This document shows, one piece after another, positions 1 through 64,000 of a stretch of 64,000 nucleotides of DNA. How positions within the stretch are numbered: position 1 is the stretch's first letter; each line of letters starts with the position of its first letter. Both the position numbers and the translations under genes were made by a program. Location: the IMG/VR virus record IMGVR_UViG_3300044638_006750, positions 124,001 to 188,000 of that record, one strand, 5' to 3'. The notes beneath the pieces are model-generated. The model was given only the letters and a program-made list of their open reading frames with translations. It was not told the DNA's origin and made no database searches.

Positions 1-1
1 T

Positions 2-3000
2 ATGTCAATTATAAACAATAAATTTAGAAAATGGTATGGTCAGTCAGTAATTAATAGTACATTTAAACTGAAAGTAGAATTAGTAAATTCATACCCTAAA
101 GGAAATTATGGAAATATCCCAGACCTTCATCTTAAAAATAATAGAGATTTTGATCTATTAAAATCAAATATTGCCAGAAATTCTATTTGTAATTGGGAAA
201 TTATATTAGATACATATAAGACAACAGATGCAACACATAGAAAAGAACAGAGAATAAACATTAATCATACGGCAGCGAATCATATTGACTACACTCGTAC
301 AGATACATCTTTATCCAATACTTCTGGCAGCTATCCAGATGGTTATAATTTTATTGGTGATTTTACTGATCGTAAATTTCTAGTACCTCCAGTAAACATA
401 AATGCTCCGCACCAATATTTAACAGATTACAATTCATGTGTTTATCCTACTCAAGAATATAATAATTTCGGGTTTGCCAGAGTAGAGGACAATGCATTAA
501 GATTTATTTATCAAGCATTTAATCTTTTTTCTGCTGGTATTGGTATGGCAGCTGGTATGGGTGCGATTGGTGGTTTAACAGGTGCGTTTGTCGGAGGAAC
601 TATATTTGGGGCGGCGTCTAGTCTTGCCGTAAATAGCATAGTATCATATTACAATAATGCTAGAAGAACTAGACTAGTAGATGCTTTTGATGATAGTTTC
701 TATGACCCATCGTATGATAATTATGGTTATGGAGTACCAGATAAAGCGCTGATAGAAATTTCAGTAGACGGTGGATATAAATGGTATATATTTGATGCTA
801 AAATTTTCAAATATAACCAGTACTGTTCTCCAGTATATAAGCCTCTTAAAATACAGTACAATGGAGCCGGCCCAGTATCAGAAACTACTTGTTCTAAACT
901 AAGTACGTCTTTGGTCCCAACCACGCCATCGGCAACTTCTCCAATTATTGTCGATCCTAATACTTATAACAATATTACTGGATTGATCCTACCCGCAAAG
1001 AGCATTAAAGCCAAAGAGTTGTATATACATAAAAATATTAGATTATTAAATAATAAACCCAACATAACTAACATTTCTAATGTATTTATAGGTTTTAATA
1101 CATATGATCCGGAAAGCACAGTATGTATCGAGATTCCTCATGTTAAAGCATTTTATTATTTAAAAACTGGTACCATAACAACGAATGCTCAAATAGATAT
1201 CATATATCATGATCAGAATGGTTATGGATATAGAAACTTAATCCAAAAAACAATTAATAATATTGCTATTCTCAATAAAAATAATCAATATAATACATAT
1301 ATTTTATTTAACGATAAAACTCTTAAAAATACTTTAGACAAAAATTTAGATTCTAATATATTAATTCAAAAAAGCAATGCTGAAGATTTATTAGGGGTAG
1401 TTTTGTATAAGGGAGGTAATTTATTTACGGCGGCTAGTGTCAAAGCTTTAATAAACAATAATGTCTTCACGCCGGACTATACTATGCCGGTATATGGAGA
1501 AGGTGCTTGGGGCAGGGGTTCTTCCTCTAACAATCTTTATCCAGCTAAAAAACTTACAATACCTAAAGACTATAGCTTAATTGATTTTGCTAGAGGTTAT
1601 AGTCCAAATAGATATGTTGGACGAATTCAGGTAGGAAATAATTCTCCAATACTAACATCTTCTTTAGAAATAGGTTTGTTCGATAATATCAATGGGTGGC
1701 CGCTATACAAGAATCCAGAAAAATTTAACTTATATTCAATTAGTAGCGACAATAAACAATATCTATATAAAAATATTAGTGATTTAAATTCTATTTTTTA
1801 TTTTTATACAATGACAAGTATAGAAGGTTTAAAAAATAAAGATATGCCGACAGCTGGATCAATTACTTTATTAGACCATTTGATTCCTGCGAAATTGGGT
1901 AGTAGTAGTGGAGGTTTGTCTGGAGCTAAAATAGAAGCTATATATAGCAGTCTAGATGTTGAGGGCGCTAACGGTTGTTTTGGTGGCCACTATTGTAACA
2001 GGGCTAAATTTGATATTTTTGTCAACGGAATATATTTATTTACTGCTAATTTAAATAATTATGAGGAGGGATCTCCGCCTGATCCTCCATTAGATAATGG
2101 CGTAGGACAAGACCCATCAGATAGATATGCTTCTCATATTATCACTGACTCAGAAGCTGCGGCTATAGAGGCTGTTGACCCAGAAAACATATCTATTTCC
2201 TATAGACCAACAGCAGATAATCCCGACCCTCATAATAATATCACTTGGATAAGATTAATTTCTTCATCTGGAGTAGAGATAGCTAGCACTTGTGCTACAG
2301 ATGCTGGACTTAATACAGCAATATTACCATATGATGATAACAAATACTGGATCAGTTTAGATAAAGATCAATATGGAATATATAGTAGAACCACCAGTAT
2401 TAAAGTTTTAAAGAAAATAGAATACATTTGTAGTGAGCCTAGAACCGTTCCTGGCGGACTTAATTGCAACAATATTTGTGGTATTTCTAGAAATTATGGT
2501 AGCAGTATAGGTGTTGGAGATGATGGTGTGACATGGACACCTGCTATTACAACACCAATAGAGCTAATGAAAGTTCAAGCAAAGTCAACGGCTTTTAATC
2601 TGATAGGTGCTCAAGCTGATGGAGACCCGACATTGATATTTACTAATGTCCAAGCAGATGCTCATAAAGCTGCTATAGCACGGAAATATCCTCAAATAGA
2701 GTGGACCGAGATAGTGTTTAATAGGCCAGATGTAAGAATGTCGTGTGGAAACACTAATGGTGATACACTTATGTTTATTAAAGAATATTATTGGATAGCT
2801 AAAAATACAATAGGAGCATCTGGAGGATACGCAGGATTACCAGTCAAAGCATCCGCTCTAATAGCAAATAATACAAATATTAAAGTGAGATTTAGATATA
2901 ATACAAGAAAATTAAGACATGTAGATAATTTTTTTAGAAAATATATCATATCTCCCAATGGAACATACAAAGCCGGCGGTATTGCTGGAACAGACGAGAT

Positions 3001-3478
3001 GCCGATTAAAAATAGTTTTTATACATGGTTTTGTAATTATATAGATAGGGGAACAAGTACTTTGAATACTGTTGTTCCACCATATTATATGATGTTAAAT
3101 GAAATGATATTTAGAGGATTTTTTGGGAGTGCGGATGGTTTAGAAATCAAAGGATCATCATCTAAAACACAATATCCTCATGAATGGATACCTTATGAAT
3201 ACGACAATAGTATTTTTTGTAATAATAATGATGAGGAAAAAAATATTTTTATAGCAGGATTACATAATTTAGATCAATTAGGATATAAATTAAGATGTTG
3301 GTTATTGTCCAAATTAGTCACATCATCATATGATAAAAAAAGAATAGTAAATAGATGTTTAGCATATGTGACTGAGCTTGGAGGACCAGGAATCGTGCCA
3401 GATAAAAAAACATTTGATGTTCTATATGAAACAAATGATCCTAGAATTCAAGAATTAAAAGATACATTTTTAGGATAG
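2..3478 (+). CDS. Large putative virion structural protein (tail/baseplate-associated); 5' end may lie outside the window
   Basis: 1158-aa open frame, N/T/G/Y-rich, with a glycine-rich hydrophobic segment; lies upstream of the T/P-rich protein. Function inferred only. Confidence 0.55.
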   Translation: MSIINNKFRKWYGQSVINSTFKLKVELVNSYPKGNYGNIPDLHLKNNRDFDLLKSNIARNSICNWEIILDTYKTTDATHRKEQRININHTAANHIDYTRTDTSLSNTSGSYPDGYNFIGDFTDRKFLVPPVNINAPHQYLTDYNSCVYPTQEYNNFGFARVEDNALRFIYQAFNLFSAGIGMAAGMGAIGGLTGAFVGGTIFGAASSLAVNSIVSYYNNARRTRLVDAFDDSFYDPSYDNYGYGVPDKALIEISVDGGYKWYIFDAKIFKYNQYCSPVYKPLKIQYNGAGPVSETTCSKLSTSLVPTTPSATSPIIVDPNTYNNITGLILPAKSIKAKELYIHKNIRLLNNKPNITNISNVFIGFNTYDPESTVCIEIPHVKAFYYLKTGTITTNAQIDIIYHDQNGYGYRNLIQKTINNIAILNKNNQYNTYILFNDKTLKNTLDKNLDSNILIQKSNAEDLLGVVLYKGGNLFTAASVKALINNNVFTPDYTMPVYGEGAWGRGSSSNNLYPAKKLTIPKDYSLIDFARGYSPNRYVGRIQVGNNSPILTSSLEIGLFDNINGWPLYKNPEKFNLYSISSDNKQYLYKNISDLNSIFYFYTMTSIEGLKNKDMPTAGSITLLDHLIPAKLGSSSGGLSGAKIEAIYSSLDVEGANGCFGGHYCNRAKFDIFVNGIYLFTANLNNYEEGSPPDPPLDNGVGQDPSDRYASHIITDSEAAAIEAVDPENISISYRPTADNPDPHNNITWIRLISSSGVEIASTCATDAGLNTAILPYDDNKYWISLDKDQYGIYSRTTSIKVLKKIEYICSEPRTVPGGLNCNNICGISRNYGSSIGVGDDGVTWTPAITTPIELMKVQAKSTAFNLIGAQADGDPTLIFTNVQADAHKAAIARKYPQIEWTEIVFNRPDVRMSCGNTNGDTLMFIKEYYWIAKNTIGASGGYAGLPVKASALIANNTNIKVRFRYNTRKLRHVDNFFRKYIISPNGTYKAGGIAGTDEMPIKNSFYTWFCNYIDRGTSTLNTVVPPYYMMLNEMIFRGFFGSADGLEIKGSSSKTQYPHEWIPYEYDNSIFCNNNDEEKNIFIAGLHNLDQLGYKLRCWLLSKLVTSSYDKKRIVNRCLAYVTELGGPGIVPDKKTFDVLYETNDPRIQELKDTFLG

Positions 3479-3483
3479 TTTAA

Positions 3484-5571
3484 ATGTCAACTCCGACACC
3501 TACTGCAACCCCTACTGGCTCGCCTCCTCCTACAGCAACTCCAACGAGAACAGCAACCAGAACGCCAAATAATACTCGTACTGGTACTGCTACTGCTACT
3601 TCTACGCCAACACGAACACCAACTAATACCAATACTTCTACTCCTACCCCTACTCCTACGTCTACTCAGACACCAACACCAACAACAACTCAAACTAGTA
3701 CTCCGACCAGAACTCAAACCAGAACACCTACAAAAACACCCACAGCGACCCCTACTAATACTTCTACTACGACTAAAACACCAACCAATACAAAAACCCC
3801 AACCGCTACAAAAACTTCAACTCCAACAAACACTGCTACCCCATCAAACACGCCAACTAATAGTAAAACTCCAACACAAACATCTACTAGTAATAAAGTT
3901 TATATATGTACTACTAGAACTAATACTCCAACAGGTACTCCAACTCCATCACCCACTAATACAAATACTCCATCGGTTACATCTACCAAGCCACTTAATT
4001 CTAATGAATATTACCTTAGTGATGATCTAAGAAAAATATCTCATGAAAAAGAAACACTACCGACTATTACTGTTTATGTCGATAAAGTTATAGTTGAATG
4101 TTTATGTCTAGACAATCCATTACAAAAAAAGAAATTAGTAAAAGGAGCTTCATTATTTAAGGATGAAATCACTTCTGTTATTTGGTTGATTAGAGAATTT
4201 CAGAATATCCTTGGAACAACTGCAACAGTTTTCTTCTTAAGGGCATTGGATGAAGAAGCAGGAAAAACTGAAATCTATAAGATTGGTGACTCATATGTGC
4301 CAGGACCTATTACTCCTACACCCAAACCAACAGAACCATACGTTTTCATTATTTCAGAAACCCCGACGCCAACACCGAATATTAGTTCTAGTACTATAGT
4401 TTCCGAAGTGATTAGAATATGTCCTACAAATACTCCTACACCATCTATCACTCCTACACAAACACCAACTAATAGTCCAACACCAAGCGCTACTACTACG
4501 AAGACACCCACAAACACCCCAACCAATACAACGTCTAATACTCCAAGCCCTGGCCCCTTACCCATTAAATATTTTATTGGTCCAAGATTAGCTGAAGGCG
4601 AAACATCTCTACAATTCAAAGGTAAATTTGCGTATATGCCATCTGAAGAAGATAGCGGACTGGTTCAGTGGGTCGGTGATACTTTGGAAGGCACAGGTAA
4701 GCTATTAGCTTTAGACCTAAATGGCAATGTAACAACGGTAGAACTATCTAAAAAATATGGTGTTCTCAATGACAGAATTAATCTTCAACCCCCGGCACCT
4801 GATGTAGTAAGAGAAGAGATATTTGTTGAATTAAGATGGCCAGTTAAATGTCAACCAGTAGGTCAGCTTAAAATTCCTTTCAAGGTTGAAAGATATGTTC
4901 CTCCTCCTACACCTTCCCAATCAGTGAGTAGTAGTCCAACTAATACTCCAACACCAAGCATTACAAAAACATCAACACCATCTAACACCCCGTCGAATAC
5001 TGTTACAAAAAGCAATACTCCGACCAATAGTCCGAGTCTGTCTGCTTCTTGTTCATCTAAGCCTACATCAACACCAACACCAAGTGTTTCTATAACGCCC
5101 ACACAAACTTGTAGTAATACTCCCACACCAACACCTACAGAATCTAAATATTCTAATTGTGTTTTAGTTCCAGCGCCCTATCCTGACCCTATAGAATATG
5201 ATGAAGAAACACAAGAATTAATTATTTTAGGAGATGTTAGTTTTACTACTCCAACACCATCTCCGACAGTCACGGGGTCTGTAACACCAACTCCATCGGT
5301 TACTGTGTCTGCAACGCCGACCAATACTCCTACTCCATCAGTTACTAGAACATCTACTCCTTCAGTGACCCCGACCAGAACTCCAACCAATACTCCAACA
5401 AACACTCGGACACCAACTCCTACTAACACTAGTACCCCATCTAATACTTTGACCGTAACACCGACACAGACACCAACCGCCACAGTCACCTATACCAGAA
5501 CTCCGTCACAGACACCAACCAAAACACCGACAGGTACTCCAACAAGCACATATACTCCCACCAGACCATGA
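3484..5571 (+). CDS. Mucin-like Thr/Pro-rich protein (PTxT repeats), putative virion fibre/surface protein
   Basis: 695 aa; several blocks of TPT(x)T repeats separated by non-repetitive segments; no signal peptide evident. Confidence 0.8.
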   Translation: MSTPTPTATPTGSPPPTATPTRTATRTPNNTRTGTATATSTPTRTPTNTNTSTPTPTPTSTQTPTPTTTQTSTPTRTQTRTPTKTPTATPTNTSTTTKTPTNTKTPTATKTSTPTNTATPSNTPTNSKTPTQTSTSNKVYICTTRTNTPTGTPTPSPTNTNTPSVTSTKPLNSNEYYLSDDLRKISHEKETLPTITVYVDKVIVECLCLDNPLQKKKLVKGASLFKDEITSVIWLIREFQNILGTTATVFFLRALDEEAGKTEIYKIGDSYVPGPITPTPKPTEPYVFIISETPTPTPNISSSTIVSEVIRICPTNTPTPSITPTQTPTNSPTPSATTTKTPTNTPTNTTSNTPSPGPLPIKYFIGPRLAEGETSLQFKGKFAYMPSEEDSGLVQWVGDTLEGTGKLLALDLNGNVTTVELSKKYGVLNDRINLQPPAPDVVREEIFVELRWPVKCQPVGQLKIPFKVERYVPPPTPSQSVSSSPTNTPTPSITKTSTPSNTPSNTVTKSNTPTNSPSLSASCSSKPTSTPTPSVSITPTQTCSNTPTPTPTESKYSNCVLVPAPYPDPIEYDEETQELIILGDVSFTTPTPSPTVTGSVTPTPSVTVSATPTNTPTPSVTRTSTPSVTPTRTPTNTPTNTRTPTPTNTSTPSNTLTVTPTQTPTATVTYTRTPSQTPTKTPTGTPTSTYTPTRP
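3487..5568 (+). repeat. Low-complexity degenerate coding repeats (ACN-CCN-ACN) in about four blocks: ~3490-3990, ~4300-4555, ~4900-5150, ~5245-5568
   Basis: Repeats are conserved at protein level (TPT/PTNT/PTRT/PTKT) but synonymous-diverged at DNA level. Confidence 0.8.
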
Positions 5572-5581
5572 GAGGTTAATT

Positions 5582-6016
5582 ATGAATATAGATATGAATG
5601 AATTAGATATTTTTTGTGATTTTGAACCTATTGATAATAGTGAAACAGAATTCAAATGTAAACTCTGTAATAACAGAATGCAATATGGTATGGCTGCTAC
5701 TGGACTACCGCAAATACCGTGTATAGCTAAATTATCTAAGCCAATACCGGCAGATAATATTAAATTAGTTCCAGTCAAAAGTCCTAGTTTTCCAAAAAAG
5801 GTTTATAACTTTATTTTGGCATTAGTAGATCATTTACGAACAGGCGCTAAAAGGACATCTAAAGAAGAAAGGGAGCACAGGTTATCCATATGCTCCCAAT
5901 GTGAGTTCTACGATGGTCTCGCTTGTACAAAATGCGGATGTCCTATAACAAGACACCAACAGTTTATTAGCAAGTTAGACTGGAAAAATCAGAAATGTCC
6001 AGTAGGAAAGTGGTAA
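5582..6016 (+). CDS. Cys-rich putative Zn-binding protein (DUF6171-like C-terminus)
   Basis: RLSICSQCEFYDGLACTKCGC...KLDWKNQKCPVGKW; paralogue at 60348-60590. Confidence 0.65.
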   Translation: MNIDMNELDIFCDFEPIDNSETEFKCKLCNNRMQYGMAATGLPQIPCIAKLSKPIPADNIKLVPVKSPSFPKKVYNFILALVDHLRTGAKRTSKEEREHRLSICSQCEFYDGLACTKCGCPITRHQQFISKLDWKNQKCPVGKW

Positions 6017-6017
6017 A

Positions 6018-6380
6018 TTACTTCTTCTTGGCCTTGGAATCAGATTGACCAGCAGACTCATCTTTTTGCCACTTATGCCATCCCTTATTTGACAACCATT
6101 TACCTTCATCATCTTTTCTTCTAGGAAATAGTGTCCCACCCTTTTTATGTTGGCCGAATGCTAGAGTAGCTCCGCAGTCATTATTATTACATCTTAATTC
6201 ATAGTAATCATTATCATCCACATTGCGAACAACAAATCTATAATTTGTATTGCCGCACACCCCGCATTTTTCTTCTCCAAAAATTTCTTGTACTGAGGCT
6301 AGACCTTTAAAAATTTCTTTTTGGCCTTCTCCCTCAATTTCGAACTGTAATTTATTAGAGACTGTATACTGCACTTTCAT
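6018..6380 (-). CDS. Hypothetical Zn-ribbon protein
   Basis: CGVC...C-x4-C motif; 120 aa. Confidence 0.65.
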   Translation of the reverse strand: MKVQYTVSNKLQFEIEGEGQKEIFKGLASVQEIFGEEKCGVCGNTNYRFVVRNVDDNDYYELRCNNNDCGATLAFGQHKKGGTLFPRRKDDEGKWLSNKGWHKWQKDESAGQSDSKAKKK

Positions 6381-6388
6381 ATTTCACC

Positions 6389-7108
6389 TCATGGTTTCCA
6401 ATTCTCCGAATATCCCAAAATACTCTCTGGAATTTCGTCGATATGTTGTTGATGTTTAGATAACTCTCTTATAATAGCAACAGCATCATCATGCATCAAG
6501 CCTCTAATATTATTACTATCAAAACCTAAATGGCTAATTAAACCTAAAGTATTGATATTAAGCCGTTTGGCCATAACATCAATAAAATTGATTTGATTAT
6601 TACTGATTTTGGAAACATTGTCTCCGGTTGGATCGTCCTCTACGTTTGTGGCCAATTCTTCCGCCGCCACTACTTTGCGCAACTTAAGAGCCCTTCTTAA
6701 TGCTCTTCCTTCCGCTCTGGTTTCGGCTACCGCCACAGGATGGTTTCTGTAAATTTTATCACAATTTCCCCAATAAACATCGGCAGCACCGCTCACTGTA
6801 CGACAGCGATTTAAATCATTGGCTCCCACACACTCATCGTTTAAAACGTAGCTTATGGTGTGTACCACGGTGGCTCTTTTTTCATTTGACGGGTCAGGAT
6901 TCTGTACCACATCACTAGTTGACTGAATAACAGAACATTTGAGAGCAATTTCAAAAATTCTTCTTAGGCCGTCTGTCGTTGGATTACCATCAATTTTTTC
7001 ATCCTCTGATAATAGGCCAAGTACATAATCGTTCCATTCTAAATCATTATGGCTAATCTGCTTGGGTTCTGTATTTTCGACAACTTTTTCTTTTTCCTTT
7101 TTCACCAT
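6389..7108 (-). CDS. Hypothetical protein, possible single-strand annealing protein (Rad52/Sak-like)
   Basis: AVAETRAEGRALRRAL resembles the SSAP helix motif; located at the end of the replication block. Confidence 0.4.
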   Translation of the reverse strand: MVKKEKEKVVENTEPKQISHNDLEWNDYVLGLLSEDEKIDGNPTTDGLRRIFEIALKCSVIQSTSDVVQNPDPSNEKRATVVHTISYVLNDECVGANDLNRCRTVSGAADVYWGNCDKIYRNHPVAVAETRAEGRALRRALKLRKVVAAEELATNVEDDPTGDNVSKISNNQINFIDVMAKRLNINTLGLISHLGFDSNNIRGLMHDDAVAIIRELSKHQQHIDEIPESILGYSENWKP

Positions 7109-7109
7109 T

Positions 7110-7913
7110 TTAGTCTCCTATTTCAAATATTCTATTATTAGTTGGAAATTTTGTTTTAATATTACCTAATACTGATTTCAATTCTTCGTAAATAATTAGA
7201 GCCCTAGAAGGAGAAAAGTCTTTTGACTGCTTAACTCTTATTAAGACCCAGCCTTTTCCAAGGATTAGTCCAGTTTTTTTATTATCATACTTTTGATTTC
7301 TAGACAGAGAATCGTCTCCCCATATGGGTTCAAAATGCGACGGGCCATCAACCTCAATCGCTGTATTCATGTTAGGCAGAAATAGGTCTATCTGCAACTT
7401 GGTATTTACAAGCACCTGCTCTTTATGAAAGTCTACACGATAACCGTCACCTATCAATTTATTAAAAATGTAGTGTTCGAGCTTCGACCCTGTTTTACTA
7501 GCATCTCTAACCGCCTTATTGGCTTTTTGTAGCATATCTTCTTTTATATTGTCGTCTAATGATTCCCACGCTAGTCTAGCTTTCTCTTTTCTATTTTTAA
7601 TTTCAGTCTCGGACAGATTATCCCATGATTGTAAAACAGATAAGCCTATCTTTTTCTTTGTTTCTGTATCTCTAGGCTTACCTTTGGTTGGGTGTTTATG
7701 TTTACCTGTAGCAAGAGCATTTTTTTGTGCGTCTGATTTGCTTCTTATTTTGATCTTAAATTTTTTCGCATCTCTACGAACTTTATTTGGATATGTCTCA
7801 TAAAGTTCCGCAATATCCGCAAAACTCTTATTTTGTTTAACATATAGGTCGATTAATATGTCTTTTTTTTCTACGTCACTCAGTATCGAGTATGGTTTTT
7901 TTGAAATTTTCAT
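7110..7913 (-). CDS. HTH + NUMOD3-like + Vsr/DUF559-type PD-(D/E)XK endonuclease (homing-endonuclease-like)
   Basis: N-terminal HTH (KSFADIAELY), basic HPTKGKPRDTETKKKIG repeat, QIDLFLP..AIEVDGPSH nuclease motif. Confidence 0.75.
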   Translation of the reverse strand: MKISKKPYSILSDVEKKDILIDLYVKQNKSFADIAELYETYPNKVRRDAKKFKIKIRSKSDAQKNALATGKHKHPTKGKPRDTETKKKIGLSVLQSWDNLSETEIKNRKEKARLAWESLDDNIKEDMLQKANKAVRDASKTGSKLEHYIFNKLIGDGYRVDFHKEQVLVNTKLQIDLFLPNMNTAIEVDGPSHFEPIWGDDSLSRNQKYDNKKTGLILGKGWVLIRVKQSKDFSPSRALIIYEELKSVLGNIKTKFPTNNRIFEIGD

Positions 7914-8382
7914 ATGTTATATTTTCCATAATACCTATTGGTTTATTATTCCAGCAATTACTATAAACATTATATATGTATTGATTTTTAGCTATAATAG
8001 ACAAATTTTGGGTAGGTCCATACAAATGGTTAAGATATAGATAGTTTGCTTCAGTGTTTAGCCACGGAATATCTTTTGCATAAAAATATATCTTATTTAT
8101 ATTTGTAAAGCCCTTTGATATAATAAGAGATTCTGTGTCGGATATCCATAACTTACCATTAAAAAATTTGCACTGAGATATTGGTAAGACTGGCACGTTT
8201 AATCTGTGGGTTATAGAGTTCGTATTGTATGCAAAACACACATACTGGTTAGAATGATCATATTGAATAGCAGTATATATTGTATCATATATGTTTTGAT
8301 ACTCTTGATTATTATTTACAACAAACCCAAAATCACTAATTATTGACATAAAATTCCTTTTTGATATAATCGTTAATATCAA
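7876..8382 (-). CDS. Hypothetical protein (possibly a diverged glycosyltransferase-like fragment)
   Basis: Tightly packed ORF in the operon; no clear motif. Confidence 0.5.
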   Translation of the reverse strand: MILTIISKRNFMSIISDFGFVVNNNQEYQNIYDTIYTAIQYDHSNQYVCFAYNTNSITHRLNVPVLPISQCKFFNGKLWISDTESLIISKGFTNINKIYFYAKDIPWLNTEANYLYLNHLYGPTQNLSIIAKNQYIYNVYSNCWNNKPIGIMENITYENFKKTILDTE

Positions 8383-8971
8383 TAATATCGCTATCCATGT
8401 TATCTACAGCAACCATAGTATCCATGTCGATATATGATGCACCACATAGGAGACTTTCATTTTTATATATATGATTTTTACCAATAATAGATTTATAGGA
8501 TGCTAATATAAAAGCCTTTTGATGTTCTAGTAATGTTCCTAAATTATATGGATTATTGATTTTGCTATTATTAAACATATGTATATCACAATCACTGCGC
8601 ATGGTGAGATCAACAATGTTGGATGGAAGCTCCTCAATATTATCTAGTAATATAGCTCTTTTATTATTTCTGGAGATACTATATTTTTTAAAAATCTCTC
8701 TATTAATTACATGCTTGAAATTATTTAAATCATCTATAATAAATAAATCTTTCATTGCATGGTATTGATTCATAAATGTTTTGATAGCAAAATGTTCTAT
8801 GTCAGACTTAGCTATACAAATTTTATATGGTTTAATAATATCGTATGCTTTAAAAATTTCTTCTACATTTAGAATATAAAAATCCACATATTCGGCATGA
8901 TTTGGTATAGATATTTTAATACTATCTAGTAATCTACTGTTGGTAGTAGAAATAATAATTTTGTGTTTCAT
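8336..8971 (-). CDS. Hypothetical protein
   Basis: 211-aa ORF in a coupled operon. Confidence 0.55.
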   Translation of the reverse strand: MKHKIIISTTNSRLLDSIKISIPNHAEYVDFYILNVEEIFKAYDIIKPYKICIAKSDIEHFAIKTFMNQYHAMKDLFIIDDLNNFKHVINREIFKKYSISRNNKRAILLDNIEELPSNIVDLTMRSDCDIHMFNNSKINNPYNLGTLLEHQKAFILASYKSIIGKNHIYKNESLLCGASYIDMDTMVAVDNMDSDIIDINDYIKKEFYVNN

Positions 8972-8973
8972 TG

Positions 8974-9651
8974 TTATATAAATAATTTTGCTTTATTAAT
9001 ATCTTTAATATTATTAATTTTTGTAATTTGTGATTTAGGAATATAGATATTGTTAAATACTATAGATCTATCCAGTAGTTTATTTACCATCTCAAATAGA
9101 AATAATGTCTTTAATTCATGAGGTAATATGGTTTGTTTAACTAGATCCAAAGCACTGTCTGTTAGATATAAACATTCTGACCATAAAAAGGGTAAATCAT
9201 AGAATAAATATTCTACCTTATCAGGATTTAAACATCCAATGTTGAAATTATTTTTTTTACCCTTGATCAGAAATAGCGTATTCTGTGACGGCTTAAGCAT
9301 TTTACTAAAATTAAATCTGGTAATAATACCATTATTAATAAAAATAGCTCCCTTATTAGATTCTCTTTGTTCAATATAGGACACAATAGATGCTATTTGA
9401 CTACTAGTATCGTACTGTTTATTTTCTAAGAAATGTATATTTTTTTTATGGGCGGATGAAGATATGGTTTTTTTGATTCGTTCTGATTCAAAACCGGTTA
9501 GTAGGTAGATGGGATTGTGCTTATATATGGTTCTAATTAGTTCTATTTGATGTTCTATTAGAGTATATCCCCGTATATTAATTAAAGACTTGGGGCCAAA
9601 TGACTTCATGCCCTTAGTAATTTCAGGAATAATAAAAACTATATCAATCAT
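8974..9651 (-). CDS. Sugar-phosphate nucleotidyltransferase-like protein (NTP_transferase fold, diverged)
   Basis: KGMKSFGPKSLINIRGYTLIEHQI..LLTGFE matches the GxGxRM...PKxL N-terminal signature in degenerate form. Confidence 0.7.
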   Translation of the reverse strand: MIDIVFIIPEITKGMKSFGPKSLINIRGYTLIEHQIELIRTIYKHNPIYLLTGFESERIKKTISSSAHKKNIHFLENKQYDTSSQIASIVSYIEQRESNKGAIFINNGIITRFNFSKMLKPSQNTLFLIKGKKNNFNIGCLNPDKVEYLFYDLPFLWSECLYLTDSALDLVKQTILPHELKTLFLFEMVNKLLDRSIVFNNIYIPKSQITKINNIKDINKAKLFI

Positions 9652-10376
9652 TTATATATTAAATATGGACAGCTTGGATTATCTTGAAAAAATAGTGCGG
9701 TTTCATAAAAGAATTTGGGCTTATCAGATCCAAGAATCTTATATGTATCATATGTCATAAATAATCCATCCAGATTTGTGAGACTAGATAGTCTTATTGC
9801 ATATTTTTGATCAATCACCATATCTATGTGTGCGTTGTTCATTATGTCTTCTAAATTATCCAAGGTATCCTGATTAGATACATACAAAAAACCTTTAGAG
9901 TCATATTTATCCAATAATACATCAACACATGAAATAATAGAAATTGGCTCATCTATATGAGGTAATATTTTACTAGCTTTCCATGGCACCGACAAATGTT
10001 TCTCAAAGGATGCCACCATATCGCCTTCTATTGTTTTACCAAAACACACGACATTTTTCGGCTTAAAAGAAGCATTATTAATACTGTCTATAATAGTTTG
10101 AACAGATTTATTTAAAGTATCAAAATTTAAGACTAGAGTATAATGTATCTGGTTGTTTCGTAATATAATTTCTTTGATTTGTTCTTTATTAATGGACTGT
10201 TGATTTTTTTCTAGTGTTTCACTACCAAAAGCATAAGAACAACTATATGGATGAATAGTATGATTAATACTGTCGATTATGATACTATCATTAGTAATAC
10301 TTTCCGGTATGCCAAACTCACACCACTCATCTTCTGAATAAAAAATACATTTTTTGCAGTATGTTGTGTCCATCAA
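9648..10376 (-). CDS. Hypothetical protein, N-terminal Cys motif
   Basis: CKKC..C..C; ATGA-type coupling with neighbours. Confidence 0.55.
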   Translation of the reverse strand: MMDTTYCKKCIFYSEDEWCEFGIPESITNDSIIIDSINHTIHPYSCSYAFGSETLEKNQQSINKEQIKEIILRNNQIHYTLVLNFDTLNKSVQTIIDSINNASFKPKNVVCFGKTIEGDMVASFEKHLSVPWKASKILPHIDEPISIISCVDVLLDKYDSKGFLYVSNQDTLDNLEDIMNNAHIDMVIDQKYAIRLSSLTNLDGLFMTYDTYKILGSDKPKFFYETALFFQDNPSCPYLIYK

Positions 10377-10756
10377 TACTGGATCCTCTTTAGGGTAAAA
10401 ATAGTTTTAAAGTTATCTTCTACCATTTTATATAATATAATTTTTGGCTCTAAAGAAATGATATAATTAATAATATTCATAGGTTCTGTATGATGTTTGA
10501 TATCTCTCAAAAGAGATAATCCTGCATCTACCTCTATAGAATTTTTGGACAGAGCATCTATAATTTTACTATAGTCTAATAGGCTAATTACCAGCTCCCC
10601 TTCAATTCTTATTTTTTGCAGAATGGAATTTATGGTCGGTATTTTTTTATCCTCTGGTACTTTATCTAATCCGTTATATCGGATGGCGATTTGTGAATAG
10701 TCTGGTAATTGCTGAATTTCTGCAAAGTTTTCTTGATCTAAACATACTAAATTCAT
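10373..10756 (-). CDS. Hypothetical protein, weakly class I methyltransferase-like
   Basis: TINSILQKIRIEGELVISLLD resembles the ..RVLKPGG.L.I..PD motif. Confidence 0.4.
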   Translation of the reverse strand: MNLVCLDQENFAEIQQLPDYSQIAIRYNGLDKVPEDKKIPTINSILQKIRIEGELVISLLDYSKIIDALSKNSIEVDAGLSLLRDIKHHTEPMNIINYIISLEPKIILYKMVEDNFKTIFTLKRIQY

Positions 10757-11508
10757 AGTAGCATCGCTTTCTTGAGTTGGTTTGCAAAGGTTTTAAAATC
10801 ATAATTTAAGCTAGTATTATTACTGTTCATTATATTTTTAGAATTAATAGTTTTTTGTTCTATTATATCTTTCATAAAAATTGCACTAGATCCAGATGAA
10901 ATGGCAACATAACTATCCAGAATATTTGAACATATTATTAAAGCGTATGTAGAAAAGTATTCAACTAATTTATTATAATCCATGTATTTGCTAAAGTCAA
11001 TCAATACTTCTATCTTGGACACCCCACCCATATCATATATAATATCTGTTAGTATTTTATCATGATTTTTATCTAATATAAGAATTTTATCATTTTTAAT
11101 TTTTGAGGTATTTTTGGTTTTTGGTATAGCAATTCTCAAATTTTTCTCAAAGATTTTATTGTTATTTGGATGTAAATTTATAACATTAAAAAGAGACAAT
11201 CTTTGCTTAATTAAAAATATGTCTTCTTTTTTCAGATAAGACATGTCATCGTGAATAAATAGTGTAAATTGTTTGATTCCGCTATTCGCATAATTATTTA
11301 CTAAATGAGGATTATGTATAAATACTCTGTAGTCATTTAATATAACATGTTTAGCCGTAAAATACTGTAGATCGCTTATTTGATTAGCTCTAATAATTTT
11401 ATCAGATAATTCAGACTCCATCAATAAATCAAAACAAGAATTATTGTTGATATATTGTATCAACGAATTATTTTCTGATCCATAAATTTTGTTATATGTA
11501 TTACTCAT
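10753..11508 (-). CDS. Hypothetical protein
   Basis: 251-aa coupled ORF. Confidence 0.55.
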   Translation of the reverse strand: MSNTYNKIYGSENNSLIQYINNNSCFDLLMESELSDKIIRANQISDLQYFTAKHVILNDYRVFIHNPHLVNNYANSGIKQFTLFIHDDMSYLKKEDIFLIKQRLSLFNVINLHPNNNKIFEKNLRIAIPKTKNTSKIKNDKILILDKNHDKILTDIIYDMGGVSKIEVLIDFSKYMDYNKLVEYFSTYALIICSNILDSYVAISSGSSAIFMKDIIEQKTINSKNIMNSNNTSLNYDFKTFANQLKKAMLL

Positions 11509-12379
11509 AAAGACTACCGAGATCCAGTTTAGTTGACATAGTATAATGAATATTTGTGGCTTTATCTATACAGGACAGTTTTTTAAGCAATGAATCGTGG
11601 TCTATATGGTCATAGAAATTATTGCATTTTTGGAACTTAAATATTCGTTTGTTAGTAGATATAGTCTCAATATTATATCTCTTATCTAGGTTATATTTAC
11701 CTATAATTCTTTTATGGCTTTGTAGAGCATAGTAATACTCGATATCGGATATAAAAACAGCATTGATTTGCAATAAACAATCTATGCTATTAATAACAGA
11801 AATACGATAGTCGTCTGTAATGTTTCCACTAATACTGAGAATAACTTTTGTACTGCTTGGTGCGATTCCTATTTTTTTATGTAGATTTTCTATAAAGTCT
11901 AGAACCTTTTGTTCTTCTGTTGACTCTATGGCAAGAACTAGTATAGTATTTCTGAATCTTGCAGCTTCATAAAACACACAAACTAGATCTTCGATTATAT
12001 GGATATCTTGATTAAAGTTTAGAATAGCTCCAAATTTATAGTAATTATCAAATACGCGATTCAACTTAATTTTGTTTTGATTATATGAAACAATAAAATC
12101 TAGTTTTAGACTATCTATATGATTTTGATTCAATATATTTTGAGCTACGTCATTAGTGACACAAACTTTTGAAACAAGACTATATGCTTTAGGAAAATCT
12201 ATATATTCTATATATGGAATTCTAGGAAAAACAATATTTTTTGTATATTTTCTAGATATAAAAAGTTTATCATATAAAGTAAACTGCAAAATAGTTTTTT
12301 GAGAAGGATTAAAATGCTCTGCAATAGTCTCAGCTAACTTAGATTGTGATTCTTGTATTAATATAACATTATTATTCAT
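11501..12379 (-). CDS. Hypothetical protein, degenerate GT-B-like
   Basis: YKFGAILNF..INSIDCLLQI pattern resembles a GT4 C-terminal domain. Confidence 0.45.
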   Translation of the reverse strand: MNNNVILIQESQSKLAETIAEHFNPSQKTILQFTLYDKLFISRKYTKNIVFPRIPYIEYIDFPKAYSLVSKVCVTNDVAQNILNQNHIDSLKLDFIVSYNQNKIKLNRVFDNYYKFGAILNFNQDIHIIEDLVCVFYEAARFRNTILVLAIESTEEQKVLDFIENLHKKIGIAPSSTKVILSISGNITDDYRISVINSIDCLLQINAVFISDIEYYYALQSHKRIIGKYNLDKRYNIETISTNKRIFKFQKCNNFYDHIDHDSLLKKLSCIDKATNIHYTMSTKLDLGSLYE

Positions 12380-12770
12380 GACGAGGATCTTTGATGTGTG
12401 CGTATTCTATAAAATCATCATTGAGTTTTTGTTTATTACTATAAAAAGCTATTAATGTATTGTTATTCTTGATAACAGTATTAAAATATGCAATTGCGTC
12501 AGACCAAGAATAATTAGAAATTTTTTGATTACCCATTTCAAACCCTAGTGTCAATTTTTCTAACATGTTCAGTATAAAATAAGAATTAATATGATGGGCA
12601 CCATTAAGAAATTGACTACAGATTCTATCCAGCTTTTGGATATCTGACTCGCCCAAAGACTGCACAATTTCTGGTGTTAGGTATGGTTTGGGTTGTATTT
12701 TTTTTATTTCGTCATACTTATTAGTATGGGCTGTTTGTTGTTTTTGTTGATATAGTTCTAAGAGTCGTTT
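12372..12770 (-). pseudogene. In-frame C-terminal continuation of the GT4 gene beyond a single TAA at 12771-12773
   Basis: Manual translation: ..IIFKW*KRLLELYQQKQQTAHTNKYDEIKKIQPKPYLTPEIV-QSLGESD.. runs stop-free into the ORF at 12372-12665. Confidence 0.7.
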
Positions 12771-14066
12771 TTACCATTTAAATATAATATGATTCCAGCT
12801 ATAATGATCTATACAGTTATTTCTTGTTGTAATTCTATTTCTATACTTAATGGGATAAGGAATATAAAGAAAATTATGCATAATTTCTACAAGACTATTA
12901 TTGTCTGGATAGGCCCTATAAGCCTGAGTTTCTAGCTCTTTAAATAATGTTGCGATTTGTACAGGGGTCGCGTTTAATTTTGAGACTATATCCTCCATGG
13001 CGCTATATGGGATCGTTGTGACAGGCACACCGCAAGCAGCAGCCTCTACTTGAGGCATACCGAATCCTTCGCATATTGAGTATTGTATGTACATATCAAA
13101 AGCATTATAAATATTTACCATCTGATCCAAGGTTACTCCGGATGTAACTGATGGCAAACTTGCGCTTTTATTTTTGCAATATATACAGTTTCTATGGGAT
13201 CCTGAATATACATCAGCAAATACCTTTTTGCAATTTTGACACAAATATGTCAACAATGTTCTGTTTAACATTCTGTTATCTTTAAGAAGGGTAGGTATAT
13301 CCCACCCCAAATAGTCGGGGTATCCGGTATGGAGATACAAGTACACCTTATCTGCAAAAGGAGAGTTCTCAGATGCGAGTTTGTCTATTAGCTGTCTAGT
13401 TGCTTTGATCAGCTCTGGGATTAGTTTCCTTTTTTGATTTCTCATCACAGAACCAAACACTATTTTATTTTCATCAATTTGTAGAGCTTTTTTAGCTATG
13501 CTACTATCTATTAGGCTATATGTGGTAGCATCTATCCCTGGTGATGCTGTATCTATATGATTTATATGTCCATTAGTTTGTAACTTTAAAACTTGTTCTG
13601 CCCAATCAGAATATGTAAAGATAGAATCAGCACCTAAATAAGTATCTAGCCAAGCTTCCTGCTGAGGATAAGAATCGACTGTTGGCATTACCATCCAGTG
13701 AAAACATTTTCTTAGAGGAGAGTATGCTTGATAGCAATTCATCCAATAGTCTCTTATATCTATAACCACATCTGGTTCAAAATCTATTAATGTTTTTTCA
13801 AACCTCCATCTACCAAAAGCATTTTCAGGACTAGCTGAATATTCTCCGAATCTTGGGTCTGTATTTTTAACACAGTTAGCATAATATCTCCATGTAATAT
13901 CTCGATCCCTAGGATCGTTTACCATACCATAGCAAGCCAGCTCGGCAACATGAAACGCCGGGTTCTTACTAAGTCTAGCAAGTAGTTCCTTGCCATACAC
14001 AGCATATCCAGTGCTCAAAAAACTGGCTTCATTGCACAATAAAATTTTTAATGGTTGTTGTGTCAT
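12771..14066 (-). CDS. GT4 (GT-B) glycosyltransferase; likely start ATG at 14066 rather than 14108
   Basis: KILLCNEASFLSTGYAVYG, VMRNQKRK, CEGFGMPQVEAAACGVPV; the longer start runs through a terminator hairpin. Confidence 0.85.
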   Translation of the reverse strand: MTQQPLKILLCNEASFLSTGYAVYGKELLARLSKNPAFHVAELACYGMVNDPRDRDITWRYYANCVKNTDPRFGEYSASPENAFGRWRFEKTLIDFEPDVVIDIRDYWMNCYQAYSPLRKCFHWMVMPTVDSYPQQEAWLDTYLGADSIFTYSDWAEQVLKLQTNGHINHIDTASPGIDATTYSLIDSSIAKKALQIDENKIVFGSVMRNQKRKLIPELIKATRQLIDKLASENSPFADKVYLYLHTGYPDYLGWDIPTLLKDNRMLNRTLLTYLCQNCKKVFADVYSGSHRNCIYCKNKSASLPSVTSGVTLDQMVNIYNAFDMYIQYSICEGFGMPQVEAAACGVPVTTIPYSAMEDIVSKLNATPVQIATLFKELETQAYRAYPDNNSLVEIMHNFLYIPYPIKYRNRITTRNNCIDHYSWNHIIFKW

Positions 14067-14072
14067 TATACG

Positions 14073-14100
14073 AAAAAGGGCTATGTTATTAGCATAGCCC
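14073..14100 (-). terminator. Intrinsic terminator downstream of ssb
   Basis: Minus strand GGGCTATG-CTAATAA-CATAGCCC-TTTTT: 8-bp perfect stem followed by a U tract. Confidence 0.8.
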
Positions 14101-14129
14101 TGTTTCATTCCACTTCTTATGACGATATC

Positions 14130-14501
14130 TTAGAATGCGACCGTTTCTTCCTTAGATTCTTCCTTGCGTGAAGATAGCTTAGTAATCTTAGAAAAGTTAT
14201 TGACACGAATCTTGAGAGAAGAATGCTTAACTCCATCCTTTTCCCAAGAATCATTTCTAATAGAACCTTCCACAAGAACTAGATCGCCCTTCTTGAAGGA
14301 CTTTCCGATAATCTCAGCACCCGTATCCCATGCTTCACACGGAATGAAAGATGTGATCTTATCCTTACTTCCATTAGCCTTGGTATATTCTCTAGAAGTA
14401 GCTACTGTAAAGTTAACTACTGAAGTTTCCTTACCATTACTGCTAATTGATCTAAGCTCAGGATCTCTAGCTAAATTTCCACGAATAATAACAATATTCA
14501 T
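14130..14501 (-). CDS. ssb: Single-stranded DNA-binding protein
   Basis: MNIVIIRGNLARDPELR..FTVATSREY..CEAWD..GDLVLVEGSI; C-terminal tail ending in AF. Confidence 0.95.
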   Translation of the reverse strand: MNIVIIRGNLARDPELRSISSNGKETSVVNFTVATSREYTKANGSKDKITSFIPCEAWDTGAEIIGKSFKKGDLVLVEGSIRNDSWEKDGVKHSSLKIRVNNFSKITKLSSRKEESKEETVAF

Positions 14502-14548
14502 CGTTTTCGACTCCTTGTTTAAAAACCAAAATGTCCCAACACTGGTAT

Positions 14549-14576
14549 ATTATAAACACCGTCCCACGCAAGTCAA
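14549..14576 (-). promoter_or_regulatory. Sigma70-like promoter for ssb
   Basis: TTGACT-N16-TATAAT on the minus strand, ~48 nt upstream of the ATG. Confidence 0.7.
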
Positions 14577-16189
14577 GCCATCGGCAGATAACATTTTTCA
14601 ACGATTAGGTCGTTCTTCTTCGATGACTTCGTACCCTTAAAAATAAGAATATTACCTTCAAATAATTGGTTACGATATAAAGATAGCTGTTCGGTAAAGA
14701 ATATCAATGAATCTACATATCCTGTACTGTCAGAGATGCTTACAAAAGCCATCTCATTACCTTTATTCTTTCCGTTCTTAATTTTAATCACATTCATTCC
14801 ATCTATTTCTCCAGCCATAATAATAGATTTTCTTTGAGAGTCCTTGAACTCTTTACATGTTGTATTAGTCATACTAATATCATAAGAATCTACTTTAGAA
14901 TATGTAATATTAATGCCCAATAAAGCATTCTCATTATCGCATACCCACTCTATTTTATCTTCTAGTGAATATGGAGGTTTAATTAGAGATGTTATCAAGC
15001 CCAACAAAATATTCCTACGATTCTGTGTAATCTTTGGTTTTTTTACCAAAATATTCATCAGTTGAACAATATTAAATTGTTTGATATCTAGAGATAATAC
15101 ATATTCTATTTCTTTGGCTGTTAACTCGCTAGCTATATCATAATCAAATAACATCTCAGTTCTACTCTTCTTAATATAGCTAAAGGCTCCACTACAAATC
15201 ATAGCTTTTGCGGCGGTAGAGTTTATTTTCAATAGTAGCTTAAATAATATTTCTACCCACGACATATTGTATACATCTAAATTTTTAGATATGTCTACAA
15301 TCTTGTTATAAACAGAATCACCAACACCTTTTATGTCTGTTAGACCAAAATAAATCTTATTATGATGTATCACAAAAAACTGATTAAGTAATCTATAGTC
15401 TGGAACGCAAATTTCTATATCCATATCAGTTGCGTTTTTAACTAGTTCTTTAATTTCTTGTTGAGGATCTATTTTATCTTTGGCATACTTAAGGTAGGAC
15501 GCAAAGAATATCTTGGGGAAGTGGGCTTTGCTGAAAGCTGATAAATATGCATTTATAGCATAGCTAACTGCATGAGATTTATTAAAAGAGTATCTTTGAC
15601 TTTTTTCAATCCAGCTAAAAATCTGCTCTGCTTCGCTTTCATTAACTAAACCAGTAGCTTTGCACCCTTGAATAAAAATAATCTTAAGTTTTGCCATTTC
15701 TTCTGGCTTTTTCTTGCCAATGGCTTTTCTTAACTGGTCTGCTTCCTGTAAATCGAAACCAGCTATTTTTTGAGCTATTTCCATCGCCTGTTCTTGATAA
15801 ACCATTTCTCCAAAAGTGGTTTTGAGAATAGGCTCTAGTGCAGGATTAAAGTAATCTATAGACTCTTCGCCATTCTTTTTGTCTATAAAATGATTACTAA
15901 CCGTTTTCCCATCCCTAATAGCTTCCAGACACCCAGGTCGCATAATACTAATGAGGGCGGAAAGTTCTTCAATATTAGACGGTTTAAGCTTTCTCGCCAT
16001 GCTTTGTCCAAGACGAGACTCTAACTGAAAACAACCCTTTGTGTTTCCAGAAGAAAGCATGTCCCATGTTCTTTTACAGTCAAAATTTATAGAGTTCATA
16101 TCTATAGAAAAATCTATCTTTGGCATAGCGCCTTCGGATTTCTCTATGATTGGAAATCTACAACCACAATCAAAAGTATAATATTCCAT
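14573..16189 (-). CDS. dnaE: DNA polymerase III alpha (DnaE), C-terminal half (fingers, HhH, OB)
   Basis: GCFQLES, LISIMRPG, GEMVYQEQAM, ADQLRKAIGKKK, YSFNKSHAVSY, GLTDIKGVG, C-terminal OB fold. Confidence 0.92.
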   Translation of the reverse strand: MEYYTFDCGCRFPIIEKSEGAMPKIDFSIDMNSINFDCKRTWDMLSSGNTKGCFQLESRLGQSMARKLKPSNIEELSALISIMRPGCLEAIRDGKTVSNHFIDKKNGEESIDYFNPALEPILKTTFGEMVYQEQAMEIAQKIAGFDLQEADQLRKAIGKKKPEEMAKLKIIFIQGCKATGLVNESEAEQIFSWIEKSQRYSFNKSHAVSYAINAYLSAFSKAHFPKIFFASYLKYAKDKIDPQQEIKELVKNATDMDIEICVPDYRLLNQFFVIHHNKIYFGLTDIKGVGDSVYNKIVDISKNLDVYNMSWVEILFKLLLKINSTAAKAMICSGAFSYIKKSRTEMLFDYDIASELTAKEIEYVLSLDIKQFNIVQLMNILVKKPKITQNRRNILLGLITSLIKPPYSLEDKIEWVCDNENALLGINITYSKVDSYDISMTNTTCKEFKDSQRKSIIMAGEIDGMNVIKIKNGKNKGNEMAFVSISDSTGYVDSLIFFTEQLSLYRNQLFEGNILIFKGTKSSKKNDLIVEKCYLPMA

Positions 16190-16190
16190 C

Positions 16191-16895
16191 CTAAGTCATC
16201 AATGGTTTAGAAAATGAGTCCTTGAATTTAACTTTACTTGCCAGTTTTCTGTGAAGTTTCAAAAATCTAATCAAAATATCTGCTGTATCTTTTACGTCTT
16301 TAAGTGCATCGTGAGCACCATCTTTGCTAATACCTAAATAATCTCTAAGATTATCTAATGTATAGCTCTTTAGTTCTTTTGATCCTTCGAACCAATAAAA
16401 AACTAAATTCATAATATCTATTACATCTCTCGGATAAAATAAAGACGAATTACCTTCTTTATTAACATTCTTATATTTTACGCTTAGTTTTTGAACTATA
16501 GGCAAATCAAACCTATTAATATTATAGCCAGCCGCTATGGGAGCAGTAAAGCACGATTTTTTCTCTGAACGAATATGATACATATCTAAGTAGGATGTAA
16601 ACATTTTCCATCCAGCATCCTGCTTCGGATATGATTTCCATTGTGAGAGGATATCGTCTTTTGATGATCCTCTCACCTTGGCATGAAAATCCAAAACGTC
16701 TGAGTCTTCGTAGGAATAGCTGCTATTTTGTTCCAAAGCCTCTGGCTTGAGATTTATATTAAACTCGGAGTCTGGTATGACTTCCAGTTTAAATGGATCT
16801 ACAATAATAGCGGCTATTTGAACAGGACTACAAACATTGGGGTCTTTACCGTCAGTTTCTAAATCGAACACACAAATTTTTTGATTATTAGCCAT
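16191..16895 (-). CDS. DEDDh 3'-5' exonuclease (DnaQ/epsilon-like)
   Basis: VFDLETDG, AGYNINRFD, AHDALKD. Confidence 0.9.
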   Translation of the reverse strand: MANNQKICVFDLETDGKDPNVCSPVQIAAIIVDPFKLEVIPDSEFNINLKPEALEQNSSYSYEDSDVLDFHAKVRGSSKDDILSQWKSYPKQDAGWKMFTSYLDMYHIRSEKKSCFTAPIAAGYNINRFDLPIVQKLSVKYKNVNKEGNSSLFYPRDVIDIMNLVFYWFEGSKELKSYTLDNLRDYLGISKDGAHDALKDVKDTADILIRFLKLHRKLASKVKFKDSFSKPLMT

Positions 16896-17073
16896 TAATT
16901 ACCACTGCTGTTCCTGGGGCAAAAAAAGTTTTGTTAGCCGCATTGGACACGTCCTCTGCATTAATAGATTTGCAACAGCTAACCTTAATCGTATCAATTT
17001 TTCTATACTGAGTGTCAGAACCATGAACTTTAAATTCTTGTCCAACATTTAGCTCAGAAAATAGTTTATTCAT
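16888..17073 (-). CDS. Small hypothetical protein between the polymerase halves
   Basis: GGAGG SD then ATG at 17073; overlaps both neighbours. Confidence 0.7.
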   Translation of the reverse strand: MNKLFSELNVGQEFKVHGSDTQYRKIDTIKVSCCKSINAEDVSNAANKTFFAPGTAVVING

Positions 17074-18943
17074 AACTACCTCCATTTTTCAAAAGTGTAC
17101 TTACAGTCATAACCTTATCTAACATTGCAACGCCTAAGATATCGAACTTGATAATACCTAAAGTTTCTAAATCTTGCATTTCCATGCCAGCTATTTGTTG
17201 CTTATTTTTGGTATCATAAACCATAGGACATATATTCCCTAGTTTTTGATCAGAAATAACAATGCCAGCCGCATGTTTGGATTGGTTAACTTTAGTTCCT
17301 TCTAGACGAATGGCTTGCTCAAAACGCATCGCTAGGGGACCAGACAGCACACCATCCTCATTAATATAACACCAATTCTTGAGTTTGTCAACATTATTTT
17401 CTAGAGACCACTGTATAATCGAGGCTTCTCCATATTCTTCTTTCATTTCTTGTAGTTCGTCTGCAATCTTAGCCTCGTCGGGTATATTTTTTGTGATAGT
17501 GTTCATTTCATCAAAAGTTATATCTCCGTATACTCTTAAAACATCCTTTAAAGCCCCTCGACCCTTTAGGGTGTTAAAAGTAATCATTTGGGACACATTT
17601 TCTGTACCATACCTATTTTTGATATAACCAATAACATCTTCTCTCTTATTAATTGGTACGTCAACGTCAATATCTGGCATAGAGATTCTATCCTTAGTAT
17701 TTCTTCCTGCATTATAAAATCTTTCAAAGATTAGATTATATTTTAGTGGATCAATACTAGTAATACCAATCAAATAGGAAACCAGACATCCGGCAGCTGA
17801 ACCTCGACCGGGACCGGGCAACCAGCCACTATCTCGCACAAAATTGACGATATCAGACACTATTAAAAAGTAGCTAGACAGACCAGCCCCCTGTAAAACA
17901 GACAGTTCGTATTTGATCCTTTCTGCATACATGTCTTGTTGTTCTTTGCTAATATTATTGCTAATTTTTTCTCTCCACCCATTTCTACACAACTGTCTCA
18001 GAAATTCATCAGGATCATTATTGATGCATTCGAATGGAGGCAGCATTGGTTTATGAGAGATATCGTAATCTTCACACATACTATCTATAAGGTTGGTATT
18101 ATCAACTTCTTCTTGTGTATGAATTTCATTCATCTCTTCTGGAGACAGAATATAATAATTATCCGATACAAAAAATGTTGACATTGGTACAGACTCATTA
18201 TTTACTATCTTTCGATTAATGTCTGTAAATGTTGTTTTTAGATTATTACAAAGAAGTATTCTCTGATCTATCGCGTCTTCTTTTTCTGAATAGTGAGCAT
18301 CGGGTGTGCAGATCACTTTGGTATTAGTCAGTTTACCCAATTCACGAATACAGTCTGTCAATATTTTTTGAGCGGGGTTATGGTTTTGATCCATAAGTTG
18401 TGCTTCAAGAAAAAAATTGTCATTGCCAAATGCATTCTTGAGTATGCCTATTTTTTCTATGCCTATATTTTTCCAGTCTGGAGAAATCTTATCATCTTCT
18501 AAAATATGGTTAGCAATATATGATCCCAGATGACCACAGAAACCAATCATATTTCCATCTAAAAATTCTGACAACTTATCTATACTAAGTCTTGGCTTAC
18601 GATAGAAGTAGTCTTCTCTATTTGATTCGGATATAATTCGTATTAATTTATGCCAACCGGCCAAATTTTTTGCTAAAACTAAGAAATGACTAGGAGATTC
18701 TTCTTTATTTTTTATAGAAGGATCCGAGTCTGAAATATATAGTTCGCATCCCAATATGGGTTTGATACCAGACTTTTTTAAGGTGGTATGGAACTGAACT
18801 GCTCCGGCTATGTTGCCATGATCAGTTAATGCACAAGATCCTACCCCTATTTTTTTACATCTTTCTGATATTTGTGATGGTTTACTTAATCCATCCAATA
18901 AACTATAGTGAGAATGAACGTGCAGTGGAATATAATTTTTCAT
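17066..18943 (-). CDS. dnaE: DNA polymerase III alpha (DnaE), N-terminal half (PHP + palm/thumb)
   Basis: HVHSHYSLLDG, TDHGN, DAHY; GPGRGSAAGCLVSY, MPDIDVD, IKFDILG (all three catalytic Asp). Confidence 0.95.
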   Translation of the reverse strand: MKNYIPLHVHSHYSLLDGLSKPSQISERCKKIGVGSCALTDHGNIAGAVQFHTTLKKSGIKPILGCELYISDSDPSIKNKEESPSHFLVLAKNLAGWHKLIRIISESNREDYFYRKPRLSIDKLSEFLDGNMIGFCGHLGSYIANHILEDDKISPDWKNIGIEKIGILKNAFGNDNFFLEAQLMDQNHNPAQKILTDCIRELGKLTNTKVICTPDAHYSEKEDAIDQRILLCNNLKTTFTDINRKIVNNESVPMSTFFVSDNYYILSPEEMNEIHTQEEVDNTNLIDSMCEDYDISHKPMLPPFECINNDPDEFLRQLCRNGWREKISNNISKEQQDMYAERIKYELSVLQGAGLSSYFLIVSDIVNFVRDSGWLPGPGRGSAAGCLVSYLIGITSIDPLKYNLIFERFYNAGRNTKDRISMPDIDVDVPINKREDVIGYIKNRYGTENVSQMITFNTLKGRGALKDVLRVYGDITFDEMNTITKNIPDEAKIADELQEMKEEYGEASIIQWSLENNVDKLKNWCYINEDGVLSGPLAMRFEQAIRLEGTKVNQSKHAAGIVISDQKLGNICPMVYDTKNKQQIAGMEMQDLETLGIIKFDILGVAMLDKVMTVSTLLKNGGSYE

Positions 18944-19980
18944 TCAACGCTTCCTGGTGCCTTGTACTTTCCAACAGTATACCCTGGAACTGTGTATTCG
19001 TCAACTACAGCATCTATGCCTTTTAGCTCGATATCGTGCTTAACCTGTTCACACTTTGTCATAAAGGTATCTTTTTGACACAACTGATTATCTCTATATT
19101 CGATGATTGGCAAAACATTAGAGTCTTGAAAAGTGCTTTTCCCATAATGACAAAGCTTACTACACATCCAGCTCTTATTCAATTTAGGTCTTTTTGTTTT
19201 CTTTATAATTTCAAATTTTTCTCTTAGCATTGATTCTGTTTTGGGCATATCGGATTTATCAAAATGAACGCTAAAAGCTCCACCGTCGTTAATAAAAAAT
19301 ATAGTAACCATTACATGTTCAATATCTGGATATAGATTTTGCACAGCATAGTGGTATATCCTGAGTTGAGGATCATCTTCTAATTTTTCTTGTGTTTTTT
19401 CTTGTCCCGTGGCCCAGTTAAGTCTGCGACCTGTTTTCCAGTCTACAATTTCCAAAGTATTATCATTAACTTTTGTAATTAAGTCTATTGTTCCCTTTAT
19501 TCCTAAATTACCCTCAAGCACACCTTGAGATGTATTATACTTATATTTGGCCCAAGGTTTTTGTATTACTATATCAAAATGTTGTTCTGGACATACAATT
19601 TCTCTATTCCTGGGATCAAACATCCCATTATTATATAAGATTGCTTTATCAACCCATGTTCTACAGTCTTTGCGATCCTTGTCTGTCCATTTATGATGAT
19701 GAAACCTACTAGTGTAATAATCATATACTTGATTACTAATATCATCTAAATTATAATTAGAAATATCTACATTTCCAATAGTATCGTCTTCAAATACTTG
19801 GTTTTTATTCTGCTGATTTTGTTTGATCATAGCAAGTATTTCTAGTACCTTATGTACTATTGTACCTTTATCAGCTTTTTGATTACTTGGTCCACGATAA
19901 CCCAAAACATACTCAAAAAAATATTGCTGCTCACACATCGAATGAGCATTATAGGATGAGCTTCGAAAATATGTGATTAT
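18940..19980 (-). CDS. PD-(D/E)XK RecB/Cas4-like exonuclease; probable ATA/ATT start at 19980/19983
   Basis: KGTIVHKVLE, KGTIDLI, IVDWKTG, QLRIY, C-terminal Cys; the family N-terminal motif RSSSY....C...Y lies upstream of ATG 19938. Confidence 0.85.
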   Translation of the reverse strand: MITYFRSSSYNAHSMCEQQYFFEYVLGYRGPSNQKADKGTIVHKVLEILAMIKQNQQNKNQVFEDDTIGNVDISNYNLDDISNQVYDYYTSRFHHHKWTDKDRKDCRTWVDKAILYNNGMFDPRNREIVCPEQHFDIVIQKPWAKYKYNTSQGVLEGNLGIKGTIDLITKVNDNTLEIVDWKTGRRLNWATGQEKTQEKLEDDPQLRIYHYAVQNLYPDIEHVMVTIFFINDGGAFSVHFDKSDMPKTESMLREKFEIIKKTKRPKLNKSWMCSKLCHYGKSTFQDSNVLPIIEYRDNQLCQKDTFMTKCEQVKHDIELKGIDAVVDEYTVPGYTVGKYKAPGSVE

Positions 19981-20615
19981 AATTGGAGTATTCCTTTATC
20001 TAAGAGAAATTTATAAATAGCTTGATTTTTTTCTTCTATGGATAGCTGAGAATTATTAAGAACTAAATCAAACTTTGACCAGTCATAGAAACATTGGTCT
20101 AAAGCAGACTCGCTATCGGAATTGGATTGAAAAGGATCCTTGGTTAGCCTTATGACAAGCCCATTGTTATTTTGTATAGTCTCAACCTCATTGGGAAATC
20201 TACAATCTGCTACTAAGGCCACATCTACATTTTCTGATTTGATTTTATTAATAGTAGCGGCTGACCAGACATCTTTTTTCATTTGTCTGAATATTGATGT
20301 TCCTACAAATTCCATAACTTGTCTAGCTGTCATAAATCCACTCTCGTGGTAATCTTTCATTCGTGTCCATGTAATATTGTACTCCGGCATATCTTTCCAG
20401 CGTAAAGACGTAAGAGTATTCTTGTCTTCGTCTGTACCATAGCATTGTTCATATGTTAGCCCCAATATATTGATACATATATCTTGTTTTAAAGGATCTG
20501 CAAAGCTGTATATTTTGCATGAAAGGTTGGGCTGATATTGTCTGATTACCAATTGAATATAATCACATGCTGTACTCTTACCAGACTGTTTTCGTCCCGC
20601 TAATGCTATGATCAT
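19977..20615 (-). CDS. Deoxynucleoside monophosphate kinase (T4 gp1-like)
   Basis: IIALAGRKQSGKST, FADPLK, RQVMEFVGT, VADCRFPNE. Confidence 0.9.
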   Translation of the reverse strand: MIIALAGRKQSGKSTACDYIQLVIRQYQPNLSCKIYSFADPLKQDICINILGLTYEQCYGTDEDKNTLTSLRWKDMPEYNITWTRMKDYHESGFMTARQVMEFVGTSIFRQMKKDVWSAATINKIKSENVDVALVADCRFPNEVETIQNNNGLVIRLTKDPFQSNSDSESALDQCFYDWSKFDLVLNNSQLSIEEKNQAIYKFLLDKGILQL

Positions 20616-21781
20616 TGTATACTCGCTATTTGTGGTATTATTTCTTTCTTTATTTCATCAACAGATAGTTCACCAACATCGGAGCCGGTGAATTTTGGAC
20701 AATATATTCTATAGATTTTACGACATTTTTCTGTAATTTGTTTTACAGCCTTTTGTCCAGCCTCATCGTTGTCCATTAGAAGTATTATATTCATAGCTCC
20801 CGATGAATCAATCAGTAGTTTCTGCTTATCGCTGAGAGAAGAACCAAAAATGGCTACACTATTATGTATACCGGCTTCTTCTAATTTCCATACATTCCCT
20901 GGGCTTTCTACAAGAATAATATTTTTAGTTTTCTGAATATGGTCTTTTGCAAACCAGAAATTATATAGATGCTCTTGGGATTTGAATCCAAAATTATGTT
21001 TCCACTTGCAATATTTCCATGATTCTTCTTTGTCTGGACAAGAAACGGATGAGGCATGGTAATGCTTGCATTTATTACAGCAATCGAATATGCTTCTTCC
21101 TGTGCATCCGACAATAGACTTTCCATCTAGAGAATATATAGGTACTACTACTCGATTGTGCATTTCTTTACCTGGAGTAGCACATAAGCCTACATCATAT
21201 TTAGTCAATATCTCTGACGTATATCCTCTTTGAACATAATATGTAGCTGGTATCTGTAGAGATTGTCTAACCTGAGATCGTGTAACTGTGGACAAAGGAT
21301 TATTGTCTACTTTATTGGTTTTAACATTTTCTACTATTCTTGTAAATGTTGTTTTTTCAGCATCTGATCTGGATATTTTAATATCTTTTAGAGACTTATT
21401 AAGTAGCCCAAGACAAAATTCTACAGCTTCTTGAAATGACGCAGTATTGTCTCCGTCTTCTTTCCACTCATATTTTGATCTGGATAATACACCTCTGACA
21501 AAACCAATGATAGAACCTTTGAAAATCTGATCGCAATTATGCGTTCTACACTTCCAATTGCCTCTATAATAGTCTCCGGTATGATATATGTTCACCGCGG
21601 ACATATTATCTCCACCGTGTATAGGACATGACATTGTAACCATCTTATTGGTTATTTTATAATCAGTATCGGGAATATCGAGGGCTATCAATAAATCCTC
21701 TATATTATCACAAACCTGATCACAAATCACCTTAAGTTTGTTTTGGTCATACGAACGGAATTTCTGTGTCATTGTTTTCAT
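20612..21781 (-). CDS. DnaG-like primase (CHC2 zinc finger + TOPRIM)
   Basis: CPIHGGDN..WKCRTHNC; LVESPGNV; MDNDEAG. Confidence 0.88.
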   Translation of the reverse strand: MKTMTQKFRSYDQNKLKVICDQVCDNIEDLLIALDIPDTDYKITNKMVTMSCPIHGGDNMSAVNIYHTGDYYRGNWKCRTHNCDQIFKGSIIGFVRGVLSRSKYEWKEDGDNTASFQEAVEFCLGLLNKSLKDIKISRSDAEKTTFTRIVENVKTNKVDNNPLSTVTRSQVRQSLQIPATYYVQRGYTSEILTKYDVGLCATPGKEMHNRVVVPIYSLDGKSIVGCTGRSIFDCCNKCKHYHASSVSCPDKEESWKYCKWKHNFGFKSQEHLYNFWFAKDHIQKTKNIILVESPGNVWKLEEAGIHNSVAIFGSSLSDKQKLLIDSSGAMNIILLMDNDEAGQKAVKQITEKCRKIYRIYCPKFTGSDVGELSVDEIKKEIIPQIASIQ

Positions 21782-23207
21782 TTGATGTGTCTACCACAAA
21801 TCCATCTTGGTTATTACTGCGAGTATTATTGATTTCTAACTTAGTTTTACCTTCGGTTATTTTAGCACACCAGCCCTTCATGTGACAATTGATATAGTCA
21901 TTGTCATCCAATCCTCCACCATGTCTACTAATAAGTGGAACTAATTTTCTATTGCCGTTTGTTGGCCCATCCTCCGCTATTTCCTCATCAGACTTACGCT
22001 TAAATATTGTAAAATTGCTACATAGCCATATGATTCTATCCGATCCAGATGCCGTGTCTGTAGATTCTTTGGTGATACCATCTCTATTAAGCTGTATAAA
22101 TGAGACAATAGGCACTTTGTATCTAACAGCAAAATTATGTAAACTTGTCATCATAAATCCTAGCACTTGGTATTCTTTCATATCTTGAGATATACCAGCA
22201 GAATCCATTAATTTCAAATAATCATAAAATATTACACATTCCTTAGCTGTACCGTCCGCATTCAGGCCAACCTCTTTAACCAACCATCTACGCATAATAG
22301 ACAATTGATCTTCAAAAGGTTTACCGGCTATGCTTTTATAATAAAGTTTTGCATTCTTTAAAGCTTCTGTAGCCTTAGATATTTTTAGTTTCTTATCATT
22401 AGATTCTGCAAATTGTCCTGTTTCAATAGCATTGATTTCTATTTCTGTCATCATAGCTAAGAGCCTATGAATATGATCTTCTTTGTTCATTTCTGTATCC
22501 ATATTTAATACAGGAATACCTCTTAGAGCAATATTCGCACCCATATTATCGGATAGCAGCGTTTTACCGGTTTTGGGTCTTGCGGCTATAACATTAACCG
22601 TTCCTCTTCTTAATCCTCCGCCGATAGATTGATCATAGATAGGGAAACCAGTAGGAATACCAACTTGATCCACTTTGTTGAGTTCAAGCTGTTCGACATA
22701 CTCTTCTAGAGAATGTCCTATTTTTTCTGGCGCTCCGTCGCTATCTGCGAGCAATGAAGAAAAGTTAAATATACTATCTTCAGCTATACCTATAATAGAA
22801 GAAATAGGTTCATTACCAGTTACATCTAAGATTTTCTCTTGTGTAAGTTCCAGCTGTTTTCTAAGAAGCCTAGCAATTTCTAGCTTACGGATTTTAGCAG
22901 CAAATTTTCTGACATTATCCAGACTGACAGGAAAATCTATAATAGCTTTTAAATGTTGTGTTTCCTCTTTTTTGCTCAGAATATTGGCAACCCCAATCTC
23001 CTGAGCAATCGAGTATATAGACGCTATATCTATAGTCGATTGTTGATTATCACACAATGTTTTTAAACACTTATAGATGATACTATTACTATCTATGGTA
23101 AATGATGTATCCTGGAGAATATCAGCAACATCAAGGTAAGCATCTTGACCATAAGCACATATACCAGCTAATACAGCTCTTTCTGCTGCGGGATCTGCCA
23201 AAATCAT
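21747..23207 (-). CDS. dnaB: Replicative DNA helicase
   Basis: AERAVLAGI, AARPKTGKT, FYDYLKL, FIQLNRD. Confidence 0.93.
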   Translation of the reverse strand: MILADPAAERAVLAGICAYGQDAYLDVADILQDTSFTIDSNSIIYKCLKTLCDNQQSTIDIASIYSIAQEIGVANILSKKEETQHLKAIIDFPVSLDNVRKFAAKIRKLEIARLLRKQLELTQEKILDVTGNEPISSIIGIAEDSIFNFSSLLADSDGAPEKIGHSLEEYVEQLELNKVDQVGIPTGFPIYDQSIGGGLRRGTVNVIAARPKTGKTLLSDNMGANIALRGIPVLNMDTEMNKEDHIHRLLAMMTEIEINAIETGQFAESNDKKLKISKATEALKNAKLYYKSIAGKPFEDQLSIMRRWLVKEVGLNADGTAKECVIFYDYLKLMDSAGISQDMKEYQVLGFMMTSLHNFAVRYKVPIVSFIQLNRDGITKESTDTASGSDRIIWLCSNFTIFKRKSDEEIAEDGPTNGNRKLVPLISRHGGGLDDNDYINCHMKGWCAKITEGKTKLEINNTRSNNQDGFVVDTSNENNDTEIPFV

Positions 23208-23210
23208 AGT

Positions 23211-23705
23211 TTATCCTATTTTGCTATGAGAACTCATCAATTTAATTTTTTGAATAGACAGAAGAATATCCGACAGATTTTTTATATTTCCTGCAAGATA
23301 TTGAAGTCTGTCACTTCTTTGTTTCGCATACTTTCTAATCTTATTAAGAGCTATCGCCTTGTCATTATTTTTTATGGCCTGTAAAGACTTCTCTAAATAC
23401 CCGTACCCTTTATAATTATTGACCTCATCTGCGATAACATCCTTAATAGTCTCTTCTGCCCAATTGTATCTGGCTATTTCTCTATTAATAGTTCTTTGTA
23501 CATGAAATGAGAACTGACCTAATCTATAAGCTATCTGAGCACAATCTTCTGGAGTTAGTTTTTCCAACATATCCCTATTCATTGTAAGATAGTTTTGTAA
23601 TTCTGTCTCCTCAAAGATATTCGGCCTATACTTTTCTAAGCCTATGGAATTTTCATATTCATCTAATATGTTATCCCATGATTCAACCTGTTCTTTTGTA
23701 TTCAT
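23211..23705 (-). CDS. Hypothetical helical protein (possibly UvsY-like recombination mediator)
   Basis: Coiled-coil character; lies between recA and dnaB. Confidence 0.4.
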   Translation of the reverse strand: MNTKEQVESWDNILDEYENSIGLEKYRPNIFEETELQNYLTMNRDMLEKLTPEDCAQIAYRLGQFSFHVQRTINREIARYNWAEETIKDVIADEVNNYKGYGYLEKSLQAIKNNDKAIALNKIRKYAKQRSDRLQYLAGNIKNLSDILLSIQKIKLMSSHSKIG

Positions 23706-24105
23706 CCGTTATCCTTTGTTCCCATTGATCTACTGTCTCATTAAATGGTAGTTCTATGTATTTGATATCATTTTTGTAACACCATTCCACCTTTTCTCTA
23801 TCTCTCTTCTTGTGTTTCATAAACCCAAGCTGATTAGAGTGATAGTGTGCTACAAATTTATAGTGCTGCTCACCATGTACCTCTATACAGAATTTGATTA
23901 GAGGCAAGTAAAAATCGAGAAACAGAGTTTCTGACTTTCGTAGTATTATAGGCACTTCCTCCAGCACAACCAAGGTCGGGAAAATGTTCTTGATCAGCGA
24001 TCTGGCTTGCATGTGTAAATTAGATTTATTGGTTAATTTACTATGAGCCATATTTCCAATCAATTGCCAATTATGAGTGTTATCATCTAGATCTTTTATT
24101 AGCAT
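23683..24105 (-). CDS. DUF559/Vsr-like PD-(D/E)XK endonuclease
   Basis: LFLDFYLP..CIEVHGEQHY..RDREK..WC. Confidence 0.75.
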   Translation of the reverse strand: MLIKDLDDNTHNWQLIGNMAHSKLTNKSNLHMQARSLIKNIFPTLVVLEEVPIILRKSETLFLDFYLPLIKFCIEVHGEQHYKFVAHYHSNQLGFMKHKKRDREKVEWCYKNDIKYIELPFNETVDQWEQRITDEYKRTG

Positions 24106-25118
24106 TTTATGCCCATCATATTTTTCACTTCTCCATAAAGTTTGTCATAAACTTCTGGATGTTCCAATAGGTATAGTCTTACTTTTTCTACACCCTGAAA
24201 TTTGGGTTTGGTGTCACCATCGACAAAATCTAAAGTATACCATGCACCACCCTTATTAATCAAACCCATATCCGAAGCTAAAACAATTAGCTCTGTTTGC
24301 TTATCAATACCCTGCCCGTATCTTAGATATGATGTAATAGTACCGCCGGGAGGACCGAGAGCAGAACATACCACTTGCCAAGTAATTTCTTGACCGATTT
24401 GATTACCATCACTACCCAGTGTCCATGCACTAAATGATTTTGCTCTAAGTTTTATATCTGTTTGATATGCTATTGCCTGCCCAGACTTTTCTTTAAACTC
24501 AGCACCATAACCAGTGGGATTTCCCATCAAGTGTGTAATACCTATAACAATATTTTTATTTACTGGTATAACATTAGCTACTTTACGACAAAACTTAGCC
24601 AATAGTTTTGCTCCGTCCGCTCTTTGCATTTTATCCATATCAGATGTTATTTCTGCTTCTGTACACAATGCAGAATATGAGTCTATAATTAGAACACATC
24701 CAGGTTCTTCGTTAATAATTCTTTCTGCAATCTGTAAGTACTCTTCAGCATGTAATATTTTACCCTGTTGAGAACCTATAATATCAAATCTAGATAAATC
24801 AAGGCCGGGTATACCCTCTAAATCTCTTTTCTTCAATCTACCTTCGATGTTTAGATAGTACACATGTCTAGGTTTTTTAAGATCTCCCTGATACTCTTTC
24901 TTTTGTGCTGTAGCACAAAACGAGAGAGAGGTTGTAGTTTTGCCGCATTTGGGTTGTCCAGTTAAAACAACAAAGCTACCCTCTGGGATGCCTCCATTTA
25001 AAATAACGTCGATGGCTGGACTCACAGGGATCACTATTGATGTTTTGTCTACTACAGCACTAGCCGACAAGATGATGTCCGAACCAAAATCTTTAATTAC
25101 CCCTTCTTTAAGTCCCAT
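24099..25118 (-). CDS. recA: RecA/UvsX recombinase
   Basis: GGIPEG..GQPKCGKTT, IIDSYSAL, SGQAIAYQTDIKL, KGGAWY. Confidence 0.93.
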   Translation of the reverse strand: MGLKEGVIKDFGSDIILSASAVVDKTSIVIPVSPAIDVILNGGIPEGSFVVLTGQPKCGKTTTSLSFCATAQKKEYQGDLKKPRHVYYLNIEGRLKKRDLEGIPGLDLSRFDIIGSQQGKILHAEEYLQIAERIINEEPGCVLIIDSYSALCTEAEITSDMDKMQRADGAKLLAKFCRKVANVIPVNKNIVIGITHLMGNPTGYGAEFKEKSGQAIAYQTDIKLRAKSFSAWTLGSDGNQIGQEITWQVVCSALGPPGGTITSYLRYGQGIDKQTELIVLASDMGLINKGGAWYTLDFVDGDTKPKFQGVEKVRLYLLEHPEVYDKLYGEVKNMMGIKC

Positions 25119-25527
25119 TGTCTATGTCCTCTAATTTAGATAGTATATTTGATTTACCTTTGATGTTTTGTCTATGAGAAATATTATCTTTTCTCTCTAG
25201 ATTTTTTGTCAAAGTATTGTTTTCTTTCTCTAACATCGACGCCTCTTGTTCAATAATAGGAACCAGATGCGGCGCTCGCAATGAATAGATTTTTTCACAC
25301 TTTGGATTCTTCAAAGCTCTAATCACAGCTTTTTCACCATACTTTTTAATTAATTTATTAGCACTAGCTATTTGATTTCTAAAAAATCCTGCCCACACTT
25401 TATTAGTCCAGAATCTATGATGAAGATCCTGCTTATCCATCTTAGCCTTTTTCTCGCAAATCATTTCTGTAATATATTGGGCGGCAGAAACAAATTTGTC
25501 ATTCGAGTATCTTGATGGGTATTTCAT
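25108..25527 (-). CDS. Hypothetical protein
   Basis: 139-aa coupled ORF. Confidence 0.65.
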   Translation of the reverse strand: MKYPSRYSNDKFVSAAQYITEMICEKKAKMDKQDLHHRFWTNKVWAGFFRNQIASANKLIKKYGEKAVIRALKNPKCEKIYSLRAPHLVPIIEQEASMLEKENNTLTKNLERKDNISHRQNIKGKSNILSKLEDIDNGT

Positions 25528-25880
25528 TGTTTTTTATCAAAAATTTCCTTACTGGCTTTTGCCATTGATTTCTGTAGATGATCATCAAATATTCCTATAA
25601 ACCTATCATAGTCTTCTTTGACCGGAAGAGGGATATAGAAATTTTTTTCTACAACTTTAGACGTTTTGACTGATTGCCCTTTTTCATTAACAGACAAAAC
25701 TTGGAATACTACTTTTGCTAAAATCTCATGCTGGTAGTCTGTGTGTTTCTCTTGATCTTCAAACAGTTCTCCATATGAACCCCTAAAATAGTCTTCTGCT
25801 TCTTTAGTTTTAGCGGAAACTAAATCTTCTATTATTTTATCTATATGCTCTTGGTCGGTATTTTCTGGTATATCTGACAT
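25524..25880 (-). CDS. Hypothetical protein
   Basis: 118-aa coupled ORF. Confidence 0.6.
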   Translation of the reverse strand: MSDIPENTDQEHIDKIIEDLVSAKTKEAEDYFRGSYGELFEDQEKHTDYQHEILAKVVFQVLSVNEKGQSVKTSKVVEKNFYIPLPVKEDYDRFIGIFDDHLQKSMAKASKEIFDKKQ

Positions 25881-25883
25881 ATT

Positions 25884-26258
25884 TTATCCTGGAGATGTTG
25901 CGCAGTTATTACATTTGTATCTGTCTGTAGAGTCTACAACATTTTCACTAACCATTTCAGATTTGCCACATACTCTGCATTTAACTTCGACGAAGTTGAC
26001 AGGTCTGTTTCTCATGGTTGGAGGATATTTTGCTAATTTTTTATCTATAGCCACATCTTCTTGATGCATCTTAGCTTCTGGCATATCTGTAAATTTATTA
26101 ACTCTTTTAGTTTTGGTGTTAAATTTTCTACTAGTATCTTTTATAGGGTCGTCTACTCTTGGAGTTTCTGTTTCTTCCTCATCAGATATTAGAGACGATA
26201 ATAAAGATATTAGTTCTTTGATCTTTTTTGGGTCTTTAGATAATTTATCAAGATCCAT
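25884..26258 (-). CDS. Hypothetical protein with C-terminal Zn ribbon
   Basis: CRVC...CNNC. Confidence 0.65.
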   Translation of the reverse strand: MDLDKLSKDPKKIKELISLLSSLISDEEETETPRVDDPIKDTSRKFNTKTKRVNKFTDMPEAKMHQEDVAIDKKLAKYPPTMRNRPVNFVEVKCRVCGKSEMVSENVVDSTDRYKCNNCATSPG

Positions 26259-26261
26259 AAA

Positions 26262-26639
26262 TTATTTTCCTTTATTTTTCTTACTTTCACTGGGAATGAA
26301 TATGCCATCTCTCATATATCTGTTTTGTTCTATACCAGCAGCGGGAGCATTCTTTTTTACAGCATCATTATATTCTGATGCGTCCTTAGTCATAATAGAG
26401 ACTGTTTTAGTTTGCTTGCCCATAGTAGTATTGATCATCAAATTCTTAGACTTACTTACTCCGGGTTCTTGTGCTGTTTTTATATTTGAACCAGTTGTGT
26501 TTGTCATATTATGTTTTTCAAGAATTTTTGATACTTGATCAACACTTAGTTTAAGCTCTTCCGCTATTTCTTCTGGTGTCTTATTTTGTTGAGCTAACCA
26601 ATTAACAGCATATATATTAGTCTTACTGATTCTAGCCAT
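26262..26639 (-). CDS. Putative HTH DNA-binding protein
   Basis: KTPEEIAEELKLSVDQVSKILEK. Confidence 0.55.
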   Translation of the reverse strand: MARISKTNIYAVNWLAQQNKTPEEIAEELKLSVDQVSKILEKHNMTNTTGSNIKTAQEPGVSKSKNLMINTTMGKQTKTVSIMTKDASEYNDAVKKNAPAAGIEQNRYMRDGIFIPSESKKNKGK

Positions 26640-27049
26640 TATATCATCTCTCTTTCTGCGTTGTTAAGCCACGACTCATTTTTTGTTCTAAGGAATCTTA
26701 GATACATACTAAAAATTTTAGGATTTACATCTTGAAACTTAGTATTTTCTTTACATACTCTATTGATAAAATTCTGAGAAACACTTTCATTGAACTTACT
26801 CATTGGATTAAAAAGCTTTCCTCGGGAATCTAGTTTAACGTAGTATCTGGTACTGTTATTATCTGGGATATAAATAGATTTAGCGTAGGTTTGATTGTTT
26901 TCTACGTTAAGCCTAGGATTAAATTCGTCGTCCTTAAAGTCTTCTGATCCAGCTATAGTATAGTAATTCTCTGTTCTGGGTTTAGACACTGTTTGATTAT
27001 TAGCTTGAAAAATACAGCTACTATCTAACTTTTCTATTCTTTTGTCCAT
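26639..27049 (-). CDS. Hypothetical protein, paralogue of 27387-27791
   Basis: Shared YYT..G.EDF.D, YY.K, NP.S, F...VCK, YL.FL.TKN..WL..A.RE motifs. Confidence 0.75.
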   Translation of the reverse strand: MDKRIEKLDSSCIFQANNQTVSKPRTENYYTIAGSEDFKDDEFNPRLNVENNQTYAKSIYIPDNNSTRYYVKLDSRGKLFNPMSKFNESVSQNFINRVCKENTKFQDVNPKIFSMYLRFLRTKNESWLNNAEREMI

Positions 27050-27387
27050 TTTACTTTTCCTTTCGATTTTTTCATTCTGCTCATACCACTCGGTAAGCTC
27101 TTAGTAGATTCCTCATACTTATAGCTATTATGTTTCATATTTAGTGCAGCTTTTTGGTCATCGCTCATTTTTTCACTATTTCTATTTGCTAGATGTCCCA
27201 GCGTTTTAATCTCACTGTCTGCTAATCTAACAGAGGTAGCTAGTGTAGACAGGTCATCATGATATGATCTGGTTGCATTTTTGGCTCCGCACTGTTCACA
27301 AGAAACCTTTTCTTTATAGTCTCGTAATGAACAGACTATCTCAAATTTAGTTGAACATTTCTCGCAAATATATGTATAGCAGGGCAT
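27034..27387 (-). CDS. FmdB-family zinc-ribbon protein
   Basis: MPCYTYICEKC..FE...CEQCG; TAATG overlap start. Confidence 0.8.
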   Translation of the reverse strand: MPCYTYICEKCSTKFEIVCSLRDYKEKVSCEQCGAKNATRSYHDDLSTLATSVRLADSEIKTLGHLANRNSEKMSDDQKAALNMKHNSYKYEESTKSLPSGMSRMKKSKGKVKWTKE

Positions 27388-27791
27388 TATTTTATTTCTC
27401 TTTGAGCTTCCGTTAGCCACTGGATATTTTTTGTTTTTAAGAAAGTCAGGTATTTATCGAATATTGCCTTGTTGACTTCTATAAATGCTTTGTCTTTTTT
27501 GCACACCGAATCTATAAAGGATGGCTTTGAGCTATTAGTCGAGTATAACGATACCGGATTGTGTAATACCCTATTTGGGGATGCCTTTATATAATAAGAA
27601 AACCCCGCACTATTATTTAATGTATTAGATTGAAAAGCTTTTGGAGGCTTGTTCTTTACCGCTTTGGCACAGACACTATTATCTAACGATTTTTTAGCTG
27701 GATTACCATATTCATCAAGAAAATCTTCATCTCCTATTAATGTATAGTAAAATGATTCTACAATATTCTCTTTAATTTTATGTATGTTCAT
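27387..27791 (-). CDS. Hypothetical protein, paralogue of 26639-27049
   Basis: Shared motifs as above; ATGA overlap with the HNH gene. Confidence 0.75.
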   Translation of the reverse strand: MNIHKIKENIVESFYYTLIGDEDFLDEYGNPAKKSLDNSVCAKAVKNKPPKAFQSNTLNNSAGFSYYIKASPNRVLHNPVSLYSTNSSKPSFIDSVCKKDKAFIEVNKAIFDKYLTFLKTKNIQWLTEAQREIK

Positions 27792-28375
27792 GATATGTAA
27801 GACGCTGGTAAATAAGTCAGCCATTCCTCTGGGATCTCATCCTTTATCTTAGAGAGGTAAGACTTGAGTGGCAAGTACTTAACGCTTTTAGACGGCTTAT
27901 ATGGAAGATTTAGTAGTGGCATATTCGCTTGTTTTGGTGTTCTATTGCCCTTTTTCCTGTTACAAGGCAAGCAGGATGTGACTATATTTGTCCAATTTGT
28001 TGGCGTACCATTATTATGGTAATCCCATTGAGATTTAGGAATAATATGATCATACGTTAATTCATTAACTGGTCTAGATTCACCACAATATTGACATGTA
28101 AAATCATCTCTAACAAACAGATTTTTCCTAGAAAAATTAACTGTTATATGATTCTGCTTACGATATTTAGAGGTTTTAGCTATTGCAGGAACAGGAAATT
28201 TTTTCCCGTTTGGAGCATTTATAAAATCATTCTTATAAAAGTCCACAATTTCTATTCCTATAGTATTATCGTATGAATTTTTAATAGACCAGATTAAAGC
28301 CCTCCGCCACGATATGACGCACAGAGGGCTGTAATCGGCATTCAATACTAAACACTTACGATGATTGTCCTTCAT
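27788..28375 (-). CDS. HNH endonuclease
   Basis: RDDFTCQYCG..TYDHIIPKS..NIVTSCLPCNRKKG. Confidence 0.92.
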   Translation of the reverse strand: MKDNHRKCLVLNADYSPLCVISWRRALIWSIKNSYDNTIGIEIVDFYKNDFINAPNGKKFPVPAIAKTSKYRKQNHITVNFSRKNLFVRDDFTCQYCGESRPVNELTYDHIIPKSQWDYHNNGTPTNWTNIVTSCLPCNRKKGNRTPKQANMPLLNLPYKPSKSVKYLPLKSYLSKIKDEIPEEWLTYLPASYIS

Positions 28376-29078
28376 AATTATCTAATCTTGCTAAAATAGA
28401 AGCTATTATAGGATTCCTAACTATGTCCGATGATTCTAGTTTGGCAAAGCCTATGCCTTCTAGACCATCTAGAGCATGAATAAGGTCTATAAAGCCGCCT
28501 TGCAAGTGTCTCATTAGATCTGACTGTCCTATGTCGCCAGTCATAACTAATTTACTATTTTGTCCAACTCTAGTTAATAACATTTTTAATTGTTCGTATG
28601 AAGCATTCTGGCACTCGTCTGCTACTATAAAACAATTATGAAAATTTCTACCTCTCATTAATCCCAGAGGAACAACTTCTATTCTGTTATTAGTCTTCAA
28701 AGAAACGTATTGTGCAGGAGATATGAAGTAGTTTATCTCATCTAGAATGGGCAATAAGTACGGATGAAGTTTTTCTTCAGCAGTGCCTGGGAGATAACCT
28801 ATCTTTTCACCTGCTTCTATCACTGGTCTAGTAATAACTATACGTTTGACTTTTTCATCTAATAAATATTCTAAAGCCATTCCTATAGCAATGTGTGTTT
28901 TGCCGCTTCCAGCCAATCCTTGACAAAAGGTTACTGTATTTTCGGCAATTGTTCTGATATACTCTTGTTGATTTTTACTCCTGGGTTTTAATCTATTTCT
29001 ATATAACTGTGGGGCTGGCTGTAAATCGTTTGTTGCGTCTACAACCCTCTTCTTCTTATTGTTATTTTTTTTTCTCAA
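28356..29078 (-). CDS. phoH: PhoH-family ATPase
   Basis: GLAGSGKT, ITRPVIE, GYLPG, MRGRNF, DECQN, TGDIGQSD. Confidence 0.95.
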   Translation of the reverse strand: MRKKNNNKKKRVVDATNDLQPAPQLYRNRLKPRSKNQQEYIRTIAENTVTFCQGLAGSGKTHIAIGMALEYLLDEKVKRIVITRPVIEAGEKIGYLPGTAEEKLHPYLLPILDEINYFISPAQYVSLKTNNRIEVVPLGLMRGRNFHNCFIVADECQNASYEQLKMLLTRVGQNSKLVMTGDIGQSDLMRHLQGGFIDLIHALDGLEGIGFAKLESSDIVRNPIIASILARLDNYEGQSS

Positions 29079-29130
29079 AGTATACCCTTTACTATAGAGT
29101 GTTACGATGTATCGATACCAATTATAGCTT

Positions 29131-29140
29131 AATATACACC
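29131..29140 (-). promoter_or_regulatory. GGTGTAT-type putative phage promoter upstream of phoH
   Basis: GGTGTATATT in the intergenic gap; motif recurs in other gaps. Confidence 0.45.
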
Positions 29141-29151
29141 GCTATCTATAG

Positions 29152-29583
29152 CTATTTAGATAATCCACTAGATCCAAAACCTTTGGTTGATCTATCAGAA
29201 TTGTGCAATTCTTCGCATTCTACAAATGAAAAATTAAAATGTTGTTCAATAATAATTTGTGCAATTCGATCTCCTGTTTTAACATAAAAACTTTCGGAGC
29301 TGTCCGTATTGTATAGCAGAACACATACCTCTCCTCTATAGGAACTATCCACAACTCCTGCCATCACATCTATGCCATGTTTTAATGCTAGTCCAGATCT
29401 TGGAGCTATACGACCATAGTAAGATTTTGGTAGCTGTATGGCAATGCCTGTTTTAATTAGTTTACGAGATAATGGCTTGATCTCCTGCGTTTCCACTGCA
29501 AACAGATCGGCTCCTGCATCTGTAGGATTCGTCCTACGTGGCATAGAGGCTTCTGGATGTAGTTTTTTAAAGTAGATAAACAA
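29152..29583 (-). CDS. dut: dUTPase (probable TTG start at 29583)
   Basis: AGADL, RSGLA, GVVDSSYRGE, RIAQ, RSTKGFGSSG; AAGGAG SD. Confidence 0.95.
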   Translation of the reverse strand: MFIYFKKLHPEASMPRRTNPTDAGADLFAVETQEIKPLSRKLIKTGIAIQLPKSYYGRIAPRSGLALKHGIDVMAGVVDSSYRGEVCVLLYNTDSSESFYVKTGDRIAQIIIEQHFNFSFVECEELHNSDRSTKGFGSSGLSK

Positions 29584-29596
29584 ACCATCTGTCTCC

Positions 29597-31792
29597 TTAT
29601 AATAGGCACGCGCCGCCTGCACAGCTGATCTCCTCAATACCTAGTGTGTTATCTTCTGTTTCGGACAGTTGAGTATAGTCTACTTTCTTAAAGCTATTAT
29701 AAAGATCACAATACAGCTTCCAATTGTAAACATCTTTCATGCAGTATGTTAATCGTTTAACATCTCCATCAAAATATTTACCAGCAAAGTTTTTCATTTT
29801 TGTGACAAACTTTAGCTTGTTTTCATTGTCATTTTCTTTAGCTTGGTTCATTGACACATAATCACATGCTGCCCACAGATTATTATCAAATGCATTTAGG
29901 CCAAGCTCTATTAATCCAGAGCACCACAACGCAGCATCTCCATATTCTTTGACTATTTCTCTACTTGTATAGACTGTTGTAAATGGTGCTTGTGGATAAT
30001 CTTTATCTCCACTTTGAGGTATTAAACTAATACCAGCAAAATATTTTCGATTATCGTAGATAAATTTTGTAACACTATCCCATTCATCTGGTTTGACAGT
30101 AACAGTATTACTAACGTTATGACTCAAGTAATCCTGAGTACATAATGATCTGTTCTTACCAGAATACACCCAATTTTTTTGTGTCTCTTTAACTATAGTT
30201 AACATTTCAACAGCTGGTAATTGATTTTTAAGTTTGGCTCCATCTGGTACTTCGATGGGAAACTTAATTACTTCATCTGTATTATTAGCAGACCATGATG
30301 ATCTTTCACAAGCTTGTGGATTGATTTTCTTGAAGTGCTGATAAGGAGCTTCTAGTACATTGGCTTGAACATGTCTGATATATCTTTTAGCATGATGGGG
30401 ATGTATGCCTGATGATGTTCCAAGCATACTTGAAGATGTTCCTTCTGGTTTGAGACAGGTTACTCTAGCCGCTTGATTGATACCAATCTTCTTCGAAAGT
30501 TCTTTGTTGGTCTCTACAGCTATTTTGGCTCCATTCTTTAGAACCTTTTCTGTTAATACTATATCATGTTTTTCCATAATACCAGTAAGAGACACACCCA
30601 ATAAAGCTTCTCTTTGAAATATTTTCTTACTAATATCTCCTAGATAATCAAGATCGGTAAAACCAGCCTGAAGAGTGCCGATAATTGCAGCAGCCTTGCA
30701 TCTCTCATAAAAGTCTTCTGCGTCATCTACGCTGGAACAATTTATAGTTGAGAGATTGCATCCTTGCCACCCGCTCTTACCGCTTTCTTCGTCAACAGGC
30801 CACATGCCGACTTCTACACATGGATTAAAAGTCATCTCAGTAGAATCGCTCCAGATAAATCCTGGCTCTCCAAATTCTTTGACACTTTCCATAAGTGTAT
30901 TAAATGCCTCAAAAGAGGTTTCATCCTTTAATAGGAGGGCAGAATTGTTACTTCTGGCTCTTTGTGGATTATCTATGTACCAATTACCAGTTTTGGCTTT
31001 AGCCATTTCTGTATCATCTGGACTAAATAATGCTAACGAAGCACTTCGTCGTACACCACCAGAGAGTACCGCATCACTACTATGCATAATGATATCATAT
31101 GCATCTATAGGTCGTAGTTTTTTTTGTCCATTTTCAATACACCTATCTAGCAGTGCTCTAATTTTTTCTAGACCATTCTGGAGAGGCTCAAAACCCGGAG
31201 CCTTGCCTACGCCAGATGACAGAGAAGATCCTTTTGCTCTAATATTAGAATAATCAAAAACAATGTATTGATCTTTATATTCTTTGAATCTATCTTCTGC
31301 TGGTTTAACAAAGTATGAGCTAAGAAGAACACCCAAAGCATCCGCCCAGCCTTCGATACTGTCCTCGATAATATATTTTTTTCCTTGTGCTGGTTTTGGC
31401 TCTTGAGAAAGCGCAGGGAGTTTAGATACATGGTGTTTTTGAACACTAAAACCAGTGCCACTGCCACACAACAACAACCAGAAACATTCTTGAAAAAATC
31501 TCAAACGATCACAATAAGAACTTGTACAATTATAGATCTTGGCATGTCTTTTCAGGATAGGTTCTCCTCCAAACTGTAAAGCTCTTTGACTACCCAAAAC
31601 TTTCTTTTTATACATCATATCGTATGCCCAATTGATTTGGTCGGCTATATCATAGCCAGCATACTTGGTATTCATCATGTCTTTAACGCGCTCTACCGCT
31701 TCTTTCCAAGTTTCTCTACGATTTTTTTCCTCAAGCCAACGAGCATATTTACTAACGAAAGTATAATTCTGTAATTCTTGTAGAGCAGACAT
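29597..31792 (-). CDS. nrdJ: Ribonucleotide reductase, class II-like (adenosylcobalamin-dependent, monomeric type)
   Basis: YNC, GGVRRSA, NPCVE, GCNL, TCLKPEGT, C-terminal CAGGAC; no beta subunit gene in the window. Confidence 0.85.
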   Translation of the reverse strand: MSALQELQNYTFVSKYARWLEEKNRRETWKEAVERVKDMMNTKYAGYDIADQINWAYDMMYKKKVLGSQRALQFGGEPILKRHAKIYNCTSSYCDRLRFFQECFWLLLCGSGTGFSVQKHHVSKLPALSQEPKPAQGKKYIIEDSIEGWADALGVLLSSYFVKPAEDRFKEYKDQYIVFDYSNIRAKGSSLSSGVGKAPGFEPLQNGLEKIRALLDRCIENGQKKLRPIDAYDIIMHSSDAVLSGGVRRSASLALFSPDDTEMAKAKTGNWYIDNPQRARSNNSALLLKDETSFEAFNTLMESVKEFGEPGFIWSDSTEMTFNPCVEVGMWPVDEESGKSGWQGCNLSTINCSSVDDAEDFYERCKAAAIIGTLQAGFTDLDYLGDISKKIFQREALLGVSLTGIMEKHDIVLTEKVLKNGAKIAVETNKELSKKIGINQAARVTCLKPEGTSSSMLGTSSGIHPHHAKRYIRHVQANVLEAPYQHFKKINPQACERSSWSANNTDEVIKFPIEVPDGAKLKNQLPAVEMLTIVKETQKNWVYSGKNRSLCTQDYLSHNVSNTVTVKPDEWDSVTKFIYDNRKYFAGISLIPQSGDKDYPQAPFTTVYTSREIVKEYGDAALWCSGLIELGLNAFDNNLWAACDYVSMNQAKENDNENKLKFVTKMKNFAGKYFDGDVKRLTYCMKDVYNWKLYCDLYNSFKKVDYTQLSETEDNTLGIEEISCAGGACLL

Positions 31793-31800
31793 AAACACTC

Positions 31801-31941
31801 CTATTGTTTTGAAAATGAGTACATGAATCCGAGGAACACAGTGAGATTAAAACAAAAATTTGCCATTTCTGTGTTACCACTCATCCAGTGAAAAAAATAA
31901 AAAAATATTCCGACATAGAACGCGCCGATATGTATTTTCAT
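31801..31941 (-). CDS. 46-aa hydrophobic small protein (absent from the ORF track)
   Basis: MKIHIGAFYVGIFFYFFHWMSGNTEMANFCFNLTVFLGFMYSFSKQ; ATGA overlap with dcd, stop overlaps the nrdJ SD. Confidence 0.55.
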   Translation of the reverse strand: MKIHIGAFYVGIFFYFFHWMSGNTEMANFCFNLTVFLGFMYSFSKQ

Positions 31942-32405
31942 AATACACCGGCTAGGTTATGAAGCCAAGAAAGATCAGCATCAACTTTGTGAATTTCCAT
32001 CTTGCTCATACTAATAAATGTATCGAATCTTTGTTGTGCGTCGTGATCAAATAGATGAGTTCCGTGATCATCGATCATGTAAACTTTTTTAATACCTTCT
32101 TGCCATAGAGCGATAATACAATCATTACAGCATTGGCCAGTGACGTAAGCTATTCCGTTATCTGGTCTAACCACACAATTAGACAATGCGTTTCTTTCTG
32201 AATGCACCATCCAAGGATATTTTTCTGGTCTTGACGTTGGAAGTTTAGTGTCATCCAATCCTCTAGGAAAACCATTATATCCTACACCTAAAATTCTATT
32301 ATTTTGATCAGTAATAACACAGCCATGCTTAGTATGTATGTCATGACTGCGCTGAGAAATAACCTTAGCAAGTCCTAAGAAATAATTGATCCAATCAGGT
32401 CGCAT
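31938..32405 (-). CDS. dCMP deaminase
   Basis: GYNGFPRG, HSERNA, CCNDC. Confidence 0.93.
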   Translation of the reverse strand: MRPDWINYFLGLAKVISQRSHDIHTKHGCVITDQNNRILGVGYNGFPRGLDDTKLPTSRPEKYPWMVHSERNALSNCVVRPDNGIAYVTGQCCNDCIIALWQEGIKKVYMIDDHGTHLFDHDAQQRFDTFISMSKMEIHKVDADLSWLHNLAGVL

Positions 32406-32408
32406 ATC

Positions 32409-32654
32409 CTACTTTTCTAGCAATTTTTTGTAAAACACTAATGAAGCTGTAGCTCCTACTACACCCATCATTAGTCCAGCGGGTTGAAGAGGCGTCATGC
32501 CTAACAGGTATGTTATTGTACCTCCTGCATACGATCCTGCAACCCCTAGAGCCACTGTTTTTACAAAACCGAAATTTTCTTCTCCCGGCACTAAACTTTT
32601 TGCAATACTACCAACGAATATACCATATACTGACCATACTATTAAACTAAACAT
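32409..32654 (-). CDS. GlsB/YeaQ/YmgE (transglycosylase-associated) membrane protein
   Basis: GIFVGSIAK.LVPG..TVALGVAGS..GG...GVVGA. Confidence 0.8.
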   Translation of the reverse strand: MFSLIVWSVYGIFVGSIAKSLVPGEENFGFVKTVALGVAGSYAGGTITYLLGMTPLQPAGLMMGVVGATASLVFYKKLLEK

Positions 32655-33045
32655 TTGCGGCCTCCACTAAAGTCTTGATTTCATCCTTGGTTAATGTTTC
32701 TCCTGTATCTAACAATGCATTCAAGATCGAAAACGCATATTTATTATAGTCTTCTGGGCTCATTTCTCTTCTAAGAATTTTTTTAATTCTCATTTTGGTG
32801 AACCATCCTCTACGACTACTGAATTCTTTTATTTGTTCACCATACAATGCATATTTATCTTCTGCTGTGCAGTTAGCCAAAATTTTACTTTTATTACATT
32901 CTTGTAAAATTCTAACACACGTTAAGACAATACTTATAATCATTAAAATAGTAACTATAGCAAATCCATAATTGTCGTCTTTTGGAGTCTTAGATTTTTC
33001 TAAAATTTTAATAGCTATATTTTTTAATTTTTCGTCGTTATTCAT
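32647..33045 (-). CDS. Hypothetical protein with one TM segment
   Basis: FAIVTILMIISIVLTCV. Confidence 0.65.
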   Translation of the reverse strand: MNNDEKLKNIAIKILEKSKTPKDDNYGFAIVTILMIISIVLTCVRILQECNKSKILANCTAEDKYALYGEQIKEFSSRRGWFTKMRIKKILRREMSPEDYNKYAFSILNALLDTGETLTKDEIKTLVEAANV

Positions 33046-33048
33046 AGA

Positions 33049-33408
33049 TTATCTTCTTATATTTTTTTGTAAAGGACATTTACCATTTGGACAATTGTCT
33101 TTAGTCGGAGGGGCAGGCGCAGGAGTAATAGAAGTAATCGGTCCAATAGATATTACCCCACTAGCAGAAGAATCATCTGTTTCACAATATGTGCAATCTA
33201 TTTTTTTGATATTATCTCCACTCATATACCAGCCCTTACCCTTACACACTGGACAGTCTTTACGCTTATATTTTTTAACTACTTCATCTGTGTGCTTTGC
33301 TTTTATAATACCGCCAGCAAGAGTTACTGGAGCGGTTGTAGAGCCATAGTAGTGTGATTGAACGAACAGTAGTCCAATACATAAAAGTCCGATATTAATT
33401 TTGTTCAT
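33049..33408 (-). CDS. Signal/TM-anchored Cys-rich hypothetical protein
   Basis: Hydrophobic N-terminus, CPVCKGKG..CTYC, CPNGKCP. Confidence 0.65.
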   Translation of the reverse strand: MNKINIGLLCIGLLFVQSHYYGSTTAPVTLAGGIIKAKHTDEVVKKYKRKDCPVCKGKGWYMSGDNIKKIDCTYCETDDSSASGVISIGPITSITPAPAPPTKDNCPNGKCPLQKNIRR

Positions 33409-33617
33409 TTTTTACTCCACGGAAAAGGAATCACCTCGTTAATTTTATTAACCACCTTTTTAAGAGGTCTAACTCTATTAGGTTTATTAGGTGTAACTTC
33501 TGGCTTTTTTGGAATATAATTTTTTTGAACAGTATCAAAAATTCTAACTAATCTTTCAATGACACTGATAATTAAATTGACTATAGCCCTGACCTTTAGT
33601 CTTTCTCTCAGATTCAT
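33405..33617 (-). CDS. Small hypothetical protein
   Basis: GAGGTG SD; 70 aa. Confidence 0.6.
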   Translation of the reverse strand: MNLRERLKVRAIVNLIISVIERLVRIFDTVQKNYIPKKPEVTPNKPNRVRPLKKVVNKINEVIPFPWSKK

Positions 33618-33636
33618 TAGTCACCTCTATAAAATA

Positions 33637-33656
33637 TGGTATATATTAATACACCA
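33637..33656 (-). promoter_or_regulatory. GGTGTAT-type putative promoter; imperfect palindrome TGGTATATATTAATACACCA
   Basis: Intergenic; shares the 14-mer AAAATATGGTATAT with 36530-36543. Confidence 0.5.
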
Positions 33657-33682
33657 TTTATAGTATTGTGAGAATGAATATT

Positions 33683-34609
33683 TTAGGCTAAATAGTCGAA
33701 ACCGTAATCTGGTAGCTTTTGTAGTGGGAATCCATCAAATCCACTAAAAGCATATGATCCGTTTTGTGATAGCATACCAGCGGCAACATCTGCATGAATT
33801 AAGAAAGATCCATCTGGTATCGGACCCCATTCTGGATGACCACCATCATTCCATTTACCCCAACTATTTTGTACAAGAAATGCTGGCTCTCCACCAGTGT
33901 CATCACATGCTATCCATGCCATGCAATGAGCCCAGCTTCCTGATTGTTTAGCAAAACCCTTTTTATCTCGTGTATTACTAAACCCATAACTAGAACATAC
34001 TGCCAAGCCGTAGCCGTTCGCTAGAGCATCTCTAGCTTCTTCTACTGTTCTAATTAAAGAAGCTGTACGTATTTGATGATCATTGGCGAGATCTAATACT
34101 TTATCTGGTAATCCTCTGCCTCCCCACCCAGCACCAAGATTACCATTATATTTGCTAAAGTCTGCTATGCCGGGATAATTTTTTCTAACTACAATACCAC
34201 CAACTTTACTAACAAATTCTGCTGCTCTAGCACAACTCATGCCCTGACCGGAAAATCCTCTATAGCCGTAGATAGCTTCGGTAGCTCCTTTCGCCACCCA
34301 ATCTTCTCTTTCATTGTGTACGTCTATTTCGACTGCTCGGCTTACATCACAAGCATTTCGTGTTCCATGGCTAACACAATCTCCTGTCGTTTGTCTTTCA
34401 TTATAAGGGTTTTTATCAAACTTCAACACACTCTTGTATGGTGTTGATAATTTACCTTTACCAGTATTACTAATTTTTTTACTGGCATCTCCAAACAAAG
34501 GATACTTGGAGGTTTCCATCAAATGGTCAAATACGTGCTGTTCCCATATGCATCCAGAAAAACCTTTGCGATAATTATCGTACAGTTCTTTAGGTGTAAA
34601 TCTAGCCAT
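33683..34609 (-). CDS. Papain-like (C1) cysteine peptidase
   Basis: QTTGDCVSHG (Cys), WAHCMAWIA (His), VQNSWG (Asn). Confidence 0.88.
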   Translation of the reverse strand: MARFTPKELYDNYRKGFSGCIWEQHVFDHLMETSKYPLFGDASKKISNTGKGKLSTPYKSVLKFDKNPYNERQTTGDCVSHGTRNACDVSRAVEIDVHNEREDWVAKGATEAIYGYRGFSGQGMSCARAAEFVSKVGGIVVRKNYPGIADFSKYNGNLGAGWGGRGLPDKVLDLANDHQIRTASLIRTVEEARDALANGYGLAVCSSYGFSNTRDKKGFAKQSGSWAHCMAWIACDDTGGEPAFLVQNSWGKWNDGGHPEWGPIPDGSFLIHADVAAGMLSQNGSYAFSGFDGFPLQKLPDYGFDYLA

Positions 34610-35103
34610 TATTTACTACTTTCATTACATGCCCATGCCAGAGCTTTAAAAGCATCCACAGCTTTAACTCTTAGTTCAGGAGACAAAACAATTTGATCAT
34701 CACCAATTGCTGTAACCATTACTTTTTTTGCCGCGTCTGCTAGATTGGTATACTTACCTTTTATATCTAGCCTACACATAGCCCCGGCTAAACTATTAGC
34801 CTGACGAATATCTTCTGTATTTTTTACTACCATATCTTCTCCATCTAGTTCAACAAGTCTAGACAGATCTAAATATAGGTCTCTTAATCTTCTAGAATCA
34901 TACTTATGATCAGCTACAGAAGATAAGATTTTTGTTACTTCTTCTGCCGCAGATTTGACTTCAGGGTCTGTTGGGGCCGATAGTTCTAAAACGTCAACAA
35001 CAACAGACGGTTTTGAATTAAGGAGATTAGATAAATCTGGCTTAATCAAACCCAGCAAAATTAGAACCCCAGCAAGACCAAGTAGTACGTTTTTCTTATT
35101 CAT
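34609..35103 (-). CDS. N-terminally membrane-anchored hypothetical protein
   Basis: KKNVLLGLAGVLILLGLI. Confidence 0.65.
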   Translation of the reverse strand: MNKKNVLLGLAGVLILLGLIKPDLSNLLNSKPSVVVDVLELSAPTDPEVKSAAEEVTKILSSVADHKYDSRRLRDLYLDLSRLVELDGEDMVVKNTEDIRQANSLAGAMCRLDIKGKYTNLADAAKKVMVTAIGDDQIVLSPELRVKAVDAFKALAWACNESSK

Positions 35104-35485
35104 GGTTCACACTTCCTTTTTCAGCACATACGGTTGGACTTAAGTATGGAAACATTTGATCGGCTACTTTTACGGCTTCTACGCATCCGCTTGCTACAGC
35201 CAGATCACGAGTTTGTTTCCAAGACACAACAAGTTTAAAAAAGGTGTCCTCGGCAGTGCTTTTTGGAACTGTTACTGGATTAACAACAGGAACACTAACA
35301 GCCGGAAGAGATACCTTGTCTGAAGCACCTTTTACTTTCTCTACCAAGTTCACAACCAATTTTTGTACCGGGCTTAGTTTATCCTTAAACATGACCCATA
35401 GTACAATACCTACACCAGCATATAAAGCCAAATCCGTTGTGCTTACACGACTACTAAAATCTTGAAAACTTTCTGTAAAATTCAT
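35096..35485 (-). CDS. Membrane hypothetical protein
   Basis: LALYAGVGIVLWVMF. Confidence 0.65.
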   Translation of the reverse strand: MNFTESFQDFSSRVSTTDLALYAGVGIVLWVMFKDKLSPVQKLVVNLVEKVKGASDKVSLPAVSVPVVNPVTVPKSTAEDTFFKLVVSWKQTRDLAVASGCVEAVKVADQMFPYLSPTVCAEKGSVNHE

Positions 35486-35496
35486 TGTATCCTCAC

Positions 35497-35919
35497 TTAT
35501 TTGTCTGAAACTTCTGGGATTTTATCTACTTCATTATTTACTGTTGACGACGGATTAACAAAAACACCAGTTTGTCTAAAGGTTGTTACCAAAGCGTCAA
35601 TCGATGCACTCACAAGGATCATAAGCAACTGTTTCACATACTTCTGTATAATAGGCTGTAAAACTTTGGGGACAAAAGGAAAATTTATTATTGTAAATAC
35701 TTGATCATAAAAGTTGCTTAACATAGCCATAGCTAATGTCTTTTTGTCTGCCCCTCTTAAATTAGGATTATTATCTTCTATATTTTGAATAACTTCGGCA
35801 ACTGCTAATTGTAATACATTCCATGCTTGTGGAAATGCTACTTGTTTAGCTGATTTAATAATATCTTTAGCTTTATTGACTAGATTTGTTAGATCGTTTA
35901 CGGACAGTTGTGCTTCCAT
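35497..35919 (-). CDS. Hypothetical protein (probable start 35919)
   Basis: AAAGGAG SD before MEAQLS. Confidence 0.65.
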   Translation of the reverse strand: MEAQLSVNDLTNLVNKAKDIIKSAKQVAFPQAWNVLQLAVAEVIQNIEDNNPNLRGADKKTLAMAMLSNFYDQVFTIINFPFVPKVLQPIIQKYVKQLLMILVSASIDALVTTFRQTGVFVNPSSTVNNEVDKIPEVSDK

Positions 35920-36229
35920 TAGGCTTACTCCTTTTCTTTTTGGTTTTAATGATTGGGACGTCATTTTTCTCATCAACCCTTTTTCTTTCTTCTTCGTTTG
36001 CTGTATTCCACCACGTTTTTTTAATTTCTTTTCTACTATTAATATATTTCCAGAGAATAGCTAATTGACCACCTATTAATATAATGCTTTCTACTCCATG
36101 GCTAACATCTCTTATAAGATCTTCTTTTTGGCTGTTGTCTCCTATTAAACCTAGAAGATATAAACCGCTAAATAAGAAACTAACAAGAGTAAACCAAAAT
36201 TCGCTGGTTCTATATCCTGGTTTGATCAT
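35873..36229 (-). CDS. Holin-like two-TM protein
   Basis: MIKPGYRTSEFW + two hydrophobic segments + highly basic C-terminal tail. Confidence 0.5.
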   Translation of the reverse strand: MIKPGYRTSEFWFTLVSFLFSGLYLLGLIGDNSQKEDLIRDVSHGVESIILIGGQLAILWKYINSRKEIKKTWWNTANEEERKRVDEKNDVPIIKTKKKRSKPNGSTTVRKRSNKSSQ

Positions 36230-36274
36230 TAGTTCACCCCTCAAATAATTTGATGTAATTTACAAACTATAGTT

Positions 36275-36284
36275 TATATACACC
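36275..36284 (-). promoter_or_regulatory. GGTGTAT-type putative promoter
   Basis: GGTGTATATA in the intergenic gap. Confidence 0.45.
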
Positions 36285-36301
36285 AATAAAATATATGAGT
36301 A

Positions 36302-36508
36302 TTATGTAGTGCTAATTACTTCTACAAAAATGCCATTATAGAATCTATTGCCGTATTTGTTAGATATAGTTTCTACTGTGGGGGTATTGAGTACTGTAAC
36401 ATTATTTGTTTTATAATTACCTGTTTTTTGAACACTAGTAACTAGCGTACCGTTTTTTATTGGTTCTGATGTCTTACTTTTTGTAATATCTGTAAATGGT
36501 CTTGCCAT
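36302..36508 (-). CDS. Small hypothetical (putative virion) protein
   Basis: GGAG SD; T/N-rich 68 aa. Confidence 0.6.
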   Translation of the reverse strand: MARPFTDITKSKTSEPIKNGTLVTSVQKTGNYKTNNVTVLNTPTVETISNKYGNRFYNGIFVEVISTT

Positions 36509-36529
36509 AATAAAATCTCCAAGTTTTAA

Positions 36530-36556
36530 AAAATATGGTATATTATATAATACACT
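36530..36556 (-). promoter_or_regulatory. Putative promoter AGTGTATTATATAATATACC
   Basis: Motif variant plus a perfect TATAAT; shares sequence with the 33631 and 14544 sites. Confidence 0.5.
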
Positions 36557-36557
36557 T

Positions 36558-36878
36558 TTAGTGATTTTCTATTCTATTTTCTAATGCTTCTAGTGTTTTG
36601 CCTAGCATTGCAATTTGAACCTTAAGTTCGTTCATGACTTCTGTGTTTCTTTGTAAAGCAGCTGCGAATGCCGCTTGACTTTCTTTTCCGCTATTAAGTC
36701 TTTCCATAATAAATTGTCTATCATGAACATAAGGACTTTGAGTTTCTATCATAGATAAAACTTCGGCTTTTGTGGCCATATTTTTACCTATTGCAACCCA
36801 GAATCCCATCATGGTTACAATAATTCCAATACAAGTTGTTGCTATATTTTCCCAGAAATGTATAATAGTTTCACTCAT
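36558..36878 (-). CDS. TM + coiled-coil hypothetical protein (holin/haemolysin XhlA-like architecture)
   Basis: IATTCIGIIVTMMGFWVAIG followed by a coiled coil. Confidence 0.55.
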   Translation of the reverse strand: MSETIIHFWENIATTCIGIIVTMMGFWVAIGKNMATKAEVLSMIETQSPYVHDRQFIMERLNSGKESQAAFAAALQRNTEVMNELKVQIAMLGKTLEALENRIENH

Positions 36879-36893
36879 ATAAAATGACCCTTT

Positions 36894-37385
36894 CTAAGCA
36901 CAGCCAGGGGTATTAGATTGCATTAACTGAATACCTGCGACAGTGGTTAATCTTCTTCTATTTATAATAATTTTGCCTGTTTCACAATCTGATGTTTGAC
37001 ATGTGGATTCCGAGGTTTGTCCGTTTGCACTATCATCGCTGGCCGCTCTATTGGCCTTGGCCTGTAATGCCAACATAAACGCTTCAAACTCTTGAGTATA
37101 GTTATTAATGTTAGTACACTTATACATTGTTCTTGGATCGCCGCCTATTTGAAAATTAAAATCAAATTCAAATTCTAGAGTAAAACTAAAAGTATCTCTA
37201 CCTCCTTCAATTGGAGGGAAATTACTTACTGGTGTCCATCCGGTACTTTTGGAGTCATCACAGCCATTAGTGATTTTCTGTTGGCCTTCTCGTTTTAAAA
37301 AAAATGCATAAACAAAACTTATACTTCTAGAGAATCTGGGCATTCCTACTGATGGTGGATAACATGTTCCTGTTGGTGGATTCAT
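36894..37385 (-). CDS. Hypothetical protein
   Basis: 163-aa ORF. Confidence 0.55.
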   Translation of the reverse strand: MNPPTGTCYPPSVGMPRFSRSISFVYAFFLKREGQQKITNGCDDSKSTGWTPVSNFPPIEGGRDTFSFTLEFEFDFNFQIGGDPRTMYKCTNINNYTQEFEAFMLALQAKANRAASDDSANGQTSESTCQTSDCETGKIIINRRRLTTVAGIQLMQSNTPGCA

Positions 37386-37413
37386 AATTATTCTTTCTTA
37401 ATAAAAAAATATT

Positions 37414-37842
37414 TCAAGGAATAATGTTATTAACATCACATTGATAATTATCGTCAGAACCTATAAGAGAAAAACCAACAGTAGACATTGCACCAATAGT
37501 AGCACCCATGTTTCGCTCGGACACAGAAGATCCTGTATTATCAGACAGAATTGCGAATTGCGAATATGTCTCATATTCATTAGAGTTCATACTATTAAGT
37601 ATAGTATTATTGATAATACTAATAGGATTATTGTAATCATATCCTATAAGCTCGTCAGACAACCCATGTTCTGTATAATAGATATTATCTACTAAAAGAG
37701 GAATAGTTCTTTGGTTGTTAAAAGTATTATCCGAAAATATTTTACCGTCGTGAACAAACGCTGGTTTTCTCAGTTTAGAGACTGAACCAAAAATTTTTTT
37801 ACTAAAATCTGTACCAGATGATATTGATATATTTCTAGGCAT
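37414..37842 (-). CDS. Hypothetical protein
   Basis: 142-aa ORF. Confidence 0.55.
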   Translation of the reverse strand: MPRNISISSGTDFSKKIFGSVSKLRKPAFVHDGKIFSDNTFNNQRTIPLLVDNIYYTEHGLSDELIGYDYNNPISIINNTILNSMNSNEYETYSQFAILSDNTGSSVSERNMGATIGAMSTVGFSLIGSDDNYQCDVNNIIP

Positions 37843-38053
37843 ATTTTATCCTTACCGATAATGAAGGAAGTCTTGCCCCAATATTGAAATTGATTTTGGT
37901 ATTACGAGCATCAATATCTAATTCATTAAATTGTTTATATATATGATCTTTAGATACTATAAAGTCCGACACCGTAGTGTCGGACTTATAGATAGCATTG
38001 GTATGTTTATAGATACCATTCGGTTTTTTTACCAAATAGTTATTTCTATACAT
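37835..38053 (-). CDS. Small hypothetical protein
   Basis: 72-aa coupled ORF. Confidence 0.5.
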   Translation of the reverse strand: MYRNNYLVKKPNGIYKHTNAIYKSDTTVSDFIVSKDHIYKQFNELDIDARNTKINFNIGARLPSLSVRIKYA

Positions 38054-38057
38054 TTAA

Positions 38058-38630
38058 TTAACCATTCTTTGCTTTGTAGTTAACAACAACAGGATTCTTT
38101 GCGCCACCCTTGAAGGTGAGTCTGCCGGGAACGCTTCTTGTTGGAGTTGCTGCAACATCTTTGTAATTGCCGCTAGCATCAACAAGAACACCTGCTGTAC
38201 CAGTTGTTCCAGTATCGTTTGCTACAGCGGGATAGCCAGCATCCCATTTACCAAGATAAAAATTAAACTTACCAGCTCTGATAGCTGTTAACTCTCTGCG
38301 AGTAAGTACTGATTCTAATTTATGAATACCTCTGATTTGGGATGGAACATCCGCACCAGATAGTAGAGCAGTATTAGCTAAGCCTGTAATTGTTGAAGAA
38401 ACTCTTAAAGCTACTGGTTGTCTGGTATTATAAGCAATAAGACCAGCACTAACAGCTTTTGCAACGTCAGTTGTAACAAGAACTCTAGAGCCTACAAAGC
38501 CTAGATTTGAGCCACCAAGACTAACACCAGCTACGTTGACAGCAGATGTTTTTACTCTTAGTACAGCTCCTCTATTGTTTTTAGTACTTGTTACAGTAAC
38601 TGCCGAACCATTTTGTTGAATTGTTGCCAT
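38058..38630 (-). CDS. A/G/V/T-rich putative virion (decoration-like) protein
   Basis: GGAG SD; strongly GCT/GTT/ACT-biased codons typical of highly expressed genes. Confidence 0.6.
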   Translation of the reverse strand: MATIQQNGSAVTVTSTKNNRGAVLRVKTSAVNVAGVSLGGSNLGFVGSRVLVTTDVAKAVSAGLIAYNTRQPVALRVSSTITGLANTALLSGADVPSQIRGIHKLESVLTRRELTAIRAGKFNFYLGKWDAGYPAVANDTGTTGTAGVLVDASGNYKDVAATPTRSVPGRLTFKGGAKNPVVVNYKAKNG

Positions 38631-38699
38631 TTTATAATCTCCATGCATGGGTAAAAAAGGAAAACGATGAATATTCGTTAATTTTATACCCCAAACCTA

Positions 38700-39356
38700 T
38701 TATTTTGCTATATTTTTAGCAAATAGGCTTAGACCGTTTATAGAGTTCAGTCTAACTGCTTGTAAATCAGCCTTTTTAATGGCATTTGCTTGGTTATCAT
38801 TCCATATATTACCATTACAAATAATATTAATATCTGCAACTTTACGCTTAATCATAACAGATGCAAGGATGTTATCATTAATATCATCTAATAAATATCC
38901 TGTTGACGGCAAAATATTCTTAATACCATATCCATGTAGAATTTGAGCAATTTTATACAATAAATCATATGTGAATATTCTATATTCCAAAAAATACCTG
39001 ACTTCAATGTTCGTATAAGAAGAGCATAGCTCTAAAACATTTTTTACATCATCTCTAAACTTGTCGTATTTTCTGTTGGTTAATGGGCTTGGAGGAGCCA
39101 CAATATCAATAATAGAAGCCCCATTTTTGATGCATTGCTCAATGCACATTAGTCTGGTTTTTAGATCGGATGTACCCATAGGGTAGTCTATGGCAGCAGA
39201 GATTTTGATCCCACTAGGAATAATAGGTTTGACCACCTTTAAGTATGATGGTAAAACAGACAGTACGTCTATGTTGTATTTTATTGCTTCTGTAATATTA
39301 TCTTTATATTCATTATCATTAAGAGCAATATCGTATAAAGAATATTCTAATTTCAT
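38700..39356 (-). CDS. DeoC-like TIM-barrel protein lacking the catalytic lysines
   Basis: IDYPMG, NGASIIDIV, LPSTG (canonical KTSTG), IICNGN (canonical VKASGG). Confidence 0.8.
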   Translation of the reverse strand: MKLEYSLYDIALNDNEYKDNITEAIKYNIDVLSVLPSYLKVVKPIIPSGIKISAAIDYPMGTSDLKTRLMCIEQCIKNGASIIDIVAPPSPLTNRKYDKFRDDVKNVLELCSSYTNIEVRYFLEYRIFTYDLLYKIAQILHGYGIKNILPSTGYLLDDINDNILASVMIKRKVADINIICNGNIWNDNQANAIKKADLQAVRLNSINGLSLFAKNIAK

Positions 39357-40018
39357 TTCTTTTTATTGATTTTGAGACTATCTATTGAAGGATATTGTTT
39401 AGATCCCAAAATACCATCAGCAAAACCATAATATACTGTTTCTTCTGCTGTTAATATCCAGTCGCATTTATTTGCTAATTGTGACACAATATGTTTTTTT
39501 GCCATCATTTTTTTCCAATTTTTTTCTTTTGCAATAACACTAGTTTCCATACACCGGTCAGTGAATATGTCAACCATCTTGTCGGTTTCTCTGTCGTTCC
39601 ACGCAATACTACTTGATGCTGCTTTTGTATGTTCTTCATTAATACTAATAGACCCATAATGAATAAGCATATTTGTATTTGGCATTAATATTCTAGAATG
39701 TGCAGCTTGAAACAACACACTGCTACAAGATTCTACTTTTGCATAGGCTAGTATTATTATCTTGGCTTTAGAAAATCTAATAGCATCATACATACCTAAT
39801 CCATCTTGCCAATCTCCTCCCGGCAGATGCATATGGACTAAAATAGGATCATGAGAGATATGATTAAGTAATCTAAGATTTTTTTCGAATACGACAGAAC
39901 ACTTAAAATCTATTTGCTCATCTGCACTATCCGACAGATAAGAATGAAGAAAAATTTCTCTATTTTTAATATCAATATTAAAATTATGTATCTGATCTAT
40001 ATTTACTAAATCAATCAT
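39353..40018 (-). CDS. ClpP-family serine protease
   Basis: HLPGGD..GMYD, VESCS (Ser), LIHYG (His), CDWILTAEE.VYYGFAD (Asp). Confidence 0.88.
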   Translation of the reverse strand: MIDLVNIDQIHNFNIDIKNREIFLHSYLSDSADEQIDFKCSVVFEKNLRLLNHISHDPILVHMHLPGGDWQDGLGMYDAIRFSKAKIIILAYAKVESCSSVLFQAAHSRILMPNTNMLIHYGSISINEEHTKAASSSIAWNDRETDKMVDIFTDRCMETSVIAKEKNWKKMMAKKHIVSQLANKCDWILTAEETVYYGFADGILGSKQYPSIDSLKINKKK

Positions 40019-40415
40019 AGTATTTATCTATAAATTCATAAACATTGTCATTAATTTGTTTCATAACATCTCTATCTGTAAAAATTTTACCGATACCAAT
40101 TCTAAATCTATATCTAGTAATAATATCTAAAACCTCTACCCCGTCAGATTGCTCAATTACACCAGCAACATCTTTGGTAAGATTAAAGTTAGTGTGACCA
40201 ATCCAAAAATTAAAAATTTCACTCATATTCAAATCCTGCAAAGGCATTATCCCAATTGGCGTGATAATAGCTTTGGTAGGTATCATATGATGATTAGGTA
40301 ATATTTGTTCTTCGTCCAAATTATTTATATCGTCGATATCTTCTTCTGGAAGAGGCTCTTCTTTCTCAAATGGGTCAATCCATTTTTCCCAAACAATTAG
40401 ATTATTTCTAGACAT
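40011..40415 (-). CDS. Hypothetical protein
   Basis: 134 aa; FNFWIGHTNF..GVE.L.I.TRYRFRIG. Confidence 0.7.
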   Translation of the reverse strand: MSRNNLIVWEKWIDPFEKEEPLPEEDIDDINNLDEEQILPNHHMIPTKAIITPIGIMPLQDLNMSEIFNFWIGHTNFNLTKDVAGVIEQSDGVEVLDIITRYRFRIGIGKIFTDRDVMKQINDNVYEFIDKYYD

Positions 40416-40478
40416 AAGGATCTCCTGTTCTTAATAGTAGAGATCTGGGCTACTAAGTTAAGGTACACCGTGAACTTA

Positions 40479-40916
40479 TCAAGACCTTCTGAAAACCCTG
40501 CTAGGTCTTACTAATGGCTGATTAGAATTTCTGATTTCTTTTTTATGGTTGTCAATATGAAAAGCCGACCAAAAAGAGATAATATTGTTAACAAATAATA
40601 CGGTCTTTGGATCATCAACGTCTGAACTGCTGAGTAAAATATCGGCTATTTTTTGAGCATAAACACCATCCGTGATATTGCTTAATAATCTTCCATAGTT
40701 TTCAGCATTTTCTATCAATTCACCATCATTCATTTTTTCTATATCAGGAAAATAACACTGTATTCTTATATCTCTATTATCTATAATATCAAAAATAATA
40801 GATCCAGTAAGATTATCTTTACTATTTTGCGTAACTAACTTATCTTTGGATTTTGTAAATAAGTTTTTGATAGCTTTGTAAATTTTGGATTTCTTTAATA
40901 TCGATAGTATATCCAT
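40479..40916 (-). CDS. Hypothetical protein
   Basis: 145-aa ORF. Confidence 0.6.
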   Translation of the reverse strand: MDILSILKKSKIYKAIKNLFTKSKDKLVTQNSKDNLTGSIIFDIIDNRDIRIQCYFPDIEKMNDGELIENAENYGRLLSNITDGVYAQKIADILLSSSDVDDPKTVLFVNNIISFWSAFHIDNHKKEIRNSNQPLVRPSRVFRRS

Positions 40917-41202
40917 TTTGTAATGATATTCCTCTTGGTAGAAAAGTATAGTAGTATATATTTATACTATCATCACTACTATTATATTGAACATCATATA
41001 GTATACGAGAGGGCTCAAAATTCAAAGCGCCCAAATGGTATTCTATAATGGAATTCAATACATTGTCTATAGATCCGAACTTATCTTGCAGGGTAATAGA
41101 TGGGATTGTTACCCCCTCACCCGGAGAAGAAATAACATTATATGTCGGCCCGCTATCATCCATAGCGGGTATAAGCATCAGCAAGACAACATTAGCCTGC
41201 AT
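40840..41202 (-). CDS. Hypothetical protein
   Basis: 120-aa ORF. Confidence 0.55.
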   Translation of the reverse strand: MQANVVLLMLIPAMDDSGPTYNVISSPGEGVTIPSITLQDKFGSIDNVLNSIIEYHLGALNFEPSRILYDVQYNSSDDSINIYYYTFLPRGISLQNGYTIDIKEIQNLQSYQKLIYKIQR

Positions 41203-41782
41203 TAATTAAATCCCCTATCGACTTCAATCCCTTTTTAATATTTTGTCGTACAGCCTCTCTGGTTGTTCCGTATTTTGATCCTATCTCGGAAAGAGTCTGG
41301 TTATGAAAGTAATATAACTTAATTTGTTCTTTCTGCTTATCTGTTAAAATATTACTATCAAATAAATCTTTTACTAACTTTTGTCTGTTAGATTCAGATT
41401 CCATCATCATAACAATTTCTGATGGATCAACATCTCTACTATCTTCTATCTGATCATCAAAAGCTATATCATCATTAGATCTAGTTCTATTAATAGAAAC
41501 CGATCTGGTATTTTTCTTATATTTATTGGTAATATATGTTTTTAAGGCCCAAATAACACACTGGTTTCTGTAAGAATAAAGAGTTTTCTTTTTACCAGTA
41601 TCCTTACCAGTTCTATTTTCATCCCATTTCCAGTCTGCTGTTATGATAGCGTTTACTATTTCTCCAAATGCCTCATCATTACTTATAATTTCCATCGCTA
41701 ATGATGGATAAAATTTTGGAGCTAGTTTTCTAACAGCTTTTTGTGCAATTGTTCTATACGTATTTAGCGTTTGGTATTCCAT
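41192..41782 (-). CDS. Phage RNA polymerase sigma factor (sigma70-family regions 2 and 4)
   Basis: LYSYRNQCVIWAL (region 2-like); LTDKQKEQIKLYY..TLSEIG..YGTTREAVRQ (region 4 HTH). Confidence 0.82.
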   Translation of the reverse strand: MEYQTLNTYRTIAQKAVRKLAPKFYPSLAMEIISNDEAFGEIVNAIITADWKWDENRTGKDTGKKKTLYSYRNQCVIWALKTYITNKYKKNTRSVSINRTRSNDDIAFDDQIEDSRDVDPSEIVMMMESESNRQKLVKDLFDSNILTDKQKEQIKLYYFHNQTLSEIGSKYGTTREAVRQNIKKGLKSIGDLINAG

Positions 41783-41832
41783 TTGTGTCCTTTGAATATA
41801 AAAGTCCTAGTAAATTATCTATCGGCAATCGT

Positions 41833-42528
41833 CTATTTCTTATTGTCTTTTGTCAGCTTGTTCCATTGTTCAGGGTCCGGTCTATCTTTATCTCCCGGTT
41901 TGGCCGGTCGATATTTTTTACCCTCCCTTTCTTTTTTCTTTCTGATATTGTCCCAAAGACCCGGTTTTGATGAACCAGCATCAGAACTATCATCGTCTTC
42001 GTACTCCGAAAACATTACAAAATCTCTGATGGATCGTAATTGATCCTCTATAACAGCAATTTTACCGAGAACCCACGCTTCTGTCAAGTTATCTATTACC
42101 TTGGGGTCATCGGAAGAATTATAAATATTTTTGGCATGGATAGAAATGGTTTTAAGTGCTGTTAGAGCCATGCTTAAAAATTCATTGCCAACAATTGCTT
42201 CATCTTCTTCTTCTGCTATAAGTGGAAGATTATTGTATTGTGTATTTCTAGAATCCTCATTAGAGAAATCAGAAGCCAATACCATATGTTTCATTTCTTT
42301 TTTTAGAACCTGTCCTGCGGTCCAATTTGGTCCAGCATTTGTGGTTTTATATGCCACAACCAAACCCATTGGTTCTGTGAAGGTGTCGATACCTTCTACA
42401 ACACCTATGCTATGGTAATACTTACACTCTTTGTCGTTATTCATAACCATATTGCCAACTGTGATTTTTTCATTACTTTTAGATAGTTCTTGTTGAATAT
42501 CTGTTAAAATATTTTTAAGTCTTTTCAT
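41833..42528 (-). CDS. Hypothetical (putative head-associated) protein
   Basis: C-terminal PGLWDNIRKKK..KPGDKDRP basic motif. Confidence 0.6.
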   Translation of the reverse strand: MKRLKNILTDIQQELSKSNEKITVGNMVMNNDKECKYYHSIGVVEGIDTFTEPMGLVVAYKTTNAGPNWTAGQVLKKEMKHMVLASDFSNEDSRNTQYNNLPLIAEEEDEAIVGNEFLSMALTALKTISIHAKNIYNSSDDPKVIDNLTEAWVLGKIAVIEDQLRSIRDFVMFSEYEDDDSSDAGSSKPGLWDNIRKKKEREGKKYRPAKPGDKDRPDPEQWNKLTKDNKK

Positions 42529-42533
42529 TGAAT

Positions 42534-42950
42534 TTAATCCTTAAGTGGACCGTTTGTAAGCCATGCATCACAAGTTCTACTACCAGCACATTTAAAATCA
42601 AATAATTCACAATATCCAAGATTAGATAAATCAACTATTGCTCCCGCTTCATTGAGATCTTCTTCACAAATACCCATTTCTATACATTTCATAATTTTTT
42701 CTTTAACAATGAAAGCAGCACAATTTGAACATAACATTGTTTTGGCTTCGTCTACAGTGGTCTTGAATAAGTCGGCTTTCTTTTGCCAAAACTCTGGATT
42801 ATCTAAATTCGGATTAGCAGGTCCATAGTTTGCCTTTTCAACACAAATTTTTCTGTTAGCTAAATTTAAGCTAATGTCCTGTGTCGCAGGTGGGCACTCC
42901 ATTTTTGCCTGAACAGAATTGAGAATTTCATTAACTCTAGAGTCTTTCAT
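42534..42950 (-). CDS. Cys-rich hypothetical phage protein
   Basis: CPPATQD..NYGPANP..CSNC..GYC..FKC..RTCDAW. Confidence 0.65.
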   Translation of the reverse strand: MKDSRVNEILNSVQAKMECPPATQDISLNLANRKICVEKANYGPANPNLDNPEFWQKKADLFKTTVDEAKTMLCSNCAAFIVKEKIMKCIEMGICEEDLNEAGAIVDLSNLGYCELFDFKCAGSRTCDAWLTNGPLKD

Positions 42951-42951
42951 G

Positions 42952-43554
42952 TTAAACCTGTATCGATAAGAAGTTGTCTAGACCCATTTGTTCAATTAGT
43001 TTTAGATAGCTTTCATAAAGTTCAATACCGTCTTCACTACCCTGAAGTAATGGGATCATCATATTAGCAGTAAGTTCATCCCCTACTGCCCTTGCCGCAA
43101 CAATTGTGGCACGTTCAGCAACAGCGGCTTCTTTTACCGAAGCTAAATTATAATTAATCATTGATACCATATCATGTCGTGTCCATGCTGGAGGAGATAC
43201 TGTTAATGGTTGATAGTCTTGATCAAAAAACTCTAATCTAGCTATATTAGCCATAGCATGTTGATGTTCTTGTACAGCGTCAGCCTTGATTACTTCCGCC
43301 AGTTTTTTATATCCCCATCTCTCTAAATGAACTGCTTGAGCACTTAATACTGTTGTTTGTTGCCAGTGAATATTAAGAGATTTTTTTAATAGATCAATAA
43401 CAGTTTCAGAGGAATGTGTTTCTACTTGTTGTGATTCTGTATTATCTGATACTATTTCTGGCTGTGGTTCTTGTTCTGGTTCTGGTTTTTGTTCTTCTGT
43501 ATTGGTTGCTTTTGCCACATCTTGTTCTTCAATTAGTTCATCTATTGATTTCAT
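42952..43554 (-). CDS. Bacterioferritin-like protein with a degenerate ferroxidase centre and acidic N-terminal extension
   Basis: Near-gapless manual alignment to E. coli Bfr (WGYKKL, E-H-Q-H, MGLDNFLSIQV). Confidence 0.82.
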   Translation of the reverse strand: MKSIDELIEEQDVAKATNTEEQKPEPEQEPQPEIVSDNTESQQVETHSSETVIDLLKKSLNIHWQQTTVLSAQAVHLERWGYKKLAEVIKADAVQEHQHAMANIARLEFFDQDYQPLTVSPPAWTRHDMVSMINYNLASVKEAAVAERATIVAARAVGDELTANMMIPLLQGSEDGIELYESYLKLIEQMGLDNFLSIQV

Positions 43555-43578
43555 CGTATAATTTCCTGTTGAATTAGT

Positions 43579-44136
43579 TTACCATGCTTTACAAGACCAA
43601 TATCTTGCTTTCCATTTTGGACCAGGATTATCACAATTGTGTCTAGCCCTAAAACTTTTACGTCTTTCTGGAATATTTTTTTTGATTTTCATGTTAGGGT
43701 CGCCAAAATTAACTTTGACAACATTACCTTTTTCATTTTTGACATAAACACTAAATTTTTTAGGACCACCCGGTGTTCTAAATGGTTTATTAAGTGTTAC
43801 TTTTCTTCCTTGGTATTCTGATGCTACTATATGAGAAATATCATAATCTTCTATCTCTTCGCCTGCATCAATATAGTCTTCATCTTTGGGAATAATTAAA
43901 TTGGATATGCTCAATTCTTCTACGCTACCACATTCTTCACAATCGAATTCTGACATAAAACCCAATATGGCAGCAACATTGTCTAAAAGGCTATTTTTTG
44001 ATTTTTTAGTTTGTCCTAGACAAATAGCTACTCGTTGTTTAGCGTCAGGATAGTCTTTTTTCATAATTTCGCTACTCATGCAACGAGAAACAAATTTTTG
44101 ACTATCTTCATTTGGTTTTTTTTCTGGGATTGGCAT
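43579..44136 (-). CDS. Hypothetical phage protein (DUF6321-like C-terminus, recalled from T4-like phages)
   Basis: LNKPFRTPGGPKKF.VYVKN..V.FGDPNM..RRKSFRARH.C..YWSCKAW. Confidence 0.6.
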   Translation of the reverse strand: MPIPEKKPNEDSQKFVSRCMSSEIMKKDYPDAKQRVAICLGQTKKSKNSLLDNVAAILGFMSEFDCEECGSVEELSISNLIIPKDEDYIDAGEEIEDYDISHIVASEYQGRKVTLNKPFRTPGGPKKFSVYVKNEKGNVVKVNFGDPNMKIKKNIPERRKSFRARHNCDNPGPKWKARYWSCKAW

Positions 44137-44155
44137 ATAGTGTCTCCTACATTAG

Positions 44156-45241
44156 TTATACACAATTTATGATCTTGTCGGCAGAGTTATCCCATGAAAG
44201 CCTTTGGGCCGTATCTAGACCATTTGGATTTGTTTTAATATTATTCTTATATACATATCTTAAATGATCAATAATTTGATCTATTTGAGACTGTCCCAGT
44301 TTAGCCCAATTACCTTGTCCTCTAAAATATTTACCATCATATGCTGGCTCTGTCTCATTAATATCGACCATAAAACAATTGTCACTGGTGCAAAACTCTG
44401 TGTGTGCAGAGTAGTTGCTAGCTATAGCAGGTTTATTCATCGCCATTGTTTCTAGCAATTCAAGATTCCACCCTTCGGCTCTTGATATATAAACACCACA
44501 ATCTATATATGCTAATAATTTGGCAACGTCATTGTGCGTTTGTAGTTGCGGAAACACTTTAACTTTATCCTTTAGTTTACTATTTTGATACATTGTTTCC
44601 CATTGAACCTTTTCTTCTGGGAGGATATATCCATTATCGGAGGAGGCATTAATCCATAATTCAAAGTTTTCATTATTGGGAAATGCTTTCTCAAAAATAT
44701 TTAAAAGTATATCATGACATTTTCTAATCTCCCACTTACCAATAACAGAGAATATATATTTGTCTGGTTTATTTGTAATTTTATTAACTAGCGTATGATC
44801 GAATATGGAAGTATCAACACCCAATGGAACAACCGTTATAGGTGTTTTGATGCTATATTTATTCACTAATATATCTTTAGCCCAATGACTAGCAACATAT
44901 ACATGATCACAGCAACGGAAATTATGTTGTTCAATATTTGTTATTGTATCTAATTCAAAAAATGGGAAAACCCTATATTCGCCAGATCCTATGCGAGAAG
45001 CTAAATCCCAAGCGTGCCATATCTTGAGAGATACAGCTTTGTGATTATAACTATTTCTATTTTCTAGAGCTTGTTCTATAAGAGGTATTTTGTTCTGATT
45101 TATAGCTATGGGTTGGCCAATAGGAAATAGTGAAGTTTTTACACCCCGCTCCATAAGAGCCACTAGTATATTACAGCCAGCCACCCCATATCCTGTGTAA
45201 GTTACGGGTGCTTGTAGATTTATTTCTGATAATTTGCTCAC
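44156..45241 (-). CDS. GT4 glycosyltransferase
   Basis: TGYG, VPLGVD, GKWEIRK, SRAEGWNLELLETMAMNKPAI. Confidence 0.88.
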   Translation of the reverse strand: MSKLSEINLQAPVTYTGYGVAGCNILVALMERGVKTSLFPIGQPIAINQNKIPLIEQALENRNSYNHKAVSLKIWHAWDLASRIGSGEYRVFPFFELDTITNIEQHNFRCCDHVYVASHWAKDILVNKYSIKTPITVVPLGVDTSIFDHTLVNKITNKPDKYIFSVIGKWEIRKCHDILLNIFEKAFPNNENFELWINASSDNGYILPEEKVQWETMYQNSKLKDKVKVFPQLQTHNDVAKLLAYIDCGVYISRAEGWNLELLETMAMNKPAIASNYSAHTEFCTSDNCFMVDINETEPAYDGKYFRGQGNWAKLGQSQIDQIIDHLRYVYKNNIKTNPNGLDTAQRLSWDNSADKIINCV

Positions 45242-45244
45242 TAG

Positions 45245-46345
45245 TTAGACTCCGAAAATAGGGTTTTTATTAGAATGAATTTGATTAACTCTACAAAACT
45301 GTCCACATTTGATCATATGCTTAATATGTGAGGCGCCAATATAACAGCAGCAAGACCTAATACCTCCTAGTAATTCTTGCACAACTTTATCTAGAGATCC
45401 CCTGTAAGGTATAGTAATTTTTGTCCCCTCTGAGGCTCTATAGCTTTTTTTGCCGTCTTCGAAAATATCTTGTGAATGATGAGTACTCATTCCATAGTAT
45501 GTGAATCTTCCCTTGCTTTTTTCATCTGTACCAATTACTTTAGAGTAATCTCCACCAAATTCCCATTCTCCCTCACAAGGTTCAGTACCAGCAAAATACC
45601 CACCAAGCATCACAAAATCACTTCCTGCACACAATGCTTTACACACATCTCCTACTGTTTTATGTCCACCATCAGAACAGATCAACCCCAATTTTTTAGG
45701 GCCATTTTGAAGACCATGAGCAACATATGAATTTTCTAAAACACAAGATAGTTGCGGTATTCCGCATCCAGTTAAAAATCTGGTAGTACAAGCACTGCCA
45801 CCGCCTATACCCGCTTTAACTATGTCTATACCACCATATATTAAAAGTTCTTGCGTTGATGAAGTATTTGTAACATTACCTGCCATAATAATACTATCAG
45901 GAAAACTTTCTCTAACTTTATGACAATATTTAACAAATGCATCCATATGTCCATTTGGAACATCGATACAAATATTTGGTTGTTTGTGTAATAAATTTTT
46001 TAAGTCTAGCAGATAGTTAAGATCGCTTTTTTTATATCCTATCGAAACAAAAGTATAATCAATATTTTGAGGATAATTTGTAAAATAATCTAGTAGTTGC
46101 TGGATTGTGTGATACTTATGTAAACAAGCTATCATTTTATGATTAGCTAGTTGTTTGGCCATTTCAAAAGAACAAAAACTCATATTGGCACACATTATAG
46201 GTATGCCCGTCCAATGTCTAGGACTATGATAAAATTGAAAAGTTCTTTCTAGATTAATATCTGATCTACTAGTTAAAGTTGATCTTTGAGGAACAATAAG
46301 AACATCATCAAAATCTAACTTTGTTTCATTAATAATTTTTTGCAT
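45245..46345 (-). CDS. guaC: GMP reductase
   Basis: LDFDDVLI.P.RSTL.SR, W.GIPIM.ANM, CIDVPNG, GIGGGSACTTR, SDGG, YYGMS, RASEG, LGGIRS. Confidence 0.93.
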   Translation of the reverse strand: MQKIINETKLDFDDVLIVPQRSTLTSRSDINLERTFQFYHSPRHWTGIPIMCANMSFCSFEMAKQLANHKMIACLHKYHTIQQLLDYFTNYPQNIDYTFVSIGYKKSDLNYLLDLKNLLHKQPNICIDVPNGHMDAFVKYCHKVRESFPDSIIMAGNVTNTSSTQELLIYGGIDIVKAGIGGGSACTTRFLTGCGIPQLSCVLENSYVAHGLQNGPKKLGLICSDGGHKTVGDVCKALCAGSDFVMLGGYFAGTEPCEGEWEFGGDYSKVIGTDEKSKGRFTYYGMSTHHSQDIFEDGKKSYRASEGTKITIPYRGSLDKVVQELLGGIRSCCCYIGASHIKHMIKCGQFCRVNQIHSNKNPIFGV

Positions 46346-46348
46346 GTT

Positions 46349-46879
46349 TTATACCGAAAAGAAATACCACCTTTTGTGTGTATCAATATTCTCTGAATTA
46401 TCTATATGAGACAGATAGTTTTTAAGTTCGTCCCAATTAGAAAATATCATTTGGTGAGGTATAGTACCAAATAGCCAGTCCGGCGTTTGATTCTTACCTT
46501 GTTCCATATGTACTATTATGGGTTTTTTTTGTCTATTTGCCCAAAAAATTTCTTCGTATGTTCCACATGGATGAATATCTAAGTTTAGATTAACAATTAG
46601 AAAATCACTAATGTCTACTAATCTCAGATCTACACGACGTATAACCTTCATCATTTCTGCTAGTTCGTCGTATCTTTCAGACGCCTTTAGCTTTGTTTTT
46701 ATAATATGAGAATCATTGTCTTCCATACCTGTTGTAGTCGGCTTTGTTATAGGGTTGAATACTACAACACCCTTTTGTTCTAAAAATGGAGTTATATTAT
46801 CTCTCCATGTCATACCTCTGTCTGGAACTCTATCCATAGCACCAGCGAGATATACTCTTTGATTCTTTAGTCTATTCAT
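46349..46879 (-). CDS. Nucleoside 2-deoxyribosyltransferase / dNMP N-glycosidase-like protein
   Basis: VYLAGAM, FNP, DLRLVDISD, GTYEE. Confidence 0.82.
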   Translation of the reverse strand: MNRLKNQRVYLAGAMDRVPDRGMTWRDNITPFLEQKGVVVFNPITKPTTTGMEDNDSHIIKTKLKASERYDELAEMMKVIRRVDLRLVDISDFLIVNLNLDIHPCGTYEEIFWANRQKKPIIVHMEQGKNQTPDWLFGTIPHQMIFSNWDELKNYLSHIDNSENIDTHKRWYFFSV

Positions 46880-46932
46880 AGAAACACATTAATAAAAAAA
46901 GCACAAGAAGAAAAAGTAACATACAACATTAT

Positions 46933-47607
46933 TTATAGGTTAGACCAATCACCATTTAGTTTAGACCATTTGATATGCATAAGCGTTTCTGAGACACCAA
47001 AATAATATGGATTAATCAATCCTCTAAGTTTATTAGATTTAATTGTACTTGAAGCATTGTTGTGATGCTTACATAGTATACCGGGTGTTTTCTGAATAGT
47101 CCAGCCGTTTTTTCTTACACGCTTCATATAATCTATGTCTAAATGATAAAACGGACAACACAACCAGTCCCATTCTCCAACATCGCTTAGCATCTCTGTT
47201 TTGTATGCACAAAACAAATCTTCATTTTCATTGGCGTCCTGATGAACCCATCCTATTTTTTTAGAGGTGTCACTAAATGATAACTTAGCGGCTTCTAGCA
47301 GTATATTGTCCCCATTTTCTGTCATAACCTCGCAATCGTTGTGCATAAAGGTTATGAAGTCTGTATTTTCATTAATAGCAATAAACCTCATCCAATTATA
47401 GGTTTGAGCTGTGGTCAATGGTACTGGAGGTCTAATCAGCATGAATCCAAACTCAATATTTTGTCCAATATACTCAGCTAATGAACCATCATCACTATTG
47501 TCTATTAGTAGTGTATTAGGCCATAAATTAGGGACGCTTTTTAAAGCGGATAGGGTTAAATCTGGTCTGTTAACATGCGGAATAAAATGAATAAATTTCA
47601 TAATCAA
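46933..47607 (-). CDS. GT-A (GT2-like) glycosyltransferase
   Basis: LLIDNS, FMHNDC, YHLDID. Confidence 0.65.
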   Translation of the reverse strand: MIMKFIHFIPHVNRPDLTLSALKSVPNLWPNTLLIDNSDDGSLAEYIGQNIEFGFMLIRPPVPLTTAQTYNWMRFIAINENTDFITFMHNDCEVMTENGDNILLEAAKLSFSDTSKKIGWVHQDANENEDLFCAYKTEMLSDVGEWDWLCCPFYHLDIDYMKRVRKNGWTIQKTPGILCKHHNNASSTIKSNKLRGLINPYYFGVSETLMHIKWSKLNGDWSNL

Positions 47608-48182
47608 CTATTTTTTTGATTTTGTTTATTATATGTATAGACAAAGACATCATAGTTGCCCCAGATATCTTCAATCAGATCAGAGATAAAATTCCAATTG
47701 CCTCCAGCAATACCAGACCCGAATTTTGGAGTATGTATTTCTATTTTTTGGTTTTCTGATTGTGCTTGAAAATTCTTGATGAATTGACCAACAAGAGTCA
47801 TTGATTTAACTAGTGCCTGATAATTTAAACATCTTCTATGATTTTTATCTGGTAATCCGTTTTGAGCTATCATATTAGCAAACATTAGTTTATAGCCATA
47901 TTTATTTTTAACCGGAATCTCTATAATTTGTGCGTGTCCAAAATTATTTCTCATAAAGGTTTTACCAAGCATGTGATAATTTTCTTTTACGATAGGGTAG
48001 TGATTAGATACGGCAGCGGCAAAACCTCCGCCAAACACATCTATATTATTACATACATGAGGTACTATGACCGAACTTCCAAGTTTTTCAGAAGATAGTC
48101 TTTTTATTATTCTCTCAAAAATATCGTCATTACTTACTGTGTAAAAAGACCTATGAGATGCGTTGTGGTATTTTGTTTGCAT
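47604..48182 (-). CDS. Macro domain (ADP-ribose-binding/hydrolase) protein
   Basis: PHVCNN..FGGGFAAAV, FANMIAQ, PKFGSGIAGGNW. Confidence 0.85.
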   Translation of the reverse strand: MQTKYHNASHRSFYTVSNDDIFERIIKRLSSEKLGSSVIVPHVCNNIDVFGGGFAAAVSNHYPIVKENYHMLGKTFMRNNFGHAQIIEIPVKNKYGYKLMFANMIAQNGLPDKNHRRCLNYQALVKSMTLVGQFIKNFQAQSENQKIEIHTPKFGSGIAGGNWNFISDLIEDIWGNYDVFVYTYNKQNQKNS

Positions 48183-48203
48183 AGATTACTCCTCTTTTGA
48201 CTT

Positions 48204-48232
48204 ATAGTAGCTCCCAACCTACATACAAGCAA
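48204..48232 (-). promoter_or_regulatory. Sigma70-like promoter for the macro-domain gene
   Basis: TTGCTT-N17-TACTAT followed by a GAGGAG SD. Confidence 0.65.
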
Positions 48233-48243
48233 ACCATCAGCAT

Positions 48244-49077
48244 CTAAGACAAAATCTGTTCTATCAGATCGTCAGATATCGCCATTTCTTTATCGCTCGG
48301 GGAGTAGTATTTAGATTCTTCGTTAATCGTGGTATTATCAAAAATCCTATCTATCCACGTAAAACCATACTGATCCTTGTCATATTGAAGAACTGGAGTA
48401 GAATTATGTTCTAAAAAATTTTGATTAGATATTTTTTTCAAAAAATCAAATGATACTTTTTTTTCTAGCCTTTCTGCAATATTTTTAAACATAGCCATAC
48501 TTAATATTCTACAAGGGTGGTTATGAGTAGCAAATAATTTTGTTTTTAAAAAATTTTGATTTATAAAATTACTAACATTTTCATAACTGTGTTTAATTAA
48601 TGATTTATCCAATCTATGTTTAGATTGAATGAAACTATTTCTTGTATCTTCAATAGATTTTTTATATATATGAACAATATCGTATGCATATAATTCCAGC
48701 TCTAAGTTACTCATTCTAATTTCTTTTAGGTCTGAAATGTCAAATGTTTCAAAAAAGTTATTTGGAATATTTTTGTCTGTATTTAAAATTTGATAATTTT
48801 TTATAGTTTCTGTAATAATTAAATCTGTTTTCTGTAAAATGTTACGAATATCAGAGATCGGAAAAAGATAATTTTTCTCTGCATTCCATTTCTGTCCCCA
48901 AAACGGAGTATAAATACAATAAATGTTAAACTCTGGAAAAAGTAAACTTAAATAATACATTATTGGAGTTGTTCTACAGCTTCCCAAAAATAAAATATTT
49001 CTAGGTCCACACCCTTTATAAATCATGAAATTATTGCTAGCATTTAATTCACTAAGTTTCGCAGCGAGTATTATCAT
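48244..49077 (-). CDS. WcbI-like polysaccharide biosynthesis protein
   Basis: ILFLGSC, KLFATHNHP. Confidence 0.55.
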   Translation of the reverse strand: MIILAAKLSELNASNNFMIYKGCGPRNILFLGSCRTTPIMYYLSLLFPEFNIYCIYTPFWGQKWNAEKNYLFPISDIRNILQKTDLIITETIKNYQILNTDKNIPNNFFETFDISDLKEIRMSNLELELYAYDIVHIYKKSIEDTRNSFIQSKHRLDKSLIKHSYENVSNFINQNFLKTKLFATHNHPCRILSMAMFKNIAERLEKKVSFDFLKKISNQNFLEHNSTPVLQYDKDQYGFTWIDRIFDNTTINEESKYYSPSDKEMAISDDLIEQILS

Positions 49078-49721
49078 TGAATTAAATTTAAAATTTCTTT
49101 ATATTTGTTTGTTTTTAAAGTATTACAACTTGATGATGAGAAGTGTATTAATTTCCCTATTTTTGGATAATTAGCTACAAGATTTAAACTTTTATAATCT
49201 GTTTTACGGTTAGATAACATAATCATATCTGATGTATGTTCTTTATTATTTATAAGATGAATGTCTATTGGTTTTAGAACCATAAATGATTTCAACATAT
49301 TAAAATAATCTTCAGATCTACCAGACACTACACAAGGGACATGTCCCTGATAAATAGTTAATTCTGTGAAATCAAAAAAATTTATATCTTCTTGAAATGT
49401 ATTATTTATTACATCATAATCAATCATTACTCCTCCTCCTATGTTAGCCATTGCTAACCATCTCATATAACAATGATAGTCGTAGGACGAAGGATTGATG
49501 CTTGGGAATGTTTTTATTATTGTTGAATACTCATTATATAAAGGATGAGACAAAGCGTCTTTTTCGGATATTATCTTCAGTTCCCATCCATGATTTAGCC
49601 AAGATTTTGCACATAGCTCTATTAAAGACTCTTGAGAATATTCTTTTGCAGGCCGATGTTCGATCTCGGGTACAACTTCATAATATGTATAGATAATATT
49701 ATTTTTTGTGCAGTATTGCAT
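49074..49721 (-). CDS. Putative DxD glycosyltransferase
   Basis: KSW..HGWE, CYMRWLAM..GG.MIDYDV. Confidence 0.55.
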   Translation of the reverse strand: MQYCTKNNIIYTYYEVVPEIEHRPAKEYSQESLIELCAKSWLNHGWELKIISEKDALSHPLYNEYSTIIKTFPSINPSSYDYHCYMRWLAMANIGGGVMIDYDVINNTFQEDINFFDFTELTIYQGHVPCVVSGRSEDYFNMLKSFMVLKPIDIHLINNKEHTSDMIMLSNRKTDYKSLNLVANYPKIGKLIHFSSSSCNTLKTNKYKEILNLIQ

Positions 49722-50949
49722 AGTTATATTTTTCTTTTAGTTCTGTGATCGGCATATTTCTATTCTCTTCACTATTTAAACTTAAATTAACAATCAATGT
49801 TGTATACACATATTGTTTTTTTATATAGTTCCATAATATTTTATTGTGTTTAGATGATTCTCTATCAAAATGATAATGCATTACTAATTTAAGCAAATAG
49901 TCGTATGGCATGTCTGGACTATGATATTTAATATACTCTGGCATTACAGACTTACAAAACTGCATATATTCCTGAAATAAAGGATTTCCAGTAGCATATA
50001 TAGAAGTTCCTCCATTAATATGGCTATTTAATAAGGACGAATATGATTCATTACTAACGCCATCATACTGAGAACCAGAAATTAAAAAAGGTTGGGATGA
50101 ACAGTATTTAACCAGTCTATCTAACCACTTATCAGATAGATAACAGTCGCACTCCAACAATAAGCTAGAGTTGTATTTTCTTAACAAATCCATAACTGCA
50201 AAGAAAACATAGTTTGGACCCGATTTATATCCGTATAGAGGGATTACATTTTCATCACAATCAGAATTTTTTCCCCAATAAATATCTAAGTCTTGAGGGA
50301 TATCTAAATAAATAATCTCTAAATGTTTAAATTTGTTTTTTAAATTATTGATACCATTATTGTTTTCATAAAATTGTTGATCATATTTTTTATTAGCTAT
50401 AATTATTAAATCTATATTTTTTGACAAATCGGCATTGGTGTTTTTATCTATCTGGTCTAAGAAATTAAGATATGAGTTATCGGTAATTTCTTGTTCACCT
50501 GTTGCCAGTAAACAAATACATTCTAGGTTATTTTCATAGTGTTTAATGCTATCAAGCGAACAATACTGAGAGATATCTTTAAATAATCTAGTATCTTCTT
50601 TATTGACTTCAAAATATGACAATATATGATCATTTGTAATTAAAGTTTTATCTATTTCATTAAAATCTTTTTTTAAGTTATTAATAATTTGTTTAATATT
50701 ATGATATTTTTTTTCATATAATTGAATTAGAGTATAATAATACCATTCTGAAAATTCAATATTCTTGCTTTCCAACACTAAATTAATTTTTTCATCAATA
50801 TTATCTATCAGTTCTGAGAGTTTGTAGTATGGCCAAGACTGATTGGGGTTTAAATTAATAGCTTTATATAATAGTTCTTTAGCTATTTCTGGTTGATTAT
50901 TTTTAATACACAGCATTGCAGCTTTAGCGTATTCTTCCCAATTATTCAT
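49699..50949 (-). CDS. TPR + putative glycosyltransferase-like domain protein
   Basis: N-terminal TPR (LYKAINLNP), LLECDC. Confidence 0.5.
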   Translation of the reverse strand: MNNWEEYAKAAMLCIKNNQPEIAKELLYKAINLNPNQSWPYYKLSELIDNIDEKINLVLESKNIEFSEWYYYTLIQLYEKKYHNIKQIINNLKKDFNEIDKTLITNDHILSYFEVNKEDTRLFKDISQYCSLDSIKHYENNLECICLLATGEQEITDNSYLNFLDQIDKNTNADLSKNIDLIIIANKKYDQQFYENNNGINNLKNKFKHLEIIYLDIPQDLDIYWGKNSDCDENVIPLYGYKSGPNYVFFAVMDLLRKYNSSLLLECDCYLSDKWLDRLVKYCSSQPFLISGSQYDGVSNESYSSLLNSHINGGTSIYATGNPLFQEYMQFCKSVMPEYIKYHSPDMPYDYLLKLVMHYHFDRESSKHNKILWNYIKKQYVYTTLIVNLSLNSEENRNMPITELKEKYNYAILHKK

Positions 50950-53104
50950 TATATCTTTCTATATTAGAGATGCCTAAATTTTTGATAATATCTAAGAATT
51001 TTTTTTGATTAATAGCTTGAAATTTTTTAGTGCCTTTTAAAATATCTGTTCCGCTAGAGGAACCCTCGTCGTGAATAGCCTCGCATCTTGGATCATATAT
51101 GGTTTTTAATCCATAAAAATGAGCCCTGTACTGCCATTCACTATCTTCATAATACATAGAATCTAATTCATGGCTAAAAACACCTATTTTATTAATTGCT
51201 CCTCTTTTCATATATAATAAACATCCTGAGCAATATCCAGTATATTTAGGAATATTATATTTATAAGTTTTAGGATGGTCATATCTACCTTTATTCAAAC
51301 CAGTACCATCACTGTATAACTCTGCTCCAGCTTCAGCTAGTCTTCCGTCAGGATATATTGTTTTACCTCCAGCCGCCGCTATATAATCTGCTATATATGC
51401 GCTAGAATATAAATAATTTAACCAATATTTATCTATAATTTCAATATCATCATTAATTAATAATATATCTGACTCTTTGTATCTTGGATCAAGCATAATC
51501 TTATTATTTGGAATAATAAAATATTCATTTTGATTGTTTTTTATATATTCAATAGTATTAGGATATATTTGAACATATTTTTTTAATAGTCTCTCGGTTT
51601 CTTTATTTGTTCCATTATCTGTAACTACAATTTTATAATTTAAATAAGATGTTTTTTGTAAAATAGAATCTATACATTTACGTAATTTTTTGGGTTGATT
51701 ATATGTAACTATACTAATTGTAACTTGTTTATCTTGTAGCGTGTGTTTGAGAACATTGATAGCAGACTCTTTGGATACTATTTTATCTAGATGTTCTTTC
51801 CCGGCCTCACCCAGCTGTATTTTTTGTTTATTTTTAAGACTAAAATAGTACTGTAGACCATCTATAAATTCAAAATTAGATTCTGCTATAATAGCATGGT
51901 TTTTATGTATAAAATTAATACCTTCGTTTCCTATACTGGAAGTTATAATAGGAATGCCACTCATACCAGCATCACATATTTTCCCTTTTATGCCTGCTCC
52001 CCAATTTAGAGGAGCAATTAATATACTTGTTTTTTTATATACATCAGAAATTTTTTCTATACAACCCAAGTATTCTATAGAAGGATCAGAAGAGATATTA
52101 TCTTGTATTGTTTTATCTAAATTTGGACCAATAAGTAATAGTTTTGGTTTTATTTTAAGATTATTGTATATATTAGTTAGTTGAAAACTTTTAAAAATTT
52201 CTATAGATCTAATAGCACCATCTAGATTGGGACCATGGGCGTAATTTCCTATAAAAACTATATTATTCCCTAGTTTACAAGTATGTTTGTGATGAATATT
52301 GCTTAATATTTTAATGTTATGATTATATCCTATTTCATCTTGTATATATTCTTTATCTTTTTCTGTAACGGCAAAAATTACATTAGCAGATAAATATACT
52401 TGTTTTTCTATTTTTTTACGAACATCAAGAATGGATTGTTGTATATTTAAGTGTCCAGAGTCCTTTCCTCGCTGTTCTCTAATCCAGTGTACATCAACAG
52501 TATCTATAATAATTTTAATATTTGGATAATATTTTTTTACGATGTCAAGATATTGATTAGCTATATCATACCAAGAAAAAATTACATTGTCAAAAACAAT
52601 ATTTGATTTTTTAGCTTTTTTTAAATATGTGTCTAAGTATATTTGTTTGTCTATGTCTGGCAAAAAATATGGTATTTTTATAGCGTCTAGAGCATCTAGA
52701 TATTTTTTTTTAGAGGATCCATTACAAAGAAACCAGACATTATATTGCAGATCTATTTTTAATATTTTAAGTATCTCTAATAATCTATTGCCTCCGCTGC
52801 TGGTGTCGTAGTCTGGCGCCATTGGCGAAAAATATAATAGATTTTTACCATTATTCCAAATTTCTGGCACCAGTTCATGTGATGAAACGGTCTCTGAAAA
52901 CGATGGAACAATTTTTTTGTAAGCTCTATTCTCTTTACGTCCATATAAAATATAATGTTCTTTAGCCTTTTGTTCATCGTCTATACCGGCGACTATGAGG
53001 TCAGGATGTAACAGCGTATAAATAATAGGATCAAAATCTTTAGGTAGCAAAAATCCATATTGCTCAACAACTCTTTTGGTATATGTATTTGAAACCCATC
53101 TCAT
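50942..53104 (-). CDS. GT4 + GT2 fusion glycosyltransferase
   Basis: FDP..Y...HPD..HY..YGRKE repeat motif; PLNWGAGIKGK; IVTYN..LLINDD..YEDSE. Confidence 0.85.
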   Translation of the reverse strand: MRWVSNTYTKRVVEQYGFLLPKDFDPIIYTLLHPDLIVAGIDDEQKAKEHYILYGRKENRAYKKIVPSFSETVSSHELVPEIWNNGKNLLYFSPMAPDYDTSSGGNRLLEILKILKIDLQYNVWFLCNGSSKKKYLDALDAIKIPYFLPDIDKQIYLDTYLKKAKKSNIVFDNVIFSWYDIANQYLDIVKKYYPNIKIIIDTVDVHWIREQRGKDSGHLNIQQSILDVRKKIEKQVYLSANVIFAVTEKDKEYIQDEIGYNHNIKILSNIHHKHTCKLGNNIVFIGNYAHGPNLDGAIRSIEIFKSFQLTNIYNNLKIKPKLLLIGPNLDKTIQDNISSDPSIEYLGCIEKISDVYKKTSILIAPLNWGAGIKGKICDAGMSGIPIITSSIGNEGINFIHKNHAIIAESNFEFIDGLQYYFSLKNKQKIQLGEAGKEHLDKIVSKESAINVLKHTLQDKQVTISIVTYNQPKKLRKCIDSILQKTSYLNYKIVVTDNGTNKETERLLKKYVQIYPNTIEYIKNNQNEYFIIPNNKIMLDPRYKESDILLINDDIEIIDKYWLNYLYSSAYIADYIAAAGGKTIYPDGRLAEAGAELYSDGTGLNKGRYDHPKTYKYNIPKYTGYCSGCLLYMKRGAINKIGVFSHELDSMYYEDSEWQYRAHFYGLKTIYDPRCEAIHDEGSSSGTDILKGTKKFQAINQKKFLDIIKNLGISNIERYNE

Positions 53105-53784
53105 ATGATTAAATCAGTATTGTAAAAATTTTGCAATAATTGAATTTCGTATTTAATTTTATTACATATTATGTTTTTTACTTTGTCTCCTATTATAGAA
53201 TCAGAATCAACAGGAGACCTATTCATATGGTGATTAGTAATATGTAGTTGAAACGGATTTGAGTCATTAAAAATTTCACAAAGTTTTTGATTTTCTACCT
53301 GAAAAATAAAGTTATATTTTTTAAGTTCTTCTATAGCAATCTCATATTTTTCTTTTAAAGATTTTTCTTTATATTTCACATTAGTTAAATATTCTATAGT
53401 CATATTGCCAAATCTGTCTAAGTAATTATTAAGCAAATTTTCTGAAAGGTTGTCTATGTGTTGACCATAAAAATAATGAATGTGGCTTATCACTCGTTTA
53501 ACAGGATCTCTGATAGTCAGTATTCTGTATGTGTCTTCTATAGAAAGCTTAAAAATATCTTCTATATAATAGCTGGGACTATGGTCTATGAACATCAGAG
53601 TATCAGAGTGAATTGTGTCTATTAAATGAGGTTGTTCATATAAACACATATTTCCATGAGTAAATTGCGAGATATATGCTGGGGCTTGTTGAAAATGTTC
53701 GTTGTTCTTATAGCCTTCATAAAATCCTCTTTTAAGACTGGACCCTCCACATCTGGGAATATGATTTAAAACTAAGTATTTCAT
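53101..53784 (-). CDS. PAPS-dependent sulfotransferase (Sulfotransfer_2-like)
   Basis: HIPRCGGSS (5'-PSB), IRDPVKRVIS (3'-PB). Confidence 0.8.
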   Translation of the reverse strand: MKYLVLNHIPRCGGSSLKRGFYEGYKNNEHFQQAPAYISQFTHGNMCLYEQPHLIDTIHSDTLMFIDHSPSYYIEDIFKLSIEDTYRILTIRDPVKRVISHIHYFYGQHIDNLSENLLNNYLDRFGNMTIEYLTNVKYKEKSLKEKYEIAIEELKKYNFIFQVENQKLCEIFNDSNPFQLHITNHHMNRSPVDSDSIIGDKVKNIICNKIKYEIQLLQNFYNTDLII

Positions 53785-53788
53785 ATGT

Positions 53789-54541
53789 TTAGTTACAAAT
53801 TAGATTATTAATTAATAGTTTAGATAAAGGAACATCTTTATTGCAGACATACGAGTCTGAGCAATGATGTATGACACAATTGGGATCAATTAGCGAAAAA
53901 CTATAGTGTAATAAATTCCTAGAATAATATCCTTGAGGAATATTATAGTAAAGCAATCCTTCAGCCGATGATTCTAATATACCCTCATGTTTGCCTGTTC
54001 CAGCATATTCTTTTGAAGCTGGACATGAAAGATATTCTTTCATCATTATTTTATCCATAATATACATTGCTTGATGATTTTCTGGTAAATTAATATAATT
54101 TGATTTGTATTTTTTAATATCTCTAATGGAGTAAGTCCTGGTTATATCTGTTAAATACCATCTGTTTTGCAAATGCTCTACCCTGATGAATCCGGGAAAA
54201 AATCTTTTATCATCTATTTCTTGTCTATGATATAACCAATAATCTATATTATTCTGATCGATAACTACATCGTCTTCTGTATATATAAAATGTGTGTATG
54301 ATGAGTCATCATAATATTTTTGCATTACTGGAATATGTTTCCACGGTAAATGGAACGGGTGTTCTAGCTCTCCAACATAATAATATTCGGTATTTGGATT
54401 ATTGCATATAACAGTTATATCTATATTATATGACGTATTTTGTAATTTATTTATCACACGTTCTAAAAATTTTTTTCTTTCTTCTCTGTAATAGAAAGTT
54501 ATTACACAGGCTATTTTATCCGCCATACCAGTATCTTCCAT
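53789..54541 (-). CDS. Putative GT-A glycosyltransferase
   Basis: FIYTEDD motif. Confidence 0.5.
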   Translation of the reverse strand: MEDTGMADKIACVITFYYREERKKFLERVINKLQNTSYNIDITVICNNPNTEYYYVGELEHPFHLPWKHIPVMQKYYDDSSYTHFIYTEDDVVIDQNNIDYWLYHRQEIDDKRFFPGFIRVEHLQNRWYLTDITRTYSIRDIKKYKSNYINLPENHQAMYIMDKIMMKEYLSCPASKEYAGTGKHEGILESSAEGLLYYNIPQGYYSRNLLHYSFSLIDPNCVIHHCSDSYVCNKDVPLSKLLINNLICN

Positions 54542-55403
54542 TCTCTATTTTATTAGCATTATTTGGAATCAAATGTTCTGGAATTTCTGTAATCCAATAA
54601 TCTTTTGGCTTTCCACCAGAATCAATACCAAATAGTTTTTGTATACCAGAACCCATATGTATAGCATCTATATTAAAAGAATGAATATAGTCTGTTAGAA
54701 TACACCCCATTGGACCACATCCCACAAAAGCTATATCAAAACTACCTAGCAATGAATCAATTTGCTCTTTCATTATCTTTATATCTGTTAAATAATTGTC
54801 GTGTGATCCATTATTAAAAAATGTAAAAGGAGTTTTTATTCCAATCATATTTTTTATAGTACTCATTGATGGATATATTTTTTTTAAATTACCAGAAAAA
54901 TATTGATCTAGCATCAAATCAGAAAAACCATTAATAATTAATACTCTTTTATTATCTAATAATGGTAATATGGGGGTATAAATACACCAATAGTCTTTGT
55001 ATTGATCTAGTTCTGATTTATAAATATTGATTAAATTGGTTGAGCAGACCACTTCGTTCTCGATTGCAAAATTTGTTAGTATGGTTTTATATGGTTCTTT
55101 TAGTAAAAATCCATGAATAAATATATGCCAGTATGTAGCTTTATGTATTGATTGTTGACACATATTCAAAAATTGATTATACACATCACTATTTTTTACT
55201 GATTCAGTATCTATATCAAAATATGTTCCACCAATAGTTTTATCATAAAATCCTGTAGAACTGTATAACCAATTAATAAATTGATTTTCTAAATCAGTAA
55301 TCATTATTTTATCTATTGAATTATCATATTTTTTAGACTTTAAGAGATGTCTACAAAACATAACGGTTGTTTCTGTGTTTCCGGGTCTGGTGAGTTTTAA
55401 CAT
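54516..55403 (-). CDS. Conserved glycan-locus hypothetical protein (GT-D-like)
   Basis: KRVLII, FDIAFVGCG..G, AIHMGSG.QKLFGI. Confidence 0.5.
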   Translation of the reverse strand: MLKLTRPGNTETTVMFCRHLLKSKKYDNSIDKIMITDLENQFINWLYSSTGFYDKTIGGTYFDIDTESVKNSDVYNQFLNMCQQSIHKATYWHIFIHGFLLKEPYKTILTNFAIENEVVCSTNLINIYKSELDQYKDYWCIYTPILPLLDNKRVLIINGFSDLMLDQYFSGNLKKIYPSMSTIKNMIGIKTPFTFFNNGSHDNYLTDIKIMKEQIDSLLGSFDIAFVGCGPMGCILTDYIHSFNIDAIHMGSGIQKLFGIDSGGKPKDYWITEIPEHLIPNNANKIENGRYWYGG

Positions 55404-55405
55404 AA

Positions 55406-56188
55406 TTATTTACAGTTTAATTGATATAATGATATATTGATATCTAAAATATTTGTACGCAGTGGAACCTCATGAATTTCTGCATCATGATGGTTGTGAT
55501 ATATAGTAAAAGCATCTGGATGATTAATGCCAGATTTATAAAAACGATCAATAATTGGATAATAACTATAGTATCCGTTTGGTTTAACTGCCTCAGCAAA
55601 TTTACGATCCCCTACTACTTCTCCTCTGAGATATCCAAATTTTTCCCATATATGTCGAGGAACGGCGAACTCTGTACAATTAAGCCAATGTACCTTTTGT
55701 ATTAAATGCCAATCTTCTATATTCTTTTCAATATTTCTACATGTAGACAAAGCTGATCCGCCATAAGCTTTTTGATCATCTTTTATAAAAGATTCATATA
55801 GTGTTTCATAAAATAATAGATAGTCTTTAGCTAATACCGCATCATCTTCAGTAAAAATTACATAGTCGCTATGCTGGAAACACTCATCAATTAAGATTTT
55901 TGCTCCTTTATATGGTCCAACATTATTATTAGATAATTTAATTATTATATTTTTATATAAGTATTTTTTCTGTTCTTTATAGCTATAAATATAGTTAATC
56001 ACATGTTTATTTGCAGCATACCAATGACTCCTATTGTTATAGGACATATTATGAGTATTGTCAATAAAAAAAACAAGAGTATATTTTTCTTTTCCTATAC
56101 ACTTTTCTAAAGACGCGAGCAAATCTTGAAGTGTGTCTATTTTTACAAAACACTGTATTCCTATTACGTAATTATTTTGTTGTTGCAT
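55406..56188 (-). CDS. GT-A glycosyltransferase
   Basis: LVFFID, VIFTEDD. Confidence 0.6.
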   Translation of the reverse strand: MQQQNNYVIGIQCFVKIDTLQDLLASLEKCIGKEKYTLVFFIDNTHNMSYNNRSHWYAANKHVINYIYSYKEQKKYLYKNIIIKLSNNNVGPYKGAKILIDECFQHSDYVIFTEDDAVLAKDYLLFYETLYESFIKDDQKAYGGSALSTCRNIEKNIEDWHLIQKVHWLNCTEFAVPRHIWEKFGYLRGEVVGDRKFAEAVKPNGYYSYYPIIDRFYKSGINHPDAFTIYHNHHDAEIHEVPLRTNILDINISLYQLNCK

Positions 56189-57173
56189 AGTGGTCTAGTG
56201 TCCACGCTATAGTTTTTTTCATAGATGTATCAAAATCTACTTTTGGCTTCCAGCCCATATTAGCTAGTTTTGTTCCGTCTAGAGCATATCTACGGTCATG
56301 TCCTGGCCTGGTTTTATGAAAGTCTACATATTCTAATATTGGTGTCTTGTTCATTATATTGCCAATATATTTAACTATTTCATCATTTTTAAATTTGGTA
56401 TCACCCACTACATTATAATGTTCACCAGATATACCGTGTTCAAGTAAAAATAAAGTAGCATTTGCAGCGTTTCTAGCATGGAGCCAGTGTCTTTCTCCAA
56501 CATATTCAATTTTTCCATCATCATCTATTTTGGAATGTATTGGTATGGGTAGGTCATGAACAATATGATGTATAGCTTTCGCTATTAATTTTTCTTTATT
56601 TTGTCTTTCACCAAACATATTCATCGTATATGTTGTAATAATTGGAAGACCATATGTGACATGGTAACTGATTCCAGCAGCGCCTTGTCCGCACTTACTT
56701 CCACTATATGGATTAGACGGCCTCCATCTATCGTCCTCTTTGTAATCATAATCGTTTGGTGCGGGCCCAAAAACCTCATCTGTTAAATAATTGATAAATA
56801 CTGCGTCAGGATTAGTTTTTCTATACCATTCCAGTAAATTAACTGTGCCAATTACATTATCCTCAAAAAATTGTTTTGGATGAGTAATACTTCTGTCTAC
56901 ATGACTATTAGCAGCAAGATGAATAATATAGTCTACTTTTCCTATGCTTTCTGAAAGATGATCTGAAATATCATATTTTAAATCATGATACAAAAATTTA
57001 ATTCTATTTTGAGAATTCTGTATATGTTTACTCATCACAAGTCTATTCATATCTCCTATGTTAGAAAGTCTACATAAGGCGATAATATCCCAATTAGTAT
57101 CGACCAGAACCTCTTCTATCATATGAGAACCAAAAAATCCTGCCGCGCCAGTAATAAGAACAGTTTTTTTCAT
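56172..57173 (-). CDS. rfbB: dTDP-glucose 4,6-dehydratase-like extended SDR
   Basis: TGAAGFFG, HLAANSHVDRSI, TDEVFG, PYSGSK, RPGHDRRYALD. Confidence 0.88.
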   Translation of the reverse strand: MKKTVLITGAAGFFGSHMIEEVLVDTNWDIIALCRLSNIGDMNRLVMSKHIQNSQNRIKFLYHDLKYDISDHLSESIGKVDYIIHLAANSHVDRSITHPKQFFEDNVIGTVNLLEWYRKTNPDAVFINYLTDEVFGPAPNDYDYKEDDRWRPSNPYSGSKCGQGAAGISYHVTYGLPIITTYTMNMFGERQNKEKLIAKAIHHIVHDLPIPIHSKIDDDGKIEYVGERHWLHARNAANATLFLLEHGISGEHYNVVGDTKFKNDEIVKYIGNIMNKTPILEYVDFHKTRPGHDRRYALDGTKLANMGWKPKVDFDTSMKKTIAWTLDHYATTK

Positions 57174-57194
57174 AGTATTAACACCATTAAATTT

Positions 57195-57893
57195 TTAGTT
57201 GGTTGGTACGCAATATGTAAATTGTTGATTTTGATTAATATGACAAAATTCTATATCATGTTTGATAACTTTAATATTATTTTGTCGAAGCCATGTCAAG
57301 AGTCTGGTTTCTGAATTACCCGGTATAGCATTACATATATTATAGAAGTCACAATAAATTTGCATAGCTTTTGGTCTACCTATAGCCAATCTATCACAAA
57401 TGCCATCAAAATCGAATTTTTGTGGTACTATAATAGTATGATTATCCAAACCGTTTAAATTTATGTTTAATATTGGCTTATAGAAAAACAGATCTGGTCG
57501 TATTCTGATTATATAGTCAAAGGTATCAGATATTTCTGATATTAAATTATAGGCTCCTTTTACAAAATACCACTGCAACATAAAATGTTTAAATTTATCT
57601 TCATGAACAGTATTATTATTCATTTGACTATGAAATTGTGACCAACCACCTATACCATTAGGTATGCAGAACGCATGAAGGTCTTCTACTGGATCTTTTT
57701 TCCATATTTTTTTTTCTATAATTTTTTGATATTCATTAATAACAGTTTCAATATTATAATTTCCCTCTAGTATATTAAAAACATAATTAATGTCATAGTC
57801 TTGAAAAATATCTTCAAAATATTTTTGTATAGTTGGATAACTATAGACAAAACCTCTTAATTGTCCAGAAAATAAAAATGCTACTTTACTCAT
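57195..57893 (-). CDS. Hypothetical glycan-locus protein (GT-like)
   Basis: VAFLFSGQLR, IIRIRPDL, CDRLAIG. Confidence 0.55.
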   Translation of the reverse strand: MSKVAFLFSGQLRGFVYSYPTIQKYFEDIFQDYDINYVFNILEGNYNIETVINEYQKIIEKKIWKKDPVEDLHAFCIPNGIGGWSQFHSQMNNNTVHEDKFKHFMLQWYFVKGAYNLISEISDTFDYIIRIRPDLFFYKPILNINLNGLDNHTIIVPQKFDFDGICDRLAIGRPKAMQIYCDFYNICNAIPGNSETRLLTWLRQNNIKVIKHDIEFCHINQNQQFTYCVPTN

Positions 57894-58833
57894 ATAATGA
57901 TTGATATATTTCTATAAATTCTTTAGATCTCGTTGGTAATACGTCTTCATTATTTATTAATTTTAACGTATTTCTATATCCAACAATTTCATTTTCTAAA
58001 TTTTTAATTAAGTCCTGAGGATTTCTATCTTGATAAACAGATGCCTTATTATATATAAGAGAATTTGGAAAAACTCTTTGTATAGTATAGGATGGCCATA
58101 TGTCATCCATTCTCCCAACATGAGGAAGAACATAATAGTGTTTCATTACAGATTTATGTAAAAATGTATTTTGGCTATTAAATGGAGATATGTTAGTGCT
58201 ACAATATGGTCTGGTAATATCAAATTTAACTAGTGGTTTATATGATAGTCTACACATAGCATCTATATCTGGATCCCCATCCCACAAATCAGCTTGAATC
58301 AATGGTTTAAGATGTGTTTTCCCTCTATATATAAAAGAATTTTTTTTCCATAAAAGCTCTATAGGAAATCCTCTGTGCCATAAATGAGGGTAGTTTGTTA
58401 CGGAAAGAGGATCGAATACGCCGCTGTCATTTTCATACAGATCACACTCTATAGTTTTATCTATATGTATGTCCGATGACCATGAATCATATGGTATATT
58501 ATCATCATCTACCGTAGCTATAATAGTATTATTAGTTTTTGATGCATATATAAATCCTATATTTCTTCTTTGAATAGAATTCCATCCTATATTATCTGAT
58601 AATTCTTTAAGAGAATATTCTTGTTCATCTGGATGTATATACTGAACAGCTTTTCCGTGTTCTTTAGCTAATTTTTGATATAGTTCATGTGGAGTTTTTT
58701 TATCTCCAACTATAAAAAATATATATTCTTTTTCTTGAGCAATTTTACAAAACTTTATAGTCGCCTCTGTTGGGCTATTGATTGTTGTGGTAACTATACT
58801 AATACTCATTTTTGATAAACGCTTTCTAGCCAT
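57886..58833 (-). CDS. STELLO/DUF288-like glycosyltransferase
   Basis: IVTTTIN.PT, VGDKKTP, RRNIGF, VDDDN, RGFP, GRMDDIW. Confidence 0.72.
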   Translation of the reverse strand: MARKRLSKMSISIVTTTINSPTEATIKFCKIAQEKEYIFFIVGDKKTPHELYQKLAKEHGKAVQYIHPDEQEYSLKELSDNIGWNSIQRRNIGFIYASKTNNTIIATVDDDNIPYDSWSSDIHIDKTIECDLYENDSGVFDPLSVTNYPHLWHRGFPIELLWKKNSFIYRGKTHLKPLIQADLWDGDPDIDAMCRLSYKPLVKFDITRPYCSTNISPFNSQNTFLHKSVMKHYYVLPHVGRMDDIWPSYTIQRVFPNSLIYNKASVYQDRNPQDLIKNLENEIVGYRNTLKLINNEDVLPTRSKEFIEIYQSLYE

Positions 58834-59777
58834 TTATATAGCTTAATAGTACCATCCTTAAGTGGGTAGTTTGGCTGCCATCCTAGTTTTTGTTTAATAA
58901 GAGTATTATCAGAATTTCTACCCTTGACACCCTCTGGACCAGGAATATTTTTAATAGTTAAATTTTTACCAGATATATCAATAATCATTTGAGTAAAATT
59001 ATTAATGCTAATCATTTCATCAGAACCTATATTCACAGGACCAGAAAAATTAGATCTGTTTAATCTAATAATGCCTTCCACACATTCGTCTACGTATAAA
59101 AATGACCTAGTTTGATTGCCACTACCCCAAATTTCAATAGTGGAATTATTGGGGGCTTCTAAAACTTTTCTGCATAGTGCTGCTGGAGATTTTTCCCTGC
59201 CCCCTTTGTATGTGCATTCTATACCAAAAATATTATGAAATCTAGCAACATGAATATTTAAACCAAAATTACGTTGGTATGCAAGATAAAGTCTTTCACT
59301 AAATAATTTCTCCCAGCCATACTCACTATCTGGTTCAGCAGGGTATGCTGAAGCTTCGTTGCATTTAGGATTGTCTGGATCTGTTTGATTATATGCTGGA
59401 TATGCACAAGCGCTGCTACTATAGAATAAAGATCCGACGCCATATTTATGAGCATACTTTGCAACCAACAGGTTTATAGATGCGGAGTTAGTCATAACAT
59501 TAGCGTCATTTTCTCCTGTAAAAATATATCCCGCGCCTCCCATATCAGCAGCTAATTGATATATTTCATCGAATGGTTTATTGTTGGAATCTAATAAAAC
59601 AGCTGATACAGTATCCTCGTCTGTAAGATCCCCTATAATAAATTCATCTGCTGGACTAATAGAATAAGCAGGATGGTGAAGATCGACACTACGAACCCAT
59701 AGTCCTTCAAGCTTTAGTCTTTTGACTAAATGAGATCCTATAAATCCTCCGCCTCCTAATACTAATGCAGTTTTCAT
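58806..59777 (-). CDS. GDP-mannose 3',5'-epimerase-like NAD-dependent epimerase
   Basis: GGGGFIG, LAADMGGAGYI, YSSSACAYP, SEYGWEK, RFHNIFG, GREKSPAALCRK. Confidence 0.88.
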   Translation of the reverse strand: MKTALVLGGGGFIGSHLVKRLKLEGLWVRSVDLHHPAYSISPADEFIIGDLTDEDTVSAVLLDSNNKPFDEIYQLAADMGGAGYIFTGENDANVMTNSASINLLVAKYAHKYGVGSLFYSSSACAYPAYNQTDPDNPKCNEASAYPAEPDSEYGWEKLFSERLYLAYQRNFGLNIHVARFHNIFGIECTYKGGREKSPAALCRKVLEAPNNSTIEIWGSGNQTRSFLYVDECVEGIIRLNRSNFSGPVNIGSDEMISINNFTQMIIDISGKNLTIKNIPGPEGVKGRNSDNTLIKQKLGWQPNYPLKDGTIKLYKWLESVYQK

Positions 59778-59786
59778 TATTTTTAT

Positions 59787-60344
59787 TTACTCCTTAATTA
59801 TGTACCAGCTGTGATCTAAAAAGGTTTTAAGCGAAGTATTTTTATTTAAAATAAACTCATCTATAGCTTGTTTGGTTCCTGGATGATCTATACTGTAATC
59901 ATGTCCAGCTAAAATACCACCACTTATTAGTTTTGGATACCAAACAGAAATGTCTGTTTTCACATTATCATAGTCATGATTACCATCTATATAAACCATA
60001 TCTATAGATTCATTTGCAAATCTAGAACAGGCTTTTGTTGATATGGTTTTTAACTTTTTACATCTGTTGTTTTTAATAAAATCTTCCAATCTAGCATCAA
60101 AAATTTTTTCATAGATCGGATTTTGGTTCCATGGATCGACACAATGTATAGAATGAATATTTTCAAAGCCAAGAAAAATAGTTGTGGATTCACCAAGGTG
60201 AGAACCTATTTCAACCAAATTATTAATATTGGGTTTATCTTTTAGTATACTATTTATCATACTAATTAGTCCAACAACTTGGCTAGACTCAGCATCTGAC
60301 CACCAAGGGAAAAATCGTACAGACATAATATAATTAGTGTCCAT
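59787..60344 (-). CDS. Class I SAM methyltransferase (Methyltransf_24-like)
   Basis: VEIGSHLGES, VDPW, YIDGNHDY, GGILAGHDY. Confidence 0.88.
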   Translation of the reverse strand: MDTNYIMSVRFFPWWSDAESSQVVGLISMINSILKDKPNINNLVEIGSHLGESTTIFLGFENIHSIHCVDPWNQNPIYEKIFDARLEDFIKNNRCKKLKTISTKACSRFANESIDMVYIDGNHDYDNVKTDISVWYPKLISGGILAGHDYSIDHPGTKQAIDEFILNKNTSLKTFLDHSWYIIKE

Positions 60345-60347
60345 GAT

Positions 60348-60590
60348 CTACCATTTTTCTATAGGACACTTTTGGTCGGCCCAGGCTAATTTATTTAGAA
60401 AATGTTTTTTATTTGATAAATTACAACCACATATGCCACATTGATTATTTACTCTGTCAAAATTTTCACAATATATACAAATATTCCATCTTCGATCTAT
60501 TTCAACCTGGGTTGATTTTGGAAAACCAGCCCATACATGAAACCACAAAGATTTAAGAAAGGTTGTTATTCTTAATAAGAGTATCGACAT
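60348..60590 (-). CDS. Cys-rich DUF6171-like protein
   Basis: RWNICIYCENFD..QCGICGC..KLAWADQKCPIEKW. Confidence 0.7.
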   Translation of the reverse strand: MSILLLRITTFLKSLWFHVWAGFPKSTQVEIDRRWNICIYCENFDRVNNQCGICGCNLSNKKHFLNKLAWADQKCPIEKW

Positions 60591-60810
60591 TTGTCTGGTT
60601 CTTTATAGGATAAAAGTTATTATCTTTATCTAGAGAATATAAGCTAGACTCCTGCACTATAGTATTAGGCTTAAACCAAGATGCACAGCCATTTTTTAGG
60701 TTTATACAATTTTTTTCGCCACTTTTTTTGAAATCTGCTGTTACAATATATAGATTATCTAAATAATTAAAGCAGTCTGCGTGTTTCAATTCCTCTATGT
60801 ATTTGTCCAT
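60553..60810 (-). CDS. Hypothetical protein
   Basis: 85-aa ORF. Confidence 0.6.
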   Translation of the reverse strand: MDKYIEELKHADCFNYLDNLYIVTADFKKSGEKNCINLKNGCASWFKPNTIVQESSLYSLDKDNNFYPIKNQTNVDTLIKNNNLS

Positions 60811-60820
60811 AAATTAGATC

Positions 60821-61033
60821 TTATCGATTGTACTTTCTCAGTTGTTCTTCCCAATCCTCCCACAGTTCGTCTTGGTTCATGTCTATTTTTTTAGATTTGA
60901 ATTCATTCTTGATTTTAATTTTTTTCTTGAATTCCTCATTCTCTTGTTTTTGGATTGGCAAACCCTTTTTCTTAAAAAAATTTTCTCTTCTTAAAGATTT
61001 TCTATCCTCATAATCTTTTTTATTTTTTGACAT
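60821..61033 (-). CDS. Small, highly charged hypothetical protein
   Basis: GGAG SD; K/E-rich. Confidence 0.6.
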   Translation of the reverse strand: MSKNKKDYEDRKSLRRENFFKKKGLPIQKQENEEFKKKIKIKNEFKSKKIDMNQDELWEDWEEQLRKYNR

Positions 61034-61084
61034 GACAAATCGAATTTTATCTCCCTAGCTATTGAAGTAAAGTGAACAACCAAT

Positions 61085-61112
61085 ATAGTACACCCAGACT
61101 GATGGTTGTCAA
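61085..61112 (-). promoter_or_regulatory. Leftward sigma70-like promoter
   Basis: TTGACA-N16-TACTAT with GGTG immediately before the -10. Confidence 0.7.
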
Positions 61113-61139
61113 TATCTTTTTTGTCTAGATTTTCTTTGC

Positions 61140-61169
61140 TTGACAGAGCTAAAAACGAGCTTATATATT
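61140..61169 (+). promoter_or_regulatory. Rightward sigma70-like promoter
   Basis: TTGACA-N16-TATATA or TTGACA-N18-TATATT. Confidence 0.55.
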
Positions 61170-61232
61170 ATGCAGGCCCGGTAAGATAACTTATAGGGTA
61201 TACTTTACCTCTAATACAATACAATCTATTAC

Positions 61233-62891
61233 ATGCATAATACAACTCTCGTTACGGGTATATGGGATCTTGGTAGGTCTGGACTAGAAGAGGGGTGGTC
61301 AAGGAAATTTGATCATTACGTAGACCACTTCAAGAGGCTGCTAGAAGCAACAAAAGACACGAATATGTGTGTTTTTATAGATCCTGAGCACGAAAAGATA
61401 GTATGGGATGTACGAGATAAAAGCAACACAGCAGTCATTAATCAATCTGCAAAATCATTTAACAGTAGTTTTTTTCCATTTTTTGATAAAGTACAATCTA
61501 TAAGAACCAATCCAGACTGGTATAATCAGGTTGGATGGCTTAAAGAAAGCACACAAGCTAAAATGGAATGGTATAATCCGATGGTTATGAGCAAAATGTT
61601 CATGCTGCATAACGCTAAATGCTATAACATATTCAATACAGACTATTATTTTTGGATAGATGGAGGTATAACTAATACTATACATCCTGGATATTTTTAT
61701 CATGACAAAGTAATAGAAAAAATAGAACAATTAGTTAATAAATTCTTGTTCGTATGTTTTCCATATGAAACAAATAGCGAAATACATGGTTTTAAGATAG
61801 ATGCCATGAAAAAATTCGCACAATCAGAAATTGTCAATAGGGTTGCAAGAGGAGGATTTTTTGGTGGACATAAAGAATTTATATCATATGCAAATGATAT
61901 GTATTATGGTCTTCTAAGAGACTCATTGAACGAAGGGTTGATGGGAACCGAAGAAAGTATTTTTACATTAATGACTTATCTTGATCCTGAAGTTTTTCAG
62001 GTAGAAATGATTAATGATAATGGTTTGCTTGGTACATTTTTTGAAAATGTGAAGGACAATAAAACAGAATTAGCTAAAAGTATTAGTCCTAAAAAAGTAT
62101 CTCATAAAAATAATGATATTATAGTATATATTAATGCTTTCAATTCTCCAGAGCAACTACAAATGGTTTGCGATTCTTTTGAAAAGAACGATAAAGCCTT
62201 TTTAACAGACACTAAAATTTATCTTATTAATAATACCACAAAAGAAGAACTATTTCCTATATACGATAAAATATCAGAAAAATATGGTTTTACAGAAATA
62301 AGGAAAGGCAATATTGGGGTTTGTGGAGGTAGGCAACTAGCCGCCGAACACTTCGCTGAGTTGGGTGCAAAATATATGTTATTTTTTGAAGATGATATGT
62401 TGGTTGATAGTGGAGAAAATAGATATTGTAAATTTGGTTTTAGAAAAAATATTAGCAATTTATTAAAAAACTCTATCTCTATTATGGATATAGAGAACTA
62501 TGATTTTTTGAAGTTAACATTTAGTGAGTTTTATGGTAATAATTCAGAACAATGGGCGTGGCATAATGTGCCAGGAGAGAGGAAAATAGAATACTTTGGA
62601 AATATAAAAAAAAGACCACAAACAAAGTTTTCTTCTATAAAAACATTTAACGGTATTCCATATGCAGAGGGAGAGATTTACTATTCCAACTGGCCTCATA
62701 TTATATCTCAGGACGGAAACAAGAAAATGTTTCTAGACACTACATGGGCGCATCCTTTTGAACAGACATGGATGAGCCATATTTATACATTAACAAGAGA
62801 AAACCAAGTTAAGCCTGCAATTCTTTTAGCTAGTCCAATAACACATAATAGGGTGCATTTCTATGAAGCGTCAGAGAGGAAAGAAAACTGA
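61233..62891 (+). CDS. HtrL/YibB (WlaTC)-like domain + GT-A domain fusion
   Basis: TTLVTGIWDLGR, SKMFML, FWIDGG, GGFFGG, GTEE; C-terminal LFFEDD. Confidence 0.72.
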   Translation: MHNTTLVTGIWDLGRSGLEEGWSRKFDHYVDHFKRLLEATKDTNMCVFIDPEHEKIVWDVRDKSNTAVINQSAKSFNSSFFPFFDKVQSIRTNPDWYNQVGWLKESTQAKMEWYNPMVMSKMFMLHNAKCYNIFNTDYYFWIDGGITNTIHPGYFYHDKVIEKIEQLVNKFLFVCFPYETNSEIHGFKIDAMKKFAQSEIVNRVARGGFFGGHKEFISYANDMYYGLLRDSLNEGLMGTEESIFTLMTYLDPEVFQVEMINDNGLLGTFFENVKDNKTELAKSISPKKVSHKNNDIIVYINAFNSPEQLQMVCDSFEKNDKAFLTDTKIYLINNTTKEELFPIYDKISEKYGFTEIRKGNIGVCGGRQLAAEHFAELGAKYMLFFEDDMLVDSGENRYCKFGFRKNISNLLKNSISIMDIENYDFLKLTFSEFYGNNSEQWAWHNVPGERKIEYFGNIKKRPQTKFSSIKTFNGIPYAEGEIYYSNWPHIISQDGNKKMFLDTTWAHPFEQTWMSHIYTLTRENQVKPAILLASPITHNRVHFYEASERKEN

Positions 62892-64000
62892 TAATTTGAT
62901 TTTTGTACAGATAGCGTCATATCGTGATCCAGAGCTATTGAATACTCTAAGAGATATGATTAATAATGCTGTACATCCAGAAAATCTTAGAATCGGTATC
63001 GCTTGGCAGCATAGCGATGCAGACAGTTGGGATAAACTTGATGAATTTAAAGATGATTCTAGGTTTAGAATTCTAGACATCAATTACAAAGACTCTAAGG
63101 GTGTTTGTTGGGCGAGAAATGCCGTTCAACAACTATATGATGGAGAAAAGTACACCCTACAACTAGATTCACACCATAGATTTGCAAAAGACTGGGATAA
63201 AACTTTAATAGATATGCTAGTAGGACTACAAAAGGAAGGCTATGCAAAGCCCCTTATTACTGCATATATACCTAGTTTTGATCCAGAACATGATCCGGAA
63301 AAAAGGGTTCAAGAACCATGGAAAATGAATTTCGATAGATTCATACCCGAGGGCGCAATATTCTTTTTGCCAGCATCTCTTGAATCTTTCAACGATAAGG
63401 ATAGACCTATTAAGGGAAGATTCTATTCTGCTCATTTTGCTTTTACTGTTGGAGAATTTTGTAAAGAAGTTCCACATGATCCTAATTACTACTTTCATGG
63501 AGAAGAAATTAGCATAGCAGTTAGAGCATATACTCATGGTTATGATATATTTCATCCTCATAAAGTTGTTTGCTGGCACGAATATACTAGAAAAGGCAGA
63601 TCAAAACAATGGGACGATGATCCTGTTTGGCCTCAAAGAAATAATGATTCTCATATGAGAAACAGAAAGTTGTTCGAAATGGACGGATTAACAAATGATA
63701 TTGATTTTGGTCCATGGGGTTTTGGTAAAAAGCGTACAGTAGCAGATTATGAGAAATATGCAGGTATATCGTTTAAGAAAAGAGCTGTACAAAGATACAC
63801 ATTAGACCATAAAGAGCCGCCAAATCCAACTTATGCCACAGAAGAAGAATATCAAAAATCATTTCTGAATATCTTCAAGCACTGTATTGATATTGGCTAT
63901 TCTCAAGTACCCGAAACAGATTATGATTTCTGGTGTGTTGCATTTAAAGATGAAAATGGTCAGGATCTTTATAGACAAGATGCTGATGAAGCAGAAATTG
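62863..64000 (+). CDS. GT60/PF11397-like polypeptide GlcNAc-transferase; open to the window end, absent from the ORF track
   Basis: Manual translation from ATG 62863 is stop-free: IFVQIASYRDPEL, GIAWQ, SKGVCWARN, LQLDSHHRF, FHGEEISIAVRAYTHGYDIFHP. Confidence 0.85.
   Translation, partial: MKRQRGKKTDNLIFVQIASYRDPELLNTLRDMINNAVHPENLRIGIAWQHSDADSWDKLDEFKDDSRFRILDINYKDSKGVCWARNAVQQLYDGEKYTLQLDSHHRFAKDWDKTLIDMLVGLQKEGYAKPLITAYIPSFDPEHDPEKRVQEPWKMNFDRFIPEGAIFFLPASLESFNDKDRPIKGRFYSAHFAFTVGEFCKEVPHDPNYYFHGEEISIAVRAYTHGYDIFHPHKVVCWHEYTRKGRSKQWDDDPVWPQRNNDSHMRNRKLFEMDGLTNDIDFGPWGFGKKRTVADYEKYAGISFKKRAVQRYTLDHKEPPNPTYATEEEYQKSFLNIFKHCIDIGYSQVPETDYDFWCVAFKDENGQDLYRQDADEAEI

Follow-up and report, generated by a model that had tools for sequence, protein, structure and literature searches.

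A Thr/Pro-repeat protein of a freshwater jumbo phage as a candidate glycosylated virion fibre protein

Does a protein that consists mostly of Thr/Pro repeats serve as an acceptor for glycosylation encoded by the phage itself? The question arose for an ORF in a 64,000-nucleotide stretch of DNA (the window; positions 124,001 to 188,000 of the IMG/VR record IMGVR_UViG_3300044638_006750) from the 232.7-kb genome of a freshwater jumbo phage, which is uncultured and known only from lake metagenomes. A first-pass annotation made from the sequence alone had described the ORF product as a mucin-like PTxT-repeat protein without signal peptide, conserved as protein but diverged as DNA, and had inferred a glycosylated bottle-brush fibre or shield of the virion, noting that PTxT repeats of this kind are O-GlcNAc sites of GT60 enzymes. 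The description proved to be correct, while the interpretation is only partly supported by our data.

The ORF lies exactly at 3484-5571 on the + strand and encodes 695 aa without stops. It contains 183 Thr (26.3 %), 108 Pro (15.5 %) and 69 Ser (9.9 %). Four T/P/S-rich blocks cover 457 aa (T 36 %, P 19 % and S 13 %), so that the protein meets the compositional definition of a mucin-like domain, and the remaining 238 residues, in three non-repetitive segments, have T 7 % and P 8 %. The parts of the gene are as follows.

3484..5571 (+), the whole ORF of 695 aa, a beads-on-a-string protein with four (TPTx)n blocks and three non-repetitive segments; its start is translationally coupled to the upstream giant ORF (AGGA 8 nt before the ATG, 5-nt gap)
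3484..4005 (+), PT block 1 (aa 1-174); aa 1-~135 are absent from the orthologue P0024
4006..4344 (+), segment d1 (aa 175-287), a small 'YYLSDD' module absent from P0024; a paralogue forms the C-terminal tip of the phage's 2219-aa RCC1/LamG protein (32 % identity, E 3e-5) and a similar module is in the metagenomic protein P0008
4345..4572 (+), PT block 2 (aa 288-363)
4573..4887 (+), segment d2 (aa 364-468), predicted as all-beta in a low-confidence model; the conserved core shared with P0024 and P0025 (64-65 % identity)
4888..5163 (+), PT block 3 (aa 469-560), which aligns with the block of the orthologue without gaps, so the length is conserved
5164..5223 (+), short conserved segment d3 (aa 561-580, NCVLVPAPYPDPIEYDEETQ)
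5224..5571 (+), PT block 4 (aa 581-695) plus the stop codon; absent from P0024

Thr recurs with a strict period of 2, the observed/expected ratio being 2.0-2.1 at lags 2, 4, 6 and 8 and 0.13-0.15 at odd lags. Pro peaks at lags 4 and 8, which gives the unit T-P-T-x, where x is mostly N, S, R, A, Q or K. The N-terminus starts directly with MSTPTPTATPTGSPPP, so there is no hydrophobic core of a signal peptide. The repeats are maintained at the protein level while the DNA is fully randomised, as the protein has 117 repeated peptide 5-mers but only 2 repeated 15-nt words, against 1.7 +/- 1.4 in 500 synonymous-codon shuffles. Tandem Repeats Finder detected only short weak arrays, and antisense ORFs across the repeats are at most 114 aa long. 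The gene is real: its syntenic orthologue P0024 (in locus L376) is 61 % identical over aa 359-584 without a single gap and follows an orthologue of the upstream giant ORF that is itself 62 % identical. Pieces identical to the gene occur in several independent lake metagenomes. When contigs from lake metagenomes were aligned with the gene, many joints appeared inside the PT blocks, but these are cross-matches between repeats and not real length variants.

Homology searches with the target returned little. Megablast of the first 12 kb of the window against GenBank phages gave no match, and Pfam and PHROGs gave no Pfam hit and only a low-complexity PHROG hit (phrog_15511), i.e. no homology to known fibre, spike or decoration families. 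A word-indexed homologue search over aa 175-470 returned mostly compositional hits; the metagenomic protein P0001 and the protein P0002 scored well in HMMER, but BLASTP found no real alignment. A scan of IMG/VR with d1 found no relative. An exhaustive HMMER search with d2 found only two true relatives, the rest being weak multi-stretch hits to repeat proteins that have no Pfam family. AlphaFold2 models of d1 (pLDDT 44) and d2 (three-sequence alignment, pLDDT 52, all-beta) were too poor for a fold search, and the ESM Atlas search with d2 gave no usable hit.

In the next step, we inspected the surroundings of the gene. The ORF is the penultimate gene of the + strand virion module, which starts with terminase and portal, and is co-oriented with the tail genes. 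The features relevant here are listed below.

2..3478 (+), C-terminal 1158 aa of a 2266-aa ORF (genome 120678-127478), the giant gene just upstream in the virion module, 62 % identical to the ORF upstream of P0024
5582..6016 (+), last gene of the + strand module, 144 aa, Cys-rich, with weak matches to DUF6171 and phrog_13558
8336..10376 (-), three small genes downstream of the target; the outer two (211 and 242 aa) share the GT60 presence/absence profile and the middle one is weakly MobA-like nucleotidyltransferase
12771-14108, a core GT1 gene
48244..60344 (-), a low-GC (0.28) sugar cassette with a GT1+GT2 fusion, a sulfotransferase-like gene, a GDP-mannose-dehydratase-like gene, an epimerase and a methyltransferase; nearly all of its genes are absent from five complete relatives
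61233..62891 (+), HtrL_YibB-like protein (552 aa, PF09612), probably a GT-A-type transferase, always found with a full-length GT60
62863..64000 (+), GT60 glycosyltransferase by family match (PF11397), 425 aa, running past the window end to genome 188140

All 14 ORFs with PT segments of 20 aa or more lie in the virion module and none on the replication/metabolism strand. They carry RCC1-like propellers, a LamG lectin fold and tail-fibre/head-decoration-type modules. The target is not a special acceptor but the richest of 14 proteins with the same spacers. It is also poorly conserved, being absent from five complete relatives and half as long in its only syntenic orthologue. The absence of any structural-protein family match, the patchy presence and the variable length could suggest that the ORF is not a virion component but a non-structural or accessory protein, for example a scaffold or an assembly or decoy protein, that happens to lie at the end of the structural operon. 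We regard this as unlikely, because the gene is coupled to and syntenic with the giant structural ORF and its d1 module is shared with the tip of the RCC1/LamG protein of the same module. High variability is typical of distal fibre genes.

The GT60 gene implied by the annotation does exist. It matches PF11397 with 252.8 bits against a cut-off of 21 (E values of 8.8e-75 and 6e-75 were obtained), with profile positions 1-44 and 97-351 matched. It has no N-terminal membrane anchor. An invariant LDSHHRF (D102-S-H104) and later invariant His residues are present in five phage sequences, although their correspondence to the metal-binding DxH/DxD motif of GT-A enzymes rests only on analogy with GT27/GT60. 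A PDB sequence search with GT60 found no relative, and a complex prediction with a 40-aa PT peptide returned no answer, which is evidence neither for nor against binding.

We then asked whether T/P-rich proteins co-occur with GT60 across related phages, a check that the first-pass annotation had proposed. Within the TerL family, counting only records that cover the GT60 neighbourhood, the GT60-positive genomes G000 (the phage studied here), G003, G005, G007, G019, G020, G021 and G025 have 79, 88, 32, 24, 43, 30, 28 and 23 TPTxTPT matches, whereas the GT60-negative genomes G001, G002, G004, G006, G010 and G011 have 0. This perfect split of 8 versus 6 has a probability of 1/3003 (Fisher's exact test, not corrected for phylogeny). 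The apparent exception G012, with 170 repeat matches and no GT60, was rejected because this record, like G009, G013, G016 and G017, lacks a highly conserved core gene that lies about 6 kb from GT60 in complete genomes and so does not cover the region. On the other hand, one 181-kb GT60-positive fragment (G022, 54 % complete) has no match. A tree of 46 core genes gave ((G000+,G002-),((G001-,G004-),(G003+,G005+))) with SH-aLRT of at least 97 on every branch, so GT60 and the repeats changed together at least twice. The TerL tree of 18 genomes is star-like and its well-supported branches force only one change; independent-pairs analysis could not reach significance (one pair on supported branches, five on the best tree), so the number of truly independent contrasts is small. 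Only 8 of 247 ORFs of G000 are shared with G003 and G005 only, and GT60 and its HtrL neighbour are two of them. We also looked for an orthologous head protein that gains a PT spacer only in GT60-positive genomes, but the pattern was not clean.

Lineages with no detectable TerL similarity also combine GT60 with the repeats, namely XacN1 (51 matches), Xoo-sp13 (51), G018 (59), G023 (51), G026 (596), G039 (103) and G066 (165, with an atypical fused GT60). Of 48 IMG/VR records picked only for a TPTxTPTxTPT pattern, 17 carry GT60 although most are fragments. All four cultured phages, the Xanthomonas jumbo phage XacN1, Xoo-sp13 and Stenotrophomonas CM1 and RAS14, have a GT60 homologue (48-53 % identity), and in XacN1 and Xoo-sp13 we also found an HtrL_YibB-like gene nearby. 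In XacN1 the repeats lie in hypothetical proteins next to tail genes, with PT segments in ORF232-237, ORF369-372, ORF325 and ORF384, its virions contain at least two glycoprotein bands stained by periodic acid-Schiff, and its ORF334 is the GT60 homologue (PMC5852040). However, the authors did not link the glycoproteins to PT repeats or to ORF334 specifically. These phages differ from ours in an unrelated terminase, much larger genomes (with 50 % GC in XacN1) and a carbamoyltransferase that follows GT60 instead of methyltransferases.

The co-occurrence is not universal. Five complete unrelated phages (G038, G051, G052, G065 and G077) have 3-41 TPTxTPT matches but no GT60, GT2 or GT1, so the spacers do not generally need a phage transferase and can work unglycosylated or with host enzymes. 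The blocks could thus be plain extended spacers, with GT60 and its partner acting on phage DNA, the host envelope or host proteins, and the association reflecting shared ancestry or a shared host. The same architecture is common in metagenomic proteins (P0001, P0004 and P0008), phage glycosyltransferases often act on DNA or on the host envelope, and the literature stresses DNA and serotype roles for them (PMC12619734). We consider this alternative less likely, though it is the strongest of those we examined, because the association is all-or-none within one phage family across at least two supported changes, recurs in lineages with unrelated terminases, and is accompanied by heavy enrichment of GT60 among the pattern-selected records. 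Moreover, GT60-positive genomes carry far more repeats (23-596) than the exceptions without GT60, and the characterised members of GT60 are polypeptide transferases.

Another possibility is that the spacers are glycosylated by a different enzyme, either the core GT1, the strain-specific GT1+GT2 cassette or a host enzyme. The genome holds several other transferases and sugar-nucleotide enzymes, and relatives with poly-Thr spacers instead of TPTx carry their own clade-specific GT2 genes. However, the GT1 is present in all six complete genomes, including those without any repeats, the cassette is specific to this genome although G003 and G005 also have the repeats, and only GT60 and the HtrL-like gene track the repeats. 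We regard this possibility as improbable.

Regarding the nature of the protein, we propose that it is a modular protein of the tail/fibre module, in which the small modules d1, d2 and d3, presumably folded, are strung on long extended spacers. These spacers, here and in 13 other virion-module proteins, would be O-glycosylated on Thr in the host cytoplasm before or during assembly. The phage's own soluble GT60, a putative polypeptide GlcNAc transferase, would initiate the glycan, and the adjacent HtrL_YibB-like enzyme and two methyltransferases would extend or tailor it. The result would be stiff, protease-resistant, mucin-like stalks that hold adhesin-type modules away from the particle. The sequence anatomy, the position in the virion module, the presence of GT60 and the co-occurrence are established by our analysis, whereas the incorporation into virions, the modification itself, the transfer activity of GT60 towards these repeats, the sugar and the function are inferred, and we give this reading a probability of roughly 0.55. 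Published reviews confirm that GT60 enzymes start mucin-type O-GlcNAc glycosylation of Thr/Ser-rich domains in Dictyostelium and Trypanosoma cruzi (PMC8724618, PMC3188802), and a TPTxT-type domain of T. cruzi gp72 is discussed as the likely site of its dense phosphoglycosylation (PMC3630849). The specific claim of the first-pass annotation about PTVT repeats of Dictyostelium PsA rests on that annotation alone. Acceptor specificity cannot be transferred from the protist enzymes by homology alone.

Compared with these protist systems, the enzyme family is the same and the presumed acceptors are likewise Thr/Pro-rich, repetitive and intrinsically extended. The protist enzymes are, however, Golgi type II membrane proteins acting on secreted or GPI-anchored mucins, while the phage enzyme has no anchor and would have to act in the bacterial cytoplasm on virion proteins lacking signal peptides, more like the cytoplasmic GT60 member Gnt1. 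In mycobacteriophages, phage-encoded transferases decorate virion proteins in the cytoplasm (Freeman et al. 2023, as cited in PMC12619734), but there the glycans reportedly sit on the C-termini of capsid and tail-tube subunits, the transferases are not known to belong to GT60, and no long (TPTx)n arrays or multi-module fibre proteins are reported to be involved. The Pro/Thr linkers of bacterial and fungal glycoside hydrolases, for example Cellulomonas cellulases, are also extended spacers between folded modules and are often O-glycosylated in the native host. Those are secreted proteins with short linkers (20-40 aa) modified by host enzymes, whereas here the blocks reach 174 aa, make up 66 % of the protein and co-vary with a virus-encoded transferase. 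Our case probably adds a further form to the already known glycosylation of phage virions.

Glycosylation of phage particles has so far been shown in only a few cases, and its acceptor rules are largely unknown; for one of the cultured Xanthomonas and Stenotrophomonas phages, XacN1, virion LC-MS/MS data are already public (ProteomeXchange PXD008065, named in PMC5852040). If these Thr/Pro arrays are GT60 substrates, glycosylated virion proteins could be predicted from sequence alone, the huge low-complexity content of jumbo-phage fibre genes would have an explanation, and there would be a soluble mucin-type glycosylation module compatible with the bacterial cytoplasm, consisting of an enzyme and a simple acceptor tag, of interest to glyco-engineers. 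More tentatively, several lineages of jumbo phages may run their own cytoplasmic mucin-type O-glycosylation, in which a conserved pair of GT60 and HtrL_YibB-like genes, with variable tailoring enzymes, coats (TPTx)n spacers in many virion fibre proteins, and different spacer dialects (TPTx versus poly-Thr) are matched to different sets of phage transferases. This would make phages the first users in the prokaryotic world of the enzyme family that starts mucin-type glycosylation in protists, and the finding also bears on where the protist GT60 family came from.

The window covers bases 124001-188000 of a 232,683-bp IMG/VR virus record, which is rated as complete by CheckV. The observation made in the first-pass annotation held, as the ORF was found exactly where it had been placed:
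3484-5571 (+), ORF of 695 aa without stops
The protein contains 26.3% Thr, 15.5% Pro and 9.9% Ser. Four blocks (aa 1-174, 288-363, 469-560 and 581-695; 457 aa in total) consist of 36% Thr, 19% Pro and 13% Ser, while the remaining 238 residues are ordinary, with 7% Thr and 8% Pro. Within the blocks Thr recurs with a strict period of 2, the observed/expected ratio being about 2.0-2.1 at even lags and 0.13-0.15 at odd lags, and Pro peaks at lags 4 and 8. The unit is therefore T-P-T-x, with x mainly N, S, R, A, Q or K. The N-terminus begins directly with the repeat and has no hydrophobic signal-peptide core. The annotation had also claimed that the repeats are kept at the protein level but not at the DNA level, and this is right: we counted 117 repeated peptide 5-mers but only 2 repeated 15-nt words, which is what 500 synonymous-codon shuffles give (1.7 +/- 1.4). 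Tandem Repeats Finder reported only short, weak arrays, so the arrays are not recent slippage products.

On the minus strand, the phage encodes a DnaE-like DNA polymerase split into two ORFs, a DnaB helicase, a primase, a UvsX-like recombinase and a ribonucleotide reductase. The polymerase region is arranged as follows:
14573-16189 (-) and 17066-18943 (-), two ORFs matching the C- and N-terminal halves of the DnaE-like polymerase profile (phrog_405)
16191-16895 (-), ORF of 234 aa lying between them
A long + strand module starts with terminase and portal and runs through giant ORFs of 4284, 2266, 2219, 1923 and 1763 aa. The 695-aa ORF is a real gene and the penultimate one of this virion module. 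Its ATG lies 5 nt after the stop of the 2266-aa ORF, with an AGGA 8 nt upstream, and no promoter- or terminator-like site was found between the two genes.

To identify relatives, we ran an exhaustive HMMER search with one of the non-repetitive segments:
4573-4887, segment d2 (searched as aa 360-470)
The search found two true relatives, the proteins P0024 and P0025, at 64-65% identity. P0024 lies on a 6.3-kb contig directly downstream of an ORF that is 62% identical to the ORF upstream of our gene, and it aligns with residues 359-584 at 61% identity and with zero gaps, so the third repeat block (PT block 3) has the same length in both. However, P0024 is only 328 aa long and lacks the first ~135 residues of PT block 1, the non-repetitive module d1 and PT block 4. 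Five complete relatives with terminases about 80% identical have no orthologue at all, and a scan of IMG/VR with d1 found none. Module d1 has a paralogue at the C-terminal tip of the phage's own 2219-aa protein (32% identity, E 3e-5) and resembles a 'YYLSDD' module in the metagenomic beads-on-a-string protein P0008. Segment d2 contains a motif (EGETSLQFKGKF...VQWVGDTLEGTGKL) that weakly resembles a tandem repeat unit in the signal-peptide-bearing metagenomic proteins P0028 and P0031, which have no Pfam family. The gene is thus a fast-evolving, module-shuffling gene, and we infer that it resembles distal fibre genes in this respect. A non-virion role of the protein seems unlikely.

Look-ups of sequencing runs place the gene in lake and freshwater metagenomes, and pieces identical to it occur in several independent samples. 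When lake-metagenome contigs were aligned to the gene, the summed depth over the PT blocks (window 3520-3940, 4350-4560, 4870-4975 and 5290-5500) rose 5- to 15-fold above the flanks. This is caused by partial matches from many other contigs, and TPTx-coding DNA therefore seems to be very abundant in these lakes.

The ORF is not unique within its genome. Fourteen ORFs have T/P/S-rich segments of 20 aa or more, and the 695-aa ORF is the richest of them. All lie in the + strand virion module (genome 55.5-129.6 kb) and none among the replication and metabolism genes. The others carry RCC1-like beta-propellers, a LamG/ConA-like lectin domain and modules labelled by PHROGs as tail fibre, head decoration or virion structural protein. 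The picture is of adhesin-like modules joined by long TPTx spacers.

Regarding glycosylation genes, the 3′ end of the window holds a GT60 gene (PF11397, 253 bits against a cut-off of 21; 425 aa in the genome). The protein has no N-terminal anchor. Five phage homologues share an invariant LDSHHRF motif, which we read, by analogy only, as the DxH metal site of GT27/GT60 enzymes. Just upstream is a gene for a 552-aa HtrL_YibB-like protein (PF09612), whose Atlas clusters are almost wholly viral, with some members also matching GT2. Downstream are an FkbM-type methyltransferase and a gene with a weak, sub-threshold match to CmcI-type methyltransferases. Elsewhere the window has a GT1 that is conserved in all six complete genomes of the family, and a sugar cassette:
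48244-60344 (-), 12-kb low-GC (0.28) island with a GT1+GT2 fusion, a sulfotransferase-like gene, a GDP-mannose-dehydratase-like gene, an epimerase and a methyltransferase
Nearly all genes of this island are absent from the five complete relatives, so it looks like a strain-specific glycan-diversity cassette. Glycosylation of the spacers by an enzyme other than GT60 is considered improbable.

The co-occurrence of T/P-rich proteins with GT60 in related phages had been proposed beforehand as a test of the glycosylation idea. A search with the terminase finds hundreds of relatives in IMG/VR (385 confirmed with this terminase), of which we retrieved five complete genomes (G001-G005) for comparison with the genome studied here (G000). 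GT60 is present in G003 and G005 and absent from G001, G002 and G004. The DNA pattern for TPTxTPT occurs 79, 88 and 32 times in the three GT60+ genomes (G000, G003 and G005) and not once in the three GT60- genomes. We then extended the comparison to more records, keeping only those that demonstrably cover the GT60 neighbourhood, i.e. hold a conserved 333-aa core gene about 6 kb away. In this set the GT60+ genomes G000, G003, G005, G007, G019, G020, G021 and G025 have 23-88 matches, while the GT60- genomes G001, G002, G004, G006, G010 and G011 all have 0. A perfect split of 8 versus 6 would have a probability of 1/3003 if the genomes were independent, which they are not. The record G012 appeared to be an exception (170 matches, no GT60), but it lacks the core gene and is simply truncated, as are G009, G013, G016 and G017.

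The terminase tree was star-like and not decisive. However, a tree of 46 concatenated core genes for the six complete genomes was fully supported, ((G000+,G002-),((G001-,G004-),(G003+,G005+))), where the signs denote GT60, and the gene and the repeats therefore changed together at least twice. An unbiased presence/absence profile gave the same answer, as only 8 of 247 G000 ORFs are present in G003 and G005 alone, and GT60 and its HtrL-like neighbour are two of them, at 64-72% identity. Two small genes of unknown function, 3-5 kb downstream of the 695-aa ORF and flanking a weakly MobA-like nucleotidyltransferase gene, show the same profile:
8336-8971 (-), small gene present only in G003 and G005
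9648-10376 (-), small gene present only in G003 and G005
The HtrL-like gene is present in 13 of 13 other records with a full-length GT60, always within about 15 kb of it, and is absent from 11 of 11 records without GT60 and from the three with an atypical or partial GT60. The GT60-less relatives G001 (locus L104, 17520-19046 (-) and 228271-229905) and G004 (23806-29939 and 38103-50768) use a different spacer 'dialect', poly-Thr units such as TTTTTDAP or PEPTTTTTT. They also share four clade-specific GT2-family genes, one directly beside a poly-Thr protein, while G002 has neither kind of spacer. This suggests that spacer type and transferase set are matched.

Among cultured phages, GT60 homologues were found in only four, Xanthomonas XacN1 and Xoo-sp13 and Stenotrophomonas CM1 and RAS14. 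XacN1 and Xoo-sp13 show no terminase similarity to this family, yet each has 51 TPTxTPT matches against 0 in the reversed-pattern control. In XacN1 the repeats sit in a paralogous set of hypothetical proteins (ORF232-237) and in large ORFs beside the tail-sheath genes (ORF369-372), and ORF330 is HtrL_YibB-like. At least two Schiff-stained glycoprotein bands were reported in XacN1 virions, without being identified (PMC5852040). In these Xanthomonas jumbo phages the gene after GT60 encodes a 765-aa carbamoyltransferase (XacN1 219791-222088, locus L374; Xoo-sp13 223218-225515, locus L375) rather than methyltransferases, which hints at a differently tailored glycan on the same kind of module. Other unrelated GT60+ records (G018, G023, G026, G039, and G066, whose GT60 is an atypical fused form) have 51-596 matches. 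Some large IMG/VR phages, G026, G028 (54.2-56.7 kb) and G058, have about 590 TPTxTPT matches, including kilobase-long uninterrupted arrays; G026 and G028 carry two adjacent GT60 copies, while G058 (61% complete) shows no GT60.

In the reverse direction, we chose 48 IMG/VR records only for a TPTxTPTxTPT pattern, and 17 of them carry GT60 although most are small fragments. In the same sample, however, five complete phages have TPTxTPT repeats but no GT60, no GT2 and no GT1, namely G038 with 11 matches, the provirus G051 with 41, G052 with 16, G065 with 20 and G077 with 3. Moreover, one 181-kb GT60+ fragment, G022, has no match. So these spacers can exist without a phage transferase, and the association is strong, and quantitative in that GT60+ genomes carry many more repeats, but it is not universal. 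That the blocks are plain unglycosylated spacers, with GT60 acting elsewhere, remains a possible though less likely reading.

Phage virion glycosylation is already known for mycobacteriophages, on the C-termini of capsid and tail-tube subunits (cited in PMC12619734), and was hinted at for XacN1. We found no paper that links phage GT60 genes to Thr/Pro repeat arrays, although the literature searched was limited and this is absence of evidence only. The single ORF is of moderate interest, and the genome-wide and cross-lineage pattern to which it points, which can be tested in cultured phages, is more interesting.

The interpretation in the first-pass annotation, a glycosylated virion fibre or shield, is only partly supported. 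The anatomy of the repeats, the position of the gene in the virion module and the co-occurrence with GT60 come directly from the sequences, whereas the presence of the protein in virions, its modification, the activity of GT60 on it and the sugar are inferred. In protists, GT60 enzymes start mucin-type O-GlcNAc on Thr/Ser-rich domains (PMC8724618, PMC3188802). A Thr/Pro-rich domain of T. cruzi gp72 (PTVTPTPPLTPTPTPEVTPTPTV...) closely resembles the spacers described here, and its authors discuss it as the likely site of dense phosphoglycosylation (PMC3630849). For the annotation's more specific statement on PTVT repeats of Dictyostelium PsA, no confirmation was found in the papers searched. 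With the protist data in agreement, the best reading, to which we assign a probability of about 0.55, is that the ORF encodes a virion-module fibre or decoration protein, whose TPTx spacers, like those of 13 sister proteins, would be cytoplasmic acceptors for the phage GT60, with the HtrL-like enzyme and methyltransferases building on the first sugar.

Follow-up and report, generated by a model that had tools for sequence, protein, structure and literature searches.

Two genes encode the halves of a family C DNA polymerase in an uncultivated freshwater jumbo phage

We analysed a 64,000-nucleotide window (IMGVR_UViG_3300044638_006750:124001-188000) from the genome of an uncultivated freshwater jumbo phage. 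DnaE, the sole DNA polymerase found, is specified as two proteins by separate genes. The features of the locus, from upstream to downstream, are as follows.

18940..19938, minus strand: PD-(D/E)XK (Cas4-like) nuclease gene (Pfam PDDEXK_1).
17066..18943, minus strand: N-terminal half of DnaE (alphaN), 625 aa, with PHP, palm and thumb (Pfam PHP and DNA_pol3_alpha).
16888..17085 (65 aa, ATG at 17085) or 16888-17073 (61 aa), minus strand: small ORF, recognised by its conservation.
16191..16895, minus strand: DnaQ/epsilon-like DEDDh 3'-5' exonuclease, 234 aa (Pfam RNase_T and phrog_192).
14573..16189, minus strand: C-terminal half of DnaE (alphaC), 538 aa, with fingers, HhH (beta-binding-like) and OB (Pfam DNA_pol3_finger and HHH_6).
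14130..14501, minus strand: SSB gene, downstream of the alphaC gene (Pfam SSB).

The ORFs for alphaN and alphaC are in different frames and 876 nt apart, in agreement with the ~880 bp given in an earlier note on this DNA. The ORF positions and the overlapping or 1-nt junctions described there are also exact, and all are on the minus strand; the start of the small ORF was refined. We read each junction directly. The TGA of the PD-(D/E)XK nuclease gene overlaps the ATG of the alphaN gene (ATGA). Hence, the nuclease gene, which is syntenic in distant relatives, is probably translationally coupled to the genes that follow, as the upstream member of the unit. The alphaN stop codon, TAA, occupies positions 17068-17066. 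A GGAGG sequence (17083-17079) is found 5 nt ahead of a second ATG in the small ORF, at position 17073. The small protein is thus more likely the 61-residue product of this start codon, giving an overlap with the alphaN gene of 8 nt and not 20. The same Met is the start in relatives and in two databases. The exonuclease ATG lies within ATGGCTAA, in an 8-nt overlap with the stop of the small ORF, and a single nucleotide separates the exonuclease TAG from the alphaC ATG. As judged from the junctions and dN/dS, the interval between the halves is wholly coding. Further downstream, the SSB gene is syntenic in relatives and is followed by a hairpin (14077-14101), the only convincing terminator-like structure in a scan of the region. 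The surrounding replication module comprises DnaB, primase, SSB, RecA and RNR.

The alphaN protein matches Pfam PHP (PF02811, E = 5e-34) and DNA_pol3_alpha (PF07733, E = 3e-74), and the 232.7-kb genome has no other PF07733 match. It aligns with the Taq, Mtb and E. coli alpha subunits, up to approximately E. coli residue 564, and ends 21 aa past the KFDILG motif. The earlier note had placed all three catalytic aspartates in this half and its end shortly after KFDILG. The alignment bears this out; D424 and D426 (PDIDVD) and D601 (KFDILG) align to Taq D463, D465 and D618, and show no variation among 29 relatives. The PHP metal ligands, also said to be intact, are present at all nine positions (H8, H10, D17, H42, E67, H86, H138, D215 and H217) and conserved in the 29 relatives. 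H138 aligns to a Cys of Taq. The resulting signature, HHDHEHHDH, fits the 'active' PHP motif HHDHEH[C/H]DH (PMC12926913). Hence, a fair reading of the sequence is that the phage has two candidate proofreaders, the PHP domain and the DEDDh exonuclease.

For alphaC, there are matches to DNA_pol3_finger (PF17657, E = 7e-49) and HHH_6 (PF14579, E = 7e-7); that to the OB fold is weak (E = 0.0017) and under the Pfam cut-off. The protein starts with an N-terminal extension of ~26 aa, carrying a CGC motif, and aligns to residues 584-1054 of E. coli alpha. It stops just past the OB fold, at the equivalent of E. coli residue 1054 of 1160, and the tau-binding C-terminal domain is absent from this alignment. 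A total of 3770 stand-alone relatives of alphaC were found at E<=1e-5. The chain is interrupted in the loop that leads from the third catalytic Asp motif to the fingers, at approximately residues 565-583 of E. coli alpha. The family C features (PHP, palm with three aspartates, and fingers, HhH and OB) are all present, on two chains and not one.

The same gene order occurs in ~50 IMG/VR contigs at 56-100% identity. Because it recurs in so many independent contigs, the order is not a chance pattern. Among the 150 nearest clusters at 50% identity, most of which consist of the N-half alone, 126 are represented by proteins of <700 aa, with 112 at 560-700 aa. In these short proteins, the match runs to the C-terminus. 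Sequence from alphaC is found in six of the 150, and the remaining long proteins are mostly intein-bearing N-halves. More than 100 clusters, defined at 50% identity, keep the two-chain layout; they come from metagenomes of lakes and other aquatic habitats. Conservation of the split point, put forward in the earlier note as a check, is thus evident both in the contigs and in the clusters. All four genes from alphaN to alphaC are under purifying selection (dN/dS 0.04-0.15 where dS was calculable, with dS saturated).

The exonuclease matches Pfam RNase_T (E = 1e-11) and phrog_192, 'DNA polymerase exonuclease subunit' (E = 6e-23), and aligns to a PolC exonuclease domain. Residues D11 and E13 (Exo I DxE), D130 (Exo II D), and H195 and D200 (Exo III Hx4D) are invariant in 25 relatives. 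The small protein is predicted to form an SH3-like five-strand barrel (AF2 pLDDT 89.5) and has an invariant Cys-Cys pair (C37 and C38). Fold matches are to generic SH3/KOW/Tudor structures only, and the protein has no Pfam, PHROG or Atlas name. Its ORF is located between the alphaN and exonuclease genes in all close relatives, with a dN/dS of 0.10-0.15.

We modelled alphaN (residues 1-625) together with alphaC (residues 1-370) from shallow alignments. The ipSAE was 0.78, compared with 0.00 for the best of three controls, a score that may echo the model's memory of contiguous DnaE structures. In the calibration, 58 of the 80 complexes with solved structures attained 0.78, as did 2 of the 110 mismatched pairs. 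Contact agreement between runs was at least 93% and the partner pLDDT was 85. The prediction for the two halves thus passed its controls, and the modelling supports assembly of alphaN with alphaC. In the predicted complex, the alphaN C-terminal helix and the GPGRGSAAG palm segment pack on the N-terminal extension of alphaC and on helices of its FNKSH region. This contact would recreate the intramolecular interface of contiguous DnaE.

Our favoured model is as follows. A block of inserted genes would have split the dnaE gene at the palm/fingers domain boundary. The alphaN and alphaC proteins, made from one tightly coupled operon, would then come together non-covalently as a functional polymerase, without splicing of protein or RNA. 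The DEDDh exonuclease would serve as the epsilon-like proofreader of the core, and the small SH3-like protein as an accessory subunit. The intact PHP site may be a second 3'-5' nuclease or have a metal-dependent structural role. Overall, we consider it likely that the phage produces a non-covalent alphaN/alphaC family C polymerase from one operon, accompanied by an epsilon-like exonuclease and formed without splicing.

From gene order and co-occurrence, the exonuclease is most likely an epsilon-like proofreading subunit of the polymerase core, and the small protein is probably an accessory subunit. The polymerase could instead be the alphaN/alphaC heterodimer only, the exonuclease gene and small ORF having settled in a permissive insertion site with no architectural link to the enzyme. 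Their products would then act independently, for example in breakdown of host DNA or in repair, or dock at another place on the polymerase; E. coli epsilon binds the PHP domain of alpha. In relatives, the cargo that lies between the halves varies and includes clearly unrelated genes. These encode UDG, DSPc phosphatase, TnpB, Endonuclease_NS, an IS630-type HTH protein, an RCC1-repeat protein, FkbM methyltransferase, DUF1559 and ThyX. Since unrelated cargo is tolerated, position alone is no proof that the exonuclease and small protein are subunits, and distant split relatives lack the small protein. Conversely, the exonuclease is the one constant occupant of the interval, present in every split relative examined, including five distant ones. 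Three complete genomes (this phage and two relatives) each have it as their sole RNase_T match and sole DnaQ-type gene. PHROGs places it among polymerase exonuclease subunits, and its gene is translationally coupled to both neighbours. In the two fused relatives examined, which share the synteny, there is no exonuclease beside DnaE. We therefore think it unlikely that the intervening genes are passengers.

The model of a two-chain polymerase with its own proofreader can be taken further. Gene order might mirror enzyme architecture, such that the exonuclease docks at or bridges the cut palm/fingers junction, its gain caused the fission, and the PHP domain stays active. We regard this extension as doubtful. 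If true, the phage would have a three- or four-subunit family C core with the proofreader at the chain cut, joined in this subclade by the SH3-like CC protein. The arrangement would amount to a domain insertion in trans, much like that of the PolC exonuclease in PHP, but at a new site. PHP and the exonuclease would be two proofreaders, and fused relatives would have rejoined the gene secondarily and lost the exonuclease.

The halves might also be joined into one active polypeptide, through an unrecognised atypical split intein, an ORF-bearing intron or ribosomal bypassing. Atypical split inteins with very short N-parts exist. In cyanobacteria, DnaE-N and DnaE-C are joined by a natural split intein, and metagenomic 'fractured' DnaE genes are also trans-spliced (Dassa et al., 2009; PMC2677866). 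Relatives of the phage gene have split inteins at two other sites. Three of these relatives (L050, L052 and L025) have obvious split inteins elsewhere in the same genes and served as positive controls; split-intein breaks are also present in P0134 and P0151. In one relative, the break is at the FNKSH motif, close to the cyanobacterial insertion point. As split inteins were recognisable in these relatives, inteins at the present locus would have been detected. No Hint/intein domain was found by Pfam in the four proteins. Neither the alphaN tail (21 aa) nor the alphaC head (~26 extra aa) is long enough for an intein half, and both are without intein terminal motifs. In position, the alphaN tail corresponds to the native DnaE residues that come after KFDILG, and in the alphaC head there is no terminal Asn with Cys, Ser or Thr after it. 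Positions 14000-19500 gave no match to an Rfam intron or other RNA family at E<=1, and neither junction has an HNH, GIY-YIG, LAGLIDADG or Vsr match indicative of a homing endonuclease. Furthermore, the 876 nt are filled by two conserved genes, under purifying selection and with overlapping start and stop codons, and in fused relatives a short linker of ordinary sequence connects the two DnaE segments. We consider joining of the halves very improbable. The earlier note's view of the junctions as intein-free is upheld, and its proposal of a non-covalent heteromeric family C replicase gains computational support from the anatomy, the lack of inteins and the two-chain model.

Independent lake-metagenome contigs, from three runs, span all three junctions with 0 differences. 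Together with conservation, this contig support across the junctions, where the earlier note had proposed reads, rules out misassembly. Replication by host Pol III, with the split gene a remnant that is in decay or dispensable, or a product of faulty assembly, would suit the lack of Pfam matches to a beta-clamp or clamp-loader (delta'/tau) in the genome and the metatranscriptome runs found, in which next to none of the sampled words were present, but is strongly disfavoured, and to us barely credible, given the low dN/dS over saturated dS, the invariant catalytic residues, the layout shared by >100 clusters, the identical contigs and the full replication module. Nor did the genome give a Pfam match to PolA or PolB, and no clamp-binding motif was identified.

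Like the cyanobacterial and 'fractured' enzymes, the phage family C catalytic subunit derives from two genes. Unlike them, it has a break without intein halves, and so no trans-splicing. Moreover, the break is in the palm/fingers loop, not in the fingers, and the halves share an operon, with 876 nt between them; the other split genes occupy separate loci or flank a homing endonuclease gene. A minimal Pol III alpha split into two proteins has been described for group 2.2 jumbo phages (Iyer et al., 2021; PMC7824862). That protein is without PHP and accessory domains, is encoded by genes far apart and accompanies a family B polymerase. Conversely, PHP, HhH and OB are present here, the halves are adjacent and there is no PolB match. 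The PhiKZ family B polymerase is an intein-free 1:1 complex of DNAP-N and DNAP-C (PMC13648687). As in PhiKZ and T4-type splits, an essential replication enzyme here is in two polypeptides, with a domain-boundary break kept in the lineage and a non-covalent assembly that is, in our case, predicted. The present enzyme differs from that of PhiKZ in belonging to family C and in being known from sequence and a model. In T4-related phages, split gp43 or nrdA are intein-free genes in pieces. Unlike these, the phage locus has as its constant intervening gene a cognate-type proofreading exonuclease, not a homing endonuclease. Thus, the arrangement has precedents, in split phage polymerases and in genes in pieces that lack inteins, and does not form a new category.

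Two cultured phages also have an intein-free split DnaE. In Rossellomorea phage phiT1 (gp20/gp19/gp18), the break is in the same loop after KFDxLG and a small ORF is again between the halves. However, phiT1 has no exonuclease there, and its 49-aa ORF has no CC motif and no visible likeness to the small protein. In the alphaN tree, phiT1 groups with fused DnaEs of Firmicute phages in the outgroup, an indication that its gene was split independently. Bacillus phage vB_BauM_KLEB27-3 (gp166/HNH/gp164) similarly shows that DnaE tolerates an intein-free break; its break is ~35 aa further on and an HNH endonuclease lies between the halves.

The E. coli Pol III core (alpha-epsilon-theta) resembles the phage locus in combining a family C polymerase with a DEDDh proofreader and a third tiny protein encoded alongside. 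Conversely, the phage alpha is two chains and its PHP ligands are intact, which those of E. coli are not. Theta is helical, whereas the phage small protein is a predicted SH3-like beta barrel. Unlike the Pol III holoenzyme, the phage has no tau-binding domain, and no clamp or clamp loader was found in the genome. In PolC, a DnaQ domain is inserted in PHP; the phage exonuclease is a separate gene.

To our knowledge, domain connectivity has been treated as fixed in family C, the bacterial replicases, and the known exceptions are spliced intein breaks. Here, in a large and environmentally widespread phage clade, DnaE is permanently a two-chain protein, severed at the palm/fingers hinge. This would be a natural experiment in which fingers closure and palm catalysis are coupled across a non-covalent interface, and it offers a natural split point for DnaE engineering. 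The exonuclease, constant in split forms and absent beside fused relatives, would tie gene fission to acquisition of a proofreader, a link that is rarely visible. Since sister phages carry split and contiguous inteins in these genes at at least three sites, the clade is also a compact system in which to compare spliced and unspliced answers to gene breakage.

Four minus-strand open reading frames occupy window positions 14573-18943, exactly where the earlier note had placed them:

17066-18943, minus strand, DnaE N-half (alphaN), 625 aa, with Pfam PHP and DNA_pol3_alpha matches
16888-17085, minus strand, small ORF without an assigned family
16191-16895, minus strand, exonuclease of RNase_T type, 234 aa, best PHROG 'DNA polymerase exonuclease subunit'
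14573-16189, minus strand, DnaE C-half (alphaC), 538 aa, with DNA_pol3_finger and HHH_6 matches and a weak OB match

Read directly, the junction ahead of the N-half is ATGA, in which the stop codon of an upstream PD-(D/E)XK nuclease gene overlaps the N-half start. The N-half stop codon, TAA, is at 17068-17066. A second ATG of the small ORF is found at 17073 and, because GGAGG (17083-17079) lies 5 nt ahead of it, the small protein is more probably 61 aa and initiated here. This length is consistent with relatives and database records. The small ORF stop codon is overlapped by the exonuclease ATG (ATGGCTAA), and the exonuclease TAG is followed, after a single base, by the C-half ATG. Past the downstream SSB gene is a terminator-like hairpin, the only one that is convincing. 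Overall, the arrangement looks like a single translationally coupled unit within a replication module that encodes RecA, DnaB, primase, dNMP kinase, nuclease, the polymerase genes and SSB. A class II RNR gene is sited further on. Directly downstream of SSB is a group 1 glycosyltransferase gene (12771-14108), syntenic in distant relatives, that might have a role in DNA or surface modification.

Against solved structures, the N-half could be aligned with the alpha subunits of Taq, M. tuberculosis and E. coli, as far as approximately residue 564 of the E. coli protein. The alignment of the C-half to E. coli alpha spans residues 584 to 1054, and the tau-binding C-terminal domain is absent. Hence, the cut falls within the loop joining palm and fingers, ~20 residues past the third catalytic Asp (KFDILG).

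Assembled contigs, rather than raw reads, were compared with the window at the junctions. Contigs from three independent lake metagenome runs (X4, X5 and X6) are identical to the window at all three, and X6 records 25, 26 and 27 span the C-half/exonuclease, exonuclease/small ORF and small ORF/N-half junctions; depth and transcript ends were uninformative. Among 60 related loci retrieved by scanning IMG/VR, all that are long enough (~50; 56-100% N-half identity) conserve the order N-half, small ORF, exonuclease, C-half. One of these genomes, 199,884 bp in length, carries direct terminal repeats. Pairwise dN/dS against relatives, given only where the saturated dS was calculable, was 0.04-0.06 for alphaN, alphaC and the exonuclease, and 0.10-0.15 for the small ORF. 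Among the 150 nearest clusters listed from a full HMMER search over 1.84 billion cluster representatives (38-66% identity), 126 are shorter than 700 aa, 112 of these being 560-700 aa, and the match ends at the protein C-terminus. With the C-half as query, a word search gave 3770 relatives (E<=1e-5); of the top 120, nearly all have lengths of 536-543 aa, one being 516 aa, and their contigs reach 248 kb.

Protein or RNA splicing could in principle restore a contiguous chain. The Pfam search gave no Hint or intein domain in the four proteins, and no Rfam intron or other family matched within 14000-19500, even at E<=1. The 21 aa tail of the N-half is the positional equivalent of native DnaE sequence following the KFDxLG motif. 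The C-half N-terminus has ~26 extra residues, and this head has no terminal Asn followed by Cys, Ser or Thr. With inteins obvious at other sites in relatives, the earlier claim of an intein-free break is upheld. Related loci L050 and L052 have a split intein within the N-half at GPGRG/SAAG (L050:7637-10001, L052:8001-10319), where IntN starts CF(I/V)P and IntC ends GVHN. In L025 and L050 a split intein interrupts the C-half at FNK/SH (L025:10738-13682, L050:10879-13824). Here, ~1 kb that reads in other frames separates the intein halves and may hold a free-standing endonuclease gene. These split inteins match the 'fractured gene' arrangement described for metagenomic DnaE (Dassa et al., 2009; PMC2677866). 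An intein half also breaks two representatives, P0134 and P0151, at the FNKSH site. Many N-half representatives (P0139, P0141, P0143, P0146, P0147, P0156, P0159, P0164, P0165, P0223, P0246 and P0274) owe a length of ~1000-1400 aa to contiguous inteins. These occupy at least two sites, one within the PHP domain (~aa 64) and one within the palm (~aa 381-393). P0159 contains two inteins and a LAGLIDADG domain. The inteins of this lineage are readily visible, and none is at the palm/fingers cut.

In the absence of splicing elements, the earlier note had proposed a non-covalent enzyme. The complex of alphaN(1-625) with alphaC(1-370) was folded using two alignments (A2 and A3). The ipSAE was 0.78 in all three runs, compared with 0.00 for the best of three controls. 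In calibration of the tool, 58 of 80 solved complexes attained that mark, as did 2 of 110 mismatched pairs. Agreement of contacts between runs is 93% or higher and partner pLDDT is 85. The confident interface involves alphaN residues 375-414 and C-terminal helix 606-624 with alphaC residues 12-32 and 203-238; this predicted packing is that expected if the cut chain re-forms a contiguous DnaE fold. The result may partly be memory of solved DnaE structures. The prediction supports, rather than demonstrates, binding of alphaN to alphaC.

The palm residues D424, D426 and D601 are invariant among 29 N-halves. As the earlier note had stated, the PHP metal ligands are intact: the nine positions read HHDHEHHDH (H8, H10, D17, H42, E67, H86, H138, D215 and H217), H138 standing where Taq has Cys. 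This fits the 'active' signature, HHDHEH[C/H]DH, of bacterial enzymes (PMC12926913). In the exonuclease, D11, E13, D130, H195 and D200 are kept in 25 of 25 relatives. Hence, judged by these residues, there are two candidate proofreading sites, in line with the earlier suggestion. Two such sites are unusual in bacteria with a DnaE1-only system (PMC12926913). Across the genome, PF07733 and RNase_T each match once, whereas PolA, PolB, beta-clamp and clamp-loader families do not match; no polymerase other than the split enzyme was found. Inspection of conserved C-half columns gave no convincing clamp-binding motif.

The source is an uncultivated freshwater jumbo phage. The IMG/VR record is 232,683 bp (~33% G+C), of which the window is bases 124001-188000. 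Sequencing runs containing the region are freshwater and lake metagenomes, and no RNA sequencing run contains it. By Megablast, the region has no nucleotide match among 50,697 phage records, and no cultured representative was found. The nearest cultured DnaE is 33% identical and the large terminase is only 24% identical to its best cultured match, in Bacillus phages. No alternative genetic code was required, and no tRNA or tmRNA genes were found in window 1-64000. From ~6 kb to 60 kb nearly all genes are on the minus strand and cumulative GC skew falls steadily. Positions 8001-12000 and 48001-56000 are 27-28% G+C, against 32-39% for the rest of the window, and might represent cargo or islands.

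All close relatives have the small protein (57-65 aa), with F9, F18, C37, C38 and V61 invariant. Its predicted fold is a five-strand SH3-like barrel (pLDDT 89.5). Searches of Pfam, PHROGs, the ESM Atlas and a profile word search gave it no name, and all 187 sequence relatives are unnamed ('hypothetical') phage proteins. Foldseek and VIA-align found only generic SH3, KOW, Tudor and EF-P-domain-I likenesses (best E 0.09, Z 5.3). Distant split relatives and phage phiT1 gave no match to a small-protein profile. There is a weak fold match (TM ~0.5) to YorP of the B. subtilis prophage SPbeta, which also encodes a DnaE-like polymerase, YorL, near YorP; the likeness may be coincidence. The C-half has a CGC motif at its N-terminus (aa 1-10, window 16165-16189), and its C38 and C53 are near-invariant. 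Together with the invariant CC pair of the small protein (C37 and C38, window 16972-16977), these could form a metal site. A general inter-subunit zinc site made by CC and CGC was rejected, several relatives having CC without CGC.

The exonuclease is between the halves in all five distant split contexts (39-50% N-half identity), accompanied by varying cargo: UDG, a dual-specificity phosphatase, a TnpB-like gene, Endonuclease_NS and an IS630-type HTH protein. The TnpB-like gene (Cas12f1-like_TNB; L074:8329-9693) and the IS630-type HTH gene (L077:7872-8516) both lie between DnaE halves, and mobile DNA seems to use the cut as a landing site. Cargo in closer relatives includes an RCC1-repeat protein, FkbM methyltransferase, a DUF1559 protein and ThyX. 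In L028, the last three are part of 3.6 kb (10740-14383) between exonuclease and C-half. The DUF1559 family is greatly expanded in Planctomycetota and the L028 member, which carries an N-terminal methylation motif, may be a host hint for that relative. P0264 (762 aa) is an N-half-only DnaE whose C-terminus continues into a circularly permuted YpsA (SLOG) domain, at precisely the point where a C-half would otherwise start.

Two relatives, P0142 (1133 aa) and P0185 (1102 aa), are fused. Both have the same synteny, no exonuclease beside DnaE and a short ordinary linker joining the two segments. Quick trees were built with FastTree (134 N-half regions; of 157 rows, the 23 covered to <80% were excluded, most of them being intein-bearing or partial proteins) and IQ-TREE (53-row subset), and rooted with Firmicute-phage DnaEs. 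In both, the fused forms are two well-supported small clades nested among N-half-only lineages. An AU test on the chosen 53-row subset speaks against placing all N-half-only rows in one group (p = 0.037). The simplest reading, suggestive only, is that the gene split once, long ago, in connection with insertion of the exonuclease block, and later re-fused twice. DnaE genes are also broken in cultured phages. In Rossellomorea phage phiT1 (L063) the break is in the loop that is severed in the window enzyme, with a 49-aa ORF and no exonuclease; phiT1 groups with the outgroup, and this looks like an independent fission. In Bacillus phage vB_BauM_KLEB27-3 (L065), an HNH endonuclease gene cuts ~35 residues further on. 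DnaE of Bacillus phage Edson (L064) breaks at ~N-half aa 432 and ~C-half aa 168-203, and its pieces bear no annotation beyond hypothetical protein.

Trans-spliced cyanobacterial DnaE and fractured DnaE genes are already known (PMC2677866). The family B polymerase of PhiKZ is an intein-free split, shown as a 1:1 complex (PMC13648687). The split Pol III alpha of T4-like jumbo phages differs from the window enzyme in being minimal and PHP-less, with distantly encoded halves (PMC7824862). In a full-text literature search, no account emerged of a full-length DnaE severed at the palm/fingers hinge and harbouring the proofreading exonuclease gene in the cut, though this does not prove that none exists. 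The system is of value chiefly as a two-chain family C polymerase that is natural, widespread and unspliced, in which gene fission is visibly linked to the gain of a proofreader.

What the first reader, a model, noticed from the sequence alone, without database searches (positions are those of the whole stretch)
42952..43554. Pseudo-bacterioferritin: ferroxidase centre and heme Met altered
Manual alignment to E. coli Bfr gives E18 to H, E94 to V, E127 to S, H130 to G and heme ligand M52 to H; only E51 and H54 remain. The C-terminal assembly helix is conserved and a ~50-aa acidic extension is added (seen; residue roles established). It could co-assemble with and poison host Bfr to free iron, bind a different metal or heme, or form a structural cage (inference).
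Basis: partly seen in the sequence, partly recalled or inferred. Interest (0 to 1): 0.6.

Follow-up and report, generated by a model that had tools for sequence, protein, structure and literature searches.

The report
Phage bacterioferritin-like protein without iron-oxidising site
A 233-kb lake-water phage carries a well-conserved copy of the bacterial iron-storage protein bacterioferritin that has lost its iron-oxidising centre and its heme ligand. It belongs to a large group of such proteins seen here only on phage DNA, whose job is unknown.

Summary
ORF 42952-43554 (-) encodes a 200-aa protein with a bacterioferritin (Bfr) fold. Only E51 and H54 of the six ferroxidase ligands remain (E18H, E94V, E127S, H130G), and the heme ligand M52 is His.

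These changes are not decay. They are identical in 120 close homologues, and the domain has dN/dS of about 0.09.

A tree shows stepwise loss inside a clade that I found only on phage-like contigs. It has no match in GenBank phages or PHROGs. A one-pattern scan of GTDB genomes gave two hits, one on a phage head-gene contig and one on a contig I did not examine.

The iron-channel residues of E. coli Bfr are replaced by neutral or basic ones. The residues I recall as cage-assembly hot spots (R61/E128/E135) are kept. A Bfr-type twofold dimer is predicted (0.48 against 0.00 for controls).

The roughly 50-aa extension is N-terminal. It consists of a conserved short helix, a variable acidic tether and a conserved pre-domain motif.

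The gene is an accessory cassette, present in about half of syntenic relatives.

Best reading: a self-assembling, ferroxidase-dead, heme-less "Bfr0-type" phage cage with a His-Glu-His single-metal remnant, acting as a metal buffer or docking scaffold. Poisoning of host Bfr and heme binding look unlikely. Function is unproven.

The parts
42952..43554 (-). Whole ORF, 200 aa plus stop: phage Bfr-like (Bfr0-type) protein P0001
43519..43554 (-). Residues 1-12 (MKSIDELIEEQD): conserved N-terminal short amphipathic helix. Family consensus is about K-[ST]-I-[DE]-E-L-L-x-E-Q.
   Evidence: for conservation. AF2 predicts a helix at 4-15 with pLDDT about 60. No second copy in the genome.
43435..43518 (-). 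Residues 13-40: variable acidic/polar low-complexity tether. The whole extension varies from 14 to 71 aa among homologues.
   Evidence: pLDDT below 50; dN/dS about 0.58 for the extension
43405..43434 (-). Residues 41-50 (SQQVETHSSE): conserved pre-domain motif. Family consensus is [SA]-Q-[EQ]-V-x-G-Y-[ST]-S-[EDNQ].
42955..43404 (-). Residues 51-200: bacterioferritin-fold domain with four long helices and a short E helix (192-199)
   Evidence: dN/dS about 0.09
43366..43368 (-). H63, at the position of ferroxidase ligand E18. Invariant His in 134 of 134 sampled members (32 jumbo-type, 102 wider clade).
43258..43269 (-). E96-H97-Q98-H99. E96 and H99 are the retained E51 and H54. H97 replaces the heme ligand M52.
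   Evidence: H97 lies at the predicted twofold interface
43135..43137 (-). V140, at the position of ferroxidase ligand E94
43027..43038 (-). S173-E174-D175-G176. S173 replaces E127 and G176 replaces H130. E174 is the retained E128.
43114..43116 (-). E147: clade-specific invariant Glu at a position that is Tyr or Leu in canonical Bfr (E. coli L101). Role unknown.
43579..44136 (-). Conserved upstream flank of the variable slot: 185-aa protein of unknown function (C-terminus matches phrog_7595)
42534..42950 (-). Second cassette in the same slot: 138-aa Cys-rich protein with no family match. It occurs with or without the Bfr-like gene in relatives.
41833..42528 (-). Conserved downstream flank of the variable slot: 231-aa protein of unknown function

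Best explanation
The ORF encodes a functional protein under purifying selection. It is derived from bacterioferritin and has become a phage-borne "Bfr0-type" subunit, meaning it lacks both the di-iron ferroxidase centre and the heme ligand.

Shown:
- It has the Bfr fold.
- Four of the six ferroxidase ligands and Met52 are lost, and the replacements are fixed across homologues.
- The loss was stepwise on the tree.
- The residues that line the E. coli iron channels are replaced.
- The protein is found on phage-type contigs of several kinds.
- It is an accessory cassette in the jumbo-phage lineage.

Predicted in silico:
- It pairs through the Bfr twofold interface.

Inferred:
- It builds a 24-subunit shell, because R61, E128 and E135 (which I recall as assembly hot spots) and the E helix are kept.
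- Each subunit holds at most one metal ion, at the invariant His63-Glu96-His99 remnant of site A.
- It does not oxidise or mineralise iron as Bfr does.
- The N-terminus lies on the outer face, as in ferritins. If so, each particle would display up to 24 flexible acidic tethers, each ending in a conserved short helix.

Most likely mechanism: a non-catalytic cage made during infection. It buffers or sequesters a metal ion, and in the jumbo clade it docks a still unknown partner through the tethered helix. It is an auxiliary host-interaction function, not an essential one.
For: Fold and family.

Substitutions are fixed: invariant in 120 homologues and register-checked against E. coli Bfr.

Selection: dN/dS is 0.086 for the domain and 0.58 for the extension.

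Stepwise loss on the tree, written as residues at positions 18-25-51-52-54-94-127-130: EYEMHEEH -> EYERHEEH -> EYERHE(T/S)x -> HYERHES(S/G/A) -> HLEVHVSG -> HLEHHVSG plus the extension. The H18/S127 clade has SH-aLRT support of 98.

Channels, mapped onto the E. coli residues listed in PMC4319037:
- Threefold D109/R117/D118 becomes R155/A163/N164.
- B-type N34 and D139 become R79 and K185, and D132 becomes variable.

Assembly: R61, E128 and E135 are kept as R106, E174 and E181.

Dimer prediction:
- Score 0.48 against a best control of 0.00. That mark was reached by 21 of 30 solved pairs and 0 of 23 single chains.
- The three runs agree on 100% of contacts, and partner pLDDT is at least 92.
- The interface is helices A and B plus the BC loop.

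Heme: E. coli M52H is heme-free yet still stores iron (PMC3184983).

Phage-type contexts.

Absent from GenBank phages, PHROGs and PADLOC.

Accessory slot.

Gene position: the minus-strand replication and metabolism arm, about 115 kb from the terminase and portal genes.

Modular N-terminal extension.
Against: - No experiment exists. Cage formation, metal binding and any partner are all inferred.
- The dimer pass may only reflect likeness to solved Bfr dimers. The tool itself warns of this.
- I had no model coordinates, so the geometry of H63/E96/H99, and of the invariant E147, was not measured.
- D92 and E95, at the positions of E. coli E47 and D50, stay acidic. I recall those two as inner-surface residues. 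If so, slow iron storage without a ferroxidase centre is not excluded.
- In a separate siphophage lineage the gene sits inside the head-gene cluster, which points to another kind of role.
- No partner for the N-terminal helix was found.
Confidence: 0.5

Rival explanations
1. Host-Bfr poison. Dimers of the phage protein enter the host's Bfr 24-mer. They dilute its ferroxidase and heme sites and so change iron storage or release.
For: R61/E128/E135, which I recall as inter-dimer salt-bridge residues, are common to canonical and phage proteins. Natural hetero-Bfr cages are built from homodimers of two specialised chains (PMC12867745).
Against: - The nearest canonical Bfr is at most about 34% identical.
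- The clade sits on several different phage backbones, so there is no sign of matching to one host's Bfr.
- Clade-specific invariant changes lie at the twofold interface (H76, R79, E108, W124, R126) and at the threefold-channel positions (R155, A163, N164).
- The host is unknown, so it is unknown whether it has a Bfr at all.
Confidence: 0.1
2. Slow iron store without a ferroxidase centre, like the L chain of animal ferritin. The cage still takes up and nucleates iron on inner acidic residues and protects the infected cell or lysogen from iron-driven oxidative damage.
For: - Acidic residues persist at the positions of E. coli E47 and D50, as D92 and E95.
- The domain is acidic, with a net charge of about -7.
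- Several relatives lie next to an integrase or a repressor, a typical place for genes expressed in lysogens.
- Heme-free E. coli variants still store iron.
Against: - In E. coli Bfr an occupied di-iron site is needed for core formation (PMC4319037).
- The negative lining of the B-type and threefold channels is lost.
- H46 of the site I recall as the inner-surface iron site is Ala.
Confidence: 0.15
3. New small-molecule site. With E94V, E127S, H130G and Y25L, the former second iron site becomes an open pocket beside a 2-His-1-carboxylate metal. This could serve catalysis or ligand binding. Alternatively the former heme pocket on the twofold axis binds another ligand.
For: - H63/E96/H99 are strictly invariant, and small residues occupy the former site B.
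- The residues at the ferroxidase-pore positions are more polar than in E. coli (Q65, Q66, S139, E142) and invariant.
- Polar and aromatic clade-specific residues line the twofold interface.
- The gene is an accessory cassette, as auxiliary and counter-defence genes often are.
Against: - No coordinates were available to measure any pocket.
- Position 52 varies across the wider clade: R, H, Q, G and others.
- Clade-specific residues are not clearly enriched at the interface. My own count is 5 of 16, against roughly 3.5 expected.
- There is no PADLOC or other family hit.
Confidence: 0.12
4. Virion-associated cargo. The protein is loaded into the capsid, in the way ferritin-like cargo is loaded into encapsulin shells. 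The tethered N-terminal helix would be the loading peptide.
For: - In one siphophage lineage the gene lies between the portal and prohead-protease genes, just upstream of the capsid gene. This holds in all 22 IMG/VR loci and 4 further contigs.
- Foldseek finds ferritin-like folds inside phage proteins named "Prohead protease".
- A ferritin-like protein of Bacillus phage G was detected in virion proteomics (PMC12484599).
Against: - In this genome the gene is about 115 kb from the terminase and portal genes, in the replication and metabolism arm.
- It is absent from about half of syntenic relatives.
- No other ORF in the genome carries the N-terminal motif.
- No T4-type prohead protease was found (and that search's control was silent).
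- By inference, a 24-mer could not leave through the tail.
Confidence: 0.08
5. A decaying gene remnant without function.
For: Both hallmark sites of Bfr are lost.
Against: - The frame is intact and preceded by an AGGA.
- Domain dN/dS is about 0.09.
- 85 domain positions are invariant across 50 homologues.
- More than 1300 sequence clusters were found.
Confidence: 0.01

Closest known systems
Bacterioferritin (Bfr, TIGR00754; E. coli Bfr, PDB 1bcf)
   Same: - Four-helix bundle plus E helix, TM 0.82-0.90.
- E51, H54, R61, D113, E128, E135, G145 and N148 are kept.
- A twofold dimer is predicted.
   Different: - About 27-29% identity.
- Scores 39.9 bits against the family cut-off of 125.55.
- Four of the six ferroxidase ligands and the heme Met are lost.
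- Channel linings are changed.
- An N-terminal tether is added.
- It is encoded by phages.
"Bfr0" paralogues and specialised chains of hetero-bacterioferritins (Bfr1 with the ferroxidase centre, Bfr2 with heme; PMC12867745)
   Same: It meets that paper's sequence definition of a chain lacking both the heme Met and the ferroxidase ligands. It is also a case of subunit specialisation by loss of sites.
   Different: - Those are cellular paralogues that sit beside a complementary chain.
- This genome has only one Bfr-like gene.
- The clade carries its own invariant residues: H18, H31, R34, E63, E101 and others.
E. coli Bfr M52H (engineered; PDB 8w8z; PMC3184983)
   Same: His at the heme-ligand position.
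   Different: The engineered protein keeps the ferroxidase centre and still stores iron. It is reported to be heme-free.
L-chain ferritin of animals
   Same: A ferritin subunit without a ferroxidase centre that still assembles into cages (established knowledge).
   Different: The L chain works inside heteropolymers with H chains and has nucleation sites. No partner chain is known for this protein.
Phage Dps-like or ferritin-like proteins (Lactobacillus phages, Bacillus phage G gp346)
   Same: A ferritin-superfamily fold encoded by phages.
   Different: They belong to the Dps branch, share only 9-16% identity in the fold match, and are not related at sequence level.
Ferritin-like cargo of encapsulins (Flp, EncFtn)
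   Same: A ferritin-superfamily protein with a short terminal peptide on a flexible linker. In the siphophage relatives the gene lies near an HK97-type capsid gene.
   Different: Those loading peptides are usually C-terminal and the cargo keeps an active iron site (established knowledge). Here the peptide is N-terminal, the site is lost, and no capsid gene is adjacent in this genome.

Membership tests
Ferritin-like domain (Pfam PF00210) | Score above the Pfam gathering threshold | tested here: met
   49.7 bits against a cut-off of 24.5, residues 53-190
Bacterioferritin (NCBIfam TIGR00754, equivalog) | Score above the curated cut-off | tested here: not met
   39.9 bits against 125.55; 41.2 bits in the genome search
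Bacterioferritin | Four-helix bundle plus a short C-terminal E helix | tested here: met
   AF2 helices at 49-80, 83-109, 126-156, 160-190 and 192-199. The top Foldseek matches are Bfr chains.
Bacterioferritin | Di-iron ferroxidase centre: E18, E51, H54, E94, E127, H130 | tested here: not met
   The six positions read H, E, H, V, S, G, so two of six are kept. This is invariant in homologues.
Bacterioferritin | Met52 as axial heme ligand at the twofold interface | tested here: not met
   His97 occupies the position. E. coli M52H is reported heme-free. Heme binding itself was not tested.
Bacterioferritin | Twofold dimer through helices A and B and the BC loop | tested here: met
   In silico only: score 0.48 against a best control of 0.00, three runs agreeing on 100% of contacts, partner pLDDT at least 92. 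The pass may come from likeness to solved Bfr dimers.
Bacterioferritin | 24-subunit cage | not testable with these tools
   Indirect only: R61, E128, E135 and the E helix are conserved.
Bacterioferritin | Negatively lined B-type and threefold channels for Fe(II) entry (residues as listed in PMC4319037) | tested here: not met
   N34R, D139K, D109R, R117A and D118N, with D132 variable
Bacterioferritin | Ferroxidase activity and iron-core formation | not testable with these tools
   Needs purified protein.
Bfr0 class (chains lacking both functions, as defined by sequence in PMC12867745) | No Met at position 52 and an incomplete set of E18/E51/E94/H54/H131 | tested here: met
Dps | Sequence kinship with Dps proteins | tested here: not met
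   46 of the 47 solved-structure sequence hits are bacterioferritins or their hetero-cage partner chains, one is a ferritin, and none is a Dps.
Encapsulin-type ferritin-like cargo | Terminal loading peptide plus an adjacent HK97-fold shell gene | tested here: inconclusive
   A tethered N-terminal helix is present, but no capsid gene is adjacent in this genome. Siphophage relatives lie one gene away from the capsid gene.
T4-type capsid targeting sequence | An N-terminal signal shared by several proteins, plus a gp21-type prohead protease (PF03420) | tested here: not met
   No other ORF carries the motif. PF03420 was not found, but that search's control genomes were also silent.

The most novel reading that the evidence does not exclude
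The phage Bfr0 clade is cargo or an accessory of phage heads. In this reading the tethered N-terminal helix of the jumbo-phage form is a loading or docking peptide, and the fixed position of the gene between portal and prohead protease in a siphophage lineage reflects packaging into an HK97-type capsid. That would be a phage counterpart of ferritin-loaded encapsulins, and a hint on how such compartments arose.
Probability: 0.07. Interest if true: 0.85.

Novelty: new variant of a known kind. Interest (0 to 1): 0.55.

Why it matters
Bacterioferritin is defined by two sites, the di-iron centre and the inter-subunit heme. This clade has given up both. It is widespread on phage DNA: more than 1300 sequence clusters in the jumbo-type group alone. 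It has nevertheless been kept almost unchanged and has gained its own set of invariant residues, which implies a different, selected function for a ferritin cage.

It is carried as a movable accessory gene on several unrelated phage backbones, mostly from lake and fresh water. It is missing from every sequenced phage isolate I could search, so it has escaped study.

Finding its function could reveal a new way for phages to handle host metals, or a new use of a 24-subunit cage. A ready-made, catalytically silent cage with an outward-facing tether is also of interest to people who engineer ferritin particles.

Tried and rejected
- **T4-like capsid targeting signal.** The N-terminus (MKSIDELIEE) recalled, from memory, the T4 internal-protein signal. 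No gp21-type protease was found, and no other ORF has the motif by regular expression or by a small HMM. The Glu after L-x is also not invariant in homologues. Rejected.
- **Bfd-like partner.** The Cys-rich 138-aa ORF just downstream seemed to resemble the Cys-rich tail of the protease gene that follows the Bfr-like gene in siphophages. BLASTP gave only E=1.6 and there was no solved-structure hit. The ORF also occurs without the Bfr-like gene (L120). Not supported.
- **Fusion link.** An N-terminal stretch of P0167 looked like the N-terminus of the upstream 185-aa neighbour. BLASTP gave E=25 and Pfam found no family. Not supported.
- **Core-gene idea.** The gene is absent from about half of syntenic relatives. 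Rejected.
- **Promoter and terminator scan.** Counts were at chance level.
- **Profile scans of contig collections.** The diverse alignment A2 had no stretch conserved enough to search with.
- **Viral-contig scan with P0137.** It found nothing.
- **Expression.** No RNA run holds the region.
- **Other libraries.** PADLOC and PHROGs gave no family. There was no match in 50,697 GenBank phage records for three members of the clade.
Full report
**The gene and its setting**

The window is bases 124001-188000 of a 232,683-bp IMG/VR virus record with about 33% G+C. The same DNA turns up in lake and freshwater metagenomes from at least ten studies, and no RNA run holds it.

The genome has two arms:
- A plus-strand arm from about 45 to 130 kb holds the terminase, the portal and several giant proteins.
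- A minus-strand arm holds the following:
  - replication and repair genes: a DNA polymerase III alpha gene in two pieces, DnaB, primase, RecA, PhoH
  - nucleotide-metabolism genes: a class II ribonucleotide reductase, a dNMP kinase, GMP reductase
  - a ClpP-like protease and a sigma-70 region-4 protein
  - many sugar-nucleotide and glycosyltransferase genes

The ORF in question, 42952..43554 (-), lies in the minus-strand arm, about 115 kb from the terminase and portal genes. It is packed tightly between co-directional genes. An AGGA lies 8 nt upstream of its ATG.

**Check of the observation**

The 200-aa product (P0001) matches Pfam Ferritin at 49.7 bits and E=4.7e-13. Against NCBIfam's bacterioferritin model it scores 39.9 bits, well below the cut-off of 125.55.

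Its 47 sequence matches among solved structures are bacterioferritins or their hetero-cage partners, apart from one ferritin. E. coli Bfr scores E of about 1e-9. An AlphaFold2 model built on 50 homologues has pLDDT above 94 for residues 51-200. It shows four long helices and a short fifth one. Foldseek places it on Bfr chains at TM 0.82-0.90.

- E18->H63
- E51->E96 (kept)
- M52->H97
- H54->H99 (kept)
- E94->V140
- E127->S173
- H130->G176
- Y25, which I recall as a conserved Tyr beside the iron site, becomes L70

There are no gaps between these positions and conserved anchors (W35-G36, D113, G145/N148), so a register error is unlikely. The extension is real, acidic (net charge about -12) and N-terminal.

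**The changes are selected, not random**

A word-based search found 1308 related sequence clusters. The best 120 are 164-221 aa long and at least 68% identical, and many lie on contigs of 100-250 kb. A scan of IMG/VR gave 111 loci.

In the 120 proteins every substituted position is invariant, except H97, which is His in 119 of 120. In a 50-sequence alignment, 85 domain positions are invariant. For 81 genes, pairwise dN/dS (Nei-Gojobori, 300 random pairs) has a median of 0.086 in the domain and 0.58 in the extension. Synonymous divergence is near saturation, so these values are rough.

**Where it comes from**

An exhaustive search of 1.84 billion cluster representatives gave 123 hits. I tabulated eight key positions (18-25-51-52-54-94-127-130) in the 110 hits of at least 125 aa and built a tree rooted on E. 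coli Bfr. Together they show a graded series:

| Step | Residues at the eight positions | Note |
|---|---|---|
| 1 | EYEMHEEH | canonical Bfr |
| 2 | EYERHEEH | heme Met lost |
| 3 | EYERHE(T/S)x | E127 and H130 lost |
| 4 | HYERHES(S/G/A) | 50 representatives, SH-aLRT 98 |
| 5 | HLEVHVSG | P0125 |
| 6 | HLEHHVSG plus N-terminal extension | the window's group |

No canonical Bfr in the list is more than about 34% identical to the query.

Every context I could read for the H18/S127 clade is phage-like:
- next to an integrase at the end of a tail-gene array
- next to an HTH repressor
- among UvrD and DnaN replication genes
- on a contig with Dam methylases and an Acb2/Tad1-hairpin protein
- in one siphophage lineage, between portal and prohead protease

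The last arrangement is stable. The order TerL, portal, Bfr-like, S78 prohead protease, major capsid protein holds in 22 of 22 IMG/VR loci and four further contigs.

No member matches any of 50,697 GenBank phage records, any PHROG or any PADLOC model. A scan of 185,579 GTDB species genomes gave two hits, both on short MAG contigs. One of them (L118) is plainly the same phage head cluster; the other (L117) was not examined beyond finding no head-gene match. That scan used a single peptide pattern, so it is weak evidence. The ESM Atlas cluster nearest to the query is labelled 100% viral. As far as these searches reach, the clade is confined to uncultivated phages.

**What has changed besides the two classic sites**

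I compared three groups: 32 jumbo-type proteins, 102 from the wider phage clade and 46 canonical Bfr.

The phage proteins share invariant or near-invariant residues that canonical Bfr lacks:

| E. coli position | Phage residue (this protein) |
|---|---|
| E18 | H63 |
| M31 | H76 |
| N34 | R79 |
| L63 | E108 |
| N78 | W124 |
| G80 | R126 |
| L101 (Tyr in most Bfr) | E147 (100%) |
| R102 (Asn in most Bfr) | R148 |
| D109 | R155 |
| Y114 | E160 |
| R117 | A163 |
| D126 | G172 |
| E127 | S173 |

They keep E51, H54, R61, D113, E128, E135, G145 and N148.

PMC4319037 lists the residues lining the E. coli channels. Mapped onto this protein:

| Channel | E. coli residues | This protein |
|---|---|---|
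| Threefold | D109/R117/D118 | R155/A163/N164 |
| B-type | D132/E135/T136/D139, plus N34/E66 | (E or K)178/E181/(G or S)182/K185, plus R79/D111 |
| Fourfold | N148/Q151 | N194/(S or T)197 |
| Ferroxidase pore | N17/V20/A21/L93/D96/G97 | I62/Q65/Q66/S139/E142/A143 |

The negative lining that is thought to draw Fe(II) through the shell is largely gone. [quoted passage not shown]

From memory, L68 and E81 are the Bfd-ferredoxin docking hot spots of P. aeruginosa BfrB; the L68A/E81A variants appear among the structure hits. If that is right, they correspond here to D113 and H127, so Bfd-driven iron release also looks unlikely. This last step rests on my own knowledge.

**Assembly**

The single complex-prediction job folded two copies of residues 48-200.
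- The score was 0.48 against 0.00 for the best of three controls.
- That mark was reached by 21 of 30 proteins solved as pairs and by 0 of 23 solved as single chains.
- The three runs agree on 100% of contacts, and partner pLDDT is at least 92.

The tool warns that such a pass may only reflect likeness to solved complexes. The interface consists of residues 64-79, 94-109 and 113-126, that is helices A and B and the BC loop. By my knowledge of Bfr structures this is the twofold interface.

H97 touches V94, S71 and T67 of the other chain, a small and polar surrounding. H76 and R79 touch 104-109 of the partner, including E108. Several clade-specific residues therefore sit in the dimer interface.

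From memory, R61, E128 and E135 are hot spots for 24-mer formation in E. coli Bfr, and the E128R/E135R variant is among the structure hits. Since they and the E helix are kept, a cage is the likely final state. That is inference.

**Heme**

E. coli Bfr M52H and M52L lack heme but still take up iron (PMC3184983). A structure of the M52H variant is also among the fold matches (8w8z). In the wider phage clade position 52 is usually Arg and varies. Heme binding through two His97 side chains is therefore unlikely, though it was not tested.

**The N-terminal extension**

Across homologues it has three parts:
- a conserved start, about K-[ST]-I-[DE]-E-L-L-x-E-Q, predicted as a short helix at modest confidence
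- a poorly conserved acidic/polar linker, which makes the whole extension 14-71 aa long
- a conserved motif, [SA]-Q-[EQ]-V-x-G-Y-[ST]-S-[EDNQ], just before the domain

This is the build of a docking peptide on a flexible tether. In ferritins the N-terminus lies on the outer face (established knowledge). A cage would then display up to 24 such peptides.

I found no partner. No other ORF in the genome carries the motif, and no T4-type prohead protease is present (whose control genomes were silent).

**The gene is an accessory cassette**

I fetched loci through the upstream neighbour, the 185-aa protein. In 31 syntenic loci the slot between that gene and the 231-aa downstream gene holds different contents:
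- the Bfr-like gene in 14
- the Cys-rich 138-aa gene alone in 1
- another ORF of 215-238 aa alone in 5
- nothing in about 10

The Bfr-like gene occurs alone, with a 214-aa ORF (5 loci), or with the Cys-rich gene (L139 and this window). It is therefore dispensable for the basic life cycle, yet strongly conserved when present. It also appears at different places on unrelated phage backbones. That pattern fits an auxiliary, host-interaction gene.

**Interpretation**

The most economical reading is a self-assembling phage cage of the Bfr fold that no longer oxidises iron or binds heme. It keeps a single His-Glu-His metal site per subunit. In the jumbo-phage lineage it carries an outward docking peptide.

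I rank a non-catalytic role, as a metal buffer or a docking scaffold, first, but only at about even odds. Rivals are given with their tests in the fields above:
- a slow L-chain-like iron store
- a new small-molecule pocket at the emptied second iron site or the former heme pocket
- capsid association

Capsid association deserves mention for three reasons: the fixed position in the head cluster of a siphophage lineage, ferritin-like folds found inside proteins named "Prohead protease", and a ferritin-like protein detected in phage G virions (PMC12484599). In this genome, however, the gene's position and its accessory status argue against it.

**Comparison with what is known**

The protein is a relative of Bfr but fails the curated family cut-off and two defining features, so it should not be annotated "bacterioferritin (cytochrome b1)", as JGI names its homologues.

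By the sequence rules of PMC12867745 it falls in their "Bfr0" class, chains lacking both functions. That paper mentions the class only as rare cellular paralogues.

Phage-encoded Dps-like proteins are known from annotation but are a different branch. In seven full-text searches I found no paper that describes this phage clade. That is not proof that none exists.

**Limits**

- The host is unknown.
- Expression is unshown.
- All statements on assembly and metal binding are predictions.

Noticed in passing
L089:3774-4262, L090:4117-4584, L095-L116, L118:3739-4203: In a diverged siphophage lineage a 155-162-aa member of the same phage Bfr-like clade, without the extension, is fixed between the portal gene and a long S78 prohead-protease gene, just upstream of the major capsid gene. 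Its gene ends overlap the neighbours. This holds in all 22 IMG/VR loci and four other contigs.
   Followed up: partly
window 42534-42950 (-): A 138-aa protein with nine Cys has no Pfam, PHROG or solved-structure match. It is an independent cassette in the same variable slot and is present without the Bfr-like gene in L120. A loose likeness to the Cys-rich tail of the L090 protease protein (weak HiPIP hit) was not significant (BLASTP E=1.6).
   Followed up: partly
window 41833-44136 (-) and loci L119-L150: The stretch between the 185-aa and 231-aa conserved genes is a variable slot in this phage group. It may be empty, or hold the Bfr-like gene, the Cys-rich gene, a 214-238-aa ORF (a PAP2-family protein in L092), or combinations of these.
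   Followed up: partly
window 14573-18943 (-): DNA polymerase III alpha is encoded in two ORFs. One (17066-18943) has the PHP and NTPase domains; the other (14573-16189) has the finger and HHH domains. A 234-aa RNase T-type exonuclease gene (16191-16895) lies between them.
   Followed up: no
window 43579-44136 and 41833-42528 (-): Both conserved flanking proteins end in basic, Lys/Arg/Pro-rich C-terminal stretches (for example GLWDNIRKKKEREGKKYRPAKPG). The 185-aa protein's C-terminus matches phrog_7595, of unknown function, and relatives of that domain gave more than 594 hits in IMG/VR.
   Followed up: no
window 39353-40018 (-): A ClpP-family protease gene (Pfam CLP_protease, E=7e-15) also matches head-maturation protease PHROGs. 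It lies far from the terminase and portal genes, so its role (prohead protease or general protease) is open.
   Followed up: no
window 44156-63999 and 12771-14108: The window holds an unusually large set of glycosyltransferases and sugar-nucleotide enzymes: GT1, GT2, GDP-mannose dehydratase-like, epimerases and an HtrL/YibB-like protein. This suggests the phage makes or modifies a glycan.
   Followed up: no
BFVD hits (A0A6J7WPK9, A0A6J7WIS1, A0A6J7XDU5 and long proteins named Dps): Foldseek finds ferritin- or Dps-like folds inside proteins of uncultured tailed phages that are named prohead protease. These may be fusions of a head protease with a ferritin-like domain. The sequences could not be fetched here.
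   Followed up: no
P0167 (209 aa): One member of the wider clade carries a different, basic N-terminal extension of about 58 aa (…AELIRSGHPRDQAAAIAYKEARKSKRSRRRGERK…). N-terminal add-ons therefore arose more than once in this clade.
   Followed up: partly
L143:3554-3613: A syntenic locus without the Bfr-like gene keeps a 20-aa stretch that is 75% identical to the Bfr-like domain, right after the upstream neighbour. It may be a remnant of a lost copy.
   Followed up: no
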